A DNA stretch of 64,000 nt from contig DATGIT010000004.1 of NCBI GenBank assembly GCA_035295545.1, positions 90,217 to 154,216 on the forward strand, written 5' to 3'. This DNA comes from Candidatus Binataceae bacterium. Its GTDB lineage: Bacteria > Desulfobacterota > Binatia > Binatales > Binataceae. Positions 1 to 64,000 of the stretch are shown here, in pieces. The notes beneath the pieces were generated by a model. The model was not told the DNA's origin. It saw only the letters and a list, made by a program, of their open reading frames with translations, and did not search any database. Made by a program: the position numbers and the translations under genes. Position 1 is the stretch's first letter; each line of letters begins with the position of its first letter.

Positions 1-587
1 AACTGGCCCATGAAAATGGTGAACAGACGGCCGACGTCAACCCGATCGAGGCGCGGGCCGTAGATATTGAAGTAGCGCACCACGCTCACCGGCAGGCCAA
101 GCTTGTGGTAGGCGAAGCAAAAATGTTCGCCCACCGCCTTTGAAGTCGAGTAACACCACCGATCGATCGTGGTGGCGCCGAGCACGCGGTCGTCGTCCTC
201 TTTCCAGGGAACTTTCGGATTGCGCCCGTACACTTCCGAGGTCGAGCTGAAAACCAGCCGGCGGCCATGCTTGTATGCGGCCTTGAGCACGTTCTGCGTG
301 CCGTTCACATTGACGTTCAATGTTTCATAGGGATCGGCGACATAGTGCTCGACTCCGACCACGGCAGCCAGGTGATAGACGAGATCGGCCTTGGCGACGA
401 GGCTGTCGATGAGCTCGAGATTGAAGACCGTGTCATGAATGTAGTGAAAGCGGGGATTGTCGAGCAGATGGCGCACTTTGGCGATTGCGCCGGTGTCGAG
501 TACGAAAACTTCGTCCCCGCGCGCGATGAACGCGTCGCTCAGGTGCGATCCGAGAAAGCCGGCGCCGCCGGTGATCAATACCCGCAT
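1..587 (-). CDS. NAD-dependent epimerase/dehydratase, UDP-glucuronate decarboxylase-like (homolog of the C-terminal half of ArnA); the 3' end lies outside the window
   Basis: The frame is open to the window edge, so it is absent from the ORF track. My translation from the ATG at 585-587 reads MRVLITGGAGFLGSHLSDAFIARGDEVFVLD...FSSTSEVYG...CYSTSKAVGE. This shows a GxxGxxG Rossmann motif and the S...YxxxK pattern of extended SDRs. It starts 10 nt after the stop of the ArnA-type formyltransferase gene. Confidence 0.75.
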   Translation of the reverse strand, partial: MRVLITGGAGFLGSHLSDAFIARGDEVFVLDTGAIAKVRHLLDNPRFHYIHDTVFNLELIDSLVAKADLVYHLAAVVGVEHYVADPYETLNVNVNGTQNVLKAAYKHGRRLVFSSTSEVYGRNPKVPWKEDDDRVLGATTIDRWCYSTSKAVGEHFCFAYHKLGLPVSVVRYFNIYGPRLDRVDVGRLFTIFMGQ

Positions 588-597
588 GCTCCCTCCC

Positions 598-1602
598 CTA
601 TTCCATTCGCGCGCGCGCGCTCGTATCCGCGCCGCGCGCCGTGCCTGACCGCGACAGCACTTCGGACAACACTTCGGCCGCCGCGCCCTCCGGGCCGCCC
701 TCGAACTGGACGCGCGTAATCAGGACGCTGCCCTCGCCCGCCGCGACTTCGAGCGCGCCGTTGTTGGCGGCAACGATCGCTCCCGGCTCACCACGCCGTC
801 CGCTCTCGCCCGCGATACGGCATTCCCAGATGAGAAGCTTCCGCTCATCGAGCGAACAGAACGCCCCCGGATATGGATGGGTCACGGCGCGAACCAGGTT
901 GAATATGCGCCGCGCGGGCCAGCGCCAGTCGATGCGCCCGTCTTCCGGGCGCCGCCGGCCGAAATAGCTGCCGCGCGCGAGATCCTGCGGCCGGCGCGGC
1001 GCGCATCCGGCCGCGATCAGCGGATGCATCTCGGTGAGCAGCGCGACGCCGAGCGGCACCAGCTTGCGATAGAGCGTGAGCGCGGTGTCGCTGTCGTCGA
1101 TCGCGACCGAGCGCTGCCCCACGATGTCGCCGGCATCGGCGCGCGCGACCATGTGATGCAGCGTCACGCCCGCCTCCCGCTCGCCGTTGACCAGCATCCA
1201 GTTCACGGGCGCGCGGCCGCGATATGCGGGCAGCAGTGAGCCGTGCAGATTGTAGGCGCCGAGCGACGCCGCGCGCAGGACCTCCCCCGGCAGCAGGTTG
1301 CGGTAATAGAACGAGTACACGATCGCCGGCCGTAACGCCGCGATCCGCTCGATCCACGGCTGGTCGAGCCGCTCGGGCGTGTACACCGGTATGGCGCGGC
1401 CGTGCGCCAGCTCCGCGCACGAGCGCCACCAGATTTCTTCGCGCGCGTCATCGTCGTGCGTGAACAGCGCGGCGACCTGCGCGCCCATCCCGAGCAGCGC
1501 CTCCATGCATGCGTAGCCCATCGCGTGATAGGCGAACAGCACGCAGCGCGCCGGCGCGGAGGATTTCTCCGCGGCCTCTGCACGAGAACGCTCCACGGCC
1601 AC
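598..1602 (-). CDS. arnA: UDP-4-amino-4-deoxy-L-arabinose formyltransferase (stand-alone homolog of the N-terminal half of ArnA)
   Basis: 334-aa ORF. VLFAYHAMGY...NLHGSLLPAYRGRAPVNWMLVNGEREAGVTLHHMV..ADAGDIV is the formyltransferase core. It aligns along its length with E. coli ArnA residues 1-300 as I remember them. The start is GTG at 1602; an internal GTG just before LFAYH is an alternative start. Confidence 0.85.
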   Translation of the reverse strand: MAVERSRAEAAEKSSAPARCVLFAYHAMGYACMEALLGMGAQVAALFTHDDDAREEIWWRSCAELAHGRAIPVYTPERLDQPWIERIAALRPAIVYSFYYRNLLPGEVLRAASLGAYNLHGSLLPAYRGRAPVNWMLVNGEREAGVTLHHMVARADAGDIVGQRSVAIDDSDTALTLYRKLVPLGVALLTEMHPLIAAGCAPRRPQDLARGSYFGRRRPEDGRIDWRWPARRIFNLVRAVTHPYPGAFCSLDERKLLIWECRIAGESGRRGEPGAIVAANNGALEVAAGEGSVLITRVQFEGGPEGAAAEVLSEVLSRSGTARGADTSARARME

Positions 1603-1608
1603 GTCGGT

Positions 1609-2610
1609 TCAGCGATGCTCCGGCGCCGCCGGCGTTTCGTCGTGCACGGCGCGAACGATATAAGTCGGCCGCTTGCGCACTTCGAGATAGATGCGTCCGA
1701 CGTACTCGCCGATCAGTCCGACCGCGAGCAGGACGAAGCCGAGCACGAGAAAGTTGAAGGCGAACAACGTCCAGACCGCGCCCTCCTGCTGCGGCCCGTA
1801 CAGGATGCGGTGGCCGATCAGTATCAGCACGAGCAATGCATCGAGTGCGAATACGATAATTCCGGCCAGGCTGACCGCGCGAATCGGCATCATCGAGAAT
1901 CCGGTCAGCAGGTTGAGGCTGAGATGGACGAGACGGAACAGGTTGTACTTGGAGTCGCCGCTCCGACGTTCATCGTGGCCGACCGGGATCTCGGCGACCC
2001 GCTTGGCGAAAGAATTGGCCAGCGCCGGCACGAAGGCCGCCTTCTCGTCGCACGCCACCACGGTATCGACGATATGCCGGCGGTACGCGCGCAGCATGCA
2101 TCCGTAGTCGTGCATCGGCACGCCGACAATCATCGAGGTCACCCGGTTCTGCAGATTCGAGGCGAGCCGGCGGTAGGCCACGTCCTGGCGCTGCTCGCGC
2201 CATCCGCCGGCAACGTCGTTGCCTTCATCTATCGCGGCGAGCAGACGCGGAATCTCTTCGGGCGGGTTCTGCAGGTCGGCGTCGAGCGTCACCACGGTCT
2301 CGCCGCGGCACTGGCGGAAGCCGGCCAGAATCGCTGAATGCTGGCCGAAGTTGCGCGCAAGCTCGATTATCCGGACCGTGCCGTGCGCCGCACTCGCGAT
2401 GTCCCGCAGGATCGCCAGCGAGTCGTCGGCGGAGCCGTCGTCCACGAACAGGACCTCCCAGGGACGGCCGCTCGCGCGCATCGCCTGCTCCAGGCGCGAC
2501 CACAGCGCACGCAGATTGGCCGCCTCGTTGTAGACCGGAACCACAACCGAGACCAGCGATCCGCGCGGCTCGGGTTCGCGCAGCGGGGTTATTTTTTCGG
2601 CTGAACTCAA
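1609..2610 (-). CDS. arnC: Undecaprenyl-phosphate 4-deoxy-4-formamido-L-arabinose transferase (GT2)
   Basis: The ORF is open from 2814, but conservation begins at SLVSVVVPVYNE. I place the start at TTG 2610, preceded by AGGA. LDADLQNPPEEIPRL and DYGCMLRAYRRHIVD are near-identical to E. coli ArnC as I recall it. There are two C-terminal TM helices. Confidence 0.85.
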   Translation of the reverse strand: MSSAEKITPLREPEPRGSLVSVVVPVYNEAANLRALWSRLEQAMRASGRPWEVLFVDDGSADDSLAILRDIASAAHGTVRIIELARNFGQHSAILAGFRQCRGETVVTLDADLQNPPEEIPRLLAAIDEGNDVAGGWREQRQDVAYRRLASNLQNRVTSMIVGVPMHDYGCMLRAYRRHIVDTVVACDEKAAFVPALANSFAKRVAEIPVGHDERRSGDSKYNLFRLVHLSLNLLTGFSMMPIRAVSLAGIIVFALDALLVLILIGHRILYGPQQEGAVWTLFAFNFLVLGFVLLAVGLIGEYVGRIYLEVRKRPTYIVRAVHDETPAAPEHR

Positions 2611-2852
2611 ATTCCTAATCCAAGGGCTGCAAAGTCGCCCCTCCGCGAGACCGGCTCGGCGTACACAATCCGGGGCGCGTCTCTCGCAATTATTACCGAC
2701 GACCTTGAAGTAAAAGACGATACCCCGCCGAAGAAGCGGCGGAAAGAGGCACCGGCAAAGTGGGAAGCCCGACCTCGATCGTCTCCAGCATGGTTCTTGC
2801 TGAACCAGTCTCACCAGTCCGTCCGTTGTCGGACGAACGGCGCTATGGGGGG

Positions 2853-3812
2853 ATGGAGGACGCGGTGTTGACGCGCAAGTCCCTGTTAAGTTTCACGCTG
2901 ATTACTGCCCTAACCGGAATCGCCGGGTGCTCGACGGTCAGTCAACGCACCGCCGAGCGGAGGCCCTTCTTTCAGCCGGAATACCAGGCCGAAACGCACG
3001 GCCGCAAGACCCTCTTCGATCGCGTGGTCGAACTCGACCCCGGATCCATGAAAGTCAAGGTCGCGCCTGACTATCAGCGCAACGCGCCGCTCAGAATCGC
3101 GGTGTTGCCTTTCACCGATCGCGGCAGCGCAAACTTCTCGGTGGACAAGATACCGATGACGTTCCGCAACCATGAAGAGCGCCTGCGCTGGGCCTGGACC
3201 GATGCGCAGCGCTTGCGGCGATTAATGATCGGCTATCTATCGACTCGCGAATTTTACGTCCTCAATCCCATCGGCATCGATGCGGTCCTACACATGCACG
3301 GCATCACCGACGAAAAACAGCTCGACCAGGTGCCCCCGGCCACGCTCGGCAGATGGCTGGGCGCCGACGCTGTAGTCTACGGGGAAGTTCTCAATTACGA
3401 GGCCTACTACTTCGGGCTGGTTTCGGCATGGCAGGTCGCGGTCGCCGGACGCTTTGTCTCTACGCACAACGGCGAGCAACTGGTCGGCTATTTCGGCAAT
3501 CGCTACGACGTGGATTTCATGCCCGCATTCGATCCAACGGACATCGCGATCAATTCCGCCGAAGCGCTGCTGCAACTGCGCGACGTGCAACTGGCGCGGT
3601 CGGAAGAAGAGGTCAGCCGCGAGATCGTGCTGCGCATACCGGTTTCGGAGAGCCTGCGGCTCGAGATCGCGCAGAATGCGCTCGAAATGTCCGAGGGCGA
3701 GGACACCTCGAAATCGCCCTCTTCCGGGAGCGGCGGACGGGAGATGATGACGCCGACGCGCTCGGGCGCAGTCGAGGCTGCGATATCCTATCCCGCCACG
3801 CGCGCACGCTAG
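2853..3812 (+). CDS. Lipoprotein, tentatively DUF799/GNA1162-like
   Basis: ATG at 2853 follows a GGGGGG run. Signal peptide plus lipobox (LTGIAG-C). IAVLPFTDRGS and LGADAVVYGEVLNYE resemble the DUF799 pattern from memory. It lies between arnC and arnT. Confidence 0.6.
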   Translation: MEDAVLTRKSLLSFTLITALTGIAGCSTVSQRTAERRPFFQPEYQAETHGRKTLFDRVVELDPGSMKVKVAPDYQRNAPLRIAVLPFTDRGSANFSVDKIPMTFRNHEERLRWAWTDAQRLRRLMIGYLSTREFYVLNPIGIDAVLHMHGITDEKQLDQVPPATLGRWLGADAVVYGEVLNYEAYYFGLVSAWQVAVAGRFVSTHNGEQLVGYFGNRYDVDFMPAFDPTDIAINSAEALLQLRDVQLARSEEEVSREIVLRIPVSESLRLEIAQNALEMSEGEDTSKSPSSGSGGREMMTPTRSGAVEAAISYPATRAR

Positions 3813-3950
3813 CGGGCGCCACTCCGCACTCCCGCAGCCGCCATCTTCGTCGACCGCTCGGAACGACGAGGGCGGCAGCTCCCGGGTTAAGCGCCGGCCC
3901 ATGATTCGCGGGTTGACGGCGCCCGCCCTGGTCCGCAGACTCTTGCGATC

Positions 3951-5723
3951 ATGCCTGCCAGCTCCGCGATCATGGCCGCGTCGCGCAGGCCGCTGCGCCT
4001 GCTGCTATGCGCGGCGGTCGCGGCCGCGCTCTACCTGCCGGCGCTGGGCCGCCCGGCATTGTGGGAGCCCGATGAGGGCCGCTATGCGGAAATCGCGCGC
4101 GAAATGGTGCTCACCCATGACTATGTGACGCCGCACGACGACTGGGTGCGCTATTTCGAAAAGCCGCCGCTCGTCTATTGGGCAGAGACGCTCTCGATCA
4201 GATTGTTCGGCGTCAACGAACTGGCCGTGCGATTGCCCGCTGCGCTCGCAACCGTCGCCGAGGTGGTGGTCACCGCAGCCTTGGGTGAGGCGATGTTCGG
4301 CGCGAGCGTGGGACTTGCGGCGGCGATGGTGCTCGGGCTTTCACCCCTGGTCTTCGGCTTCGCGCGATTCGCGACGCTCGATCCGGCGCTCGCGCTGTTC
4401 ATCACCGCGGCGCTGGCCTCGTTCCGGATGTGGGCGTGCACGCCCGGCGGCGAGGACGCGGCAGGGTCCGCCGGCGCGGCGGGCGCGCGCTGGTTCCTGC
4501 TGGCGAGCGCGCTGACCGCTGCGGGTACGCTCACAAAGGGGCCGGTGGCGCTGGCTCTGACTGGAGCGATTGGCCTCGCGTGGCTCGCAGGCGAGCGCCG
4601 CACCGGCGCAATCATCCGCATGCCGTGGTTGAGCGCGATCGCGGTCTACCTTGCGATCGCGGCGCCGTGGTTCGCGCTCGCGGCGTGGCGCAATCCCGGC
4701 TTCCTGCATTTCTTTTTCATTCACGAGCATATCGAGCGCTACCTGAGAAACGTCGAGCACGGATGGGGGCCGTATTTTTTCGTGCTCGTGACGATCGCGG
4801 GGATGTGGCCGTGGATTTGTTTCGTCCCCATGGGTGCGCTGCAGGTTATCCGCGGGCAGGGCCAGGGCCGGGATACCCCGGAGGGACGGCCCGCGGGCGA
4901 TCGCGCCTCTCTCACCTTTCTGCTCTGGTGGTTCGGAATAATCCTGGTGTTCTTTTCGATTCCGCGCGCAAAGCTCGGCTCGTACATCCTGCCCGGGCTC
5001 CCGCCGCTGGCGATCCTGGCGGGTTACGCGCTGTGCAATCTGTCCGGTACCGCCGTCGCGACACGCAACGTGCTCGGCGTCATTGCACTCGCCGATTTCG
5101 CGGCAACCGGGGTTACCTTCGCGGCCTGGCGTTTGTACACGGCGCCGCTCTACTCGATCCTGCTGGCTGACGCGCTTGTCGCGGCCGTTGCGCTCACCGT
5201 TACGTCGCTCGCCGCTCTGGCGATTGCGCGGCTTGGACGGAAGCCTGCAGCCGCGATCGGCGCCCTGGCGCTCGGCGTCCTGACCGCCCTCGGCCTGATG
5301 ATGAAAGCGCGCGCCGACGCGCAGCCGCTCGGTTCGTATCGCGATCTGGCGCGGGCTATCAATCCGTATCTCGCATCAGGATGCGAGCTCGCCTCCTACC
5401 GGCATTTCGTTCAGGCGCTGCCCTTTTACACCGGCCACCGGGAGGCGCTGGTGGACTACCGCGGCGAACTCGCGCCTTTCGGCCGCGCGCCCGACGCGCG
5501 CGCGAGCTTTATCGCGACCGACGGCGATCTGGTCCAGCTATGGCGCGGGCGCGGATGTGCGGTGCTGATCGTCAACCGCAGCGACCTCGAGCACGTCCGC
5601 GCGATGCTGGGCAGCGAGCCTCGAATCATCGGATGCGAGGGCAAAAAACTGGCTTTGTACAGTAGAGAATCGGCGCTCCAGGCGCCCGCTCCCGGCTGCC
5701 ATATCGCGGCGTCTGCGCCGTGA
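3951..5723 (+). CDS. arnT: 4-amino-4-deoxy-L-arabinose transferase-type glycosyltransferase (GT83/PMT_2)
   Basis: 590 aa and polytopic. LWEPDEGRYAEIAREM...YFEKPPLVYW, LTKGPVALAL and FFFIHEHIERYL parallel the E. coli ArnT motifs (LWQPDETRYAEISREM, YFEKP, TKGFLA, FFWVEHIQRF). Confidence 0.85.
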   Translation: MPASSAIMAASRRPLRLLLCAAVAAALYLPALGRPALWEPDEGRYAEIAREMVLTHDYVTPHDDWVRYFEKPPLVYWAETLSIRLFGVNELAVRLPAALATVAEVVVTAALGEAMFGASVGLAAAMVLGLSPLVFGFARFATLDPALALFITAALASFRMWACTPGGEDAAGSAGAAGARWFLLASALTAAGTLTKGPVALALTGAIGLAWLAGERRTGAIIRMPWLSAIAVYLAIAAPWFALAAWRNPGFLHFFFIHEHIERYLRNVEHGWGPYFFVLVTIAGMWPWICFVPMGALQVIRGQGQGRDTPEGRPAGDRASLTFLLWWFGIILVFFSIPRAKLGSYILPGLPPLAILAGYALCNLSGTAVATRNVLGVIALADFAATGVTFAAWRLYTAPLYSILLADALVAAVALTVTSLAALAIARLGRKPAAAIGALALGVLTALGLMMKARADAQPLGSYRDLARAINPYLASGCELASYRHFVQALPFYTGHREALVDYRGELAPFGRAPDARASFIATDGDLVQLWRGRGCAVLIVNRSDLEHVRAMLGSEPRIIGCEGKKLALYSRESALQAPAPGCHIAASAP

Positions 5724-5815
5724 AAGGGGTACTTGGTTTCACAGCGCGCTAATTGTAAGTTTCTTCTGTCGACGCGGCCCTGCGCGTCCTGCACTTTCGG
5801 CGGAGGGGACGGTGG

Positions 5816-6694
5816 ATGGCTGTCGCACGGGATATCGAAGAAAGCGTGGAGACCGGGGGCGAGGCCAGGACCGTGAACGGTAAGAACCACGGATCCGGAG
5901 CGAGCGACGCGGCGCAAGACTACAGCGGTTCTGCACGGGCCGCGGCCGAGAACAAACCCGTCTCGGATGCAACGCCCGACAACTCCTCGAACTCCGGCGC
6001 TCCTCCCGCAGATTCGCACAAGGGATCGGCCGACGGCGAGCCCGGCCTGGGCAAAATCCTGACCGGGGCGCGTGAGCGGCGTGGTGTCTCGCGCGCGCAG
6101 GCCGTTGCGGAGACCCGCATCCCGGCCCATTACATCGACATGATCGAAAGCAGCGACTACGGCCTTATTTCGGATCAGCTCTATCTGATGCCGTTTCTGC
6201 GCCGGTACGCGGCTTTCCTCAAGCTGGACGGCGAAGAGATCGCGATGCGCTTCGTGCGCGAGGTCCAACGCGCCGAGAGCATGGCGGCAACCCAGCGGAT
6301 GTCCGAGCCGTTGGAAACCCACGACTCTCATCGTCTGCCATGGGGACGCATCGCCGCCGTGGTCGTCGTGCTCTCGGCCATTGTCGTGCTCTACGTGATC
6401 GTGTCCGAGCACCATCGCGGCGAATTCGGCTTCCGTCGCGTGCCGCCCGCGCCGGCGATGGCGCCCGCGCAGCCCGCCGCATCCGGTGACGGGGTTTCCG
6501 CTCGCGCCGAAAAAGCGCCGGCGCCCGCGCCGGCGTCGCCTCCCGCTGCTGCGACCGCTCCGCAGGCGGCGGCGCCCAAGCCGCAGGCGCCTGCGCCAGC
6601 CGCGGGCAGCGCAAACCCGCCCGCTCCGACGAGCGCCCAGCCGGGCAAACCGCCCGCCGCACCGGCGGGCGCCGGGTCCTCCGATACCGAGTAA
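5816..6694 (+). CDS. RodZ-like helix-turn-helix membrane protein with a Pro/Ala-rich tail
   Basis: GGAGGGG SD upstream. HTH segment LGKILTGARERRGVSRAQAVAETRIPAHYIDMIE, then FLRRYAAFLKLD, one TM helix (IAAVVVVLSAIVVLYVIV) and a PA-rich C-terminus. I saw no DUF4115-like end. Confidence 0.7.
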   Translation: MAVARDIEESVETGGEARTVNGKNHGSGASDAAQDYSGSARAAAENKPVSDATPDNSSNSGAPPADSHKGSADGEPGLGKILTGARERRGVSRAQAVAETRIPAHYIDMIESSDYGLISDQLYLMPFLRRYAAFLKLDGEEIAMRFVREVQRAESMAATQRMSEPLETHDSHRLPWGRIAAVVVVLSAIVVLYVIVSEHHRGEFGFRRVPPAPAMAPAQPAASGDGVSARAEKAPAPAPASPPAAATAPQAAAPKPQAPAPAAGSANPPAPTSAQPGKPPAAPAGAGSSDTE

Positions 6695-6709
6695 TCTCTG
6701 ACGCGGCGG

Positions 6710-7555
6710 CTAATGAAGCACGCCGTTGGCGATCTCTTCGGCGATCAGTTTGCGCACCTCGTGCGGATCGAAGCCGGGCTGCGCAACGGCGATTACGGTC
6801 AATTCTCCACTGCCCGCGGTCGCACGCGCGACAAAGATCGCGTTGTAGATGGCGCCCTCGGCGCGCTCGCGCCGCGCCTGCTCGCGCGGATCGATCGCCT
6901 GATTGTAAGGTTGCATGTACGACGGCAAGGCGGAGCGCTCCTGGGCAGTCGCCGGAGGTACCGGCCATTGCGACATCGGGAAGCCCAATGGGCCGCCCAG
7001 CGGAACCGGACCCCGCGGCATCTGTCCCTGCTGCTCGTAGCGGTTGACGTCGTTGCGGGCGTTGGTGTTGCCCTCGGCAGCATTCATTTCATCCGTGTCG
7101 CTCCGATCGTCGTCCTGGTCGTCCTCGTCTGGCGCGGTCTGCTCCGGCAACGGCGGCGGCTTCACCCCGAGCTGTTTCAGCAGGGCAAGTGCCGCAGCAT
7201 CCCCGCGCGCGATTTGTTCGAGCGACAATCCGGGTTCCAGCACCTGATGCGTCAGCGTGACGGTAATCGTTACCTCAGACGTGGCGCTGGCGCCGGCCAG
7301 CCTTCCCGCGACCTGAAAATCCTGGCTTAGAACCTGCTGCAGCACGGGATCGGTCGCGATCACGCCGAGCGGCATGGTCGGCGAAACCGGCAGCTTGCCG
7401 TCGGACTTGATCACGATGCGCGCCGTGTCCGCGGCCTGCGCGACTCGCGCAGCACGGCCCGCGCATGCCGCCGCCAGCGCCAGCGCGAGCGTCGCGAAGG
7501 CGACGCTCCTGCAGCGGCGCAGTCGCGCATCGGATCTTACGCCGCCCGGTTCCAT
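6710..7555 (-). CDS. Hypothetical exported protein with an acidic low-complexity segment
   Basis: The ORF is open to 7630. I prefer ATG 7555 because it avoids overlap with purE. Signal-like VAFATLALALAAACAG, acidic run DEDDQDDDRSDTDE, and a natural C-terminus. No family recognised. Confidence 0.5.
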   Translation of the reverse strand: MEPGGVRSDARLRRCRSVAFATLALALAAACAGRAARVAQAADTARIVIKSDGKLPVSPTMPLGVIATDPVLQQVLSQDFQVAGRLAGASATSEVTITVTLTHQVLEPGLSLEQIARGDAAALALLKQLGVKPPPLPEQTAPDEDDQDDDRSDTDEMNAAEGNTNARNDVNRYEQQGQMPRGPVPLGGPLGFPMSQWPVPPATAQERSALPSYMQPYNQAIDPREQARRERAEGAIYNAIFVARATAGSGELTVIAVAQPGFDPHEVRKLIAEEIANGVLH

Positions 7556-7581
7556 CGCTCCTATCCTACCGCGCGCCCCAC

Positions 7582-8076
7582 TCAGGGAAGTTTCTGGCGC
7601 AGCACTTCCGCCGCGCGTGCGGCGCGCCATTTGACCAGATGCTCGCCGAGTTCGGGGCGGCCGAGTGCGAGTATCGCGACCGCGAACAGACCCGCGTTTC
7701 CGGCACCCGCCTTGCCGATCGCCATCGTCGCAACCGGCACGCCGCGCGGCATCTGCACTATCGACAGCAACGAATCCATCCCATTGAGCGACGTGGTCGG
7801 CATCGGTACGCCGATCACGGGCAGGATGGTCTTGGCTGCGATAACGCCAGGCAGATGGGCCGCGCCGCCCGCCCCCGCAATCATCACCTGCATCCCGCGC
7901 TCGACCGCGGCCTCGGCATAGTCGAGCGTCAGGTCGGGCGTGCGATGCGCAGACAGCACACGCACTTCATGCGACACTTTAAATTCATCGAGAACCTCGG
8001 CCGCCGCCGACATGTGCTCCCAATCGCTCTTGCTGCCCATGATTATGCCGACCAGCGGCCTTTGAGCCTCGCTCAT
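7582..8076 (-). CDS. purE: 5-(carboxyamino)imidazole ribonucleotide mutase
   Basis: 164 aa. [14 protein letters not shown]...[11 protein letters not shown]...[13 protein letters not shown]...IGVP is the canonical PurE signature. Confidence 0.9.
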
Positions 8077-8207
8077 CGCAACAACTCCTCCGTTTCAGGC
8101 TTTGGCCCACGAGGCTTGCCCGTGCATGCACGGTTGTCAAGCCGCAACCGGACACGTAATCAGTTGGGGTCCGCACATGCGGCTGGCGCCGGCGCGGACG
8201 AAGCCCG

Positions 8208-9704
8208 ATGGCGACGCCGATACCTCAAAACCAGTGCTCGTTCACGCTCGACGAAATAGCCTCGGCCACCGGCGGCACGATTTCAGGCGAGCCTCGCACG
8301 GCGGTGCGCGGAGTGACGATGGACACGCGCGCGCTGGAGACCGGATCGCTGTTCGTCGCGCTCCGCGGCGGCGACCGCGACGGTCATTCGTTCCTGGACG
8401 AGGCCGCGCGCCGCGGCGCCGGCGCTCTGCTGGTGGAGCGGGGTCGCACGCTCCCCGCGCTGCCCGCGGTCGAGGTCGACGACACGCTGGCGGCGCTCGG
8501 CGACCTCGCGCGTCATCATCTCGGGCGCATGCGCGCCGCCAATCCGCTCGGCTGCGTCGCGATCGGCGGCGCGGTAGGCAAGACCAGCACGAAGGAGCTG
8601 ACCGCCGCCGCGGTTCGCGCGCTCTTCGGTGAGACGCTGGCGACGCCGGGCAATCTCAACAACCTCATCGGCGTCCCGATGACGGTCTTCACGCTCACCG
8701 AGCGCCATCGCGCCGCCGTGCTCGAGTGCGGCACCAATCGGCGCGGCGAGATCGCGCGCCTGGCGCGCATCGTCGAGCCCGACGTGGCCGTGGTGCTCAA
8801 CGTCGATATCGAGCACAGCGAGGGTCTCGGCAGCCTCGAGGAAATCGCCGACGAGGAGGCGGCGCTTTTCGCCACCGCGCGTCGCACAGCTGTCGCATGC
8901 GCCGACGAGCGGCTGGTGATGGAGCGCGTGCCGCGCGGCGTGAGCCTCGTGACCTTCGGCGCGGCGCCGGATGCCGACGTTTGCGTCGCCGGGCGCGCGC
9001 CCGGCGCGGGCGCGCCGGCGCGCACCCGCGTGACGCTCGCGCTCGATGCGCGACTGGTCGCGGCGGATGCCCCGCGGCGCGTCGAGCTCGCGCTCGCGCT
9101 GGCGGGCGCCGCGGCCGCGCGCAACGCGGCGGCGGCGGTTGCCGCCGCCGCCGCGTTGCGCGCCCGTCCGCTCAGCGCGCACGAACTCGCGGCGATGGCG
9201 CGCGCGCTCGAGCGCGTCGCGCCGGTCGCCGGGCGCCTGCAGGTGCGCGCGATCGGGGACCTGGTGCTGATTGACGACACCTATAATGCCAACCCGCGTT
9301 CCGTGCGCGCGGCGCTCGAGGCGGCGCGCGAAAGCGCCGCTTCGAGCGCCGGCGCGCGCCTGATCGTCGCGCTCGGCGACATGCTCGAGCTGGGCGAGCT
9401 CGCGCCCGCGATGCATGGCGAGGCGGTCGCCGAGGTGCTGCGGCTCGCGCCGGCCGCGTTCGTCGCGGTCGGTCCGGCGATGGGCGCCGCCGCGAGCGCC
9501 GCGACGCCGGCCGCGGGGATCGACCACGCGTCGCGCCGGCGCACCGCGGTGCATCTTGTGCCGGATAGCGCGACCGCGGCGGAGCTGATTCGAGGACTGG
9601 CGCGCGCGGGCGACGTCATCCTGGTCAAGGGCTCGCGGGGCATCCGCATGGAGCGCATAATCGACGCACTCGAGGGGCGCTTTGGAAGTCGCACTCAAGA
9701 TTGA
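8208..9704 (+). CDS. murF: UDP-N-acetylmuramoyl-tripeptide--D-alanyl-D-alanine ligase
   Basis: 498 aa. FTLDEIASATGG, DTRALETGSLFVALRGGDRDGHSF, IGGAVGKTSTKE (P-loop), NNLIGVP and IDDTYNANP are Mur ligase/MurF motifs. Confidence 0.85.
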   Translation: MATPIPQNQCSFTLDEIASATGGTISGEPRTAVRGVTMDTRALETGSLFVALRGGDRDGHSFLDEAARRGAGALLVERGRTLPALPAVEVDDTLAALGDLARHHLGRMRAANPLGCVAIGGAVGKTSTKELTAAAVRALFGETLATPGNLNNLIGVPMTVFTLTERHRAAVLECGTNRRGEIARLARIVEPDVAVVLNVDIEHSEGLGSLEEIADEEAALFATARRTAVACADERLVMERVPRGVSLVTFGAAPDADVCVAGRAPGAGAPARTRVTLALDARLVAADAPRRVELALALAGAAAARNAAAAVAAAAALRARPLSAHELAAMARALERVAPVAGRLQVRAIGDLVLIDDTYNANPRSVRAALEAARESAASSAGARLIVALGDMLELGELAPAMHGEAVAEVLRLAPAAFVAVGPAMGAAASAATPAAGIDHASRRRTAVHLVPDSATAAELIRGLARAGDVILVKGSRGIRMERIIDALEGRFGSRTQD

Positions 9705-10587
9705 CGTCGACACCCATCAAGGTCTCGCCATAGGCGTACCGCGACTGGCGCGGATGCTCGGCGCGGAGGGAGTCACCGCAAGTTTTTTCATCGCGATGGG
9801 CCCGGACAATTCTGGCCGCGCAATCGTTCGCGTGCTGCGCAATCCCGGCTTCCTGACCAAGATGCGCCGTACGCGAGCGATCCGGATGTACGGCCTGCGC
9901 ACGGTGCTCTCGGGCACATTGCTGCCGGCACGGCCGATCGCGCTGGCGCTTCCCACCGTCGTTCGCGGCCTCAAACGCGCCGGCTTCGAGGTCGGCGTGC
10001 ACGGCTGGGATCACGTGCGATGGCAGGACGGAATCGACCGCCTCGGCGAAGCCGGAATCGGCGCTGAGCTGGGCGACGCTTTCGAGGCTTATCGCGCAAT
10101 TTTCCGCGAACCGCCGCTAAGCTTCGCCGCTCCCGGCTGGCGCACCAATTCGACGGCTTTGGTGGCACTCGACGCGATGGGATTGCGCTATCGCAGCGAC
10201 ACGCGCGGCCGCACGCCCTACCGCTGCCGGGTAAACGGCGCGACCCTGAGGACGCCCGAGATTCCGACCACGCTGCCGACGCTCGACGAAGTGATGGGGC
10301 GCGACGATCTGCCGAACGCGGGTGCCGTGCTCGAATTCTACCTGACGCAGTTTGCGCCCGAGCGACTTAACGTGCACACGGTTCATGCCGAAACCGAGGG
10401 CATGGCCGAACTGGATAACTTTGCCGCTCTGGTCCGCGCGCTCAAGCAGCGCGGCGCGCGCTTTATTCGCCTCGACCAGTTGGCGGCACGGCTCGGCGCG
10501 GCCGAACTGCCCGCGTGCGAGGTGGTGCGCGCGACGCTTCCGGGCCGCGCCGGCTGGGTCGCAGCGCAGGGACCCGATCCGGCCTGA
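9682..10587 (+). CDS. arnD: 4-deoxy-4-formamido-L-arabinose-phosphoundecaprenol deformylase (polysaccharide deacetylase fold)
   Basis: TTG start at 9682. EVALKIDVDTHQGLAIGVPRL...FFIAMGPDNSGRAI...GVHGWDHVRWQ parallels E. coli ArnD ([45 protein letters not shown]). The first 23 nt overlap the murF 3' end. Confidence 0.8.
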   Translation: MEVALKIDVDTHQGLAIGVPRLARMLGAEGVTASFFIAMGPDNSGRAIVRVLRNPGFLTKMRRTRAIRMYGLRTVLSGTLLPARPIALALPTVVRGLKRAGFEVGVHGWDHVRWQDGIDRLGEAGIGAELGDAFEAYRAIFREPPLSFAAPGWRTNSTALVALDAMGLRYRSDTRGRTPYRCRVNGATLRTPEIPTTLPTLDEVMGRDDLPNAGAVLEFYLTQFAPERLNVHTVHAETEGMAELDNFAALVRALKQRGARFIRLDQLAARLGAAELPACEVVRATLPGRAGWVAAQGPDPA

Positions 10588-10603
10588 TTCGTCCCGGGCT
10601 TGG

Positions 10604-11197
10604 TCACCCGAGCGCGCGCAGCGCCTGCTCGACGAACATCAGCCGGTCATTGCCCCAGAACATTTCGTCCCCGACAAAAAAGGTCGGGGCGCCGAACGCT
10701 CCGCGCGCGACCGCCGATTCGGTGGACGCGCGCAGCGCGTCCTTCGCCGCCGTCTCCTCCGACGCGGCCGCGATCCTGTCCGCATCCATCCCCGCTCGTC
10801 GCAGAACCTCGCCCACCACCGCAGGGTCGCCAAGGTTGAGACCGTCGCGCCAGAACGCGTCGTAGATCGCGCGGTGATACGCGGCGAACACGCCCAGCCG
10901 CTCGGCGGCGGTGGCACCGCGCATGAGGCGAATCGTGTTGATGGGAAAGTGCGCGTTGTGCAGCGGGGCCAACCCATAATGCTTAGCCCATCGCTGCAGG
11001 TCGGCCATCATGTGCTTGCGCTTGGCCTCGACGTTAATCGGTGAGGAGTTACCTGTCTGCTTGAATACGCCCCCGAGCAGCATCGGCCGGTAAATCGCTT
11101 GCGCGCCGGTGCGCTTGCAGAGCGCCTCGAGCTGGCTGTCGGCCAGGTAACTGAACGGGCTGCCGTAATCGAAGAAAAACTCGAATCGTTTGGACAT
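10604..11197 (-). CDS. 2-hydroxychromene-2-carboxylate isomerase family protein (DsbA-like thioredoxin fold)
   Basis: ATG 11197 follows GGAGG. MSKRFEFFFDYGSPFSYLA...GAPTFFVGDEMFWGNDRL is typical of the HCCA isomerase/DsbA-like family. Confidence 0.8.
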   Translation of the reverse strand: MSKRFEFFFDYGSPFSYLADSQLEALCKRTGAQAIYRPMLLGGVFKQTGNSSPINVEAKRKHMMADLQRWAKHYGLAPLHNAHFPINTIRLMRGATAAERLGVFAAYHRAIYDAFWRDGLNLGDPAVVGEVLRRAGMDADRIAAASEETAAKDALRASTESAVARGAFGAPTFFVGDEMFWGNDRLMFVEQALRALG

Positions 11198-11409
11198 CGA
11201 TGCCTCCGCGGTGCCGCCGCTTTCGCGCTTTAGTTGCATCACGCAACTATCAGGCAAATAGCATTGTCAGTTTCATGATGCAACTTCTGCGCTTCTGCTG
11301 CGCGAGACCGCTGCCTTTGCCAATTCATCCAGGCACATGCTCGCGAGCCGGTTGGATCGCTTCACCAGGGCTGTGTTACTTCTCAGGCACCGATGACCTT
11401 GACCTGGAG

Positions 11410-12609
11410 ATGTACGCGATGGATGCTCACGAAATGTTTGCCGAAAATCCGCGCGAAGTCGGACTCGATCCGCACAAGGTCGAAGCGCTATTCGAACGCG
11501 CCGCGCGCGAGGTCAATGAAGGCCTGCTGCCGTCGTGCCAGATTGCAATCGCGCGCCACGGCAGGATTGGCGCGATGCGCACCGTCGGGCGCGCGGTGCA
11601 GGGCGGAGTCGAGCGGCCCGCCACCAACGACACGCTCTACACGATCTTCTCGTGCACCAAGGCGATCATGTCGGCGGCGGCGTGGCTGCTGATCGACGAG
11701 GGCAAGCTCGACCCCGCCGAACGAGCGGCGGAAATCGTGCCCGAGTTCGGCAGCAACGGCAAAGACGCCATCACGGTCGAGCAGTTGCTGTTGCACACCG
11801 CGGGATTCCCGAATGCGCCCTATGCCCAGAATGAATGGAACGATCGGAGCAGGCGCCTCGAGCGCTTTGCCCGCTGGCGGCTCGAATTCGCGCCCGGCGA
11901 GCGCTTCCATTACCATCCGACCTCGAGCTTCTGGGTGATCGCGGAAATAGTCGAGCGGCGCTCGGGGATGGACTTTCGCCGCTTCGTGCGCGAGCGCATC
12001 GCGTTGCCGCTCGGCCTGCCCGGGATGCATCTCGGCCTGCCTCTCGAACTCGACGATCGCGTCGCCGAGCTGGTTTACGTCGGCGAGGCGCTCAGCGACG
12101 AAGAACTGCACAAGCTGGGCTTTCCCCCGATGCCCGAAAGCGAAGTGGTCGAGGAAATGATCCTCGGATTCAATCGTGCGCCGGTGCGCGCGGCGGGCGT
12201 GCCGGGCGGCGGCGGGATCATGACCGCGGCCGAGCTGGCGCTCTTCTACCAGGGTGTGATGCACAACCGCGACCGCAACGGACGGCCGCTGTGGAAGCCG
12301 GAGACACTGAGCGAGGCGCTGCGTCCGCGCTCGGGTGACTACACCGATCCCTATCTCGGCCACAAGGTGAACCGCGCCCTCGGCGTAGTGGTCGCGGGCG
12401 ACGACGGCATGGCCAACTTCCGGGGCTTCGGCAAGACCAACTCGCCGCGCGCCTTCGGGCATGGCGGCGCGGGCGGACAAATCGGATGGGCCGATCCGGC
12501 AAGCGGAATTTCGCTCGCCTACTGCACCAACGGCTTCGATCGCAACGAAATCCGCCAGGGCCGGCGCGGCGTGGCGATTTCGAGCCTGGCGGCCATATGC
12601 GCGGCCTGA
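11410..12609 (+). CDS. Serine hydrolase, beta-lactamase/esterase (class C-like) family
   Basis: I chose the start at ATG 11410. SxxK motif in YTIFSCTKAIMSAAAWLLIDEGKL, and a HGGAGG segment near the C-terminus. Confidence 0.8.
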   Translation: MYAMDAHEMFAENPREVGLDPHKVEALFERAAREVNEGLLPSCQIAIARHGRIGAMRTVGRAVQGGVERPATNDTLYTIFSCTKAIMSAAAWLLIDEGKLDPAERAAEIVPEFGSNGKDAITVEQLLLHTAGFPNAPYAQNEWNDRSRRLERFARWRLEFAPGERFHYHPTSSFWVIAEIVERRSGMDFRRFVRERIALPLGLPGMHLGLPLELDDRVAELVYVGEALSDEELHKLGFPPMPESEVVEEMILGFNRAPVRAAGVPGGGGIMTAAELALFYQGVMHNRDRNGRPLWKPETLSEALRPRSGDYTDPYLGHKVNRALGVVVAGDDGMANFRGFGKTNSPRAFGHGGAGGQIGWADPASGISLAYCTNGFDRNEIRQGRRGVAISSLAAICAA

Positions 12610-12638
12610 ACGCGACCGCTCGATGCCCGGCCTGGAGT

Positions 12639-13967
12639 TTACTGCAACCCTAATTCCTTGAGCGCCTCGCGATCGACGACCGGTGCGCGCCGGGTGCCCG
12701 CGGCCAGCTTTACGCTGCCGGGCGCACGCTCGAACGGATCGAGCAGCCCGATCCGTCTGGCATGCGCCTTGATTTCGGGGATCACTTCTTCGGCGAACAG
12801 CCGCATGCTGGTTCGGCGCGCGTCGTCGCCGATCGGTCCCTGGATGCTGAGGATGATGAAGATGCCGATCCGCAGCACGCTCATGATGCCCTTGATCCTG
12901 GGAAGGATGGTCGCGGGCGTGCCGACGATCACCTGCAAATTGCGTTGACCGCGCACCAGCGCGGCCTGCAGCTTGCGGCGAACTTCGGCAAAATCCATCT
13001 GCGCCTGCGAGCCGTGCATCTGCTCCCTGACCTTCTCGCCGCTGATGCCGAGCCATGCGCTGCTCTGCTGCTTGGCCATGATGCGGATGGCGGCCTTCGA
13101 GTTGTATCCGGGCGGCATCGTGTACTGCGGCGCGGAAAACGCGTTCTGGCCGCCGCCGTAAACGAAACCGGAGGCGGCTTCCTGCGCCTTTTCCTCGGTC
13201 TCGGCGACGGCGGTCGCGATCATATAGCCGAAATTTTCCGGTCCCGCCTGGTAGCCGTGCCGCGCGGCTTCGTCGGCGTAGAAATCCCAGAGATCGCAGG
13301 TCGGGATGAGCGGCGTGCCCAGCCCGATGTAGGGATAGCGATGCGCGGAGCACCATTGCACGGTTTCCGGACTCAGCGTGCCCGGAATCCACATCGGCGG
13401 ATGGGGCTTCTGATACGGCAGCGCCCAGGGGTTCACGTGGCGATAGTGGAAATGCTTGCCCTCGTAGCGCCACGGGCCGGGGCGCGTCCACGCCTGCACG
13501 ATGAAGTCGTGCGCCTCGTTGAACATCTCGCGGTTGTAGGCCGGGTTGGCGTTGTTGAAGAACTGCTCGCTGCCTGCGCCGCGCACCCATCCGGTAACCA
13601 GCCGGCCGCGCGAGATCAAATCGATCTCGGCCAGCTCTTCGGCCATGCGCAGCGGATGCTTGATCACCGGCAGCGGGTTGCCGATCAGCACGAGGCGCGC
13701 GCGTTTGGTGCGATAGGCGAGCACGGCGGCCTCGACGTTCATCACCGATCCCATGCAGATCGGATTGCCGTGATGCTCGTTGAGCGCGACCACGTCGAAG
13801 CCGATTTCTTCCGCGTAGCAGTTCTCGTCGAGGTAGTAGTGATAGTCGTCCGCCGCCCGCTCGCGGTCGTAATACCGGTTGGAGACGGCGAAGAAGCCGC
13901 CGTTTCTTAAAATCTCATCTTCCGGCAGCCATCGATACGGCCGCTCGGTGAAATACCCTATCTGCAC
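12639..13967 (-). CDS. Luciferase-like (LLM class) flavin-dependent oxidoreductase
   Basis: GTG 13967 follows AAGGAG. VQIGYFTERPY..., FDVVALNEHHGNP, and LISRGRLVTGWVRGAGSEQ resemble LLM TIM-barrel proteins. Confidence 0.8.
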   Translation of the reverse strand: MQIGYFTERPYRWLPEDEILRNGGFFAVSNRYYDRERAADDYHYYLDENCYAEEIGFDVVALNEHHGNPICMGSVMNVEAAVLAYRTKRARLVLIGNPLPVIKHPLRMAEELAEIDLISRGRLVTGWVRGAGSEQFFNNANPAYNREMFNEAHDFIVQAWTRPGPWRYEGKHFHYRHVNPWALPYQKPHPPMWIPGTLSPETVQWCSAHRYPYIGLGTPLIPTCDLWDFYADEAARHGYQAGPENFGYMIATAVAETEEKAQEAASGFVYGGGQNAFSAPQYTMPPGYNSKAAIRIMAKQQSSAWLGISGEKVREQMHGSQAQMDFAEVRRKLQAALVRGQRNLQVIVGTPATILPRIKGIMSVLRIGIFIILSIQGPIGDDARRTSMRLFAEEVIPEIKAHARRIGLLDPFERAPGSVKLAAGTRRAPVVDREALKELGLQ

Positions 13968-13995
13968 GCGCAAACTCCTTGATCGATACGGCGCT

Positions 13996-14778
13996 TCAGG
14001 CCGCGAGAAACTCCTCGACGACGCGGACGAATTCCACCGGGTTCTCCATTTCCGGGCGATGCCCGACGCCTTCAATCAGTGCCACCTGCGCGCCTTCAAT
14101 CGCCGCTCGATAGGCGTCAATACAACCGCGCGGCACGATGCGGTCACGCGTGCCCCAGACCAGCAGCGTGGGAATGCGCATGCCGCGCAGCAGGTGCGGC
14201 AGGCTGGGATTGTGCATGAACGGCTCCCATCCCAGGCGCGCGGTCTCGGCGCGCGCGTCCTCGAAGGCTTCGAACTGCTCGGGCGTCATGCGTGCGCCGT
14301 ACACGCGCGCGAATTCAGGAGTGCCGGCCGGATCGGCAACGACGGCGAGCAGATGGTTGCGCACGGTTACCGCGAGAAAATCCACGATCTCGCCTTCGCC
14401 AGGCTTTATGCCCATCGGGGCGACCAGCACCATGCGCGAAAAAATGCGCGGGTCAGCCGCCGCCATCTCGGCCGCGATAAATCCGCCGGCGGAAAACCCG
14501 ATGACATCCATCGGCGCAGCGTCCAATTCCCTGATGATCTGCGAGTACAGCCCCGCGAGATCGCGATAGCTGCGGATCCATTCGATTCCGGCGCTGCGCC
14601 CGAAGCCCGGCTGGAGCGGCATGATCAACTCTCGCCGCTCGGCCATCCGCTCGCTCCACGAAAGCCATCCGGGATAGCCGAGTTCGTCATGCAGGATGAG
14701 CAGCGGCTTGCCCCTGCCGCCGCGAATTACACGAATTTCAGCGCCCGCCGCACGGACGGTCTCCTCGATCGGACCCAT
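13996..14778 (-). CDS. Alpha/beta hydrolase (meta-cleavage-product-hydrolase-like)
   Basis: 260 aa. HG-type oxyanion region LLILHDELG, nucleophile elbow GFSAGG, and C-terminal GVGHRPEMENP. Confidence 0.8.
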   Translation of the reverse strand: MGPIEETVRAAGAEIRVIRGGRGKPLLILHDELGYPGWLSWSERMAERRELIMPLQPGFGRSAGIEWIRSYRDLAGLYSQIIRELDAAPMDVIGFSAGGFIAAEMAAADPRIFSRMVLVAPMGIKPGEGEIVDFLAVTVRNHLLAVVADPAGTPEFARVYGARMTPEQFEAFEDARAETARLGWEPFMHNPSLPHLLRGMRIPTLLVWGTRDRIVPRGCIDAYRAAIEGAQVALIEGVGHRPEMENPVEFVRVVEEFLAA

Positions 14779-14813
14779 TCCTCGTACCCCTGACGATCGT
14801 CGCGCGCGCGCAA

Positions 14814-15671
14814 CTACGATCTGGCCTGGATTTCAGCAAGCACCGGCATCAGATATTTCTTGAACCGCAGCGGATCTTCGGACATGGGGAAATGCCCCAT
14901 GCCCTCCATCAAAGTATAGCTGGCGCCCGGGACCGCGTCAGCCAGCGCCTTGCACGCCGCCGGATACGCCGACCAGTCGTAATCGCCGCTAAGGATGTAA
15001 AGCGCGCACTTGCGCGTGTCGATATTCTTCGCCGTCTCACGCAAATCGTGCTCGAACGAGTAGTAATACAAGTCGCCCTTGAACACCGGCGGCGCGCCCT
15101 GGCTGTACTCCCATACGGTTTCGCGCACGTATTCCTCGGGGGCGTTCGGCGAGCACAGGCTCATCATCATCGCCGGCTTCGATTCGTTCGACAGGCGAGG
15201 ATGGTGGAACCACTGGTTCACCAGGCGATCGGTATTGCCGCTCCACATCGATGCCTCCAGACCGATGCAGGCGCGGAACTCGCCCGGATAGTTGAGCGCC
15301 AGGTCGGACGCGAGATGACCGCCCATCGAACAACCCATGTACACGGGCCGCTCGAGCGCCAGCTCGTGGCAGAGCTTTACCCAGTAGCGCATGAACCAGT
15401 CCCTGGTCAGCTTGTACTCGCGTTCCCAGTGTCGAACAGAGGTCGGCGGCAGCGACTTGCCGTGGTATGGCAGATCGGCCGCTATCACGCGGAAGCTGGA
15501 AGTGATTTCGCGATCCTCGAGGAGGTGCCGATACTGGCGTCCGTCCGAGCCCGCAGTGTGCTGACACACCAGCGGGATCCCGCGACCCGCCTCCTCGATA
15601 TAGACGCGGTACTCGACCCCTTCCAGCTCGAGGTACAGGTAGCGGCCGACGATATCCGAAAACCTGGCCAT
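14814..15671 (-). CDS. Alpha/beta hydrolase
   Basis: 285 aa. PLVCQHTAGSDGRQY, nucleophile elbow GCSMGG, and C-terminal GMGHFPMSEDP. Confidence 0.8.
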   Translation of the reverse strand: MARFSDIVGRYLYLELEGVEYRVYIEEAGRGIPLVCQHTAGSDGRQYRHLLEDREITSSFRVIAADLPYHGKSLPPTSVRHWEREYKLTRDWFMRYWVKLCHELALERPVYMGCSMGGHLASDLALNYPGEFRACIGLEASMWSGNTDRLVNQWFHHPRLSNESKPAMMMSLCSPNAPEEYVRETVWEYSQGAPPVFKGDLYYYSFEHDLRETAKNIDTRKCALYILSGDYDWSAYPAACKALADAVPGASYTLMEGMGHFPMSEDPLRFKKYLMPVLAEIQARS

Positions 15672-15683
15672 AGCCCCAATCCT

Positions 15684-16094
15684 TCAAGCGCCGCGCGCTT
15701 CGATTACGCTTTCGCGCATAATCGCGTTGATGCGGCGAATCGCGTAGTAATACGCGTACGCCGACTCGAGATCGCCGCCGAAAGTGAAGTCGTGATGGAA
15801 CGATGCCGCGAACCAGTCATGGTAAAAGGGCTGCGGCCGCCGCTGCATCATCCTGATCCACACCTCCTCGGGGCCGCCGATGTTAATGCTGTAGGGATCG
15901 AAGCCCTGGGTGCCGTGCCGGAAGCTCCCGACTTTGCCGTTTTCGATGCGCATGAAATACGAATCGCCGCCGATGAAAAATCGGATATCGCAATACCAGA
16001 AGCGCGCGCTCAGCAAAAACTCCGGATCCCGATTGAGACGCTCGCGGATGGTTTCGACCGGCAGTACGAGTTTGACTGCGGCTTCCGTGCTCAT
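15684..16094 (-). CDS. Small protein, tentatively SCP2/sterol-carrier-like
   Basis: 136 aa, 12 nt upstream of the hydrolase gene on the same strand. The DPEFLLSARFWYCDIRFFIGGDSYFMRIENGKV pattern is reminiscent of the SCP2 fold. The functional call is weak. Confidence 0.55.
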   Translation of the reverse strand: MSTEAAVKLVLPVETIRERLNRDPEFLLSARFWYCDIRFFIGGDSYFMRIENGKVGSFRHGTQGFDPYSINIGGPEEVWIRMMQRRPQPFYHDWFAASFHHDFTFGGDLESAYAYYYAIRRINAIMRESVIEARGA

Positions 16095-16329
16095 CGTGTC
16101 CTCTCCATGGAAGTTCGACGCCCTGACATGGGCGGCGTGCGAGCGGGCGCGTGCATCGGCTTTCTCGCGCAGTTGCCGGGACAGTGCGATCCTGCGTCGA
16201 TGCGCGCTACGCTTGCATGGGGCCGGGACTATTTCAAGCGTTCATTCGTATGGTCTCGCGCGCTTTGCGCCGCTAGAGTGTGATTGAACCAGCCGTCTCG
16301 CAAACCAGCTTTGATTTGCCTTTCCGGGG

Positions 16330-17094
16330 ATGCAGATGCCGTCAGCCGCAAGCCACACAAATCCACCGGGCGTTCGCACAGGTTCGCGCAGCCTGCGCTA
16401 TCTCGCGGGCGCGATCGTTGTTCTCGCGTTTTCGGTCGCCATTGTTCCCGCACCGCGCGCGGCGCGCGAGACGACACCCGCCGCCGGTAGCGCGCCGTAT
16501 TTCCTGGTTGCGATTCCGGGTCTACCCGATCCGGTCTTCCAGCAATCCGTGGTTCTGATGCTGCCGCCCTCGGGCAACCTTCTCGTAGGCGGAGTCATCA
16601 TCAATAAGGTCACCACGATCCCGTCAACCAAACTTCTCCCCGGTATCGCGACGCTTAAAAATCCTCCCGGCGCGTATTTTGGCGGTCCGGTGGGGCTCAC
16701 GGAACCGATGCTCTTCATGCGCTCTTCGGCGCCCGTGCGCGGGATGACTCGGCTGTTCGACGACGTTTACATCACCGCCGATTCGGAGACGATAGTCAGG
16801 TTCCTGAAGACCGGGACGCCCGATGCAAAGGACATGCGGCTGTTTTTCGGGCGCGCGCAATGGTCAACCGACCAATTGCACGGCGAGGTGCAGGAGGGCG
16901 CGTGGTACACGGCGCCCGCGGAGGCCGAGCTGCTGTTCAACACCGACCCGAGCCGCGTCTGGCGCATCCTTATCGAACGCGCCCAGTTTCACGAGGTGGA
17001 CGTTACCGGCAAGCCGCGCGCCTGCGCAGATCGTCTCGGCACGGACGGATTCGCGCTTTTTCCGGTTTCGCGCACGGGCCGGTGGCTCGATTAG
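16330..17094 (+). CDS. YqgE/AlgH family (UPF0301) protein with an N-terminal signal/anchor extension
   Basis: YFLVAIPGLPDPVFQQSVVLMLPP...GGVIINK...YFGGPVG...FFGRAQWSTDQLHGEVQEGAWY is the AlgH/YqgE signature. It is preceded by about 55 aa containing the hydrophobic LAGAIVVLAFSVAIVPAP. Confidence 0.75.
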   Translation: MQMPSAASHTNPPGVRTGSRSLRYLAGAIVVLAFSVAIVPAPRAARETTPAAGSAPYFLVAIPGLPDPVFQQSVVLMLPPSGNLLVGGVIINKVTTIPSTKLLPGIATLKNPPGAYFGGPVGLTEPMLFMRSSAPVRGMTRLFDDVYITADSETIVRFLKTGTPDAKDMRLFFGRAQWSTDQLHGEVQEGAWYTAPAEAELLFNTDPSRVWRILIERAQFHEVDVTGKPRACADRLGTDGFALFPVSRTGRWLD

Positions 17095-17121
17095 TCCAGC
17101 CGGGGAGCATCGACCGCGATG

Positions 17122-18564
17122 TCAGCCGGGCGGCGTCGCGAGCGCGGCGAGCAGCTCTGCGCGACTGGGCTGGGCAATCGGCGGACGGCTCCCGTGATGG
17201 CGCAGGACGTCCTGCGTGAGCGCCACCACCATCGGATCGGCGTAAACTTCGTCGGGCGGGCTGATCATCCCCATCACCTTCCAGAACGCGCGGAAAATTG
17301 TCGGATCGAAGAGCGCCGCCGTGCGCAATTGTTCGAAAGTTACACGGCCGGCGACCTCCGGCGGGGCCGGCGGAAGCGGAGCGCCGAATATGCGGTGCTT
17401 TAGAATCGCCAGGCGGGCGGCATCGGTCGCGGCCTGATCTTCATAGTACGGCAGGATGTGCCGGCCGACGAGTTCATCGAAGGCGATCGCCTGCGCACGC
17501 GGCTCTTCGCCGTGCCGGTCCAGCACGTCAACCAGGTCTGTCACGCCGGTGAGCGCCAGCGTCAGTCCGCGGCCGAGCGTCGGATTGGTCGTGCACACGG
17601 AATCCCCGATTGCGATCAGTCCGGTTATCGCCGGCTCGCCGTCGACAACCAGGCGGCGCATGGTGTTGTTCACCGCGCCCATCGGGAAAACCTCGGTGAT
17701 CGGCTCAAGCACGTCCAGCCATGCGGCGTAGGTCGGGATCGTTCGCATCACCGCCTCGAAGACCCGCGCATGCCTGAGCGTCTTGAACCGGTGGTCGGCG
17801 GCCAGCGGAACGACTGCAAGTTGCATCGTCCCGTTGTCCGCGCCCCAGATGCCGACGGTGAACTCGTCGAGACCGATCACGATCCTTGTCGTGGCGGGCC
17901 CGGGCAGCCCGCTCGATCGACGCAGGCGGTAGTGGCGGCTGAAATAGGCAACGCCGCACTCGGCTCGCGACATGGCCGTCGAACGAGCGCCGATTTCATC
18001 GAGCCACCGGTCGATCGGCGAGCGACGGCCCGTCGCGTCGATCACCAGGTCAGCGGCAAGCTCGCCCTCGCTGGTCCGCACGCCAGTGACGCGCGGCGGA
18101 TATCCCGCGACGGCTGTCAGACCGATCACGCGCACTCCGTAGCGCATCGAAACCCGAGGCTCCGCCAGCACGACTCGCTGCAGAACCCAGTCGATGGTCG
18201 AGCGCCGGGTCATCAGCAGCGTGAACCGATCGTCCTCCGCGCGGGGCGTCTTATCGGCTAGCGACGGAGGCATCTGCGTCGCAATAGGCGCTTCGGCCAC
18301 GCCCGCGGCGAGCAACCGGCTGTACACGTCCGGCAGATACTGCATGAGCAGGAGACGGCAGCGCGCCATCACGATGTGCGGTTGCACGATTTGCGGCGCG
18401 GCCGAGCGCAAAGCGCAAGCCGCCGCCGACTCCCGGTCGGCCGCCGGTTTGAGCCGATCCTGCTCGAGCACGACGACCTCGTGGCCGGCGCGCGCCAGCG
18501 TCAGCGAAGACAGCAGGCCCGAGGCGCTTCCTCCGACGATTGCGACCTTCAGTGCTTTTTTCAT
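17122..18564 (-). CDS. FAD-dependent oxidoreductase/monooxygenase
   Basis: 480 aa. N-terminal dinucleotide fold KVAIVGGSASGLLSSLTLARAGHEVVVLEQD, and a later GD motif IAIGDSVCTTNPTLGRG. Confidence 0.8.
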   Translation of the reverse strand: MKKALKVAIVGGSASGLLSSLTLARAGHEVVVLEQDRLKPAADRESAAACALRSAAPQIVQPHIVMARCRLLLMQYLPDVYSRLLAAGVAEAPIATQMPPSLADKTPRAEDDRFTLLMTRRSTIDWVLQRVVLAEPRVSMRYGVRVIGLTAVAGYPPRVTGVRTSEGELAADLVIDATGRRSPIDRWLDEIGARSTAMSRAECGVAYFSRHYRLRRSSGLPGPATTRIVIGLDEFTVGIWGADNGTMQLAVVPLAADHRFKTLRHARVFEAVMRTIPTYAAWLDVLEPITEVFPMGAVNNTMRRLVVDGEPAITGLIAIGDSVCTTNPTLGRGLTLALTGVTDLVDVLDRHGEEPRAQAIAFDELVGRHILPYYEDQAATDAARLAILKHRIFGAPLPPAPPEVAGRVTFEQLRTAALFDPTIFRAFWKVMGMISPPDEVYADPMVVALTQDVLRHHGSRPPIAQPSRAELLAALATPPG

Positions 18565-18643
18565 CGATGCCGACCGGCCAATCCGTGCGTGGCGGCCGAT
18601 CGGAGTCAGTCCCGAAGCATCTCTGTGCCTGGGCGCAGCCGGT

Positions 18644-19930
18644 TCATGTATCGATCTTCACCAGCTCGACCCCGAATTGCGCCGCCGCGTTACCGCCCAT
18701 CATGCGCGCCAGCGTCGGCTCGTCGATGCGCGCGCGCGTGAGTGTCTCGATGGCTTCGAGCGCGCCGGTCGTGTCGTGATTGGGGTAGCGCGATCCCCAG
18801 ACGACCTTGTGCGCGAAGTCGTGCGGCAGCTTTTGTATCAGCCGTTCCTCGGCGTCGAAGCCGAGCATCACGTTGCCCTCTTCCCACATTTCCTCGGTGT
18901 CGGTGCGGACGGGATAGTAATGCAGCGGCGGGATCGTGCGGGTCGAGGCCTCCATCTTCTCCAGCACTTCCTCCATCCATGAGGCCTTGCCGTGGGCGAC
19001 CACCACTTTCATCTTCGGGTAGCGCTGCATCACGGTGAAACCAATCAACGTGGCCGCGACGAACATGTGGTTGTCGAGCCAGTACGAAATACTCGGCGCG
19101 ATCGGATGGCCGAGCGGCGGTGTGGCGACGAAAGTGAATCCATGGTGGCCGCCGCCGCCCGCATGCGGTCCGCCGCCGGCTTCCGCGATGACCGAGCGCT
19201 GATTGATGCGCCGCTTGACCTTTTCAAAAAACGGCGCGTGCGAGGTCCATTCGGGATTCCACAGACCGCTCGCGGCATGCACCGCGGCGGCAAGCCCGAG
19301 AGCCTCGAGCTCGGCCCACAGCGGCTCATAGTACGGATGCGTGAAGTAATGACCTTCGAGGAACATCGGGCGGATGAACGCGGCGCGCAGGCAGGGAATC
19401 CGCGCCACGCGGCGCAATTCCGCCACCGTGTAATCCATATTCTGCAGCGGCACCATCGCCGCCGCGAACAGCCGGCCGGGCGCCGCCTTGCAGAAGTCGG
19501 CGATCCAATCGTTGTACGCGCGCGCCAGCGCATAGGCGACGTCCGGATCGTCCACCAGATGGAAGCCCTCCGCGAACCAGGTCGGATAGAGGAACGCCTG
19601 GTCGATCCCCATGGCGTCCATGTCGCGCAGACGCGCCTGCGCGTCCGAAGCTCCGGCGCACATCGGATGGCGCCGGCTGGGGTCGAGCTCGCCCACCTGG
19701 TCCCAGGTCATTCCCGGCCGCCAAATCGCGTGGCGCGGGATGTTTGAATTCATCTGGTCGCGAAAGATCTTCCCATTGACCTTCAGGTACGAACCGAATT
19801 TACCCTCTTCGCGCCACAGCGCATGCTTGCCTAACGTCCGGTACTCGGGGTCCAGGTACCCGGTCCAAAGCTCCGCGGGCTCAACCACGTGCGAATCGCC
19901 GTCGAACACCGGGAAACGCCAGTTCGCCAT
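18644..19930 (-). CDS. Amidohydrolase_2 family metal-dependent hydrolase/decarboxylase (ACMSD/LigW-like)
   Basis: ATG 19930 follows GGAGG. The FDGDSHVVEP metal-ligand motif is at the N-terminus, and VVWGSRYPNHD near the C-terminus. Confidence 0.8.
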   Translation of the reverse strand: MANWRFPVFDGDSHVVEPAELWTGYLDPEYRTLGKHALWREEGKFGSYLKVNGKIFRDQMNSNIPRHAIWRPGMTWDQVGELDPSRRHPMCAGASDAQARLRDMDAMGIDQAFLYPTWFAEGFHLVDDPDVAYALARAYNDWIADFCKAAPGRLFAAAMVPLQNMDYTVAELRRVARIPCLRAAFIRPMFLEGHYFTHPYYEPLWAELEALGLAAAVHAASGLWNPEWTSHAPFFEKVKRRINQRSVIAEAGGGPHAGGGGHHGFTFVATPPLGHPIAPSISYWLDNHMFVAATLIGFTVMQRYPKMKVVVAHGKASWMEEVLEKMEASTRTIPPLHYYPVRTDTEEMWEEGNVMLGFDAEERLIQKLPHDFAHKVVWGSRYPNHDTTGALEAIETLTRARIDEPTLARMMGGNAAAQFGVELVKIDT

Positions 19931-19953
19931 GGCGCACAATGCCTCCTCGGTTG

Positions 19954-21360
19954 TTAGCGCGCGCCGTCGGAGCGCGGACGCAGCAGCGAAGCTTCAGGCG
20001 CGAGCGACCTTTTCACCTCATCCTCGGATGGCCACCAATCGGGCCGCTCGATCTCGGTTACGCGATCGCGGATGAAAGCCTTCGGCGCATCGATGTGATA
20101 GAGCTTGCGCGCGTTCTCGCCCAGGAACTTGGCCTGGTAGCGCTCAGGCAGCTCGCATTTGCGCATCGTCTCGATCGCCCGCCACGCATCGTCGCCGTCG
20201 TGATGATAAACGTCGGAGGACCACGCCAGGATGTTCTCGTAAAATTCGGGCAGCCGCGAAGGCGGCGCTTCGTCGCCTTCGAAGCCGGTGACGCAATGTT
20301 CGAAGAAGGTCTCGCTCGGCAGACGCTTGAGCGGCGGCAACTGGCGCTCGTTGCGATAGAGCCGATAATGCTTGTCGCATTCGTCCAGGGTGAAGCTGAG
20401 CCAGGTGGAGGACGCCTCGAATACCGCCGCCCTGAGCTTTTTGTAGCGCTCGAAAAATCCCGTCATCAGAACCATCGCGACCCACAGCGACGCCTCGGCC
20501 TGGAAGTCCTGCACGTTGACCAGGAAGGAATGGGGCAGGCCCGAAGTTGAAGCGGCAAGGGCAATCAGTTCCGCGCCCGAGTGCTGCTCGGTATAACCCG
20601 GCGGCTTGAGCGAGCCGAAGGCGGGAAACGGATGCATCCCGTACACCAGCCCGGTGTCCTCCATCGCGCGCCACACCCGATCGTACTTGGGCTGGATCGG
20701 ATAGTTGCCATTCGCGTCGATCGGCCGCACCAGCCCGACGCGGCATCCCTTTGCGGCGACGCGATAGATCTCCTGTTCGGCGAATTTCGCATCCTGCATC
20801 GGCAGCATCGCCGCGAAGAACAGGCGCTGCGGATTCTCCTGGCAATACTCGTACGCCCAGTCGTTGTACGCCTTGCACATCGCCTTGGCGCCAACCGCAT
20901 TCTGCAGCCACGGATAGGTATCGATATCGGTCGGGATGATCATCACCTGGTCGATACCCTGAATGTCCATGTCTCTGAGGCGCGGCTGGGGTTCGTAGGA
21001 TCCCTTGTGATCGAGGTAGTCCGCCTGTTCGACGGTGAGCGCGGTCTCGCGCCTGAGGTTGCGTACGTTGAGCGCGCGCTGGATGTCGTGCTTGAGGCCG
21101 GGGCCCGCCAGCGAGAGCACGTTGACCATGCCGGGCGTGCCGTGGATGCGCTGCGAACCGATTCCGCTGCCGGCTTTGCCGTTGACGATTAGCTGCTCGG
21201 TTTCCGCGTCGAACCAGATCGTGTTCTTGAGCGCTTCGAGTTCATCGCTGGTGAGCCAGTCCCTGGCGCGCTGCCACAGCCACGGCGGTTCGGTGACGTG
21301 GGCGTCGCAATCGAAGACCGCGAAATTCTTCGACATCGGAGCGAATTTCTGGACCGGCAT
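19954..21360 (-). CDS. Amidohydrolase_2 family metal-dependent hydrolase/decarboxylase
   Basis: GGGAGG SD upstream. FDCDAHVTEPPWLW motif and WSSDVYHHDG near the C-terminus. 468 aa. Confidence 0.8.
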   Translation of the reverse strand: MPVQKFAPMSKNFAVFDCDAHVTEPPWLWQRARDWLTSDELEALKNTIWFDAETEQLIVNGKAGSGIGSQRIHGTPGMVNVLSLAGPGLKHDIQRALNVRNLRRETALTVEQADYLDHKGSYEPQPRLRDMDIQGIDQVMIIPTDIDTYPWLQNAVGAKAMCKAYNDWAYEYCQENPQRLFFAAMLPMQDAKFAEQEIYRVAAKGCRVGLVRPIDANGNYPIQPKYDRVWRAMEDTGLVYGMHPFPAFGSLKPPGYTEQHSGAELIALAASTSGLPHSFLVNVQDFQAEASLWVAMVLMTGFFERYKKLRAAVFEASSTWLSFTLDECDKHYRLYRNERQLPPLKRLPSETFFEHCVTGFEGDEAPPSRLPEFYENILAWSSDVYHHDGDDAWRAIETMRKCELPERYQAKFLGENARKLYHIDAPKAFIRDRVTEIERPDWWPSEDEVKRSLAPEASLLRPRSDGAR

Positions 21361-21409
21361 CGTCGGCCTCCCTGATTCGGTTTGAAACTACCCCAGCTTA
21401 CCTGCGGCT

Positions 21410-22408
21410 CTAAATCGTCTCCAGCCACACATTCGGGTTCGTGACCGCCCCGTGGCGCGCGAAAATCGCGTCGATCTCGCGCATGTCGGCATCCGCGATC
21501 GACCATCCAAGCGCGCCAACGTTGTCGTCGACCTCGCGCGGATTGCGGCATCCCACCAGCGCGGTGCTGACCACCGGATTCGACAGCGTCCAGCGCAGGG
21601 CGAGTTGCGGCAGGCTCTTGCCGTAGCGTTCTGCCACTCCTTTCAGATCCTCGACCGCGCGCAGGTTTTTGAGAAAGTGGTCGGGGCCGAACAGATGCTG
21701 GAACAGGTTGAGGTTCATCAACTGGCCGCGCTTGGCCCGCCAATCACCCTTTTCAAAGGCGGTCTCCTCGCTGAGCGTGCCGGTCAGCATCCCGTACGCC
21801 AGCGAGCCGTACGCCATCACCCCGATACCGTTTTCCCGGCAGTACGGAAAAATCTCGGTCTGCATGCGTCGGTCGAACATGTTCCAGCAATACTGGACGA
21901 CGTCCACACGCCGCACCCCCATGCAGGCTTTAATCTCGTCCAGCTTGAAGTTCGAGAGACCGACCGCGCGCGCCTTGCCCTGCCTGACGATCTCATCCAA
22001 CGCGGTCATCGTCTCCTCGAACGGAACCGTGCGATCGGGCCAGTGGATCAGGTACACGTCAACGTAGTCAGTGTTCAGCGCCGCTAGGCTCTTTTCAATC
22101 GATTCCATCACGCGTGCGCGCGAGCTGTCACGGTAGTTGGGCTTGCCCGGATAGCCGACGCCGAACTTGGTCGTGATTACGGCATCCTTGCGCCGCGCGC
22201 CGAGCGCCTTGGCCAGGGACTTTTCCGATGCGCCCATTCCGTATGCCTCGGCGGTGTCGAAGCTGTTCAGCCCGATATCGAGCGCCCGGTTCACCGCCTT
22301 GATGAATTCCGTCTCCTCGATGCTGCCGTAGCCGCCGCCGATCTCCCAGCAGCCGAAGCCGATTGCCGAGATCTCGATGCCGGTTTTGCCGAATGGGCGG
22401 TATTCCAT
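21410..22408 (-). CDS. Aldo/keto reductase
   Basis: MEYRPFGKTGIEISAIGFGCWEIGG...FDTAEAYG...VDVYLIHWPD are canonical AKR motifs. Confidence 0.85.
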   Translation of the reverse strand: MEYRPFGKTGIEISAIGFGCWEIGGGYGSIEETEFIKAVNRALDIGLNSFDTAEAYGMGASEKSLAKALGARRKDAVITTKFGVGYPGKPNYRDSSRARVMESIEKSLAALNTDYVDVYLIHWPDRTVPFEETMTALDEIVRQGKARAVGLSNFKLDEIKACMGVRRVDVVQYCWNMFDRRMQTEIFPYCRENGIGVMAYGSLAYGMLTGTLSEETAFEKGDWRAKRGQLMNLNLFQHLFGPDHFLKNLRAVEDLKGVAERYGKSLPQLALRWTLSNPVVSTALVGCRNPREVDDNVGALGWSIADADMREIDAIFARHGAVTNPNVWLETI

Positions 22409-22588
22409 TTTGTTCTTCTCCCCTTATGCGCGCGCGGTGGCCCTGCCGATGGCCGGGCCATTCAAGTTCCGGTTCAGCGTCGCACCTCCGACGGCCGCGT
22501 TGCAAACGCCACGGCCGCTGATTTGGATTGAGGATCTCTTCTGCTAGATCAGCGGTCGTATTTAACGCGGTCCGGAGGCAAGCGGGTC

Positions 22589-23374
22589 ATGAAATACGCA
22601 ATTGTGACGGGCGGCGCTCGCGGCATCGGCCTTGGCATCGTGCGCGCGCTGCTCACGGAAAACGTCGTGGATCGGGTCGCGGTCGTCGATCGCGCGCTGG
22701 CGCCGGCGCCGGCGGATCTGGCCGATCGCATCGAGGGCTTCGACGGCGACGTGACCGACGAGGCCGCGATGCACGCGGTGGTGGAAAAAATCACCGCCCG
22801 CTGCGGACCGCACCCCGACGTGCTGTGCAACAACGCCGGCGGCGGCGAGTCGCGATGGTTCGAGAGCGGCGGCGACACCGAATGGCACAGCCTCGACATC
22901 TGGCGCCGCTACGTCGAGTTGAATCTGAATTCGGTCTACCTCGTATCGAAGGAAGTCGTGCCGCGGATGGTCGCGGGCGCCGCGGTCTGCAACACCTCGT
23001 CGATCGCCGGCATGCTCGCAACCCCGGTGCTCGCGGCGTATGCGGCCGCGAAGGCCGGGGTCATTTCCTATACCCGCACGCTGGCGCTGCAACTGGGAGC
23101 CAGGGGAATCCGCGTGAACGCGGTCGCGCCCGGCCTGATCTATACGAAGATCTGGGAGGAGTTGGGCGCGGCGCTCGGCGGTGGCGCCCAGCAGGCGCGT
23201 GCCACCTTCGATATGACGGTGCGATTACTGACGCCGCTCGGGCGCGAGCAGACGCCCGACGACATCGGCAGAACGGTTTCGTTTTTGTGCTCGGAGCGCG
23301 CCGCCAACATCACCGGGCAGGTGGTCGCGGTCGACGGGGGAATCGTGCTGGGACGTCCGCCATTGCGCGGATAA
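22589..23374 (+). CDS. Short-chain dehydrogenase/reductase (SDR)
   Basis: GGAGG SD upstream. TGGARGIGLGI cofactor motif, NNAG, and YAAAKAG (YxxxK). Confidence 0.85.
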   Translation: MKYAIVTGGARGIGLGIVRALLTENVVDRVAVVDRALAPAPADLADRIEGFDGDVTDEAAMHAVVEKITARCGPHPDVLCNNAGGGESRWFESGGDTEWHSLDIWRRYVELNLNSVYLVSKEVVPRMVAGAAVCNTSSIAGMLATPVLAAYAAAKAGVISYTRTLALQLGARGIRVNAVAPGLIYTKIWEELGAALGGGAQQARATFDMTVRLLTPLGREQTPDDIGRTVSFLCSERAANITGQVVAVDGGIVLGRPPLRG

Positions 23375-23479
23375 CCCGCCGCTCTCGCCGCGCAGGTCGT
23401 GGCGCTCAGGCGCATTTGCCACGGACGAGGACCTTTGCAATAAACGCAGGCGAGAACCGAGCCTGCTGGAGGGCACAGA

Positions 23480-24544
23480 ATGGACTACGGCTTCGCCTTT
23501 CTTTCAGCCACCGACATTTACAAGGACGTGGCGCTGGCCGAACGAAAAGGCTTCACGCACGCCTGGCTGTACGACACGCAAATGATATGCGCCGACGTTT
23601 TTCAGTGCCTGGCGCTCTGCGCGGTACACACCAAGAAAATCAAGCTGGGAACCAACGTCACCAATCCGCTCTCGCGCATCGCGCCCGTGACCGCGAACAA
23701 TTTCGCAACCTTGAACCTTCTCGCCCCCGGACGGGCGATCATGGGCATCGGTACCGGCAACACCGCACGGCGCACGCTGGGCATGCCGGCAGCCAAGCTT
23801 TCCGAACTGCGCGAACACGTCACCATCTGTCGCGGATTGCTGGCTGGACAGACCGTGCCTTACCAGGAACACGACCGGCGTCGGATGATTCGTTTTCTCA
23901 ATCCGACGGGCGGATGGATCAACCTCAAGAAGAAGGTGCCGATTTATGTGGCGGCCAGCGGTCCCAGGACGCTGGAACTCGCCGGCGAGATCGGCGACGG
24001 CGTCATCCTGTTCGGCGCGGTCGGCGACAGCCTGCTCGAGTACACGCTGGGCCATGTCCGGCGCGGCGCCGAGCGTGCGGGCAAGCGGCTCGAAGACCTG
24101 TACATCTGCGTGCTCACCGCCTTTCACGTGGCGAAGCCGGGCGAAAAACTGGCGCAGATGCAACGCGCCGTGGGTTCCTACGTGACCTCCGAGTGCAACA
24201 TCTTTGCGCTCTCGGTGAAGGACCCGAGCGACCTGCCCTCCGACATCCGCGAGGACCTGATGCGGTTCCGCGACGCCTATCGCACGCCGGACGCTCCGAT
24301 CGAAACGCGCCATCTCGATCTATACTCGGGTTATGTGCATGACTTTAAACAGGAGCATGCGCCGCTGGTGACCGAAAAAATTCTGAAGGAAACGACGCTC
24401 ACCGGGACCCCGGAAGAACTCGCGGCCAGAGTAAAGGCGATGCGGCGCATGGGCGTGAAACAGATTGCGGTGCATGGCGGCACGCGCGCCGGCGCACCGC
24501 AGGTGATCGCGGATTTCGCCAGATACGTGATCGCCAGGCGTTAA
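23480..24544 (+). CDS. LLM class oxidoreductase, probably F420-dependent (Mer-like)
   Basis: GGAGGG SD upstream. GFTHAWLYDTQ, KLGTNVTNPLSRIAPVTANNFATLN, GRAIMGIGTG and YVAASGPRTLELAGEIGDGVILF match the F420-type LLM pattern. Confidence 0.75.
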   Translation: MDYGFAFLSATDIYKDVALAERKGFTHAWLYDTQMICADVFQCLALCAVHTKKIKLGTNVTNPLSRIAPVTANNFATLNLLAPGRAIMGIGTGNTARRTLGMPAAKLSELREHVTICRGLLAGQTVPYQEHDRRRMIRFLNPTGGWINLKKKVPIYVAASGPRTLELAGEIGDGVILFGAVGDSLLEYTLGHVRRGAERAGKRLEDLYICVLTAFHVAKPGEKLAQMQRAVGSYVTSECNIFALSVKDPSDLPSDIREDLMRFRDAYRTPDAPIETRHLDLYSGYVHDFKQEHAPLVTEKILKETTLTGTPEELAARVKAMRRMGVKQIAVHGGTRAGAPQVIADFARYVIARR

Positions 24545-24624
24545 CCGAACCGGGCGAAGCCGTGCGCTCGCCACGTCCCCGGCAGGACAATGTACCGCCG
24601 GCGGTTGAACGGGAGTGAATCATC

Positions 24625-25815
24625 ATGAGCGGCTACAGCATCATCGACGCCGACACCCACGTCACCGAAACGCCCGACCTGTGGACCAGCCGCGCGCCCG
24701 CGAGCATGCGCGATCGCGTGCCGCACGTCATCACCGCGGCCGACGGCACCCAGCGATGGGTGGTCGGCACGGGCCGGCCGCTGGCCAACGTCGGGATGAC
24801 CGCCACGGCTGGAGTCGGCAGCTTCAAGCATCCACCGAAGAGCTACGAAGAGATGCATCCCGGCGCTTACGATGCGCACGCGCGCCTCAAATACATGGAC
24901 CAGATGGGAATCTGGGCGATGGTCATGTATCCGAACGTCGGCGGCTTTGGCGCACAGCAGTTTCTGAAGCTCAATGACCCCGAGCTGATGCTCACCTGCG
25001 TGCAGATCTACAACGACTGGCAGACCGAATGGGCCTCGGCAGACTCGCGCCGCCTGCTCCCCATCACGTCCATTCCGTTCTGGGACGTGGACGCGGCGGT
25101 CAAGGAGGTGCGCCGCTGCGCTGCGATGGGTCACAAGGGAATCCTGTTCACGGGGGAGCCGCAGTATTACGGCAAGCCGCTGCTGGGTGATCCTCATTGG
25201 AACCCGCTGTGGCAGGTCGCGGTGGAACTGGACCTGCCGATCAGCTTCCACATCGGCTCGGGCGATATGGCCGAAGGCATGATCAAGAGCCGCGTGGCGA
25301 TCTACGGCAAGATGGCAACCTTCGCCGAATTGGCCGTGGACATATTTCTGCGCAATGGCCTGCAACTGAACGATCTGCTGATGTCGGGCGTGCTGGTGCG
25401 CTACCCGGAGATCAAATTCGTGTCGGTCGAGAGTGGCATCGGATGGATTCCGTTCGTGCTCGAGGCGATGGACTATCAGTTTCAGGGCAACAGCGTTGTT
25501 GAAGAAAACCCGGCGTTCAAAATGCTCCCGTCCGAGTACTTCGCGCGCAACGTCTATGCCTGCTACTGGTTCGAGCAAACCGCGCCGCGCCGCCTGATCG
25601 ACAAGGTCGGCGTCGACAACGTCATGTTCGAAACCGATTTTCCCCATCCGACCTCGCTCTACGGCGACGAGGTGCACGCGCGCATCAAAGGCGGCCTCTC
25701 GGATTGCGAGGAAGCGGTGCAGCGCAAAATCCTGTGGTCCAACGCGCAGAAGCTGTATCGCGTCACGGAGCCGTCCCCGGCGGACGAGGCGAAACGCGCC
25801 GCATCGGCTGCCTGA
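24625..25815 (+). CDS. Amidohydrolase_2 family metal-dependent hydrolase/decarboxylase
   Basis: IIDADTHVTETPDLW and NVMFETDFPHP motifs. 396 aa. This is the third paralogous family member in 7 kb. Confidence 0.8.
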   Translation: MSGYSIIDADTHVTETPDLWTSRAPASMRDRVPHVITAADGTQRWVVGTGRPLANVGMTATAGVGSFKHPPKSYEEMHPGAYDAHARLKYMDQMGIWAMVMYPNVGGFGAQQFLKLNDPELMLTCVQIYNDWQTEWASADSRRLLPITSIPFWDVDAAVKEVRRCAAMGHKGILFTGEPQYYGKPLLGDPHWNPLWQVAVELDLPISFHIGSGDMAEGMIKSRVAIYGKMATFAELAVDIFLRNGLQLNDLLMSGVLVRYPEIKFVSVESGIGWIPFVLEAMDYQFQGNSVVEENPAFKMLPSEYFARNVYACYWFEQTAPRRLIDKVGVDNVMFETDFPHPTSLYGDEVHARIKGGLSDCEEAVQRKILWSNAQKLYRVTEPSPADEAKRAASAA

Positions 25816-25869
25816 TCGACGGGCGCAAACAGGCCCGCGCCGAGGCCGGCGGAAAACTGGAATTGTTAG

Positions 25870-27732
25870 TTGCCGTATCGGGAATTCAGACGGAAGGTCG
25901 CGATCGGCTATTTCACAGGGCTGATCGTCGCGCTGTCGGCGCTAGCCGGCTTGATATTGTGGAGTTTTCAGGACCAGGCCGCGATCGCGAGCTGGGTCGA
26001 ACACAGCGACAGGGTCATACAGCGCGCCAGTCACGTCGAGATTGAAGCGCGCCAGATGCAGTCAAACCAGCGCGCGTACTGGCTGACCTCCGACCGACGG
26101 TTCGTGGACCGCTTCACGGAGGCGCGCCGGGCGCTGGACCGCGACCTGACCGATCTGGCCGCGATGGTCGCCGATAACCGGGTCCAGGAACGGCAGGTGC
26201 TGGACATCAGCGATCTGAAAAACAGCTGGATCGCAGTGCTGGAACCGCTCGGCGCAGGCGCGGGCGAAGCGATTGACGGCAAAAAATCGCTGACGGCCTC
26301 GGATGCGCGTGCGAATGCCTTTTTCGCCGCGCTCAACAGGTTCGTCGCGGCGGAGGATGTCCTGCGCGCCCGCAGGTCCGAGCGTCAGATTGCCAGTCAC
26401 GAGATCGTCTTCGTGCTCGTTCCAATATTGACCGTGCTGGTGACGATCTTTCTGAGCTACTGGGGTTGGCGTCAGATACAGATCGGCACGGCAAGCTTCC
26501 GCGACTCGCTGGCCAATGCCGAACGTGCACGCGACGAGGCGCAGACCGCTCGCGAGCTGGCGGTGAGAGCGAGTCGTGCCAAGGATAATTTCATCAGCAC
26601 GGTCTCGCACGAATTGCGCACGCCGCTCAACTCGATCATGCTCTGGTCGGCCGCCCTGCTGCGCAAACCGAAAATTGACGATCGCCTCCAGGAGGGCCTC
26701 GCTGCCATCGATCGCGCGGTCAAGGCGCAGGCGCAGCTTATCGACGATCTGCTCGACATCTCGCGCATCGAAAGCGGCCGCATGCGCCTGGACGTGCAGC
26801 GAGTGAACCTCGCGGAGGTGGTGCGGGCCGGCGTCGAAAGCATGCGGCTGGGCGCCGAGGCAAAGTCGATCGAATTGCAGGAGATCATCGACCCGCGGGT
26901 CGACACCATCGCCGGCGATCCGGGGCGGCTGCAGCAGGTGGTCTGGAACCTGGTCTCGAATGCGGTCAAGTTCACTTCGAATGGCGGCAAAATTCAGGTC
27001 CGCCTCGAACGCATCAACTCGCACGTCGAGATCGTCGTCGCCGACACCGGGCAGGGAATCGAGCCCGCCGTCCTTGACTCTGTGTTCGATCGCTTCTGGC
27101 AGGCTGAAGACGGCGCGCACAGCCGGCACGGGGTCGGTCTCGGGTTGTCGATCGTAAAGGAGATCGTGGGACTGCACGGCGGTTCGGTCAGCGCCCACAG
27201 CGAGGGCGCGGGCAAAGGCAGCACCTTCATCGTAAGATTGCCGCTGCCGGTCAGCACCGTTCCATCCTTGGACTTGCGCCGCCATCCCACCGTCGCGCAG
27301 TCAGCAAATTCCGTGAAGCTCCCGCGGCTCGACGGATTGTCGATTCTGGTGGTTGACGACGAACCCGATGCGGGCGCAGCGCTGAAAAATCTACTCGATG
27401 CCGTGGGCGCAAACGTGGTTGTGTCACCATCCGCGCAATCGGCTCTGCGCATGCTGGAGGACCAGGCGTTCGACGCCATCATCTCCGACATCGGCATGCC
27501 CGTGCACGACGGCTACTTCATGGCGCGCGAGGTTCGCAAGTGGGAGCAGCGGAGCGCTCAGGACCGACGCATACCACTGATAGCGCTCACCGCGTACGGC
27601 AGAGTCGAGGACAAGCTCGAGATTTTGACCGCCGGCTTTGACGGACACGCGGTGAAGCCCGTGGAGCCGGCGGAACTGGCGACCATGCTGTCCGCGCTGG
27701 TCGCGGCACGCAAAGGCGTCGCTCAGGCATAG
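25870..27732 (+). CDS. Hybrid sensor histidine kinase (CHASE3-like periplasmic domain, HisKA, HATPase_c, C-terminal receiver)
   Basis: TTG start. Two TM helices flank a roughly 150-aa sensor domain. H-box FISTVSHELRTPLNS, G-boxes ADTGQGI and GVGLGLSIVK, and receiver ILVVDDEPD...ISDIGMP...KP. Confidence 0.8.
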   Translation: MPYREFRRKVAIGYFTGLIVALSALAGLILWSFQDQAAIASWVEHSDRVIQRASHVEIEARQMQSNQRAYWLTSDRRFVDRFTEARRALDRDLTDLAAMVADNRVQERQVLDISDLKNSWIAVLEPLGAGAGEAIDGKKSLTASDARANAFFAALNRFVAAEDVLRARRSERQIASHEIVFVLVPILTVLVTIFLSYWGWRQIQIGTASFRDSLANAERARDEAQTARELAVRASRAKDNFISTVSHELRTPLNSIMLWSAALLRKPKIDDRLQEGLAAIDRAVKAQAQLIDDLLDISRIESGRMRLDVQRVNLAEVVRAGVESMRLGAEAKSIELQEIIDPRVDTIAGDPGRLQQVVWNLVSNAVKFTSNGGKIQVRLERINSHVEIVVADTGQGIEPAVLDSVFDRFWQAEDGAHSRHGVGLGLSIVKEIVGLHGGSVSAHSEGAGKGSTFIVRLPLPVSTVPSLDLRRHPTVAQSANSVKLPRLDGLSILVVDDEPDAGAALKNLLDAVGANVVVSPSAQSALRMLEDQAFDAIISDIGMPVHDGYFMAREVRKWEQRSAQDRRIPLIALTAYGRVEDKLEILTAGFDGHAVKPVEPAELATMLSALVAARKGVAQA

Positions 27733-27844
27733 CATCGCCGCGTCAGCGCAATATTTTTTTGCCACCCCGCATGATTCCAGTGCGATCGGCTCGTTGGTAT
27801 CGGCTAGTATTGATCCGACCGTCATCGCCGGCCCCGACCTCATC

Positions 27845-29719
27845 ATGTCACTCCTGGACACCATCTTCGGCCGTCCGCTGGCCTCGAGAGAGGCGCACGT
27901 AGAAAGAATCGGCACTCTTCGCGGTGTTCCGACCTTCGGCCTGGATGCGCTCAGCTCGGCGGCGTATGGTCCTGAGGCGGCTTTGACCGTTTTGCTGCCG
28001 CTCGGCGCGGCAGGGCTCCCGCATATCGTCCCGCTCACTGCGGCGATCGTCGGCCTGCTGCTCCTTGTTTACTTCAGTTATCTGCAGACGATCGCGGCCT
28101 ACCCGCGCGGCGGCGGCTCGTACACGGTCGCGCACGAGAACCTGGGTCCGCTCCCCGGATTGCTGGCCGCGGCCGCGCTGATGACCGATTACGTGCTCAA
28201 CGTTGCGGTTGGAATCTCGGCTGGCGTCGGAGCGCTGATTTCCGCAGCACCCGCGCTGCAGCCTCACACGCTCGCAATGTGCCTGGCGATCCTGGCTCTG
28301 CTCACCATGATTAATCTGCGCGGCGCCGGCGAGGCCGGAACGTGGTTTCTGCTGCCGACCTGCGTCTTTGTGCTGTGCCTCGCCGCAATGATTGTATGGG
28401 GCGCGCTCGCGACCATCTCCTCCGGCGGCCATCCGCATCCGGTCGCCGCCGTCTCGCCGCTTGCCAAGGCGACGGAGACAGCGAGTGTATGGCTTCTGCT
28501 GCGCGCCTTCGCGGCGGGCTGCACCGCGATGACCGGGGTTGAAGCCGTGAGCAATGGCGTGCAGGCGTTTCGCGAGCCGATGGTGCCGCGTGCACGACGC
28601 TCGCTGACTTTGATCATTTTCATCCTGATCGTGTTGCTGCTCGGCATTGCATTTCTCGCGCGCGCGTACGGAATTGGCGCGACGGAACCAGGCACGCCGC
28701 AATACCAGAGTGTTCTCTCTCAACTTATCGGCGCGGTCGCCGGCCGAGGATGGTTCTACTGGATCAGCATGGCATCCATTCTGATCGTGCTGTCGCTTTC
28801 GGCCAACACCTCTTTCGCGGATTTCCCGCGACTCTGCCGTGCCGTGGCGGAAGACGGCTACCTGCCCTATTCGTTCACGAACCGCGGCCGTCGCCTCGTT
28901 TACGCCGAAGGCATCTGGGTGCTCGCCTTTCTCTCGGCCATCCTGTTGCTCGTCTTTGGTGGTGTTACCGACCGGCTGATTCCACTGTTCGCGGTCGGAG
29001 CCTTCCTCGCCTTCACCTTGTCGCAGAGCGGAATGGTCGCGCACTGGATCAGGCAACGCGGACGCGGCTGGTACACCAGCATGGCGGTGAACGCGCTCGG
29101 CGCCACGGCTACCGCCATCACCGTGACGATCGTGGTGATAGTGAAGTTCGCAGCCGGCGCCTGGATCGTGGTCCTGCTGGTGCCGTCACTCATCACGCTG
29201 ATGCTCGCGGTGCGGCATCATTACCGGCGGATCGAGCGAGAAACCCGACCTGGCGGACTGAATCTGGCTCAATTGGACGAGCCGCTGGTGATTGTGCCGA
29301 TACTCGAATGGAATTCGATCGCCGAGCACGCCTTACGTATCGCACTCTCGATAGCGAACGAAGTCGAGGTGCTGCATGTCGAAAGTGAAGACAGCACCAA
29401 CTCGCTCAAACGCGTTTGGCCTTCGCGGGTCGAGCAGGAGGCGCGCGCGGCTCAACGCTCCGTCCCGCGGCTTACGATCCTGACATCACCGTTTCGCTTT
29501 GTGGTACAGCCGATTCTCGATCATATCCTGGAGGTCGAGCACACGCATCCCGGCCGCACGATAGCCGTGCTGCTGCCTGAGCTCGTCGAGCGGCAATGGT
29601 ATCAATATTTCCTGCACAACCAGCGCGCGCGAATCCTTGCCGCTCGCCTGCTTATGCAGGGCGAGCATCGCATCGTGATCGTCAACGTTCCCTGGTATTT
29701 GCACAAGCGCGGCATGTGA
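27845..29719 (+). CDS. kimA: KimA-type K+/H+ symporter (APC superfamily)
   Basis: FGLDALSSAAYGPEAAL, YPRGGGSYTVAHENLGPLPGLL..DYVLNVAVGISAG, LLRAFAAGCTAMTGVEAVSNGVQAF, LIPLFAVGAFLAFTLSQSGM and the C-terminal LLPELVERQWYQYFLHNQRA are colinear with B. subtilis KimA as I remember it. Confidence 0.7.
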   Translation: MSLLDTIFGRPLASREAHVERIGTLRGVPTFGLDALSSAAYGPEAALTVLLPLGAAGLPHIVPLTAAIVGLLLLVYFSYLQTIAAYPRGGGSYTVAHENLGPLPGLLAAAALMTDYVLNVAVGISAGVGALISAAPALQPHTLAMCLAILALLTMINLRGAGEAGTWFLLPTCVFVLCLAAMIVWGALATISSGGHPHPVAAVSPLAKATETASVWLLLRAFAAGCTAMTGVEAVSNGVQAFREPMVPRARRSLTLIIFILIVLLLGIAFLARAYGIGATEPGTPQYQSVLSQLIGAVAGRGWFYWISMASILIVLSLSANTSFADFPRLCRAVAEDGYLPYSFTNRGRRLVYAEGIWVLAFLSAILLLVFGGVTDRLIPLFAVGAFLAFTLSQSGMVAHWIRQRGRGWYTSMAVNALGATATAITVTIVVIVKFAAGAWIVVLLVPSLITLMLAVRHHYRRIERETRPGGLNLAQLDEPLVIVPILEWNSIAEHALRIALSIANEVEVLHVESEDSTNSLKRVWPSRVEQEARAAQRSVPRLTILTSPFRFVVQPILDHILEVEHTHPGRTIAVLLPELVERQWYQYFLHNQRARILAARLLMQGEHRIVIVNVPWYLHKRGM

Positions 29720-29778
29720 GCGCGCCGGCCGTGCGCGCGGGTCGCGAGACGCCGGTCCATACAGGCGTCGCACCCGCC

Positions 29779-29973
29779 TCAGTACGATCGCTCATGCCTC
29801 TGCCCGCGCGCTTGCTGATTGTTCGCCAGCTCCTGTGCAGGTGTCGCTTGTTGTGCGTAGTCGTTCTGGCTCTGAATAGAGGTGTGGATTGAGGCTGACG
29901 TGCAAACGCCAAAGAGCTCACAGCAGCCTGGACACACCAGGAGCGCCAGCAGCAGAACCGTTAACCTGAGCAT
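29779..29973 (-). CDS. Small exported Cys-rich peptide (hypothetical)
   Basis: The ATG is preceded by GGAGGG at 7-8 nt. MLRLTVLLLALLVCPGCCELFGVC has a signal-like N-terminus with 5 Cys, then a Gln-rich tail. No family recognised. Confidence 0.45.
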   Translation of the reverse strand: MLRLTVLLLALLVCPGCCELFGVCTSASIHTSIQSQNDYAQQATPAQELANNQQARGQRHERSY

Positions 29974-30146
29974 GGTGTCACCCTCCGCGCCATCTTACTT
30001 AATCGCGCATTGCTGTTTGACCTTTCTGGTCACTTGATTTGAACGCCGGCGGCGATTAGCGAACCTGCCATTTTCTCCCGGGGGTGAGGATACGATGGGC
30101 GAGGAAACGCACGCCGCCGGCGACTTACTGTGCGACCGCGCGAACG

Positions 30147-30581
30147 CTATTGGCCATTCGTAGTTGAACCGCCTGAGGCCCCGGCGCCCGGATTACTGGG
30201 ATTCGTCGGACCCGACGGGCTGATTGGGTTGCCATTCATGCCGCCCGTCGACGAACCGCCCATTCCGGAACCGCCCGCGCCTGCCCCAGGCATGCCCGCA
30301 CCTGTCGCAGGATTTGCCGGCGGCGTGGTCGCGACGCCGGGATTTGCGGCCGAACCGCCGGTCATGCCCGGCGAGCTGCCGGACGTGCCCGAATCCGTTC
30401 CGCTCGTTCCCGCGCCGGCACCGCCGGGAGCAGTCATCGAGCCGGCGCCCGCGCCGGCACCTCCCGCTCCACCGCCTCCGGCTCCGCCGCCCTGAGCGTA
30501 AAGCACCGGTGCTGTTGCGCCCACGGCGAGAGTCACCGCTGCGCCGATCAGCCAGCTCGATGTTCGTCGGTATTGCTTCAT
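30147..30581 (-). CDS. Secreted Gly/Ala/Ser/Thr/Pro-rich low-complexity protein with repeated GM motifs
   Basis: I placed the start at ATG 30581. Signal peptide MKQYRRTSSWLIGAAVTLAVGATAPVLYAQ, then a roughly 115-aa disordered G-rich region. The opposite-strand Pro-rich ORF lacks any signal or start context. Confidence 0.6.
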   Translation of the reverse strand: MKQYRRTSSWLIGAAVTLAVGATAPVLYAQGGGAGGGGAGGAGAGAGSMTAPGGAGAGTSGTDSGTSGSSPGMTGGSAANPGVATTPPANPATGAGMPGAGAGGSGMGGSSTGGMNGNPISPSGPTNPSNPGAGASGGSTTNGQ

Positions 30582-30677
30582 AAACTCGCACCTCCAACTG
30601 CGTGGCTCCATGTCTTACAATGAGCACACGATCCGGGGCACTGGCATACATGATCTTGACTACCGTGTATGCACAAC

Positions 30678-30833
30678 TCAGATGACTCCGAGCAACGCGA
30701 GAACGATCAGGATTATCAGCAGTCCGCTCAGTCCGCCCGCCGGGTAGTAACCCCATCCTGCGCTATAAGGCCAGGCAGGCAACGAACCGAGAAGTAGCAG
30801 AATAATAATTACGATCAGGACGGTTCTTACCAT
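30678..30833 (-). CDS. DUF3309 family small membrane protein (51 aa)
   Basis: It is below the ORF-track cutoff. My codon-by-codon translation gives MVRTVLIVIIILLLLGSLPAWPYSAGWGYYPAGGLSGLLIILIVLALLGVI. This matches the DUF3309 pattern (LLLLG.LP.WPYS.GWGY.P.GG). AAGGA SD lies 8 nt upstream. Confidence 0.7.
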   Translation of the reverse strand: MVRTVLIVIIILLLLGSLPAWPYSAGWGYYPAGGLSGLLIILIVLALLGVI

Positions 30834-30883
30834 TGCGCGATCCTTAGAGTTATGATTGTCGGCAGCGGTCGTGTGACCGAAAC

Positions 30884-30899
30884 TGCATCATCTGTGCCG
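30884..30899 (-). promoter_or_regulatory. Candidate sigma54 (-24/-12) promoter for the DUF3309 gene
   Basis: The minus strand reads CGGCAC-AGATG-ATGCA. GG and GC have the exact N10 spacing, and there are two flanking mismatches to TGGCAC-N5-TTGCA. It lies 50 nt upstream of ATG 30833. Confidence 0.4.
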
Positions 30900-31022
30900 T
30901 GCCGATCCGGATTGACAACAAATCTCCATTCGTTACTCACTCAACTACCAATTCCGACCTTCACAAATACCGCAGTTCATCAGTTAGCGGCGCACCGAGC
31001 TGCGCGGGTTGCGAACGATTCA

Positions 31023-31373
31023 TCAGTCAACGTTTTGGCTGGCTACAAAACCCACTGTTCCCTTCATCGGCCCCTGCACGATCTGAACTTCGGCGCCATT
31101 GTTATCGCTTGAAAGAACCTTCACCGCGGTCTGATCGTCGATCTGCTTGGCTGAGAGATCCTGTTGTGCGTTGCCGATCAGTCCGTTTACGCCACCCTGC
31201 TGCGCCCGCCGCGACACTTTGAGGTAAGTCGGTTCATCCGGATAGAGCGCAACCTGGTGCTGTCCTCCGGTCGCGACCAATTTGTGCGTAGTGACGGATT
31301 CTCCGTTACATCCTCCCATCGCGATCAGGGTGAGAACGCCGATCAGGATTGAAGTCGGAATGTAGCTGCTCAT
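31023..31373 (-). CDS. Hypothetical lipoprotein
   Basis: 116 aa. Signal peptide with lipobox LIAMGG-C. The C-terminal beta-rich segment AEVQIVQGPMKGTVGFVASQNV is SH3-like by eye only. Confidence 0.65.
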   Translation of the reverse strand: MSSYIPTSILIGVLTLIAMGGCNGESVTTHKLVATGGQHQVALYPDEPTYLKVSRRAQQGGVNGLIGNAQQDLSAKQIDDQTAVKVLSSDNNGAEVQIVQGPMKGTVGFVASQNVD

Positions 31374-31656
31374 CGATGGATTTTTCCCCTTTTTCCCGGT
31401 TTGGTTCGAGGCTCAGTGTGAGAGTCTAGCTTTCAATTGTCATGCCGAAGCTATCCGGCCCATAGTACATGGCTTTGTGAAACCCGGATCGAAAGTAAGA
31501 ATGGAAAATCTACAAAATAAGCAGGAGCGAGATGCCAGACCGCTGTCGCATGCCGCTGGATTGGCCTCGCCGCTATTTAGTCGAAGACTTCGATGTTTGG
31601 CCTTTTTTGCAGAAGAAACTACAAATGACCTCAGATTTGGAATGAGTCATTCTTAG

Positions 31657-32147
31657 TGGGTAGAAGAAGACGGATTAACCCCGTTTGGATGGGAGAGTCC
31701 CGCGAGTCACCGAACTAGTTCCCTTCTAACGCTCGTCGTGGTCAGACAGAGCCATCGTGGATTTTTACGAGCCGCTGTCGCGAAGCTGAGCCGCAGGCAG
31801 ATCCCCGCGCAGCCGTGCGACCGCGGCACTGCCGCAGCCATTCTCTACGGTACTTTCGGAACCAAATTCCTGGGCTCGGACACCACGGTTGCGATCTCCC
31901 GTCAGACCACCACGACGCGACGACGAGCGGTTCATTCGGCAGGCCGAGCCGCCTGTGGTGTGTGATTGACGAGTACCCGCAGCTCACAATTCTTCCGGGC
32001 CTTCAGCCGGATCAACCGGAGACGTCATACGGATGGATAGAGCCGGGGCAGCCGGTCTGTCGTTATTGACGCCAGATGCGTTCCGAGTGAGAAGGTTGCG
32101 GGAAAAACCCGAGCGGCGAATTCGCACGCAGTCTATTGGCAAGTAGT
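31657..32147 (+). pseudogene. Decayed remnant of a mannose-1-phosphate guanylyltransferase-type nucleotidyltransferase
   Basis: Three successive frames carry colinear family motifs. These are IPAQPCDRGTAAAILY (cf. EPxGRNTAPAI), LPSDHH plus LTILPGLQPDQPETSYGWIEPG (cf. ADHxI, LVTFGIxPxxPETGYGYI), then VRRLREKP (cf. FVEKP). They are interrupted by frameshifts near 31900 and a stop at 32067. The N- and C-terminal parts are missing, and local GC is about 50%. Confidence 0.55.
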
Positions 32148-32369
32148 TCGACGATCTTGCCCGCGCATACCGAAAGGGCTTCGCCACTCAGATGGGGGCA
32201 TGGACCGACAATAGCCAGGGCACGGTGCGGGCGGCAAGGCCGGCCGAAGGTCGTAATTTTTCACGCCCGCCCGATGGCGGGCTGTGACCGCTCGCGCTAT
32301 TGTAGATGCAGCTATGCTGCGGACGGAAAGGTGCTCGCCGCATTTCCTTTGTGCGACCCGGATCGCCGG

Positions 32370-32771
32370 ATGGACATGAGCGCCCGCAGACATACGGTTC
32401 TGGTGGTTGACGATAATGTCGACGCCGCGCAAGCGCTGGCCCAAATCCTCGATTTCGAAGGCTACGGGGTTGTTATTGCCAACGATGGCCGCCGCGCCCT
32501 TGAATACCTCAAACAACATCCGAGGCCCGATCTCATAATTCTAGATTTGATGATGCCGGTGATGAACGGATGGGAACTGCGCAGTACCATTCGCGAAATA
32601 CCGGCCCTGGCGAGCATTCCGGTGATCGTGATGACAGCGCTGGGCGATCCGCAGGTCATCGAGGCCGACGCGATCATCAGAAAACCCATCGATTTGGAGC
32701 GGATGCTGAAAATCGTGTCGCGCCTGCTGGATCGCGGCGCGAGCGGCGACGATCCGGCGCCCGCTTACTGA
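32370..32771 (+). CDS. Single-domain response regulator (CheY-like receiver)
   Basis: I chose the start at ATG 32370. VLVVDDNVD...DLIILDLMMPVMNGWE...VIVMTA...IIRKP carries the receiver acidic pocket, the phospho-Asp and the conserved Lys. Confidence 0.8.
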   Translation: MDMSARRHTVLVVDDNVDAAQALAQILDFEGYGVVIANDGRRALEYLKQHPRPDLIILDLMMPVMNGWELRSTIREIPALASIPVIVMTALGDPQVIEADAIIRKPIDLERMLKIVSRLLDRGASGDDPAPAY

Positions 32772-32821
32772 ATGTTCGCGAGGACAGTGCGTGACCGGAA
32801 CAGTAAACTTGGAGGCGGTAC

Positions 32822-33244
32822 ATGACCGGCGTCGATGCGTCTGATCCCGCACTCTGGAACCAGATAAAGGAGCTCGAACAGCGCGAAGCGGAGGCGATGC
32901 TGCGGGCGGACGTTGCCGCCCTCGACGCGCTGTGGGCCGACGACCTGCTGGTCAACAGCACGGCAAACCTGATCGCGGACAAAAAGATCCTGCTTGCGAT
33001 GATCCGCGAGGGTCGGCTCCGGTTGCGAAGCTACAGCCGCATAACACTGAAGGCCGCGATCCAAGGCGACTCGCTCATCACGACGGGAAACGAGCGTTCG
33101 CAGATGGAAGGTCCGGCCGTCGGAATAGTGCTGCACTGCAGCTATATGAATTCATGGATCAGACATGGCGCCGGATGGCGCATGCTCGGACGACACGTCG
33201 GGTTGATCGAACAGTCGTTCGCCGAGGTCGAACCGAACGACTGA
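32822..33244 (+). CDS. NTF2-like/SnoaL-like protein (DUF4440-type)
   Basis: 140 aa with GGAGG SD. ELEQREAEAMLRADVAALDALWADDLLVNS...GWRMLGRH fits the DUF4440 pattern. Confidence 0.7.
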   Translation: MTGVDASDPALWNQIKELEQREAEAMLRADVAALDALWADDLLVNSTANLIADKKILLAMIREGRLRLRSYSRITLKAAIQGDSLITTGNERSQMEGPAVGIVLHCSYMNSWIRHGAGWRMLGRHVGLIEQSFAEVEPND

Positions 33245-33279
33245 CGAGGCCGCCCCGCTCGCCAATCTTCTGACCGGGC

Positions 33280-34833
33280 CTAAGGTACGACCTCTGCGGC
33301 CGCCGGCCCCAACGAATTGACACTGTGCCAGATGTCCGCGCTCTCCTCCGGCGAGGAGCGCTCGGCTCCGTTGACCGACTCGCGCTCCATTTGGGTTTGA
33401 TCCTCGGTCTTTGCCGAGAGGTAAACCTTCTGCCCCGGATAGATCCGGTTGATGTCAGCTATTTGCGGATTCGCGTCGATAAGCACATTCAGACCATCGC
33501 GCGAGCCCAGATGCCGGATAGCCAGTTTCTCAAGCGTGTCGCCGTACTTCACAACTACAGCAGGCCGTTGCGCGCCCGTGTCCGCGAGGAGGTGCGATAC
33601 ACCCGGTGCGGGCTCATCCTGGTTCCCCTGCTCAACGACGACGCGCGGCCCTGCGGGACTGCGCGAAGGCGACGCCGCCGCCGGGAGCGCTGTTTGCGCA
33701 ACATGAGTCGGCATCTGCGCCGCCGGACTGAAAATTTGCGTGGCAACGAGGCTCCGTTCAGCTCGAGGAAGGCGAGCCCCCTTGGACCGTACCGCGGAGA
33801 CGGGCGGCTCATCAGTCCGCACCCTTGTCGCCGTCGGAATGTCGCGGGCGACCGTGCTCACCGTGGATTCCGCGCTCAAGCTGGCAGTCTTTGCATCAGC
33901 CGTGGGTTTGGAACCGGCTCGAAAGCCGTAGACCAGCGCAAGCAGGACGGCGATCGCGGCGACGCTGAACGGTGCGGGCTTCATCCAATGATGCGCAACC
34001 GTCAGCGCGGCCGCGGCTCCGCCCAGCAGCGATTCATTGTGTTCGTTCACCGCCGCGCGTGCGGTCTTGAGGTCGACCCGCGTGCACCCGGACGAAAACG
34101 CCACCAGCATCGCGTTGTGGCACAGGACGTTGATGCGCCGGGGGATTCCATTGCTGTGGCGCAGCAGGTAGGCGAGCGCATCGGGCTCGAAAATGTCGCG
34201 CGAGCGGCCGCCTTTCGCCCGCAAGCGATAGCCCACATATTCATGCGCTTCGGCAAAGCTCAGTCGCCCAAGCACAGACCGCGCAGCAACGCGTTGGTTG
34301 AACTGGCGCAGCGACGGTCGTTTCAGTCGCACAGCCAGTTCCGGCTGCCCCACCAATACCAACTGCAGATACCTGCCCAATCGCTGGCCGTAGTTGGACA
34401 GCAGGCGAAGCTCCTCGAGCACATCGTCGCTCAGATCCTGGGCCTCATCGACGATGATCGCCAGCCGCTCCTGGAGCCCTCGCCGGCCGAGAAAGCCGAC
34501 CAGTGCCTCGATGCGATCCAGCTTGGTTGTGGCTGGACAGGGTACGCCAAACTGCCCGAGAATTACGCGCAGGATATCCTCGAAGGGCAACTTCGGGTTG
34601 ATTACATAAGCGGCGCTGAGTTGAGAAAAATTGCGGCCGAGTATCGAGCAGATCAAGGTGGTCTTGCCGGTACCGGTCTCGCCAGTGAGGGTGGTGAAGC
34701 CGCTCGGCTCATGCAGCAATCCCCACTCCAACGCGGCAAGACTCTCGCGATGGGCGCGACTCAGGTAGAGGGCTTCAGGGACCGCCGCGGCCTCAAATGG
34801 CGGACCCGAGAGGCGGAAGTGTCGGTAGTACAT
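33280..34833 (-). CDS. ExeA/GspA-like AAA+ ATPase with a TM helix and a C-terminal LysM peptidoglycan-binding domain
   Basis: Walker A GETGTGKTT, Walker B LAIIVDEAQDL, and NGIPRRINVLC. TM helix FSVAAIAVLLALVYGF, an S/T/P/A-rich linker, and LysM VVVKYGDTLEKLAIRHLG...INRIYPGQKVYL. Confidence 0.8.
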   Translation of the reverse strand: MYYRHFRLSGPPFEAAAVPEALYLSRAHRESLAALEWGLLHEPSGFTTLTGETGTGKTTLICSILGRNFSQLSAAYVINPKLPFEDILRVILGQFGVPCPATTKLDRIEALVGFLGRRGLQERLAIIVDEAQDLSDDVLEELRLLSNYGQRLGRYLQLVLVGQPELAVRLKRPSLRQFNQRVAARSVLGRLSFAEAHEYVGYRLRAKGGRSRDIFEPDALAYLLRHSNGIPRRINVLCHNAMLVAFSSGCTRVDLKTARAAVNEHNESLLGGAAAALTVAHHWMKPAPFSVAAIAVLLALVYGFRAGSKPTADAKTASLSAESTVSTVARDIPTATRVRTDEPPVSAVRSKGARLPRAERSLVATQIFSPAAQMPTHVAQTALPAAASPSRSPAGPRVVVEQGNQDEPAPGVSHLLADTGAQRPAVVVKYGDTLEKLAIRHLGSRDGLNVLIDANPQIADINRIYPGQKVYLSAKTEDQTQMERESVNGAERSSPEESADIWHSVNSLGPAAAEVVP

Positions 34834-34878
34834 ATGCCCCCGGGATTTTTCCAGTCAATGAGTTACCGAGCACCATTG

Positions 34879-34894
34879 AGCAAACGCTGTGCCA
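34879..34894 (-). promoter_or_regulatory. Sigma54 (-24/-12) promoter of the ExeA-like gene
   Basis: The minus strand reads TGGCAC-AGCGT-TTGCT, a perfect match to TGGCAC-N5-TTGCW. It lies 46 nt upstream of ATG 34833, in an intergenic region. Confidence 0.65.
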
Positions 34895-35039
34895 CGAAGC
34901 TCCCCTTTGACGCTTGGCCGCGCTACAGAACGAGAACTGCAGTGACAGGGCATCGAAGCGCGAAAACGAAGCCATGGCCGCTACGGTTCCCCGCCGACGC
35001 TAAGGCGAATGTTCGGCTGGATCCATGTAAAACGTACCT

Positions 35040-35077
35040 GTCAATGACCATTCGTCAATGAATTGAATTTTTTTCAA
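35040..35077. promoter_or_regulatory. AT-rich repeat cluster between divergent sigma54 promoters (candidate activator/IHF site)
   Basis: GTCAATGA occurs at 35040-35047 and 35054-35061. There is a palindrome TTGAA-N5-TTCAA at 35063-35077. TCAA-N4-TTG at 35055-35065 matches the core of the IHF consensus WATCAANNNNTTR. Confidence 0.35.
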
Positions 35078-35141
35078 GCGAAGATGCGCGGTTTAGAGGT
35101 ATTGACCACCGATTGCGCCAAGAATAACTGGGCTAAGCTCC

Positions 35142-35157
35142 GGGCACGGCTATTGCT
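35142..35157 (+). promoter_or_regulatory. Candidate sigma54 (-24/-12) promoter; downstream target unclear
   Basis: GGGCAC-GGCTA-TTGCT has a single mismatch (the first T) to the consensus, with exact spacing. The next convincing plus-strand start codon is the kinase gene 600 nt downstream. Confidence 0.5.
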
Positions 35158-35195
35158 CCTCCCGCGAGCATTCTTGAATCGACCGTCGCGCGGAT

Positions 35196-35205
35196 CCCCC
35201 CCCCC
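35196..35205 (+). repeat. Homopolymeric C10 tract
   Basis: Ten consecutive C counted directly, about 30 nt downstream of the predicted start of the 35142 promoter transcript. Confidence 0.9.
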
Positions 35206-35756
35206 AACATGAGACCTCTATCCCGCTTCCAACCTGGACCTCTTCCGCGCGGCGGTCTTCTTCTTGCCTCGTCGTCCGACACAAAACAGGGAACGCACAT
35301 CAGCGGGATGAAATCGAGGTCAGGACCATACTGAGCGCTATCCGATCGACAGCCAGCGGGACCGATAACTCGCCACGGACACGACGCCGCTCATTCAGTG
35401 CGGTCCAAGGTTCGGGATTGCGACGATTCCCAACGGTCGAGGAGTATCCACAGTTGCCGCCCGCATTGCCGGACGAGACCTTGGATTTTTACGCATTCAT
35501 TTTTTGTCGAGGGGGCTTTCTTGAATTGGGCATGACGTTCGAGCAGTTTCTGCTCGTGATCGCGACGGTTGCGCCCGGAAGGCTATGCCCAGGCTGCGAG
35601 CCTTAGCCTTAGTACGAGAGCAATCTCGCGAAAGGACGCTTAATCCAAACCTGTGCTTTGCATCTTATTCCTCATGGCACAACGACGCGCCGGAACACCT
35701 CGAGGAGCATCGGAGCCTGGTTCGGTCCGAACTCGGACGACAGCCCGCCGGAAGGC

Positions 35757-37772
35757 ATGGTCGGAATGAGATCCGATAGCTCCGGCCAATCGCGGCAAGC
35801 GTCCGTCGCCATCCTGCTGGTTGACGGCCACGCACCCAACCTTGCGGCGCTGGAGGCGATACTCGAGCCGCTCGGCCATCGTCTTATAAGGGCCTCTGCC
35901 GGTATGGAAGCGGTCGAGATGCTGAAACACCAGGATGTGGCTGTGGTCCTGATGGACGTGCGAATGCCCGGCCTGGATGGCTTCGAGACCGCCGAGTTCG
36001 TTGAGAGCGCACTGCATGCAAAGGATATCCCGGTGATCTTCCTCACCGAGGCCGATGCCGACAAGGACACGATTCGCGACGCATACGCGCACGGCGCGGC
36101 GGACTTTCTGGTACGTCCGTTCGAGGACGAGGTTCTGCGTTCCAAGGTGGCGTTCTTTGTCGATCTGCATTTGAAGGAGCAGAAGCTCAGAGAACAGGCA
36201 TCGGCGATGCGCGAACAGGCGCGCCAGGCGCTCGAGCGCAGCAGCAATCTCAGGTTCGGCGAACTGATGGATGCAATGCCCCTGTGCGTGGTCGTGACCG
36301 ATCGCGAACGTCGCCCCGTGTATTGGAACGAGAGCAGCCTTTCCTACATCGGAGCGGTGCCGGAAGACGCCAATTCCGCACATGCCCTGCTCAACGCGGT
36401 CCATCCCCAGGATCGCGACGAGCTGATACGGCGCTGGGATTCAGCGATTGCCGAGCGGCACCGATTCGAGCTCAAATTCCGCATTCGCGGGCGCGACGGT
36501 CTGTTCCGCTCGCATCTCGGCCGCGGCATCCCGCAGCGCGACGACCAGGGAGCGGTGACCGGGTGGATTCTGACCGCGACCGACATCGAAGCCGAGAACC
36601 AGGCGCTGCTCAGGGCCGAGATGGCCAACCGCGTCAAGGAAGAATTCCTCGCGACGGTCTCGCACGAATTGCGAAATCCGCTGAATGCCATAGTCGGGTG
36701 GGTTCATCTGTTGCGCACGGGCAATCTCGATGCCGAGCGGTCCCGACATGCACTCCAGATTATCGAGCGCAACGTTCATCTCCAGGTTTCGCTGATCGAT
36801 GAAATTCTCGACCTCTCGCGCATAGCGCGGGGCAAGATCCAGTTGAGTTATCGCGTGGTCGATCTGGTGTCGCTTATCGACGGCGCGCTGGACGTGGTCA
36901 GGCCGGCGGCCGAGGCCAAGGAGCTGCGCGTTGAATGGCGCTGGGACGGCCCGCCGCTGCGCATCAACGGCGATTCTGAGCGTCTCCAGCAAGTAATCTC
37001 GAACCTGCTCTCGAACGCGGTGAAATTCACCCCGCCCGGCGGCCTGATCCGCGTCGGTCTCGAACGCCGCTATCGGCATGCGGTGCTGACCGTCAAGGAT
37101 ACCGGCAAGGGTATCCGCCGCGAATTCCTGCCGTTCATCTTCGAAACCTTCCGCCAGGCCGACAGTACGACCACGCGCGAAGACTACGGCCTCGGGCTCG
37201 GGCTTTCGATCGCGCGCAAACTGGTTGAATTGCACGGCGGACACATTGATGCGCAGAGCGAGGGGGTGGACCGGGGCGCGACGTTCTCGATAGCGCTGCC
37301 GATCGATCCCTTGACCGGCAAGGCGGAGCAGAAACCTGAAGTGCCGCTGGCGGGAGAGCACGCGCTGGAGGGTGTCAGAGTCGTCATAATCGAAGACCAC
37401 AGCGACTCGCGCGACGCCGTGGCCGAACTCCTGAAAGGCCTGGGGGCGGTGGCTTTCACCGCTGACTCGGTGCCCCAGGCGATCCAGCTGATGACCGAGC
37501 GGGAAAGTCCCGACGTCGTTATCAGCGACCTCGCCATGCCCGGCGAAGACGGATTCGCACTCGTACGATGGCTGCACGCGCATCCATCGAAGCGAACCGG
37601 CCGGATCCTGACCATCGCTTTGACCGGCCTCAGCGATCCGCAACATTCAAACCGCGCGCTGCAGGAAGGATTCGACACCTGCATGGTCAAGCCTTTGGAG
37701 GTCGGACGCCTGGTCGAGTATATTTCGGCTTCGATCGCGCGCAGGGGAGAACGAATGATGCGGGAGTCGTAA
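35757..37772 (+). CDS. Hybrid sensor histidine kinase (receiver - PAS - HisKA - HATPase_c - receiver)
   Basis: N-terminal receiver ILLVDGHAPN...VLMDVRMPGLDG...LVRPF. PAS region around PVYWNES..FRSHLGRG. H-box FLATVSHELRNPLNAIVGW and G-boxes KDTGKGI, GLGLGLSIARK. C-terminal receiver VVIIEDHSD..ISDLAMPGEDG..VKP. The start is at 35757 or 35766. Confidence 0.85.
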   Translation: MVGMRSDSSGQSRQASVAILLVDGHAPNLAALEAILEPLGHRLIRASAGMEAVEMLKHQDVAVVLMDVRMPGLDGFETAEFVESALHAKDIPVIFLTEADADKDTIRDAYAHGAADFLVRPFEDEVLRSKVAFFVDLHLKEQKLREQASAMREQARQALERSSNLRFGELMDAMPLCVVVTDRERRPVYWNESSLSYIGAVPEDANSAHALLNAVHPQDRDELIRRWDSAIAERHRFELKFRIRGRDGLFRSHLGRGIPQRDDQGAVTGWILTATDIEAENQALLRAEMANRVKEEFLATVSHELRNPLNAIVGWVHLLRTGNLDAERSRHALQIIERNVHLQVSLIDEILDLSRIARGKIQLSYRVVDLVSLIDGALDVVRPAAEAKELRVEWRWDGPPLRINGDSERLQQVISNLLSNAVKFTPPGGLIRVGLERRYRHAVLTVKDTGKGIRREFLPFIFETFRQADSTTTREDYGLGLGLSIARKLVELHGGHIDAQSEGVDRGATFSIALPIDPLTGKAEQKPEVPLAGEHALEGVRVVIIEDHSDSRDAVAELLKGLGAVAFTADSVPQAIQLMTERESPDVVISDLAMPGEDGFALVRWLHAHPSKRTGRILTIALTGLSDPQHSNRALQEGFDTCMVKPLEVGRLVEYISASIARRGERMMRES

Positions 37773-37844
37773 ACTCGCGAGCATTTTTTACAAGAGCACG
37801 ATGCCGCAGGCTGCAGACACCGCATCCACGGAAGCTTCACTGCA

Positions 37845-37860
37845 TGGCACTGTTGATGCT
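37845..37860 (+). promoter_or_regulatory. Candidate sigma54 (-24/-12) promoter upstream of the sigma54 activator gene
   Basis: TGGCAC-TGTTG-ATGCT has a perfect -24 element, GC at exact spacing, and one mismatch in the -12 flank. It lies in the 304-nt kinase-activator spacer. Confidence 0.5.
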
Positions 37861-38076
37861 TCTGCCATGAAATCAGAAGTCGCACGGAATCAATCGCCGA
37901 ATTCGCCGATGAGCCCGTTCGATAGGTGCACATCGATGCGATTTGATAACCGCGTTGACGAATCGAACTTCAGACCGGCGGCCGCTCGCGCACCGAGCGG
38001 CGCCCGCGAGCAATACGAACGTGCCGGCTGCGCTCCCGGTTCAGGCGCGCGCAGCTCGCTTGCAAACGCTAACCCG

Positions 38077-39471
38077 ATGAAGGCTGTGACCAGGGTACTT
38101 ATCGTCGAGGACAACGCCGACGCGCGCGAGGCGTGGTCCACTCTGCTCACGTCGTGGGGCTACCGGGTCGAGGGCGCGGGCGATGGAGAGCGTGCGCTGC
38201 AACTGGTGGAAAGCTTCGACCCGCAGATTCTGCTGCTCGACCTGCGCCTGCCCAGAAAAGACGGTCTGGCAGTGCTGCGCGATATGCGCGCGAATGGACG
38301 GCAGATTCCGACCATTGTCATATCGGGCGAGGGCGAAATCGAAGATGCGGTGCAGTCAATCAAGCTTGGCGCTTACGACTACCTGCGCAAGCCCGTCGAC
38401 CCTAATCACCTTGAGGTACTACTCAACAACCTGCGCACGCATCTGAGCGTCAGCAAGGAAAATCAGCTTCTGCGACGGCGGCTGATGGACGCCGGCGAGT
38501 TGGGGCAATTGATCGGACAGTCGCTGGCGATGCGCCGCGTGATGGCCGCCATCGATCAGGTCGCGCCGAGCAGCGCCTCGGTTGTGATCGTGGGTGAAAG
38601 CGGCACCGGCAAGGAACTGATCGCGCGCACCATCCATGAACTGTCGCCGCGCGCTGCGGGACCCTACATCGCGATAAACTGCGCCGCGCTGCCCGAGACG
38701 CTGATGGAAAGCGAGCTGTTCGGTCACGAGCGCGGCGCTTTCACCGGCGCCGATCGGCGCCGCGAAGGCTGTTTCGAACTCGGCGCGGGCGGCACTCTGC
38801 TGCTCGACGAGATCGGCGAGATGAAGCCGGAGCTGCAGGCAAAGCTCTTGCGCGTGCTCGAGGAGCGCAAAGTGCGCCGCCTCGGCGGCTCAACCGAAAT
38901 CTCGGTGGACGTGCGCGTGCTGGCCGCGACCAACCGCAATCTCGAAATGCAATTGCGCGAAGGAAAGTTTCGCGAAGACCTCTACTATCGGTTGAACGTG
39001 TTCACGATCCAGCTACCCACTTTGCGCGAACGCTCCGACGACATACCGATTCTGATCGAACATTTCCTTCGCCAGCTGGCCCCTGCCACCGGGAAGTCCA
39101 TTATCGGGATCGAGGCCGACTGCCTCGAGCTGCTCCGCGCGCAGCGCTGGCCCGGCAACGTGCGTCAGCTTCGCAATGTCATCGAGCGCGCGCTCATCGT
39201 CACGCCCGGACCGATGATCTCCAAGGCCGACCTGCCGGAGGAAATCACGCTGGAGGCAGCTTCAACTCAGCCACCGCCCCCGCTTCAGGCGCCTGCCTCC
39301 GGTGAAGGCTCGACCGCCGGCCTGAACGTGCACGTCGGAATGTCGCTGAACGAGGTCAAGCGCGAGCTTCTTCTGCATACGCTGAAGTTCACTGGCGGCA
39401 ACAAGGCAAAAGCCGCCGAAATCCTCGGCGTCTCGCTGAAGACACTGTACAACCACCTTAAGGGCGAGTAG
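38077..39471 (+). CDS. Sigma54-dependent response regulator (NtrC/AtoC type: receiver - AAA+ - Fis HTH)
   Basis: Receiver VLIVEDNAD..LLLDLRLPRKDG..LRKP. Walker A GESGTGKE, the GAFTGA loop (ERGAFTGA), and WPGNVRQLRN. C-terminal HTH NKAKAAEILGVSLKTLYN. The ORF is open from 37801. ATG 38077 fits the domain start, and ATG 37936 (AGGTG SD) is an alternative. Confidence 0.9.
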   Translation: MKAVTRVLIVEDNADAREAWSTLLTSWGYRVEGAGDGERALQLVESFDPQILLLDLRLPRKDGLAVLRDMRANGRQIPTIVISGEGEIEDAVQSIKLGAYDYLRKPVDPNHLEVLLNNLRTHLSVSKENQLLRRRLMDAGELGQLIGQSLAMRRVMAAIDQVAPSSASVVIVGESGTGKELIARTIHELSPRAAGPYIAINCAALPETLMESELFGHERGAFTGADRRREGCFELGAGGTLLLDEIGEMKPELQAKLLRVLEERKVRRLGGSTEISVDVRVLAATNRNLEMQLREGKFREDLYYRLNVFTIQLPTLRERSDDIPILIEHFLRQLAPATGKSIIGIEADCLELLRAQRWPGNVRQLRNVIERALIVTPGPMISKADLPEEITLEAASTQPPPPLQAPASGEGSTAGLNVHVGMSLNEVKRELLLHTLKFTGGNKAKAAEILGVSLKTLYNHLKGE

Positions 39472-39631
39472 CCACACCGCGCGCTGGCCGACTCGCCCGT
39501 ACTCCTTCTTCGACCTGCTCTCTTTTGCAGCGCTCGTCCGCAGTGTAATTCTGCGAATCCCGCGAAACACGCCGAAGCTTGTCGTATCGCAAACCAACAG
39601 CCATTTGCGCGCCTGAACTAACAGTCGCGGA

Positions 39632-39647
39632 TGGCACGGGATTTTCA
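39632..39647 (+). promoter_or_regulatory. Candidate sigma54 (-24/-12) promoter for the Thr-rich lipoprotein gene
   Basis: TGGCAC-GGGAT-TTTCA has a perfect -24 element, and the -12 reads TC instead of GC (one mismatch). It lies 45 nt upstream of ATG 39692. Confidence 0.4.
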
Positions 39648-39691
39648 TCTGCCTCAATTGTTAGATTGATCGCCCAGGAGATGCGCAGAAA

Positions 39692-39952
39692 ATGAACTAC
39701 CATGGATCCCTTTTTGTCTGCCTGGCCGCTGCATTGGCTATAGGACTTTGTTCTGCGTGCGAATCAGCCGGCACCAGAGAAACTACGACCACGACTACTG
39801 AATACAGTTCTCCGGAGTCTCCGACGGTGACAACGCCGCCTCCAGCCGCTTATCCAAATACTGGTTCCTCAGAAACGACCACGACCACCACCACCAGTCC
39901 TAGCGGCGTGGTACAGAAGCGCTCGACCACGACAACCTACCCTTCGCAATGA
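39692..39952 (+). CDS. Small exported Thr/Ser/Pro-rich (mucin-like) putative lipoprotein
   Basis: CAGGAG SD upstream. Signal peptide MNYHGSLFVCLAAALAIGLCSAC, then TTTTTT and TTTTTTT runs. 86 aa, no family recognised. Confidence 0.55.
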   Translation: MNYHGSLFVCLAAALAIGLCSACESAGTRETTTTTTEYSSPESPTVTTPPPAAYPNTGSSETTTTTTTSPSGVVQKRSTTTTYPSQ

Positions 39953-40119
39953 GCGGTCGCGATCAGCACGCATGAATCTCCGCCGACTAACGCAGTTTCC
40001 GTGCGGCGAGCTATTCGCTCAACGATGAAGCGATTCGCATTGTAGAACTGGACGACGTGCGCCGGTTCGCTGAACCGATCGGAGTGTCGAGAGCTTAGGC
40101 GTGCGGAGAGCAAGCTCAT
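39937..40119 (-). pseudogene. Possible truncated N-terminal remnant of a MEDS-domain sensor protein
   Basis: AHVVQFYNANRFIVERIARRTETALVGGDSCVLIAT resembles the start of MEDS domains (H.vqFY.dd..l......fi..gl..ge..v.ia). It stops after about 45 residues of a roughly 160-aa domain, with no continuation in any frame. Confidence 0.35.
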
Positions 40120-40303
40120 GGAAGGAGACGTCGGCGCCTGAGCCCGGGTCTATCCATTTCGCAAAGATCCTCGCAAGATCCGGGTCGCGGAATTGGCGCG
40201 TGAAGGCTCCGCCACATCCTGCGAAGAATAATGAAGCAGCCGCGGCAGCGGCGCGCCCGATATCATCGATTCGCCGCCGCCACGGCGAGCGGAAACTCAA
40301 TCG

Positions 40304-40492
40304 CTAGTGCTGCTCATCCAGCCACCTGCGGATTTCCTCCTTGCGATCGCCCGTTCGTTCCTGGATGCGGCCCGCAAGTTTGTCCATATCTCCTTCGACC
40401 TCGAGCAGGTCGTCATCCGTCACCCTCGCCCATCTGCGCTTGATCTCGCCCTTCAATTGATTCCATTTGCCTTTGGTCTGATCCTTATTCAT
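40304..40492 (-). CDS. CsbD family general stress protein
   Basis: 62 aa. KGKWNQLKGEIKRRWARVTDDDLLEVEGDMDKLAGRIQERTG is the CsbD signature. GAGGAAG SD upstream. Confidence 0.85.
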   Translation of the reverse strand: MNKDQTKGKWNQLKGEIKRRWARVTDDDLLEVEGDMDKLAGRIQERTGDRKEEIRRWLDEQH

Positions 40493-40722
40493 CGCTTCTT
40501 CCTCTGCTAATCGCTAAATTGCAAGAGCAAACCAAAGGGGAGCAACAACCATGCCCGCGACCAGGACTCATCAACCAGGAGTCTTTGGCGGTCTGATGCG
40601 AAACGCGGGCAGCTTTTTTGCCGGAGCTTTCGAAAGAGCAGGGGAATCTTCCCCGGCGGAGATACGCGCACATTCCGGCTATGGCCGCTGATTTGAAATC
40701 GCAGCCAAAGTAAAAAACTCGA

Positions 40723-42270
40723 TCATCGATTGAGCCGCAAGCGAATGAGTTGTTTGAGCAATTCGATATCCACCGGTTTGACCAAATGTCGGTCGAATCC
40801 GGCTTCGCTGGCTCTGACCGCGTCTTCAGGACGTCCAAATCCGGTTGCGGCGATGAGGAACGGCCGCTCGCCACGATGATTTCGCAGGATTTCCCGCGCG
40901 AGCTGAAAACCTGAACCGTCAGGCAAATCGAGATCGAGGATAAAGATATCGAACGCGTTCTCGGAAGTCCTGGCGATCGCATCCGCTACGTCTTTGGCGC
41001 CGACGACCTGGACCGGCTCGTCCGCCAAAGCCAGCAGCATCATTTCGCGCTGATCGGGATTGTCTTCGACAAGCAGTACACATGGCATGACTGCATCTTT
41101 TGAAGGTTCCGCTTCCTCGGCCAGGCTTGGCAGGCGCAGTGTCAGCTCGGTGCCCTTGTCCAGTCCGTCGCTGGCGGCCTCGATGGTTCCGCCATGCAAT
41201 TCAGTCAGCTTGCGCGCCAGCCACAGGCCCACCCCAAGACCAGTGCGATTGCCCGCCTCGCCCTGGGCAAACAGCTGGAACAGCCTGTCGAGCATCGCCC
41301 GGTCCAGACCTGCGCCCGTATCGCGCACGCGCACCACTAACTGGCCGGTTTCGCGCTCGGCCGAGATCTGGATTGTGCCGCCGGACGAAGTGAACTTGAG
41401 CGCATTCGCCAGCAGATTGGAAATGATTTGCTCGATCCTGAAGCCGTCGCCGGAAACGCGCAGCGGATAGTCGGGGCGCAGGTACTTGAAACCGATTCCT
41501 TTTGCCTCGAATTCCGGCAGGTAAGGCTCGACCGCGTTCTGGATAGCCTTGCGCAAGTCCAAAGGCTTTCGTTCGAGTTCAATCTTGCCTCGCGAGATAC
41601 GATTGACGTCAAGCAGGTCATCAATCAGTCGGATTTGCGATGCGGTTTGCCGCTCGACCACGTCGAGGGCCCGCTGGCGTTGCACCTCGTCGATGCCTTC
41701 CTTATGCAGGATGTACAGGGCGGTGCGGATCGCCGCCAGGGGATTGCGCAACTCGTGCGAGAGCACAGCCAGGAACCGATCCTTCTGCTCGTTGGCTGCG
41801 CGCAATTCGTCGCGCGCCGCGTCGCGTTCGAGGTTCGCTTCTCGGACAAATTGCTCGATCGAACTGAACTCGCTGCGATCAACGATATGCATCAGCAATT
41901 CGCGAGCGCCATACAAGGTGTCGGACGGCTGAGCCGCGGCCAGCTCTTCGAGCGTTTGGCGGAGCAGTTGGCGAAAGATTGCAAACTCCCACGCAACCTG
42001 GGCCGCACGGTAGCCGCGCACCCTGCGCGCGTGACCGTGCCGGGCGCCTCGCTGCTCGATCTCTTCCTCGGACACCCGCATGCCTCCCAAAGCGTTGATC
42101 ATCTCCTGAAAAAGCCCGGGAAGATGATCTTCAAGTTCCTCGTCGCTGAACCACAGACGTGACTCGGGAAGGCTGTTGTCGGCTCGCACCTGCTCGCGCC
42201 AGCGAGCGAACAGCTCGCCGCGTCGGGCCTCGAAGTGCGCGCGCACTTCCTCGAGCTTATCTATCGTCAT
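40723..42270 (-). CDS. Hybrid sensor histidine kinase (cytoplasmic N-terminal sensor domain, HisKA, HATPase_c, receiver)
   Basis: ATG 42270 gives MTIDKLEEV. The N-terminal WREQVR...LEDHLPGLFQEMINAL is tentatively RsbRD-N-like. H-box FLAVLSHELRNPLAAI and G-boxes RDTGAGL, GVGLWLARK. Receiver VLLVEDNPD..ILDLDLPDGSG..VKP. Confidence 0.8.
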   Translation of the reverse strand: MTIDKLEEVRAHFEARRGELFARWREQVRADNSLPESRLWFSDEELEDHLPGLFQEMINALGGMRVSEEEIEQRGARHGHARRVRGYRAAQVAWEFAIFRQLLRQTLEELAAAQPSDTLYGARELLMHIVDRSEFSSIEQFVREANLERDAARDELRAANEQKDRFLAVLSHELRNPLAAIRTALYILHKEGIDEVQRQRALDVVERQTASQIRLIDDLLDVNRISRGKIELERKPLDLRKAIQNAVEPYLPEFEAKGIGFKYLRPDYPLRVSGDGFRIEQIISNLLANALKFTSSGGTIQISAERETGQLVVRVRDTGAGLDRAMLDRLFQLFAQGEAGNRTGLGVGLWLARKLTELHGGTIEAASDGLDKGTELTLRLPSLAEEAEPSKDAVMPCVLLVEDNPDQREMMLLALADEPVQVVGAKDVADAIARTSENAFDIFILDLDLPDGSGFQLAREILRNHRGERPFLIAATGFGRPEDAVRASEAGFDRHLVKPVDIELLKQLIRLRLNR

Positions 42271-44152
42271 CTGCCGTTCCTTTGCCGGTCGCGGGCAGAT
42301 ACAGCGCGGCAGTGAAGGATGCGAGTTCAACTGAGGCGCCGGTCTTCTCGATTGTCGCGGGCGGCATAACCGAGGGCGTCGGCCCGAAGGTTTCTTCTCC
42401 TGTGTAAAGCGCAAGTGCCAGGCGTCCGCTCTGTTCGCCCACCGTCAAGGTCAGCGATTTTTCGCTGAGGTTGCACAGCAACAGAGCATCCAGACCCGAA
42501 AGATCGCCGCGACGGACGATCATCCATCGCGGCTCCTCGCCGAAACTCACCTGGGTAAGGTCTTTGCGGGAGTTCGCAAGGCAAGGCGTCGACTTGCGTA
42601 ATTCGATCAGCCTGCGATTGAACGCCAGCAGCTCGCGATGCGGCGTCCGGGCTGGCTCCGCCCAATCGATGCGCGAACCGACGAAAGTCTGCGCCGCCTG
42701 GGGATCTGGAAAAGCACGGTCCGTGAAGAATGGTTCATACTCGCGCCGACGTCCCTCCGAAACTGCCTCTGCCAGCGCCCGCTCGGTGAAGCTGGTGAAG
42801 TAATTGAATGGCGTCGAGGCGCCGAATTCCTCGCCCATGAAAAGCATCGGCAGGGCGGGCGCGCACCATAGGATCGCCGCCGCCAGCTTCTGCTGCGCGA
42901 GCGAGGCCAGTTGCGACAGGCGCCGTCCCGCGTCGGCATTGGCAATCTGATCGTGATTCTGGTTGAACACGACGAACTGGCGGCCTGAATTGCCCGTCGA
43001 CGGCGCACCGTGACGGCGGCCGCGATATTCCGAGCGGCCGCCGTCATAGACGAAGCCTTGGGTCAGCGCCTTGGCGAGATCGCCGATCCGACCGAAATCC
43101 ATAAAGTAGCCATTGTGATCGCCGGTCAACAGGGTGTGCAGCGCATGATGAAAATCGTCGTGCCATTGCGCGTCGAGCCCGTGTCCGCCAATCGCCGGCG
43201 GATTGATGACGCGTGGATCGTTGAGATCGCTTTCGGCTATCAACCACGCCTCGCGTCCGAGCAGACGCGCCTGCCGGTGAAAAGCGTCTGCCATCTCGCG
43301 CAGCACATGAACCGCTCCGAAGTCGAATATTTCATGGATCGCATCGAGCCGCAGCGCATCGACGTGATACTCAGTCAGCCAGTACAGCGCATTCTCAATG
43401 AAGAAGCGTCTGACCGGGTCGCTCCCCGCGCCGTCGAAATTGATAGCCTGTCCCCACGCACCACGATAGCGATCGGTGAAATATGGGCCGTATTCCGCGA
43501 GGTAGTTACCCTCGGGGCCAAGATGGTTGTAAACGACGTCAAGTATGACCGCGAGGCCCGCGCGGTGGCACGCATCCACCATTCGTTTGAAGCCCGCGGG
43601 TCCGCCATAGCATGTATGGGGCGCGTACAATGCCACGCCGTCATAGCCCCAGTTGCGGCCGCCGGCGAACGACGCGACGGGCATGATCTCGACCGCGGTA
43701 ATACCCAGTTCGCGAAGATAGGGAATGCGCTCGACGATTCCTGCGAACGTTCCTTCGGAACTGAAAGTGCCGGTGTGGATCTCGTAAATGATCAGATCCT
43801 GCAGCGGCAGGCCGCGCCAATCGCCGTCGGTCCAGCCGAAAGCCAACGGATCGACCACCTGGGAAGCTTCATGCACGCCGCGCGGCTGGCAACGCGACAC
43901 CGGATCGGGCCGTCTGCGGCCGTCCTCGAATTGGTACATATATTCCGCGCCCGGGTCGAGGCCGCGCGCAAACGCCGTGAAGCACCCATCCGCGCCGCGC
44001 TCCATCCGCAGGATCGCCGCTTCGGGACTGGAAATGCAGACTGACAGTTCCTTCGCGCGCGGCGCCCATACCCGGAAGAGCACGCCCTGCGAGGTGAGAC
44101 TCGCGCCGAATTCGAGACGCTGTACAGGATCGCCAGGAGCGCTCTGCCCCAT
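42257..44152 (-). CDS. treZ: Malto-oligosyltrehalose trehalohydrolase (GH13)
   Basis: ATG 44152 follows GGAGAGGA. FRVWAP, IYEIHTGTF, AVEIMPV..GRNWGYDG, VILDVVYNHLGPEGN, DALRLDA and WHDDFHH are TreZ/GH13 motifs. The upstream 144 codons of the ORF are Arg-rich and overlap treY. Confidence 0.85.
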   Translation of the reverse strand: MGQSAPGDPVQRLEFGASLTSQGVLFRVWAPRAKELSVCISSPEAAILRMERGADGCFTAFARGLDPGAEYMYQFEDGRRRPDPVSRCQPRGVHEASQVVDPLAFGWTDGDWRGLPLQDLIIYEIHTGTFSSEGTFAGIVERIPYLRELGITAVEIMPVASFAGGRNWGYDGVALYAPHTCYGGPAGFKRMVDACHRAGLAVILDVVYNHLGPEGNYLAEYGPYFTDRYRGAWGQAINFDGAGSDPVRRFFIENALYWLTEYHVDALRLDAIHEIFDFGAVHVLREMADAFHRQARLLGREAWLIAESDLNDPRVINPPAIGGHGLDAQWHDDFHHALHTLLTGDHNGYFMDFGRIGDLAKALTQGFVYDGGRSEYRGRRHGAPSTGNSGRQFVVFNQNHDQIANADAGRRLSQLASLAQQKLAAAILWCAPALPMLFMGEEFGASTPFNYFTSFTERALAEAVSEGRRREYEPFFTDRAFPDPQAAQTFVGSRIDWAEPARTPHRELLAFNRRLIELRKSTPCLANSRKDLTQVSFGEEPRWMIVRRGDLSGLDALLLCNLSEKSLTLTVGEQSGRLALALYTGEETFGPTPSVMPPATIEKTGASVELASFTAALYLPATGKGTADDDR

Positions 44153-44175
44153 TGGTCTCCGGTCCTCTCCGCCTT

Positions 44176-47112
44176 TCACTCGTGCTCGGGCACGAGCATC
44201 GCGACCGGCATGAGCGCGAACACCTCGCTCATCGAAAGCCGCGCTGCATCGCACTCGCGTCGCGTTTCGATCGTCCGGCCGCTGAACAGATCGCGGAAGC
44301 GGCGGGAATCCGATCCTTCGGGCAGTTCGAGCCACGTTCCGGACCATGCCGTCGCCGGCGGAAATGAGTCGAGATGGCTTTGCAGGCCGAAGAAAAGCCG
44401 GCCAGTCGCAACTATGACGATCCGGTTCTCCGATCGTCGGGCAAAACCAATCACGTTGCGCGCCCGCTCTCCGGTCGCGTCGAGCGGAAGATACTCGCCC
44501 ACCTCGAACAGGGTGCGATGAGCGCGCCGGTATCGCAGCGCGCGATGCGTGACGTACATTTTGATGCGTCCGTCTTCGGCGCAATCGAGGAGATCTTCAA
44601 TCAGCCGCGCTCGATCGCCGTCCGCCTGCCGGATCAGCCGATCGAGCATCGCCGCACGCAGCGCGAAATCCACCGGTCTTCGATTATCCGGGTCGACAAG
44701 GTTGTAATCCCATAATTCGCTGCCTTGATAAAAGTCGGGGACGCCCGGCGCAGCGATCTTTATCAGCGTCTGCGACAGCGAATTGAGCATCGCGGCAATC
44801 GCGATGGGCCGGCGGAATTCAACGAAGTCGGCCAGAAAGCGATTATGCGCATCGCGCGCCAGCGCGTTCCGCACAAAATTGTCGAGCGCCTGGTCGTGAG
44901 CCGCGTTGGGGCTGATCCAGCTCGTGCGCAGCTTGGCCTCCTTCGCCGCCTTGAACATGTAGTCGCGGACGCGCTCGACGAAATCGGCATGCTGCCCGTT
45001 GCTCATGCCGCACATGGGCCACGCGCCCACCAGCGTCTGGTAGAAGAAGTATTCCTCGTTGCCGTCCGGAGCGCAGCTGCCGTTCCATTGCGAGATCAGC
45101 GCAGCGTTGAGGCTGTGCCATCGCCGCACCGCCCGTTCCCACTTCTGCGGAATCTCGGACAGAACGTTGATGCGCGCGCGCACGTCCTCTCCGCGCTTGG
45201 TGTCGTGGGTCGAGGTGGCCGACAAGCCGTGCGGCCAGTCGCGCAGCCGGCGCGTGTTGCGCGCATGAAACGCATCGATCTCGATCCCGAACGACATCGG
45301 GTCGCCGCCAACTTCGTTGAGCGAGGCCAGCGGGTGGACGCGATAGATCGCGGTGTCCTCGAAGCCCTTCGCCATCACCGGGCTGGTGAGCTGCTGAAAG
45401 CGCAGGCTGAAATCGAGCCGCTCGCCGAGCGCGGCATCGTCAATCCCCTCGGGATGGTCGAGCAGGAGCACCGAGGCGAGAAAGTCGAACGGCGACTCGC
45501 TGAGCGCGGCGTTGCGTCGTTTGGCGGCGTTGATCGCGGCTAGCACCCAGCGGCGATCCTCGCCGCTGACCGCGGCATCGCTGCTCACGTACGATCGATA
45601 TACGGGAAAGCACGCGATGACCTCGGCGAGCACGCGGCCAAGGCTGTTCAGCGTGAAATCGCGCGACCATCGATGCTGCTCCGAGATGCGGTCGAGCCTG
45701 CGCGCCAGCACGTTTTGCTCGCCGGACATCAGCGCGCGCAGCACCAGCTTCTTGCAATCGTAAACCACGTCGGCAAAGTCGCGTCGCTGACGGCCGAAAC
45801 GCTGGTAAAATTCCATCAGCGCCTCGCCGCCCGCACGGTCCACGAACAACGCGTTGAGGTCGTTGAGAAATTCGTATCCGGTGGTGCCGTGCACCGACCA
45901 ATCCGTCCGCAACGGCTCGTCGCGGCCGAGAATCTTTTCCACCACGATATAAAAAGGCCGGACCACGGCAGGAACGCGGCCCGCCCCGCCCGCTTCGGCG
46001 CGCGGCGCGTCGTCGATTTCCTGCGCGGGACGTGCCAGCAGACATTCCTGTTGCAGGGTCCGCAGGTATTGGACCGGATCGCGCAGCCCATCGACGTGGT
46101 CGATACGCAGTCCGCCGATCAACCCCTCGCGCACCAGATCCAGGATGAGTTCGTGCGCCGCGCGAAAAACCTCTGGCTGCTCGACGCGAATCGCGGCAAG
46201 GTCATTGACGTCAAAGAAACGTCGATAGTTGATTTCATCCGCGGCGACATGCCAGAAGCTCAGCCGATAGGCCTGATCGTCCAGCAGCTGCTCGAGGCGA
46301 TCGAAGCTGCGCGGCTCACCCCGCCTGCCGTTGAGTTCGCCGATCGAGGTCTCCACCGCGCTCCGCACCTCGGCGCTCGATTCGACCAGCGCCGACAGCC
46401 GCTCGCGCGCGATGAGTTTTTCGCGCTGGCGCTCGCGCACCTTCTCGGCGTCCGTTTCCGTCCGCAGCGGAAGATGATTGAGCGCCGTGATGATGCTGGC
46501 CAACTCCAGCGCTTCGCGGCTCGTTTCGCCAAGCCGCGCGGTCAATCGGGTCAACGCCGGCTCAAGGATCGCGGTGCTGGAGCGCGGGGCGAGAGGAAAA
46601 ATCTGAGTGCCATACCGCACCTGGAAAGAGCCGTCGCGGTAAGCGACCACGATGCGACCGTTCTCGAGCGCCTGCCCGAACTGCTCGCCGAGAACCGGCA
46701 GAAGGACCTTATTTGCGAGGTCCGCTTTGGGCGGTCTCCAGTCGATATCGAAAAAGGCGGCAAACGGCGAGCTGGGCCCGTTTTCGAGCACGTCGAACCA
46801 CCACTTGTTCGACGGGTCGGCGATGCACATGTGGTTTACGACGATATCGACGATAGTGCCGAGACCGTGTTCCCGCGCAGCGTGCGCGAAAGTGCGAAAT
46901 CCCTCGCGCCCGCCGATCTCCGGATTGAGCGACTGGAAGTCGGTAACGTCGTAACCGTGATTGCTGCCCGCGCGCGCCTGCGTCAGCGGCGAGACGTAAC
47001 AATCGCTGATACCGAGTCGGCCCAGATATCCGACGATCGCCGCGGCGTCATGGAGCGTGAAATCGCGGTTAAGCTGGAGCCGGTAGGTGGCCGAAGGGAT
47101 GCGCGTGTTCAC
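44176..47112 (-). CDS. treY: Malto-oligosyltrehalose synthase (GH13)
   Basis: [47 protein letters not shown].., [16 protein letters not shown] chose GTG 47112 so that the product begins [13 protein letters not shown], as TreY proteins do. GTG 47223 is the alternative. Confidence 0.85.
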
Positions 47113-47197
47113 GGGCGGGCCCGGACCTGCGCACGATGATGCGCAAGCGCGCGATTGCGTCGGTTCCGGGACGTGTAGATGAAGTGCACCGCGCGGT

Positions 47198-47428
47198 TCA
47201 TCCGCGATTGCCGGACGCCACACCCGCGGCCACCAGGCCTCCGCCGACGACTATCGCGACGATGCTCGCAGCGGTCGGGATCACGTGCAGCACATTTTCG
47301 CGATGCTGAACAGTTACGCTGCCAATCTTCGCGACCTGCTGAGTATGGCTGGTCCAGAAGGCCGGAAACACGAGGCTGGCTACACCCAGGATAGCCAGCA
47401 AAACGCCAATCGTGACAAGCGCCTTCAT
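47198..47428 (-). CDS. Small two-TM membrane protein (hypothetical)
   Basis: 76 aa. [24 protein letters not shown] and [18 protein letters not shown] are hydrophobic helices. It lies directly upstream of treY on the same strand. Confidence 0.55.
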
Positions 47429-47501
47429 ATGATTCGCCTTTCCGATGGAGACAGCGGTCGAAGATTCAACAACCGACTATGCGCGCTGCTGATTCCCGCA
47501 A

Positions 47502-47517
47502 TGCGGATATTATGCCA
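47502..47517 (-). promoter_or_regulatory. Weak candidate sigma54 (-24/-12) promoter for the membrane-protein/treYZ operon
   Basis: The minus strand reads TGGCAT-AATAT-CCGCA. GG and GC are at exact spacing, but the TT of the -12 flank is replaced by CC. It lies 74 nt upstream of ATG 47428. Confidence 0.3.
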
Positions 47518-47770
47518 ATTCAGCCTCGGTCACGGCCGCTCAGTCAGATCGGCTGAATCAGCCCAAAATCTTCGTTTCTGCGTGCCTCATACGCTCGATC
47601 GGCGAATTTCAATCCCGGGCCCGATCCTACGCGATGTAAATATTGCCGCATGATGTGGAACTTCGTTGCGAACCGATGAAATATGCTCAATCAGGTCGAG
47701 CGGCAGGCCTGCAGTCATTTAGCGACACGCGTTGCGCCTTAGATTGCAGTTTTGTCCGCTGGCGACCGCA

Positions 47771-48856
47771 TCAGGCTCCGGGCCCCGCGACGCGAAGCTC
47801 ACGCCACAATCCGAGCTTCTCCTGCACCGGCCGATCGGAAAAACTGAACAGCACGGACTCGTCCGTGGATTCGTGGCGATACTCCCGCCAGCTCGGCACC
47901 ACGAAGACGTCGTGTTCGCGCCATTCGAACTTCTGTCCGGCAATGATTGTGCGGCCCGCCCCCTCGACCACGACAAACACGGCGCTATCGCTGGATCGGT
48001 ATGCCGCGCCGCCGAAAGCGCGCGGCAGAAGTTGGATCACGGCGCCGATCGTCGGCATGGCCCAACCGCCGGTCAGCGGATTGACATAGCGCATCCTGAA
48101 ACCGTGGCAGCCGTCGATGTCGCCATGCCGGCGCATCGCTTCCAACGCGTCGCGAGTGCGTTCATAGGGATAATTGAGGATCGGACTGCGCAGGTCGTCA
48201 TGCCTTCGCTCGATGGGCACCAGCCCATTGCCGAGCCGCGCCGCAGAATCGTCCACGGTCCTCGTCGGAAATTGCTCCTCGCGATAGTCCTCGAAAAACA
48301 CCGCGTTCAGCAGGTCAACCAGTGGAATATCGAGCCCGTCGAGCCAGATTGTCGGGTGACCGCTTTCGTTGCCGTGGTCGTGCCATGTCCAAGACGGTGT
48401 GATGACGAAATCGCCCGGCCGCATCCCGGTGCGGGCGCCATCCACGGCGGTGTAAGCGCCCTCGCCTTCAACGATAAACCGCAAGGCACTTTGCGTGTGC
48501 CGATGGCTGCGCGCGATCTCGCCGGGCATGATCATTTGAAAGCCGGCAAAGAGCGAATGCGTGACTCGCGGAGGCGGTTGTGCTGTGAATGCAGGATTCT
48601 GGAGGATCAATACGCGGCGCTCCGCCTCGGCGGCGGAAATGAGGCTGCCTGCTTCGATCAGCATCGGCCGGATCTCGCTGTATCGCCAGAGCACCGCCGA
48701 CTCCGGCGGCCTGGGCTCGGTCGGCTGAAGGCCCTTGAGCACCTCCCACAACGGGGCGAGGCCTCGCTCGGCAAGCCTGGCGTAAAACGCTTGACGCTCC
48801 GTCAACCTTCGCTGCTCGCTGGCCATCGTCGGCATCGCCTCCGCAGCCATAGACAT
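47771..48856 (-). CDS. Gentisate 1,2-dioxygenase (bicupin)
   Basis: 361 aa. LAPLWEVL, RRVLILQNP, GEIARSHRHTQSALRFIVEGEGAYTAVDG...PGDFVITPSWTWHDHGN is the gentisate dioxygenase pattern. Confidence 0.8.
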   Translation of the reverse strand: MSMAAEAMPTMASEQRRLTERQAFYARLAERGLAPLWEVLKGLQPTEPRPPESAVLWRYSEIRPMLIEAGSLISAAEAERRVLILQNPAFTAQPPPRVTHSLFAGFQMIMPGEIARSHRHTQSALRFIVEGEGAYTAVDGARTGMRPGDFVITPSWTWHDHGNESGHPTIWLDGLDIPLVDLLNAVFFEDYREEQFPTRTVDDSAARLGNGLVPIERRHDDLRSPILNYPYERTRDALEAMRRHGDIDGCHGFRMRYVNPLTGGWAMPTIGAVIQLLPRAFGGAAYRSSDSAVFVVVEGAGRTIIAGQKFEWREHDVFVVPSWREYRHESTDESVLFSFSDRPVQEKLGLWRELRVAGPGA

Positions 48857-49076
48857 AGTCCCGGTCGGACGCTAAGTCACCTCGAGGGAACGGCTGCCGT
48901 CCGACCCTGGTTTCGTTCAAGGCCGACCGGACTTCGCGCCCGCCGGTTGCGATCGGGCGGCGGCGGCGAGACTATAAATGCGGCCGCCGCGGCGCCTGCC
49001 GAAGCCGGAGCTGCCGCGCAGCGGTCAATCAATCCCGGGAAATCGTCAAAACGAATTTTGCGAGGAGCGCACGCTG

Positions 49077-50048
<972 letters not shown>

Positions 50049-50062
50049 AGGCTTCCAGCTCC

Positions 50063-50485
50063 ATGCGCTCTCACACCAGCTATCTGAGCCTGAACGTCCC
50101 CGAACGGATGGCCTTCGTGAACATCACCGAGCAAGTGCAGGAGGCGGTGCAGGAGAGCGGTGTGCGCGAGGGGCTGTGCCTCGTCAACGCGATGCACATC
50201 ACCGCGTCCGTGTTCATCAACGACGACGAACCTGGGCTGCACGAGGACTACGAGCGATGGCTCGAATGGCTCGCGCCCTACGACCCGGACCCTGAGCGCT
50301 ATCATCATAACCGGACCGGTGAGGATAACGGCGACGCGCATCATAAGCGCCAGGTAATGGGACGCGAGGTGGTGGTCGCGATCACCGCGGGCAGGCTCGA
50401 CTTCGGACCGTGGGAACGAATTTTCTACGGCGAGTTCGACGGGCGGCGCAGCAAACGCGTCCCGATCAAGGTTATTGGAGAATGA
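50063..50485 (+). CDS. yjbQ: YjbQ/UPF0047 family protein (secondary thiamine-phosphate synthase-like)
   Basis: 140 aa. [43 protein letters not shown] and [16 protein letters not shown] are YjbQ signatures. Confidence 0.85.
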
Positions 50486-50661
50486 GCCCGCCGAAGGCGC
50501 AGCGCCTGGCGCGCAAGCGGCGGGAATATGCGGCTCGCCACGACGCCGGCGCATCGCTCTGCGCGCGGATCATCGTTGACCCTCGGCGTCTTGATACCTG
50601 AACCGCATCGTACTACACGCAGGATCGGACCCTCCGGCAAATCATCTCGAGGAGAAAATCC

Positions 50662-51039
50662 ATGGCCGTCGATTGTGAGAAAATTGTAAACGATCTTTTC
50701 GCCGCGTGGACCCGGCTCGATGCCGACGGGATCATGTCGTACTTCGCGGAAGACGCGGTTTGGGACAATGTCCCGATGCCCACGGCAAAGGGCAAACCGG
50801 CGATCCGCCAGATGATCGACGGTTTCATGAAGGACATGAGCGGCTTCAGCGTGAGAATCCTCAAGAGCCTGCACGACGGGAATACCGTCCTCGACGCGCG
50901 CATCGATACGATCGCGATGAAAAGCGGCAAACGCGCCGAGGTTCCCGTGGCCGGAATGTTCGAATTCGACGCTGCCGGCAGAATCAAGCTCTGGCGCGAC
51001 TACTTCGACCTCGGCACCTTCACCAGGCAAATCTCGTAG
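50662..51039 (+). CDS. Limonene-1,2-epoxide hydrolase-like (SnoaL/NTF2 fold)
   Basis: YFAEDAVWDNVPMPTAKGKPAI and KLWRDYFDLGTF parallel Rhodococcus LEH ([29 protein letters not shown]). GAGGAG SD upstream. Confidence 0.8.
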   Translation: MAVDCEKIVNDLFAAWTRLDADGIMSYFAEDAVWDNVPMPTAKGKPAIRQMIDGFMKDMSGFSVRILKSLHDGNTVLDARIDTIAMKSGKRAEVPVAGMFEFDAAGRIKLWRDYFDLGTFTRQIS

Positions 51040-51073
51040 CGGCGGCGCCCGCACCGTCGCAGAGGACAAACGA

Positions 51074-51994
51074 ATGGCGACCGGCAACGTACCCTGCGGT
51101 ATCGCGATCCCTCAGACCAGCAACCCGGTCGACGTCAAGCTCATTCGTGAGTTTCTCGCCCGCGCGGAACTCCTCGGTTACGAAAGCGCCTGGGTGCAGG
51201 AACAGATCCTGAGCGATTCGCCGATCCTCGAACCGGTCACGCTGCTGACCTATGCCTGCGCCCTGACCTCGAAGCTGCGGCTGGGTTCGGCGGTCCTGCT
51301 GACCGTAATTCGCAATCCGCTTCAGCTCGCCAAGAGCCTCGCTACTCTCGACCAGCTCAGCCAGGGACGACTGACAGTCGGAGTTGGAATCGGCGGCGCG
51401 CACGTCCCGGAAAGGGTGTTCGGTGTCTCCGGCGAACGGCGCTCGCGCCGGTTCGTGGAGGGCCTCGGCGTGATGAAGGCGCTGTGGACGCAGCCGCGCG
51501 CGTCCTTTTCGGGCGAGTTCTGGCAATTCGAAAATGTTCCGATGGAACCCAAGCCCGTGCAGAAGCCGCATCCGCCGCTGTGGTTCGGCGCCCGCGACGC
51601 GATCGCTCTGAAGCGCGCCGTGCGCCATGGGGACGGATGGATGGGCGCGGGGTCCTCGTCGTCGGCGGATTTCGTCAGGCAGGCGGGCGAGGTCAGGCAT
51701 TTTCTCGAGGACGCTGGGCGCGACCCGGCAACTTTCGCCGTTTCGAAGCGCGTCTATGTGGCGGTCGATCGCGACCGCGGCCGCGCTGAGCAACGTCTTC
51801 GCGAATGGTTCGGGGTGCGTTACAAAAACGTCGACATGGCGGCGCGGGTCTCGATCTGGGGTAGTGCGGGAGAGTGTCTCGACAAACTGGGCGAGCTGGT
51901 CAATGCCGGCGCGCAGCATCTCATGCTCAACCCGGTGTTCGATGAAATCGAGCAGATGGAGTTGATGGCTGCCGAAATAATCCCGCGGCTTTAA
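51074..51994 (+). CDS. LLM class oxidoreductase, probably F420-dependent
   Basis: 306 aa. GYESAWVQEQ, LRLGSAVLLTVIRNPLQLAKSLATLDQLSQGRLTVGVGIGG and HPPLWFG. Confidence 0.8.
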   Translation: MATGNVPCGIAIPQTSNPVDVKLIREFLARAELLGYESAWVQEQILSDSPILEPVTLLTYACALTSKLRLGSAVLLTVIRNPLQLAKSLATLDQLSQGRLTVGVGIGGAHVPERVFGVSGERRSRRFVEGLGVMKALWTQPRASFSGEFWQFENVPMEPKPVQKPHPPLWFGARDAIALKRAVRHGDGWMGAGSSSSADFVRQAGEVRHFLEDAGRDPATFAVSKRVYVAVDRDRGRAEQRLREWFGVRYKNVDMAARVSIWGSAGECLDKLGELVNAGAQHLMLNPVFDEIEQMELMAAEIIPRL

Positions 51995-52015
51995 GCGGCC
52001 CGCCTCGCGTTGCGG

Positions 52016-54487
52016 TCACTGGCCGCCGTTGGCCGCCGTCTCGAGATGCCAGATGTCGCGGGCATATTCGGTCACCGTGCGGTCGCTCGAAAACCTGCCG
52101 ATACGCGCGACGTTGAGAATGGATTTCCGGATCCAGGTCGGAGGGTCGACGAATTCGTCCGCTATCCGTTGCTGTGTATCGACGTAAGACCCGAAGTCCG
52201 CCACCACGAAATAGTCGTCCTGCTCCAGCAACGTATCCGCTATCCAGTTGAAAAGCCCCGGTTCGCGCGGGCAGAAAAGATCCGAACTGAGCGCATCGAG
52301 CACGCGCTTGAGGCGGGGCTGGCCGTGATAACATTCGCGCGGACTGTAGGACTGTTCGCGCCGCAAGCGGGCAATGGCCGGCGCGGTCAGGCCGAATATG
52401 AATATGTTCTCCTCGCCCACTTCCTCGCCGATTTCGATATTGGCGCCGTCCAGCGTGCCGATGGTCAGCGCGCCATTCATCGCAAATTTCATGTTTCCGG
52501 TCCCCGACGCCTCGGTGCCCGCGGTTGAGATCTGCTCGGAAACGTCGGCCGCGGGAATGATCTTCTGCGCCAGCGAAACCCGATAATCGGGGACGAACAC
52601 GACCTTGAGCAGGCCGCGCGTGCGCGCGTCGTTGTTGATCACAGCGCCGACGTTGTTGATCAGCTTGACGATCGCCTTGGCCGCGCGATAACCGGGAGCC
52701 GCCTTGCCGGCGAAAAGATAGGTGCGCGGCGCCGGCGGCTCGACGCCGTCCTCTACCAGGTGCAGGTACTGATGCACGATGCCGAGGACCATCAGCAGCT
52801 GCCGCTTGTACTCGTGAATACGCTTGGCCTGGACGTCGAGAATTGAGGCGGGATCGATATCGATCGCCGCGATGCGGTGCACGATGGTCGCGAGCCGCTC
52901 CTTGTTGGCGCGCTTCACCGCGGCGAAGCGCCGCTGAAATTCCTCGTCCTCGGCGAACCGCTCGAGTTCGCGCGTGCGTTCGAGAGCCACCCGCCACGCA
53001 TCACCGATCGTGTCGTCGAGCAGTCGCGCCAGCCCCGGATTCGCCATCAGCAGCCAGCGCCGCTGGGTGACGCCGTTGGTCTTGTTGCTGAAGCATTGCG
53101 GGCGCAGCGAGTACAACTCGGGCACCAGCTCGGTCTTGACCAGTTCCGAGTGCAGCTTGGAGACTCCGTTCACCGAATGGCTGCCGACAATCGCCAGATG
53201 CGCCATCCGCACCTGCGGCTCAGCGCCCTCTTCGACGATGGCGATCTTGCGGCTTTCGCCGCTGCCGTGGCCCGAGATGGAAACCGCCTCGGCCAGAAAG
53301 CGGCGATCGATTTCGTAGATGATTTCCAGATGACGCGGCACCAGACGGCGCATCAACTCGACCGGCCAGCGCTCGAGCGCTTCGGGCATCAAAGTGTGGT
53401 TGGTGTACGCCACCGTCGCGCGGGTTATTTCCCACGCCTTGTCCCAGGGCAGTTCGTGCTGATCCACGAACATCCGCATCAGCTCGGCGATGGCGAGCGC
53501 GGGATGCGTGTCGTTGAGCTGAATCGCGACCTTGAGCGGGAAATCATGGATATGCTCGCCGCGTGAGAAGAAGCGCTTGCTGATATCGCGGATCGCGCAG
53601 GCCACGAAGAAATACTCCTGCAGCAGCCGCAGCTCGCGGCCCGAGCGCGCCTGATCCGACGGGTAGAGCACTTTCGAGATGGTCTCGGAGAGCAGTTTCT
53701 GCTCGACCGCCTTGACGTAATCTCCCGAGTTGAAAATATGGATGTCGAATTCGTCCGAAGCGCCCGCGGCGAACAGCCGCACGTGGTTCACGGTCTGGCT
53801 GTTGAATCCGGTGATCGGCAGGTCGGAAGGAATGCCGACGATGACGCGGTAGTCCGTCCATCGCGGCCGGTACTCGCCATAGCGATCGACTCCCGGCTCG
53901 ATACGGCCATAGATCGGGATGACGCAGGCTTCTTCGTGCCGCGCGACCAGCCACGGTGACGTTTCGCGCCGCCAGCTGTCGGGCCGCTCGACCTGGTAGC
54001 CGTCAACGATCTGCTGGCGGAACAGTCCGAACTCGTAGTTGATGCCGTAGGCATAACCCGGCATCCCGAGCGTCGCCAGCGAATCCAGGAAGCAAGCCGC
54101 CAATCTGCCCAGGCCGCCGTTGCCCAGCCCGGCATCCATCTCTTCCTCGAAAAGCTGCCGCAGCTCGATCCCGTTTTGCGCCAGGTACTCGCGGCACGCG
54201 TCGTAGAGCCCCAGATTGAAGAGATTGTTTTCGAGCGAGCGCCCGATCAGGTATTCAAGCGAAAGATAGTAGAGCTTTTTCGCCCCCAGCCGCTCGAAAC
54301 GTGCCTGTGTCGCGACCATCTTATCGACCAGCATGTCTCGCACGGCGAGTGCGATGACCTGGTACCAGTCGTGCCGCGAAAACTGCGCGCGCCGCTTGGC
54401 CACGCTGAAGCGCATGTGATGCGCGATCAAATCCGCGAATTCAGCGAATGTGCCGCGGTCGTCAGTCGAAAGAATCGTCGTAGCCAT
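52016..54487 (-). CDS. glgP: Glycogen/maltodextrin phosphorylase (GT35)
   Basis: ATG 54487 (an upstream TTG at 54544 is possible). LGNGGLGRLAACFLDS and the pyridoxal-phosphate site EASGTGNMKFAMNGALTIGTLDGANIEI. Confidence 0.9.
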   Translation of the reverse strand: MATTILSTDDRGTFAEFADLIAHHMRFSVAKRRAQFSRHDWYQVIALAVRDMLVDKMVATQARFERLGAKKLYYLSLEYLIGRSLENNLFNLGLYDACREYLAQNGIELRQLFEEEMDAGLGNGGLGRLAACFLDSLATLGMPGYAYGINYEFGLFRQQIVDGYQVERPDSWRRETSPWLVARHEEACVIPIYGRIEPGVDRYGEYRPRWTDYRVIVGIPSDLPITGFNSQTVNHVRLFAAGASDEFDIHIFNSGDYVKAVEQKLLSETISKVLYPSDQARSGRELRLLQEYFFVACAIRDISKRFFSRGEHIHDFPLKVAIQLNDTHPALAIAELMRMFVDQHELPWDKAWEITRATVAYTNHTLMPEALERWPVELMRRLVPRHLEIIYEIDRRFLAEAVSISGHGSGESRKIAIVEEGAEPQVRMAHLAIVGSHSVNGVSKLHSELVKTELVPELYSLRPQCFSNKTNGVTQRRWLLMANPGLARLLDDTIGDAWRVALERTRELERFAEDEEFQRRFAAVKRANKERLATIVHRIAAIDIDPASILDVQAKRIHEYKRQLLMVLGIVHQYLHLVEDGVEPPAPRTYLFAGKAAPGYRAAKAIVKLINNVGAVINNDARTRGLLKVVFVPDYRVSLAQKIIPAADVSEQISTAGTEASGTGNMKFAMNGALTIGTLDGANIEIGEEVGEENIFIFGLTAPAIARLRREQSYSPRECYHGQPRLKRVLDALSSDLFCPREPGLFNWIADTLLEQDDYFVVADFGSYVDTQQRIADEFVDPPTWIRKSILNVARIGRFSSDRTVTEYARDIWHLETAANGGQ

Positions 54488-55185
54488 GTCCTGTGCGCTG
54501 AGCCAGGCCCCGCCGCCTTGCGGGCGAAGAGCAGGCTTCAGCAAACGCTATGCCCTCAACTTGCCCGTGATCAATAATTTCAGCCGCGGCGGACGATTGA
54601 TTTTCCACACACGTGAAACGAAATCGATCGTGCTGCTCAGTTGGCGCGCAGCCTCTGCTATCGCAATAGGCACCGCTCTCTGCTTCGGCGGCGTGCGATC
54701 CACAATATCAGGAGCGGGACCGCGGATTGAGGTCAGCGCCTATCACTCGATCAATGCCCGGCGGTCAATGTCTCGCCGGATACTCATCTCCGGCATACTC
54801 ATCGCCCGCGCGATGGACAGGACGCCCCGCACGCTTGAGTTCCGCAAGCTGTTCGCAGGTCATCGCGTACGAAGCACTGGAAATCGCCGATGGATGGCTT
54901 CTTCTCCGTGGATCAGGCCGGTTCACATACGGGACATTCCCTCGCACGCAGCCGTCCGAATGAGTCTCGCCGACAATGCGCGCGCGTGGTTCGATCAACC
55001 GGTCTTTTGCCCGCGCGCCGAATCGTGATAAGCGTCGGGGAGGAGCGTCAGGGGTCCGACTTGCACGCGGCGGGCGCAGGCAAAGCGCGGGTGGACGCGG
55101 CGAGATCGGCGGGACGGAAAATGTCATCCTCCCGGGGCGGACCTTCCTGCGCGCGCAGCGTCAACGGCGAGGTGAGGTGAACCCC

Positions 55186-56295
55186 ATGAAATTCGGCATC
55201 TTCTACGAGATTTCCGTGCCGCGGCCCTGGGAGCGCGACACCGAGAAGCGCGTCTATGACAATTGCCTCGAGCAGGTGATGCTCGCCGACGAACTCGGCT
55301 TCGACCAGGTATGGGCAGTCGAGCATCATTTTCTCGAAGAGTATTCGCACTGCTCGGCGCCGGAGATTTTCCTTACCGCGTGCGCGATGAAGACCCGCAA
55401 CATCCGTATCGGACACGGCATCATCGTATGCGTCCCGCAGTTCAACCATCCGATCAAAATCGCCGAGCGCACCGCGACGATGGACATCGTGTCGGGCGGC
55501 CGGCTCGAGGTTGGAACCGGACGCTCGGCCACCTGGACCGAGCTTGGCGGCTTCAACGTCAATCCCGATGAGACCAAGAAAACCTGGGACGAAATCGTCC
55601 ATTGCCTGCCCAAGATGTGGACCCGGGAGCGCTTCGGCTACGAGGGCCGCTCGTGGTCGATGCCGGTGCGCACGATCCTGCCCAAGCCCTACCAGAAGCC
55701 GCATCCGCCGCTGTGGGTCGCGGTCACCAGTCCCGGCACGGAAATCGATGCGGCGGAGCGCGGGATGGGCAGCCTCGGGCTGACCTTCGGCTCGTTCAAG
55801 GAGCAGGCCGAGAAGGTGAAGAACTACCGCCGCATCATCCGCAACTGCGAGCCGGTCGGCGAATTCGTCAACGAGAAAGTCAGCACGGTCAATTTCCTGT
55901 ACTGCCACGAGGAGACCGACAAGGGCGTCAAGCACGGACGCCGTCTGCTCGGAACGTTCAACTTCCTTGCTGCGCAATTGCTCGCCGCGCGCGAGGCCTA
56001 TCCGACCAAATCATATCCGTCGCTTGGATTGTTGCCCACGCTGCGCCAGGAAGCCGCGGGGCCGGGTGACGATCACGGCGTGCCCGAGGGAATCGCGATC
56101 GGCGATCCCGAACGCGTGCTGCGCGCGTGCAAGAACTGGGAGTCGGTCGGCGTGGACCGCGTGAACTTCCTGCTGAACGCGCTCGAGACGATTCCGCAAA
56201 ACGACGTGCTCGAGAGCCTGCGCACGTTCGCCAAACACGTGATGCCGCACTTCCGCGACGACACCCAGGCCGCCGCCGCGGCGGGAGGCCGCTGA
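55186..56295 (+). CDS. Luciferase-like (LLM class) flavin-dependent oxidoreductase
   Basis: GAGGTGAGGTGA SD upstream. MKFGIFYEISVPRPW, FDQVWAVEHHF, GGRLEVGTGRS and HPPLWVAV. The ORF-track start at 54976 is rejected. Confidence 0.8.
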   Translation: MKFGIFYEISVPRPWERDTEKRVYDNCLEQVMLADELGFDQVWAVEHHFLEEYSHCSAPEIFLTACAMKTRNIRIGHGIIVCVPQFNHPIKIAERTATMDIVSGGRLEVGTGRSATWTELGGFNVNPDETKKTWDEIVHCLPKMWTRERFGYEGRSWSMPVRTILPKPYQKPHPPLWVAVTSPGTEIDAAERGMGSLGLTFGSFKEQAEKVKNYRRIIRNCEPVGEFVNEKVSTVNFLYCHEETDKGVKHGRRLLGTFNFLAAQLLAAREAYPTKSYPSLGLLPTLRQEAAGPGDDHGVPEGIAIGDPERVLRACKNWESVGVDRVNFLLNALETIPQNDVLESLRTFAKHVMPHFRDDTQAAAAAGGR

Positions 56296-57056
56296 TGCCG
56301 CCGCGACTGGGAAAGCTCGACGCCGAAGCCTTCGCCAAGGCCGGCGCCCACGAAATTCTCGGCTACAAGACCGAGCCGTGGACCCTGAAGAAGGCGCAAA
56401 TCCTGAATCTCAACCATGAGATCGACGACGACCTCGGCGACTTCCTGCTGCCGCGCACGATGCATCCGGCGATCCCGGCCTACGCGACCTTCACCGTCGT
56501 CGTCTGCGCGGAGAGCCCGGTCGGCGGATTCGCGCTCGGCGAGGTCAAGGTTGCGGGCCGCGCCGGCGTGCGGCCGCGCGACTTCGTGTTGCGCAGCTTC
56601 TGCGACAACGCCGACGCGCGCCGCGAGCTCGCGCAGCGCTGGGGCTATCCCACCGCGCCGGGCGAGGTGAAATTGACCGCGCGTCACGATCGCGTGATCG
56701 GAACCATCGTCGCCGACGGCCGCAGCGTCCTCGAGATGGAGATGCTCGATCGCGACATGATCTCCGGCAACGACATCCAGTACCTCGCGAGCATGCACCT
56801 TGCGCGCAACCGGGACGACGGCCAACTGGTGCTGGTGCAGGTCGATCCTGAGTTCACTTTCGCGCACGCGGAGCGCGGACGTCCTCTGATACGCATGCTC
56901 GACAGCGCCGCGTGCGGCGACACGGGCGGCCATCTCAAGCTGCGCAATCCGATTTCGATGAGCTACGCAATCGCGGATATCGCGCTGCCGAAGATCCGCT
57001 TCATCTGCGATCCCGAACGCCCGGCCTTCCAGGGCACCACCAGGGTAGCGGCCTAG
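56295..57056 (+). CDS. Acetoacetate decarboxylase (ADC) family protein, tentative
   Basis: The ATG overlaps the TGA of the LLM gene (TGATG). ESPVGGFALGEV...RRELAQRWGYPTAPGEV resembles the ADC-family core (sPvGpY.E ... GRE.wGfPK). 253 aa. Confidence 0.5.
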   Translation: MPPRLGKLDAEAFAKAGAHEILGYKTEPWTLKKAQILNLNHEIDDDLGDFLLPRTMHPAIPAYATFTVVVCAESPVGGFALGEVKVAGRAGVRPRDFVLRSFCDNADARRELAQRWGYPTAPGEVKLTARHDRVIGTIVADGRSVLEMEMLDRDMISGNDIQYLASMHLARNRDDGQLVLVQVDPEFTFAHAERGRPLIRMLDSAACGDTGGHLKLRNPISMSYAIADIALPKIRFICDPERPAFQGTTRVAA

Positions 57057-57083
57057 CGCGCCGGATTCCGGCAGGAGGCACAA

Positions 57084-57458
57084 ATGTCAGAGCGTTATCT
57101 CAGGCCACGGGTCACCACCGTATCCACCGGAATTCCCGGCCGCCACATCTGGAGCGCCCGGCACAATCACGTCGTGATCGATGACATGGCGGAGCACGGC
57201 GGTCCCGGCGATGAACCCGGCGCGGGCGAACTGTTTCTTGCCGGGATCACCGGATGCGCGACGATGATGGTCGAGCGGCTGGCGCGCGCCGCCAATGCGC
57301 CGCTCAAGCGAGTCGAGGTCAGCATGGAAGGCGTGATCGACACGCAGGCCAGGCGCGAGGGACCGGCAGTGTTCGAAAGCGCGCGGCTCAAGTTCGTCAT
57401 CGCGGGCCTGAGCGAGCAGCAGGCGCGCGAAATGGTCGAGACCTACAAGCATCGTTGA
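57084..57458 (+). CDS. OsmC/Ohr family peroxiredoxin-like protein
   Basis: 124 aa. PGAGELFLAGITGCATMMVERLA and ARLKFVIAGLSEQQAREMVE fit the OsmC fold with the first conserved Cys. Confidence 0.75.
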   Translation: MSERYLRPRVTTVSTGIPGRHIWSARHNHVVIDDMAEHGGPGDEPGAGELFLAGITGCATMMVERLARAANAPLKRVEVSMEGVIDTQARREGPAVFESARLKFVIAGLSEQQAREMVETYKHR

Positions 57459-57723
57459 CCGCTTTACGGATCGGTCGCGGTCGCGACCGCCAATACCGTC
57501 GTCGACCTCGAGGTCCAACCGGGCTGACGCGGGCGCGCGGTTCGAAGCGCGCAGCCTGCGAGCCGCTCCTGCCCGAATAGAATTGGCAGGCGCCGGCGTG
57601 GCTTGATTCGGATTCCCGGCCTGCTTCGGATAGGCTCCGGGTTCCGATTCTCCTCGAAGCCGTGGTGTGCGAACCTTGCATAGCGCGGGCGCGGTCGAAA
57701 ACCCGCGCGCGGAGTGCTCGGCC

Positions 57724-59004
57724 ATGCCCAAGGCGCCGCTCGATTACCAGGCTCGTTTTCCGATCGATTTCGCCGATATCGATCCGTCGGCTCGGCAGAC
57801 GATTGTGCAGCTCTACACGGCGGACGGCGCCAAAGCGCGCGCGATCCTCTATCGGCCAGCGCAAGGAAATCCGCGCACCGTAGTTTTGGCAGCGCATCCG
57901 CGCGCCGATTTCGCGCAGCATTACACCATCCCCTATTGGATCGATGCGGGATTCGCGGTCTGCGCGCTCAATACGCGCTATCTCAACAACGACGCCATGA
58001 TGCTGCACGAAAACCTCTTGCTCGACATCGCCGCGGCGATGCGATTCCTGCGCGAAGAGGAGGGTTTCGCGCACATCGTGATGCTGGGGAACTCGGGCGG
58101 CGGCTCGCTGTTCGCCTACTACGAGGCGCAAGCGCGAGCGCCCTCCGGCGCACGCGTCAGCTCTCCGCCCGGCGGCGGCCCTCCCGACCTGAACCGCTCC
58201 GATCTGCCGGCGGCGGACGGCCTCATCCTGCTCGCGGCGCATCCGGGGCAAGGCATGGTGCTGATGGGATCGATCGATCCCGCGGTGGCCGACGAGCATG
58301 ACCCGTTCGCGAGCGATCCCGAACTTGACATGTACGACGAACGTAATGGCTATCGTCCGCCGCCCGAACCTAGCCGTTACACGCGGCAGTGGCTCGAGCG
58401 CTACCGAGCGGCACAGCGGGCGCGCGTCGCGCGCCTCGATGCGATCGCGCGCGCCGCTTTGGCCGACGCCGAGCGGGCGCGCGCCGCATCGAAGTCGGCG
58501 GATTTCGCCGCGGCCGCTCCCGCAACCCGCTCCGCCGCGCGGCGCCACGCGATGAACCCGCAGATGATGGTCATCTACCGCACGCAGGCGAATCCGGCCT
58601 ACCTCGACCTTACGATCGATCCGTCCGAGCGCGAGCCGGGTTCGATCTTTTCTCCCCGGCCGGACCTTTACAATTACCATGCATTCGGTCTCGCGCGTGT
58701 CGTCACGCCCGCGGCATGGCTATCCACGTGGTCGGGACTGTCCTCGCATGCCAATCTCATACGAAACCTGCCCGCGGCGACAGTGCCGACGCTGGTAGTC
58801 GGAGCAATGGCGGATCAGGACATCTTTATTGCCGATGCCCAGGCGCAGTTAGCGGCGTCCGGCGCGGCGGACAAGTCGCTGGAAATGATCGAAGGCGTGG
58901 ACCACTTCATGCGCGCGGGCGGCAAGCGTGCGCAGCTTGGCGATCCGCGTCCGCGCCTGATGAAGGTGCTTTGCGAATGGACGCGCGAGCGCTTTCCGAC
59001 CTAG
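57724..59004 (+). CDS. Alpha/beta hydrolase family protein (hypothetical)
   Basis: I chose the start at ATG 57724. VVLAAHPRADF, the nucleophile-elbow-like MLGNSGGGS, and a late DQDIF...DHF. Confidence 0.65.
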   Translation: MPKAPLDYQARFPIDFADIDPSARQTIVQLYTADGAKARAILYRPAQGNPRTVVLAAHPRADFAQHYTIPYWIDAGFAVCALNTRYLNNDAMMLHENLLLDIAAAMRFLREEEGFAHIVMLGNSGGGSLFAYYEAQARAPSGARVSSPPGGGPPDLNRSDLPAADGLILLAAHPGQGMVLMGSIDPAVADEHDPFASDPELDMYDERNGYRPPPEPSRYTRQWLERYRAAQRARVARLDAIARAALADAERARAASKSADFAAAAPATRSAARRHAMNPQMMVIYRTQANPAYLDLTIDPSEREPGSIFSPRPDLYNYHAFGLARVVTPAAWLSTWSGLSSHANLIRNLPAATVPTLVVGAMADQDIFIADAQAQLAASGAADKSLEMIEGVDHFMRAGGKRAQLGDPRPRLMKVLCEWTRERFPT

Positions 59005-59225
59005 ACCGAGATTTTGTTTTTTTATTGTGCTCAGCCCGACGTGCGCGAGCTTTGGCCTTACTATGGAACGCCATTGTCGCATCGCGCGCCGTTCTCCCAA
59101 GCTGCCCAGTTGCATAGCCATCGGCGCGTAAGAAATGCAGATGCTGCACGGTTTGTCGGGCATGCGGGCTCTTCTCCAGCCTCGTTTCGCAGTGAAAACA
59201 CGAAAGCATCAAGGTAGTTAAGAAC

Positions 59226-59241
59226 GGCTCCATAATTGCAG
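59226..59241 (+). promoter_or_regulatory. Candidate sigma54 (-24/-12) promoter for the BON-domain gene
   Basis: CGGCTC-CATAA-TTGCA has GG and a perfect TTGCA at exact spacing, with two mismatches in the -24 flank. It lies 53 nt upstream of ATG 59294. Confidence 0.45.
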
Positions 59242-59293
59242 AACACTGAGTCATTAATGTCTCTTCGGCCAAAGATCCATACGGAGGTACAAT

Positions 59294-59710
59294 ATGGCTG
59301 TGTTTAAGATGAGCATTGCGGTTCTCGCTATGGCTTTCGTTGTAAGTATTGCACCGTTTGCGTTCGCGCAGTCCGCTGATTCGGGCAACGCGAGCGGGCA
59401 TTCGGCCTCGAGCTCGATGAGATCTGCGGGGCATTCTGCCGAGGGCGCGGTCTCTCATACCTACCACGCGGCCAAAACCGCGGCCGAGGACACAGCGATC
59501 ACGACCAGGGTAAAAATGGCCCTGCACGAGGACAAACTGACGCACGGCCAGGATATACATGTTGACACCTATGGCGGCGTGGTGACCTTGAGCGGAATGG
59601 CGCCAAGCGCTCGCGTGGCGGATCGCGCCGTGGCCCTTACAAAGGAAACCCGAGGAGTGCAGAGCGTGAAAAACGCGATCACCGTCGGCTCGAGGAGTTC
59701 GATGCGCTGA
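59294..59710 (+). CDS. BON domain protein (OsmY-like periplasmic stress protein)
   Basis: GGAGG SD upstream. Signal peptide MSIAVLAMAFVVSIAPFAFA. BON core DTAITTRVKMALHED...IHVDTYGGVVTLSGMAPS...A..LTKETRGVQSVKNAI. Confidence 0.85.
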   Translation: MAVFKMSIAVLAMAFVVSIAPFAFAQSADSGNASGHSASSSMRSAGHSAEGAVSHTYHAAKTAAEDTAITTRVKMALHEDKLTHGQDIHVDTYGGVVTLSGMAPSARVADRAVALTKETRGVQSVKNAITVGSRSSMR

Positions 59711-59836
59711 GCCGCGGTTGCGGATGCACGCCGTCGCGGCCAGCGGCGGAGCGGTGCGCGAGCCGCTCCGTCTCTCCGACCGCGGTCCATCGGCATGCGC
59801 GGATCCTCGCCCGGCGTGCAGCCGGGTGATGGCCGC

Positions 59837-59866
59837 GCGGCGGCGCGCCCTATGACGCGCCGCCGC
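59837..59866. terminator. Perfect 11-bp GC hairpin between convergent genes (possible bidirectional terminator/stabiliser)
   Basis: GCGGCGGCGCG-ccctatga-CGCGCCGCCGC, read directly from the sequence. There is no U-tract on either strand, so intrinsic terminator function is uncertain. Confidence 0.3.
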
Positions 59867-59916
59867 CGTGCGACCTGAGCCCTCGTCCGCGGAGTGCGCG
59901 CACGGAATGCGCGCTA

Positions 59917-61296
59917 TCAGCGCCCGAGCTGCTCGAGCGCCTGCATGGTGCAGAAATCGCCGAACAGGTGCGGATCGTTGATTTTGGTCGCGTAGCCCTC
60001 GATCTGCTGAGCCAGTTGCAGCCGCGACATCTGGTTGCTTTGCAGGTCGTGAGCGTGTACGTGAGTCCAGCTCCAGAAATTGTCCGGCACGCCCTCGATC
60101 CATTTCATCCCGGGCCGGCGCTTATAGAAGTCGAAGCCGCCCTCCCACTGCTGCCACATCCTGCCCTGTCGATCGAAGGTGATCATGGTCAACGGGCATA
60201 GCGTCCGCGCGTCGTACCAGATGCGTTTTTTGCTCATCGGCGCGCGCGGGTATGAGGTCGGCGATAATTCCACCACGTAGGCCTCGGGGACCAGTTCCAT
60301 GCGGGTGCGGAAGTACTTGGTTCCGCTTTTGCCGCCGCAGGTCTTGTGCAGCCAGTTCGGATTCTCCAGGTCCGAACAATGAGAGGCACAGGTCAGCACC
60401 GGACCTTTGCCGACCAGTTTGAAGTTCCCCCAGGTCAGCAGCGGATCCCCGGCCATCCAGTACTCGGTCGCAAAGTAGGTATTGCCGGGAAACAGCGGCT
60501 CGAAGCGTTGATCCACGGGCAGGCTGCGCACCCGCTTGGTAAACGGCGTCCATGCATAAAACTGCGGCAGCTTGTGCTGATCGTAGGCCCACACCTGAAG
60601 AAAGGACGATCCCGCGACATCTTCCGGCGCGGTCAGGAGATCGCCGGTCGCGCGCAGTTGGGTTTCGTGGCCCGGCATGTACGGATGCGGATCCAGCACC
60701 AGCCGTCCAACGGTTTGCCATTCGACAAAATACGAATGATATACGTATTCGGTATATCCATCCGCGTCGGTGTCTGAATCGATCACGGCATGTGCCTGCG
60801 CGTCGTGCTTACACCAGCTGAGCGTATTGGCCATCATGCACTCTTCGGCGGTCCGGGGTTGAGGAAATGGATTGCCGCCAATCCACGGTTTGTGCGCCAG
60901 GGTGTAAACGTTGCCGTCGGGGAAAATTTTGTGCTTGCCACGATTGGCGATGGTCGCATGCAGATAGGCGACCGGTGTCAGCCTGGTGAGATCGGTTTCG
61001 GTTGGCGCAAGATCGACCAGGCGCCCGTCGTGTTTGATCTGCCAGTAGGCCGCCGGGTCGAGCAGGTCCTTGACCATATCCACGTTCTCGGCGCTCAAGA
61101 CCTCGCCGGCTTTGAGCTTGCCCTTGGTGTACTGCTCCAACGAGAGCAGCTCGGGCGGATAGGCGGCCTCGCAAGAACCGGTTCCGGCGATCGTCTGCCA
61201 CAACGGAGCGATCACGCCTGCGGCGAACACTCCGCGCGCCGCCTGCTCGAGAAAATGCCGCCGCGTCCAGCCGTCAGAGTACTTTGTAAGGTGCAC
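59917..61296 (-). CDS. DUF1329 family (LolA-like fold) periplasmic protein with a Tat signal
   Basis: GTG start follows AGGAGAG. Twin-arginine motif TRRHFLEQAARGVFAAGV. The length (459 aa) and KKRIWYDARTL..ITFDRQGRMWQQWEGG fit the DUF1329 pattern from memory. Confidence 0.65.
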   Translation of the reverse strand: MHLTKYSDGWTRRHFLEQAARGVFAAGVIAPLWQTIAGTGSCEAAYPPELLSLEQYTKGKLKAGEVLSAENVDMVKDLLDPAAYWQIKHDGRLVDLAPTETDLTRLTPVAYLHATIANRGKHKIFPDGNVYTLAHKPWIGGNPFPQPRTAEECMMANTLSWCKHDAQAHAVIDSDTDADGYTEYVYHSYFVEWQTVGRLVLDPHPYMPGHETQLRATGDLLTAPEDVAGSSFLQVWAYDQHKLPQFYAWTPFTKRVRSLPVDQRFEPLFPGNTYFATEYWMAGDPLLTWGNFKLVGKGPVLTCASHCSDLENPNWLHKTCGGKSGTKYFRTRMELVPEAYVVELSPTSYPRAPMSKKRIWYDARTLCPLTMITFDRQGRMWQQWEGGFDFYKRRPGMKWIEGVPDNFWSWTHVHAHDLQSNQMSRLQLAQQIEGYATKINDPHLFGDFCTMQALEQLGR

Positions 61297-61366
61297 GTTG
61301 GCTCTCCTGCAAAACGGAATGAACCTTTCTCATTAGCTCCGACGATGCCAACGCGCGCGCTATTCA

Positions 61367-61394
61367 CAGTGCTCCTAATCTCAGTGCTCCTAAT
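61367..61394. repeat. Tandem direct repeat CAGTGCTCCTAAT x2 (15-bp phase)
   Basis: The copies are at 61367-61379 and 61382-61394. On the coding (minus) strand each copy reads ATTAGGAGCACTG and carries an AGGAG. It lies in the RND-DUF1329 spacer. Confidence 0.8.
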
Positions 61395-61476
61395 GAGGCA
61401 TGAAGCGCGCGCCGACCGTGGCGATCAAGCCGGGTGCAAGGCACAGGCGGCTGAGCCAGGTGCGCGAACGCACCAC

Positions 61477-63846
61477 TCAATGGTGCATGAGCTTCAGACG
61501 TCCCAGGAAGCGCGGCTTTATTATCGTGACTTCCAAGGGAAGGACGGTCAGCGCGAGCAGCCAGTTAAACGCCATCACCAGCGCCAATAGCAGGCCCATC
61601 TCGGCGAGAAAGCGCAGATTCGACAGAAAATACCAGGGCAGGACGCTTATCACCATGGTGAGCGCGATGAACGAAATCGCCTCACCCGTCGTGAGTATCG
61701 CGCGGGTGGCCGCCGCCGCAACATCGCCGTCGCCGGCCGCCTGATATTCCTCACAGATGCGGCTCAGCAGGTAAATGCCGTAGTCGATGCCGACGCCGAG
61801 GCCGACCGCCACCACCGGCAGAGTGTTGAGATCCAGCCCCATGCCGCGCAGAAACATGACTGAGTCGTTGGCGAACTGCGCAAAAGCCAGCGGCACCAGC
61901 AGCAGGATGGCGGCGACCGGCGAATAGTAAGTGGCCGTGACCATCACGAAGATCGCGGCCAGCAGATAGCCCATAATGCGCCAGTTGGCGCGCGCCACGA
62001 CATGATCGGTCGCGTATTGCAACGCCACCGGGCCGGCGGCGAGACGGATCCGGCATACCGGCGAGCCGCTCGGCGCGGCGGTCTGCGCCAGCGCTGCCCT
62101 TACCGCGGCCATCGCGCGGTTGACGCTGCTCGCGCGCAGATCCTTGTACCAGAGCACCACGTCGCCGCTGCGCATGTCAGGAGTGGCCAGCTGCGCGACG
62201 TCCTCGAGGCTGTGTCCGGCCAGGGTCCAGAAAAGGTCGTTGGCCACGGTGCGCTTGCTCAGGTCGACGGGCAACCACTTGGGATCGCCTCCGTTCACCA
62301 GGCGATTGGTGCGCGGCAGCAGATCCGCGATCGAAAAGCTCGCCTGCGCGCCATGCATCCGCGCCATCGCGCGCTCGAAACGCCGCATCGAGGCGTAGGT
62401 CGCCGGATACGCGAGCGCATGCGGAACTCTCCCCTGCCAGACCACGTTGAAGGTTACCGTGCCCGCCAGGTTGCGATCGATGTGCGCCTCGGCGACGTTG
62501 AATTCGTTGTTCGGCCAGAGCAGCGGGCTGCCGACGCTGACATTGCCCACCTGGCGCTCGAGCGATCCGGTCAGCGCCAGGAGGGCCAGGACGATCAGCG
62601 CGCAGGCGGAAACCCTGCGCCACCCTGGCGCGAGCAGCCGCAGCAAGCCGCGCTGGACCCGCCCCGCCAACGCGACGATCAACGACGGTGTCTCGTGCCG
62701 GACAAAGACGCCTACATCGATCGGGGCCGGCATCACCGCGAGCAGGGCGGGCGTCAGCAGGACGACCGAGGGAATCAGCAACAGCGACCACGTCCCGCAG
62801 AGCTGTCCCAGGTTCCGGATAATCGGGATCGGCGCGAGAAACAGCATGAACAGTCCCGCTGCATCGCACAGGATGCCGAGGCAGGCCGGCGCGAACATCG
62901 AGTTCAGGGCCTCGACCGCGGCAACGTCGCGTCTGGCGTATCGGTCGAGGGTCTCGTAATAGCGGCGCGTTATCTGCACCGAATGGCTGAGCGCGCGCGC
63001 CATCAACAGCACCGGAACCACCAGCGTCAGCGGTTCCAGGCCGAGACCCATCCAACCGCCTGCGCCAATGCCCCAGATGGTGGATACGGCGGCGACGATC
63101 AGCGGGGTCGCCGCGCCGGCCAGGCTGCGCATGTAATCAATCAGCGCCAGCGCCACCAGCGCGAAGGAAATCACGAAGATGAAGACCGCCTCATTTCCGT
63201 AATGCTGCACCCATCCGATCAGCATCACGCGCCCCGCCGGATAAAACTCGACCTCCGGAGTCTTCGCCCGCCGCAGCATTTCGTGAACGTCGTTGAAGAC
63301 CGTCGCGTAGTCGATGCCGTCTTCGTGAAAGCCCGCCTCGAGCAGCGCCGCGCTCTCGTCGCGCGAGACCAGGATGCCGGTCACCCCGCGCGCCTCACGC
63401 ACGCGCGCTCTAATCTGCGCCGCCTCGCGCGCCGTGCGCGGCGGCCGATCCGGCATCACTGCGACGGACTCGAGTCCGCTCGGCGTCGCGCGCGCCACCC
63501 GGATCTTGCTCGACGCAATCGAGGTCACGCTTACGTGGTCGACATCGGGAATCAGATCGATCTGACGCGTCAGGCGGTAGATCGTATCCAGCACCGAGGG
63601 CGTGTAGATGGTGCCGCGGGTGGCCTTGATCAGAATCTGAACGTTGAGCGGTTCGGCGAAGCGCTCATAGCGCTTGAAGACTTGCACGATCGGATTGTGC
63701 AGAGGCAGGAGGTCGGCAAATCGTGTGCCGATCGGCATGCGCGCCGCGCCTGCCGCCAGCACGGCGGTCACCAAAAGACACAGCGCGAGATACCAGTTGC
63801 GGGCCCGAATCAGCCGCGAAGCGCCCCTGGTAACCCACGAGCCCAT
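61477..63846 (-). CDS. RND/MMPL superfamily exporter (HpnN-like, 12-TM with sterol-sensing-type bundle)
   Basis: 789 aa. There are two repeats of one TM helix, a large periplasmic loop and five TM helices. Motifs include GIDYGIYLLSR and ALSHSVQITRRYYE. It is followed on the same strand by the DUF1329 gene. Confidence 0.8.
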   Translation of the reverse strand: MGSWVTRGASRLIRARNWYLALCLLVTAVLAAGAARMPIGTRFADLLPLHNPIVQVFKRYERFAEPLNVQILIKATRGTIYTPSVLDTIYRLTRQIDLIPDVDHVSVTSIASSKIRVARATPSGLESVAVMPDRPPRTAREAAQIRARVREARGVTGILVSRDESAALLEAGFHEDGIDYATVFNDVHEMLRRAKTPEVEFYPAGRVMLIGWVQHYGNEAVFIFVISFALVALALIDYMRSLAGAATPLIVAAVSTIWGIGAGGWMGLGLEPLTLVVPVLLMARALSHSVQITRRYYETLDRYARRDVAAVEALNSMFAPACLGILCDAAGLFMLFLAPIPIIRNLGQLCGTWSLLLIPSVVLLTPALLAVMPAPIDVGVFVRHETPSLIVALAGRVQRGLLRLLAPGWRRVSACALIVLALLALTGSLERQVGNVSVGSPLLWPNNEFNVAEAHIDRNLAGTVTFNVVWQGRVPHALAYPATYASMRRFERAMARMHGAQASFSIADLLPRTNRLVNGGDPKWLPVDLSKRTVANDLFWTLAGHSLEDVAQLATPDMRSGDVVLWYKDLRASSVNRAMAAVRAALAQTAAPSGSPVCRIRLAAGPVALQYATDHVVARANWRIMGYLLAAIFVMVTATYYSPVAAILLLVPLAFAQFANDSVMFLRGMGLDLNTLPVVAVGLGVGIDYGIYLLSRICEEYQAAGDGDVAAAATRAILTTGEAISFIALTMVISVLPWYFLSNLRFLAEMGLLLALVMAFNWLLALTVLPLEVTIIKPRFLGRLKLMHH

Positions 63847-64000
63847 CGATCCTAGGCTTCCAGTGGCGCCGCCGGCGGTGTCGCTGCGGGGTTCATCAAA
63901 CGTTCGCGTGGGGGCGGGCGCTCACGCCCGGGAGCAGTCATAGGTTTCGACGTTGCGCCGCCGGCCTTATTCAAGATGCGCCGCGCGCGCCGCATTGCAT

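Follow-up and report, generated by a model that had tools for sequence, protein, structure and literature searches.

The intergenic region between an ExeA-like gene and a sensor kinase gene in a stretch of Binatia DNA (64 kb, referred to here as the window) carries two divergent sigma-54-type promoters around a regulatory spacer, and comparison with orthologous loci strongly supports these as conserved control elements. One promoter, P1, is directed at the ExeA-like gene and the other, P2, at the kinase gene, which is followed by the gene of an NtrC-family activator (Table 1). Divergent sigma-54-type promoters had been proposed for this region in a sequence-only reading, and indeed P1, P2 and a module in the spacer between them recur across loci in which the flanking DNA has diverged. 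What we describe below are the motifs, their conservation, orientation and spacing, and the gene content around them. Taken together, these make it likely, in our judgment, that P1, P2 and the spacer control a small sigma-54 module of the zraP/zraSR kind, one with positive autoregulation.

Table 1. Features of the locus and matches to the -24/-12 motif GGCAY-N5-WTGCW in the window
Feature	Position	Strand	Description
ExeA-like gene	33280..34833	minus	517 aa; N-terminal AAA_22 ATPase, predicted transmembrane segment, C-terminal LysM
P1, -24/-12 sigma-54-type promoter of the ExeA-like gene	34879..34894	minus	TGGCACAGCGTTTGCT, read 34894->34879
Element B, (GGTAGG)TTTTACA	35026..35038	minus	Window reads AGGTACGTTTTACA; in all module-carrying lineages
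Element A, palindrome TTGAA-N5-TTCAA	35063..35077	none	Family consensus YTGRA-N5-TTCAR
P2, divergent -24/-12 promoter	35142..35157	plus	GGGCACGGCTATTGCT
Conserved hairpin	35181..35257	plus	14-bp GC-rich stem, arms GACCGTCGCGCGGA / TCCGCGCGGCGGTC, then UCUUCUUCUU
Small CDS, start codon uncertain	35418..35606	plus	At most 62 aa; between hairpin and kinase gene
Hybrid histidine kinase	35757..37772	plus	671 aa; Pfam REC-PAS-HisKA-HATPase-REC, no membrane segment
P3, -24/-12 site	37845..37860	plus	TGGCACTGTTGATGCT; between kinase stop and activator start codons
NtrC-family enhancer-binding protein	38077..39471	plus	REC, AAA+ with GAFTGA, Fis-type HTH
Motif match	34879	minus	Downstream: ExeA-like gene
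Motif match	35143	plus	P2, toward kinase
Motif match	37846	plus	Downstream: activator
Motif match	40541	minus	Downstream: CsbD
Motif match	30884	minus	Downstream: DUF3309
Motif match	54540	minus	Downstream: glycogen phosphorylase

P1 had been singled out as a perfect -24/-12 consensus on the minus strand, and it does match all of TGGCAC-N5-TTGCT (11/12 scored positions), with 45 nt separating it from the ATG (34833) of the AAA_22 and LysM ORF. Transcription from P1 is predicted to start at about 34868, which would leave a 5' untranslated region (UTR) of 35 nt. Since the next gene converges on it, the ExeA-like gene is monocistronic in the window. Its product matched the Pfam families AAA_22 (2.4e-21) and LysM (6.7e-6), and its best NCBIfam match was TIGR03015, at 211.6 bits and therefore under the cutoff of 324.5. 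An AAA_22-type ATPase, a membrane segment and a C-terminal peptidoglycan-binding domain are likewise found in ExeA/GspA and in the TIGR03015 XrtA/PEP-CTERM ATPase. However, the peptidoglycan-binding domain of Aeromonas ExeA is PG_binding_1, whereas that of the Binatia protein is LysM. Furthermore, in L036 and L037, the related loci for which genes were called, the ~6 kb around the ortholog contain no called ExeB, secretin or exosortase gene; the neighbors of the ExeA-like gene are small stress-type genes (CsbD and DUF3309, with BON in relatives).

The exact motif TGGCAC-N5-TTGC occurs in the window only at P1. This is one observed match against 0.17 expected per window, in agreement with the earlier estimate of well under one; at least one such match was nevertheless present in 17/100 shuffles, so that the lone perfect match is suggestive only. 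The relaxed motifs were more telling: GGCAY-N5-TTGCW was found 4 times against 0.54 expected, and GGCAY-N5-WTGCW 6 times against 1.10 expected, with none of 100 shuffles reaching 4 or 6, respectively. All six of the latter matches are intergenic and directed at a gene, a property that had been pointed out for P1 alone. Four of them end 40 to 50 nt before a start codon, which corresponds to UTRs of ~35 to 45 nt. A comparison of intergenic and coding hits had been suggested, and at the scale of the window it set these 6/6 intergenic matches against a single comparably scoring match in a coding region, at 49687 (TGGGACGCGGGTTGCT, 11/12). This site lies inside an aldo-keto reductase gene and its GGCA core is broken; we took it as a chance match and not as a promoter.

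The orthologous loci that we compared were the window, L001-3, L036-38, L039/40, L041, L042-45, L058, L100, L101 and L102/103, all originating from Binataceae-type metagenome-assembled genomes (MAGs) or soil metagenomes. Among genomes, MAGs carrying the label Candidatus Binataceae or "delta proteobacterium" came closest. A protein search recovered orthologs of the ExeA-like protein with 98, 88 and 83% identity and many more with 57 to 65%, while a metagenome scan returned mostly paralogs, L058 being its only ortholog. P1 is kept as GGCAY-N5-TTGCT, 28 to 47 nt 5' of the ATG, in 15/15 distinct orthologous loci. When aligned, these loci are identical only in the GGCAC and TTGC columns; their flanks cannot be aligned between lineages. 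P1 is retained even in L039, L100 and L102, where no activator gene lies nearby, indicating that P1 may respond to an activator encoded elsewhere.

P2 matches 11/12 scored positions, with a G replacing the T at -26, and its start is predicted at about 35168. Across loci, the -26 position is occupied by G or C, the consensus being T. The second promoter read earlier on the plus strand has counterparts: P2 is present in 12 of the 15 loci with an ExeA-like ortholog, and these are all 12 of the loci that carry a kinase or activator gene on that side. The P2 counterpart reads GGGCA(C/T)GGCTATTGCT in the lineage of the window (L036-38), CGGCATAGCTATTGCT in L002, L041, L042-45, L058 and L101, and CGGCATAACTGTTGCT in L001, and a TTGCC variant was found in L003. 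In L041, P2 is tandemly duplicated.

In every locus, P2 faces a sensor kinase gene or a kinase remnant, although the type of kinase differs. In the window it is a hybrid kinase, and the start assigned to it, 35757, is the one also called for this gene in L036, the locus with 98% identity. A shorter form is found in L002, a protein of 1591 aa in L001 and one of 1197 aa with HAMP-GAF in L041, and in L042-45 and L101 only a 90-aa REC remnant is left. In the window, ~590 nt separate the predicted P2 start from the kinase ATG, a gap that the sequence-only reading had passed over. Neither sigma-70-like promoters nor intrinsic terminators were found between 34700 and 35900. Part of this gap is occupied by a small CDS, which, read codon by codon, differs from its L037 and L038 counterparts almost exclusively by synonymous changes and which had no Pfam or NCBIfam match. 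We considered whether it corresponds to the 90-aa ORF of L042, but the two are unrelated, the latter being the kinase REC remnant.

The nearby GAFTGA activator noted earlier was found with its motif intact (Sigma54_activat, Pfam 4e-71, together with REC and HTH_8). It reaches none of the NCBIfam equivalog cutoffs (AtoC, 452 against 714; PEP_resp_reg, 408 against 502.6; ZraR, 383.8 against 760). Orthologs with 77 to 86% identity adjoin the ExeA homolog in L002 and L003, and the divergent arrangement of effector and kinase-activator genes recurs in L002, L003, L036 and L037. Although the kinase type differs, several lineages keep the genes of a GAFTGA activator and the ExeA-like protein linked. 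A motif search of the window and the 103 fetched loci returned neither rpoN nor IHF/HU genes within this DNA. As no RpoN-box motif occurs in the fetched DNA, the presence of sigma-54 is implied only by the GAFTGA activator; from this, we infer that sigma-54 exists in this genome.

A third -24/-12 site, P3, had escaped the first reading. It is kept as TGGCA(C/T)(C/T)(A/G)TT(A/G)(A/G)TGC(T/A) in L036, L037, L002, L003, L042-45 and L101. Sigma-54 thus seems to control the activator gene doubly, through P2 and through P3.

The first reading had also overlooked a hairpin that begins 13 nt after the predicted P2 start. Its arms (35181-35194 and 35244-35257) enclose a C/U-rich loop of ~49 nt (z = -2.97). 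It was found in 10 of the 12 P2-bearing loci (the window and 9 relatives), once per locus and always behind P2. A covariance-model search detected no copy in L002, L003, L039, L100 and L102 and a single copy elsewhere. The arms are nearly invariant, and the changes that do occur are one-sided: C->U at two stem positions and A->G in the inner helix of L041. These changes keep G.U pairs on the P2-sense strand only, since A.C mismatches would result on the other strand. No compensatory double change was found in the stem among the compared loci, and with no two-sided change the structure is not proven by covariation. Following the stem, a U-tract is present only within the window's own lineage, most clearly in L038 (UUUUCUUUUUGUUU) and, in a weaker form, in the window (UCUUCUUCUU), and none was found in L041, L042 and L001. 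A search against Rfam gave no match, either for the whole window at gathering thresholds or for 34800-35800 at E<=5. Two possible roles of the loop were rejected. Pairing with the Shine-Dalgarno region of the ExeA-like 5' UTR gave duplex energies at background in 8/8 lineages, and a leader peptide starting at the loop ATGA(A/G)A is contradicted by a 3'-arm frame that varies by lineage and by the lack of a preceding Shine-Dalgarno sequence.

The hairpin may be a leader or a small RNA (sRNA), and it may be the only new element of the locus. The strongest alternative to P2 being primarily the promoter of the kinase-activator operon is that it mainly makes a discrete sRNA of ~90 to 100 nt consisting of the hairpin, by analogy with GlmY, Qrr and Pxr, expression of the kinase and activator then coming mostly from read-through and from P3. 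Such arrangements are known: in qrr-luxO, a sigma-54-dependent sRNA gene lies beside an activator gene. Similarly, the sigma-54-dependent sRNA GlmY is encoded beside an activator locus and involves GlrR and IHF (PMC3045617), and pxr, encoding the sigma-54-dependent sRNA Pxr, adjoins nla19 (PMC5568312). glmY-glrK-glrR, qrr-luxO and pxr-nla19 all share with the Binatia locus a -24/-12 promoter followed within a few nucleotides by a conserved structured RNA, putative in the Binatia case, beside a two-component activator locus. This reading is in agreement with the position of the hairpin, fixed close to the predicted start in 10 loci while the surrounding DNA has diverged, with three one-sided substitutions that each leave a G.U pair on the P2-sense strand, and with the U-rich sequence after the stem in L038 and the window. 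Furthermore, L042-45 and L101 have P2 and the hairpin intact although their kinase has decayed.

However, unlike in glmY, qrr and pxr, the terminator is not conserved across lineages (the stems of L041, L042 and L001 lack the U-tract), no base pair has changed on both sides and there is no Rfam family. The Binatia hairpin may, unlike those RNAs, be just the 5' leader of the kinase operon. A near-invariant stem could equally be a protein-binding site, L002 and L003 have P2 without the hairpin, and loop pairing with the ExeA-like 5' UTR was no better than background. We therefore regard a P2 devoted mainly to an sRNA as a possibility clearly less probable than an operon promoter. In its fullest form, this idea would make the hairpin the body of an undescribed sigma-54-dependent sRNA family in Binatia, transcribed from P2, sharing the enhancer of the ExeA-like gene and working either through its C/U-rich loop, in trans, or as a cis-acting attenuator that gates read-through into the kinase and activator genes; we put this forward tentatively.

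We then return to the reading of P2 as an operon promoter and to the spacer that it shares with P1. The AT-rich stretch between the two promoters is, on comparative grounds, regulatory. At 71% AT in a window of 63.5% GC, 35040-35077 ties for the most AT-rich 38-mer in the 64 kb, which bears out the earlier description of this segment. In the alignment of the P2-P1 spacers, one block was conserved (window 35026-35080), and it contains two elements. Element A is the TTGAA-N5-TTCAA palindrome that had been spotted from the letters alone; the comparison revealed its wider conservation. It reads TTGAA-N5-TTCAA in the lineage of the window and TTGGA-N5-TTCAA in others, and in L041 and L102 it has become CTGAA-N5-TTCAG, with both arms changed and the symmetry kept. 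Element B, the TTTTACA element, had not been noted before.

The spacing of this A/B module differs on its two sides. Wherever the module is intact, 72 to 74 nt separate the center of element A from the P2 GG, which places the two elements at about -97 and -135 relative to the predicted P2 start. Elements A and B are 37 to 38 nt apart, or 42 to 44 nt in L039 and L102. From element B to the P1 GG, in contrast, the distance ranges from 133 to 215 nt among lineages (86 nt in L100), and such variability is as expected for an enhancer. In L039 and L102 the module persists upstream of P1 without P2 or an adjacent activator. Conversely, L002 has kept P1 and P2 with the A/B module absent, indicating that the module is not indispensable. 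Many enhancer-binding proteins have two or three clear dyads; here the palindrome is single-copy in the spacer. TTTTACA has 3 copies in the 64 kb, one of them 60 nt upstream of P3. No palindrome was found upstream of P3, and we rejected the module as a general regulon marker, as the palindrome is confined to the P1-P2 spacer and only the TTTTACA-like element recurs.

The sequence-only reading had seen in this spacer the classical geometry of enhancer, IHF bend and promoter. Of this, the divergent promoters flanking a conserved AT-rich module remain, but the features on which the bend was based are not conserved. GTCAATGA does occur twice in 14-bp phase (35040 and 35054), with a third copy, missed at the time, at 34854 within the ExeA-like 5' UTR; there are 5 copies in the window against 1.46 expected, but the repeats are absent outside the window's own lineage. 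Similarly, the TCAA-N4-TTG core is present (35055-35066) but unconserved beyond that lineage. We found no IHF site of the form WATCAANNNNTTR between candidate enhancer and promoter, only this core inside the module. One could still imagine that the spacer is mainly a bending site for IHF or another nucleoid protein and that the activator itself binds at other places, such as the two GACCGCCGCGCGGA arms. In favor of this are the AT content of the stretch, the 8-bp palindrome CCGCGCGG within each hairpin arm, and the IHF sites between the divergent sigma-54 promoters of Desulfovibrio orp (PMC3897727). We consider it unlikely, however, given that the conserved feature is a symmetric palindrome, unlike the asymmetric IHF consensus, and that the IHF-core match is not shared by other lineages. 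In addition, the hairpin arms are missing from L002, L003, L039 and L102, all of which bear P1, and the wobble changes in the arms favor a constraint at the RNA level. A conserved signal made of a symmetric palindrome and a T-rich element fits the site of a dimeric activator better than that of IHF. We infer that the module is the enhancer and that it is bound by the neighboring activator rather than by another.

Lastly, it is quite improbable that P1 is the only genuine sigma-54 promoter and that P2 is a nonproductive or chance -24/-12-like sequence (which might then belong to a protein-binding region), with the kinase-activator operon transcribed from elsewhere: P2 does lack the T at -26 and lies far from the kinase ATG, and one-mismatch matches to TGGCAC-N5-TTGC show no overall enrichment in the window (7 against 4.7 expected), but GG-N10-GC with TTGCT recurs at P2 in 12 loci spread over several lineages, its distance to element A being fixed, L041 carries a tandem copy, and no alternative promoter was detectable between P2 and the kinase gene.

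The arrangement closely resembles known divergent sigma-54 loci. In zraP/zraSR, ZraR controls the divergent sigma-54 promoters of zraSR and zraP (PMC4987338). As in this system (hydHG; E. coli and Salmonella), where divergent sigma-54 promoters serve an envelope-related effector gene on one side and a kinase-activator operon on the other, the Binatia locus has its effector gene and kinase-activator operon in divergent orientation with a -24/-12 promoter each. By analogy, we propose for the Binatia locus the autoregulation that the operon's own NtrC-family activator exerts in zraP/zraSR. The differences are nevertheless clear. The effector is an ExeA-like AAA_22 and LysM protein instead of ZraP, the activator falls well short of a ZraR equivalog (383.8 bits, with the cutoff at 760), the sensor is a hybrid PAS kinase of the soluble type, and the locus has an extra promoter before the activator gene as well as a conserved leader hairpin. 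A second parallel is provided by the divergent sigma-54 operons orp1 and orp2 of Desulfovibrio vulgaris, which are controlled by OrpR and IHF through sites in the shared intergenic region (PMC3897727). Both loci have two divergent sigma-54 promoters and one intergenic region with the regulatory sites between them. However, two functional IHF sites have been demonstrated for orp, whereas the IHF-like match of the Binatia locus is unconserved, and the genes are unrelated.

The module could work as follows. The sensor kinase would phosphorylate the NtrC-type activator, which would then bind the A/B module and oligomerize. From there, it would remodel the sigma-54 holoenzyme at P2 from a fixed distance, element A being centered near -97, and contact with P1 would be made by DNA looping, across a stretch whose length differs from lineage to lineage. 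P1 would drive a one-gene transcript encoding the AAA ATPase, a membrane-anchored protein whose LysM domain is of the peptidoglycan-binding type. The putative P2 transcript would run from the hairpin leader through the small ORF into the hybrid kinase gene and probably on into the activator gene. P2 and P3 would together raise the levels of kinase and activator, resulting in positive feedback.

A literature search found no publication on control by sigma-54 in Binatia, an uncultured lineage widespread in soil. Systems such as zraP/zraSR have made the divergent self-activating design familiar, and the value of the locus therefore lies in annotation and comparison rather than in the concept. It gives a phylogenetically footprinted example of sigma-54 control in this lineage, spanning promoters, a candidate enhancer and a putatively autoregulated two-component activator, and its sites can seed a lineage-specific promoter model. 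If the hairpin did represent an sRNA family, it would be one that has outlasted the decay of the downstream kinase gene in some loci. Finally, the -24/-12 motif precedes CsbD, DUF3309 and glycogen phosphorylase genes in the window and CsbD, DUF6496 and PLD-like genes in relatives. This hints at a wider role, and we suggest that sigma-54 may drive stress, dormancy or envelope functions in Binatia.

A conserved -24/-12 (sigma-54-type) site, P3, precedes the NtrC-family activator gene, and a TTTTACA element, the motif at the core of an element in the spacer between the divergent promoters P1 and P2, is located 60 nt upstream of it in the window. P3 was missing from the sequence-only reading. The coordinates of P3 and of the other features are listed in the table.

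Features identified in the window and their positions relative to genes
Feature	Position	Strand	Context
P3, conserved -24/-12 site TGGCACTGTTGATGCT	37845-37860	+	Between kinase stop codon (37772) and activator start codon (38077)
GGGCATGGTTGTTGCT	40541-40556	-	3' end 48 nt upstream of ATG of CsbD-family gene 40304-40492 (-)
CGGCACAGATGATGCA	30884-30899	-	3' end 50 nt upstream of 51-aa DUF3309 membrane-protein gene 30678-30833 (-)
GGGCATAGCGTTTGCT	54540-54555	-	3' end 52 nt upstream of ATG of glycogen phosphorylase gene 52016-54487 (-)
TGGCACGGGATTTTC	39632-39646	+	45 nt ahead of ORF 39692-39952 (+), 86 aa
Small ORF, ≤62 aa	35418-35606	+	Between hairpin and kinase gene
154-aa ORF	30147-30611	-	Directly downstream of DUF3309 gene
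Third GTCAATGA copy	34854-34861	+	Between P1 and ATG, within predicted 5' UTR of ExeA-like gene

We compared these features with related loci. P2, which faces the hybrid histidine kinase gene, occurs in L041 (5598-5633, -) as a tandem duplicate of CGGCATAGCTATTGCT with a spacing of 20 bp. In L042, the kinase gene is reduced to a 90-aa receiver-domain remnant (4776-5048, -), as it is in L043 to L045 and L101. Despite this decay, P2, the conserved hairpin downstream of it, P3, and the activator gene are all intact in these five loci. A fourth conserved -24/-12 site, TGGCACAAGAGGTGCA, was found on the minus strand of L001 (8040), L003 (8152), L041 (8126), and L042 (8182). It is placed some 2.1 kb downstream from the start of the ExeA homolog, on the strand opposite to that gene. 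In the gene calls for L042, the site points at an ORF of 54 aa. This site is not present in the window lineage. The GTCAATGA copy in the ExeA-like 5' UTR, which adds to the two that had been seen in the spacer, is absent from L038.

Downstream of P2, the hairpin loop contains a run of 10 C (35196-35205, +), whereas L036, a relative with 98% identity, has only 6 C at this point; the difference may reflect varying homopolymer length or an artifact of assembly. The small ORF that follows had no family match. It is probably a real gene, since nearly all differences from L037 and L038 are synonymous; its start codon is uncertain, because the TTG in the window is CTG in L037.

Sites of the -24/-12 type were also located before other window genes. 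In L102, from another lineage, AGGCACGCTTGTTGCT precedes the CsbD gene. The DUF3309 site has counterparts in L038 (CGGCACATATGATGCA) and L001 (TGGCACGCATGATGCA); the neighboring 154-aa ORF, for which no family match was found, has a signal-peptide-like N terminus followed by low-complexity sequence rich in glycine, alanine, and serine. The site TGGCACGGGATTTTC, ahead of a threonine-rich putative lipoprotein, has a good -24 element and a -12 element lacking the GC. The glycogen phosphorylase gene was assigned by a 1015-bit match to Pfam Phosphorylase. Nearby, at 42257-47223, are two large ORFs of the alpha-amylase family, presumably TreY/TreZ-like. The glycogen phosphorylase site and its neighborhood hint that storage and stress functions are under sigma-54 control.
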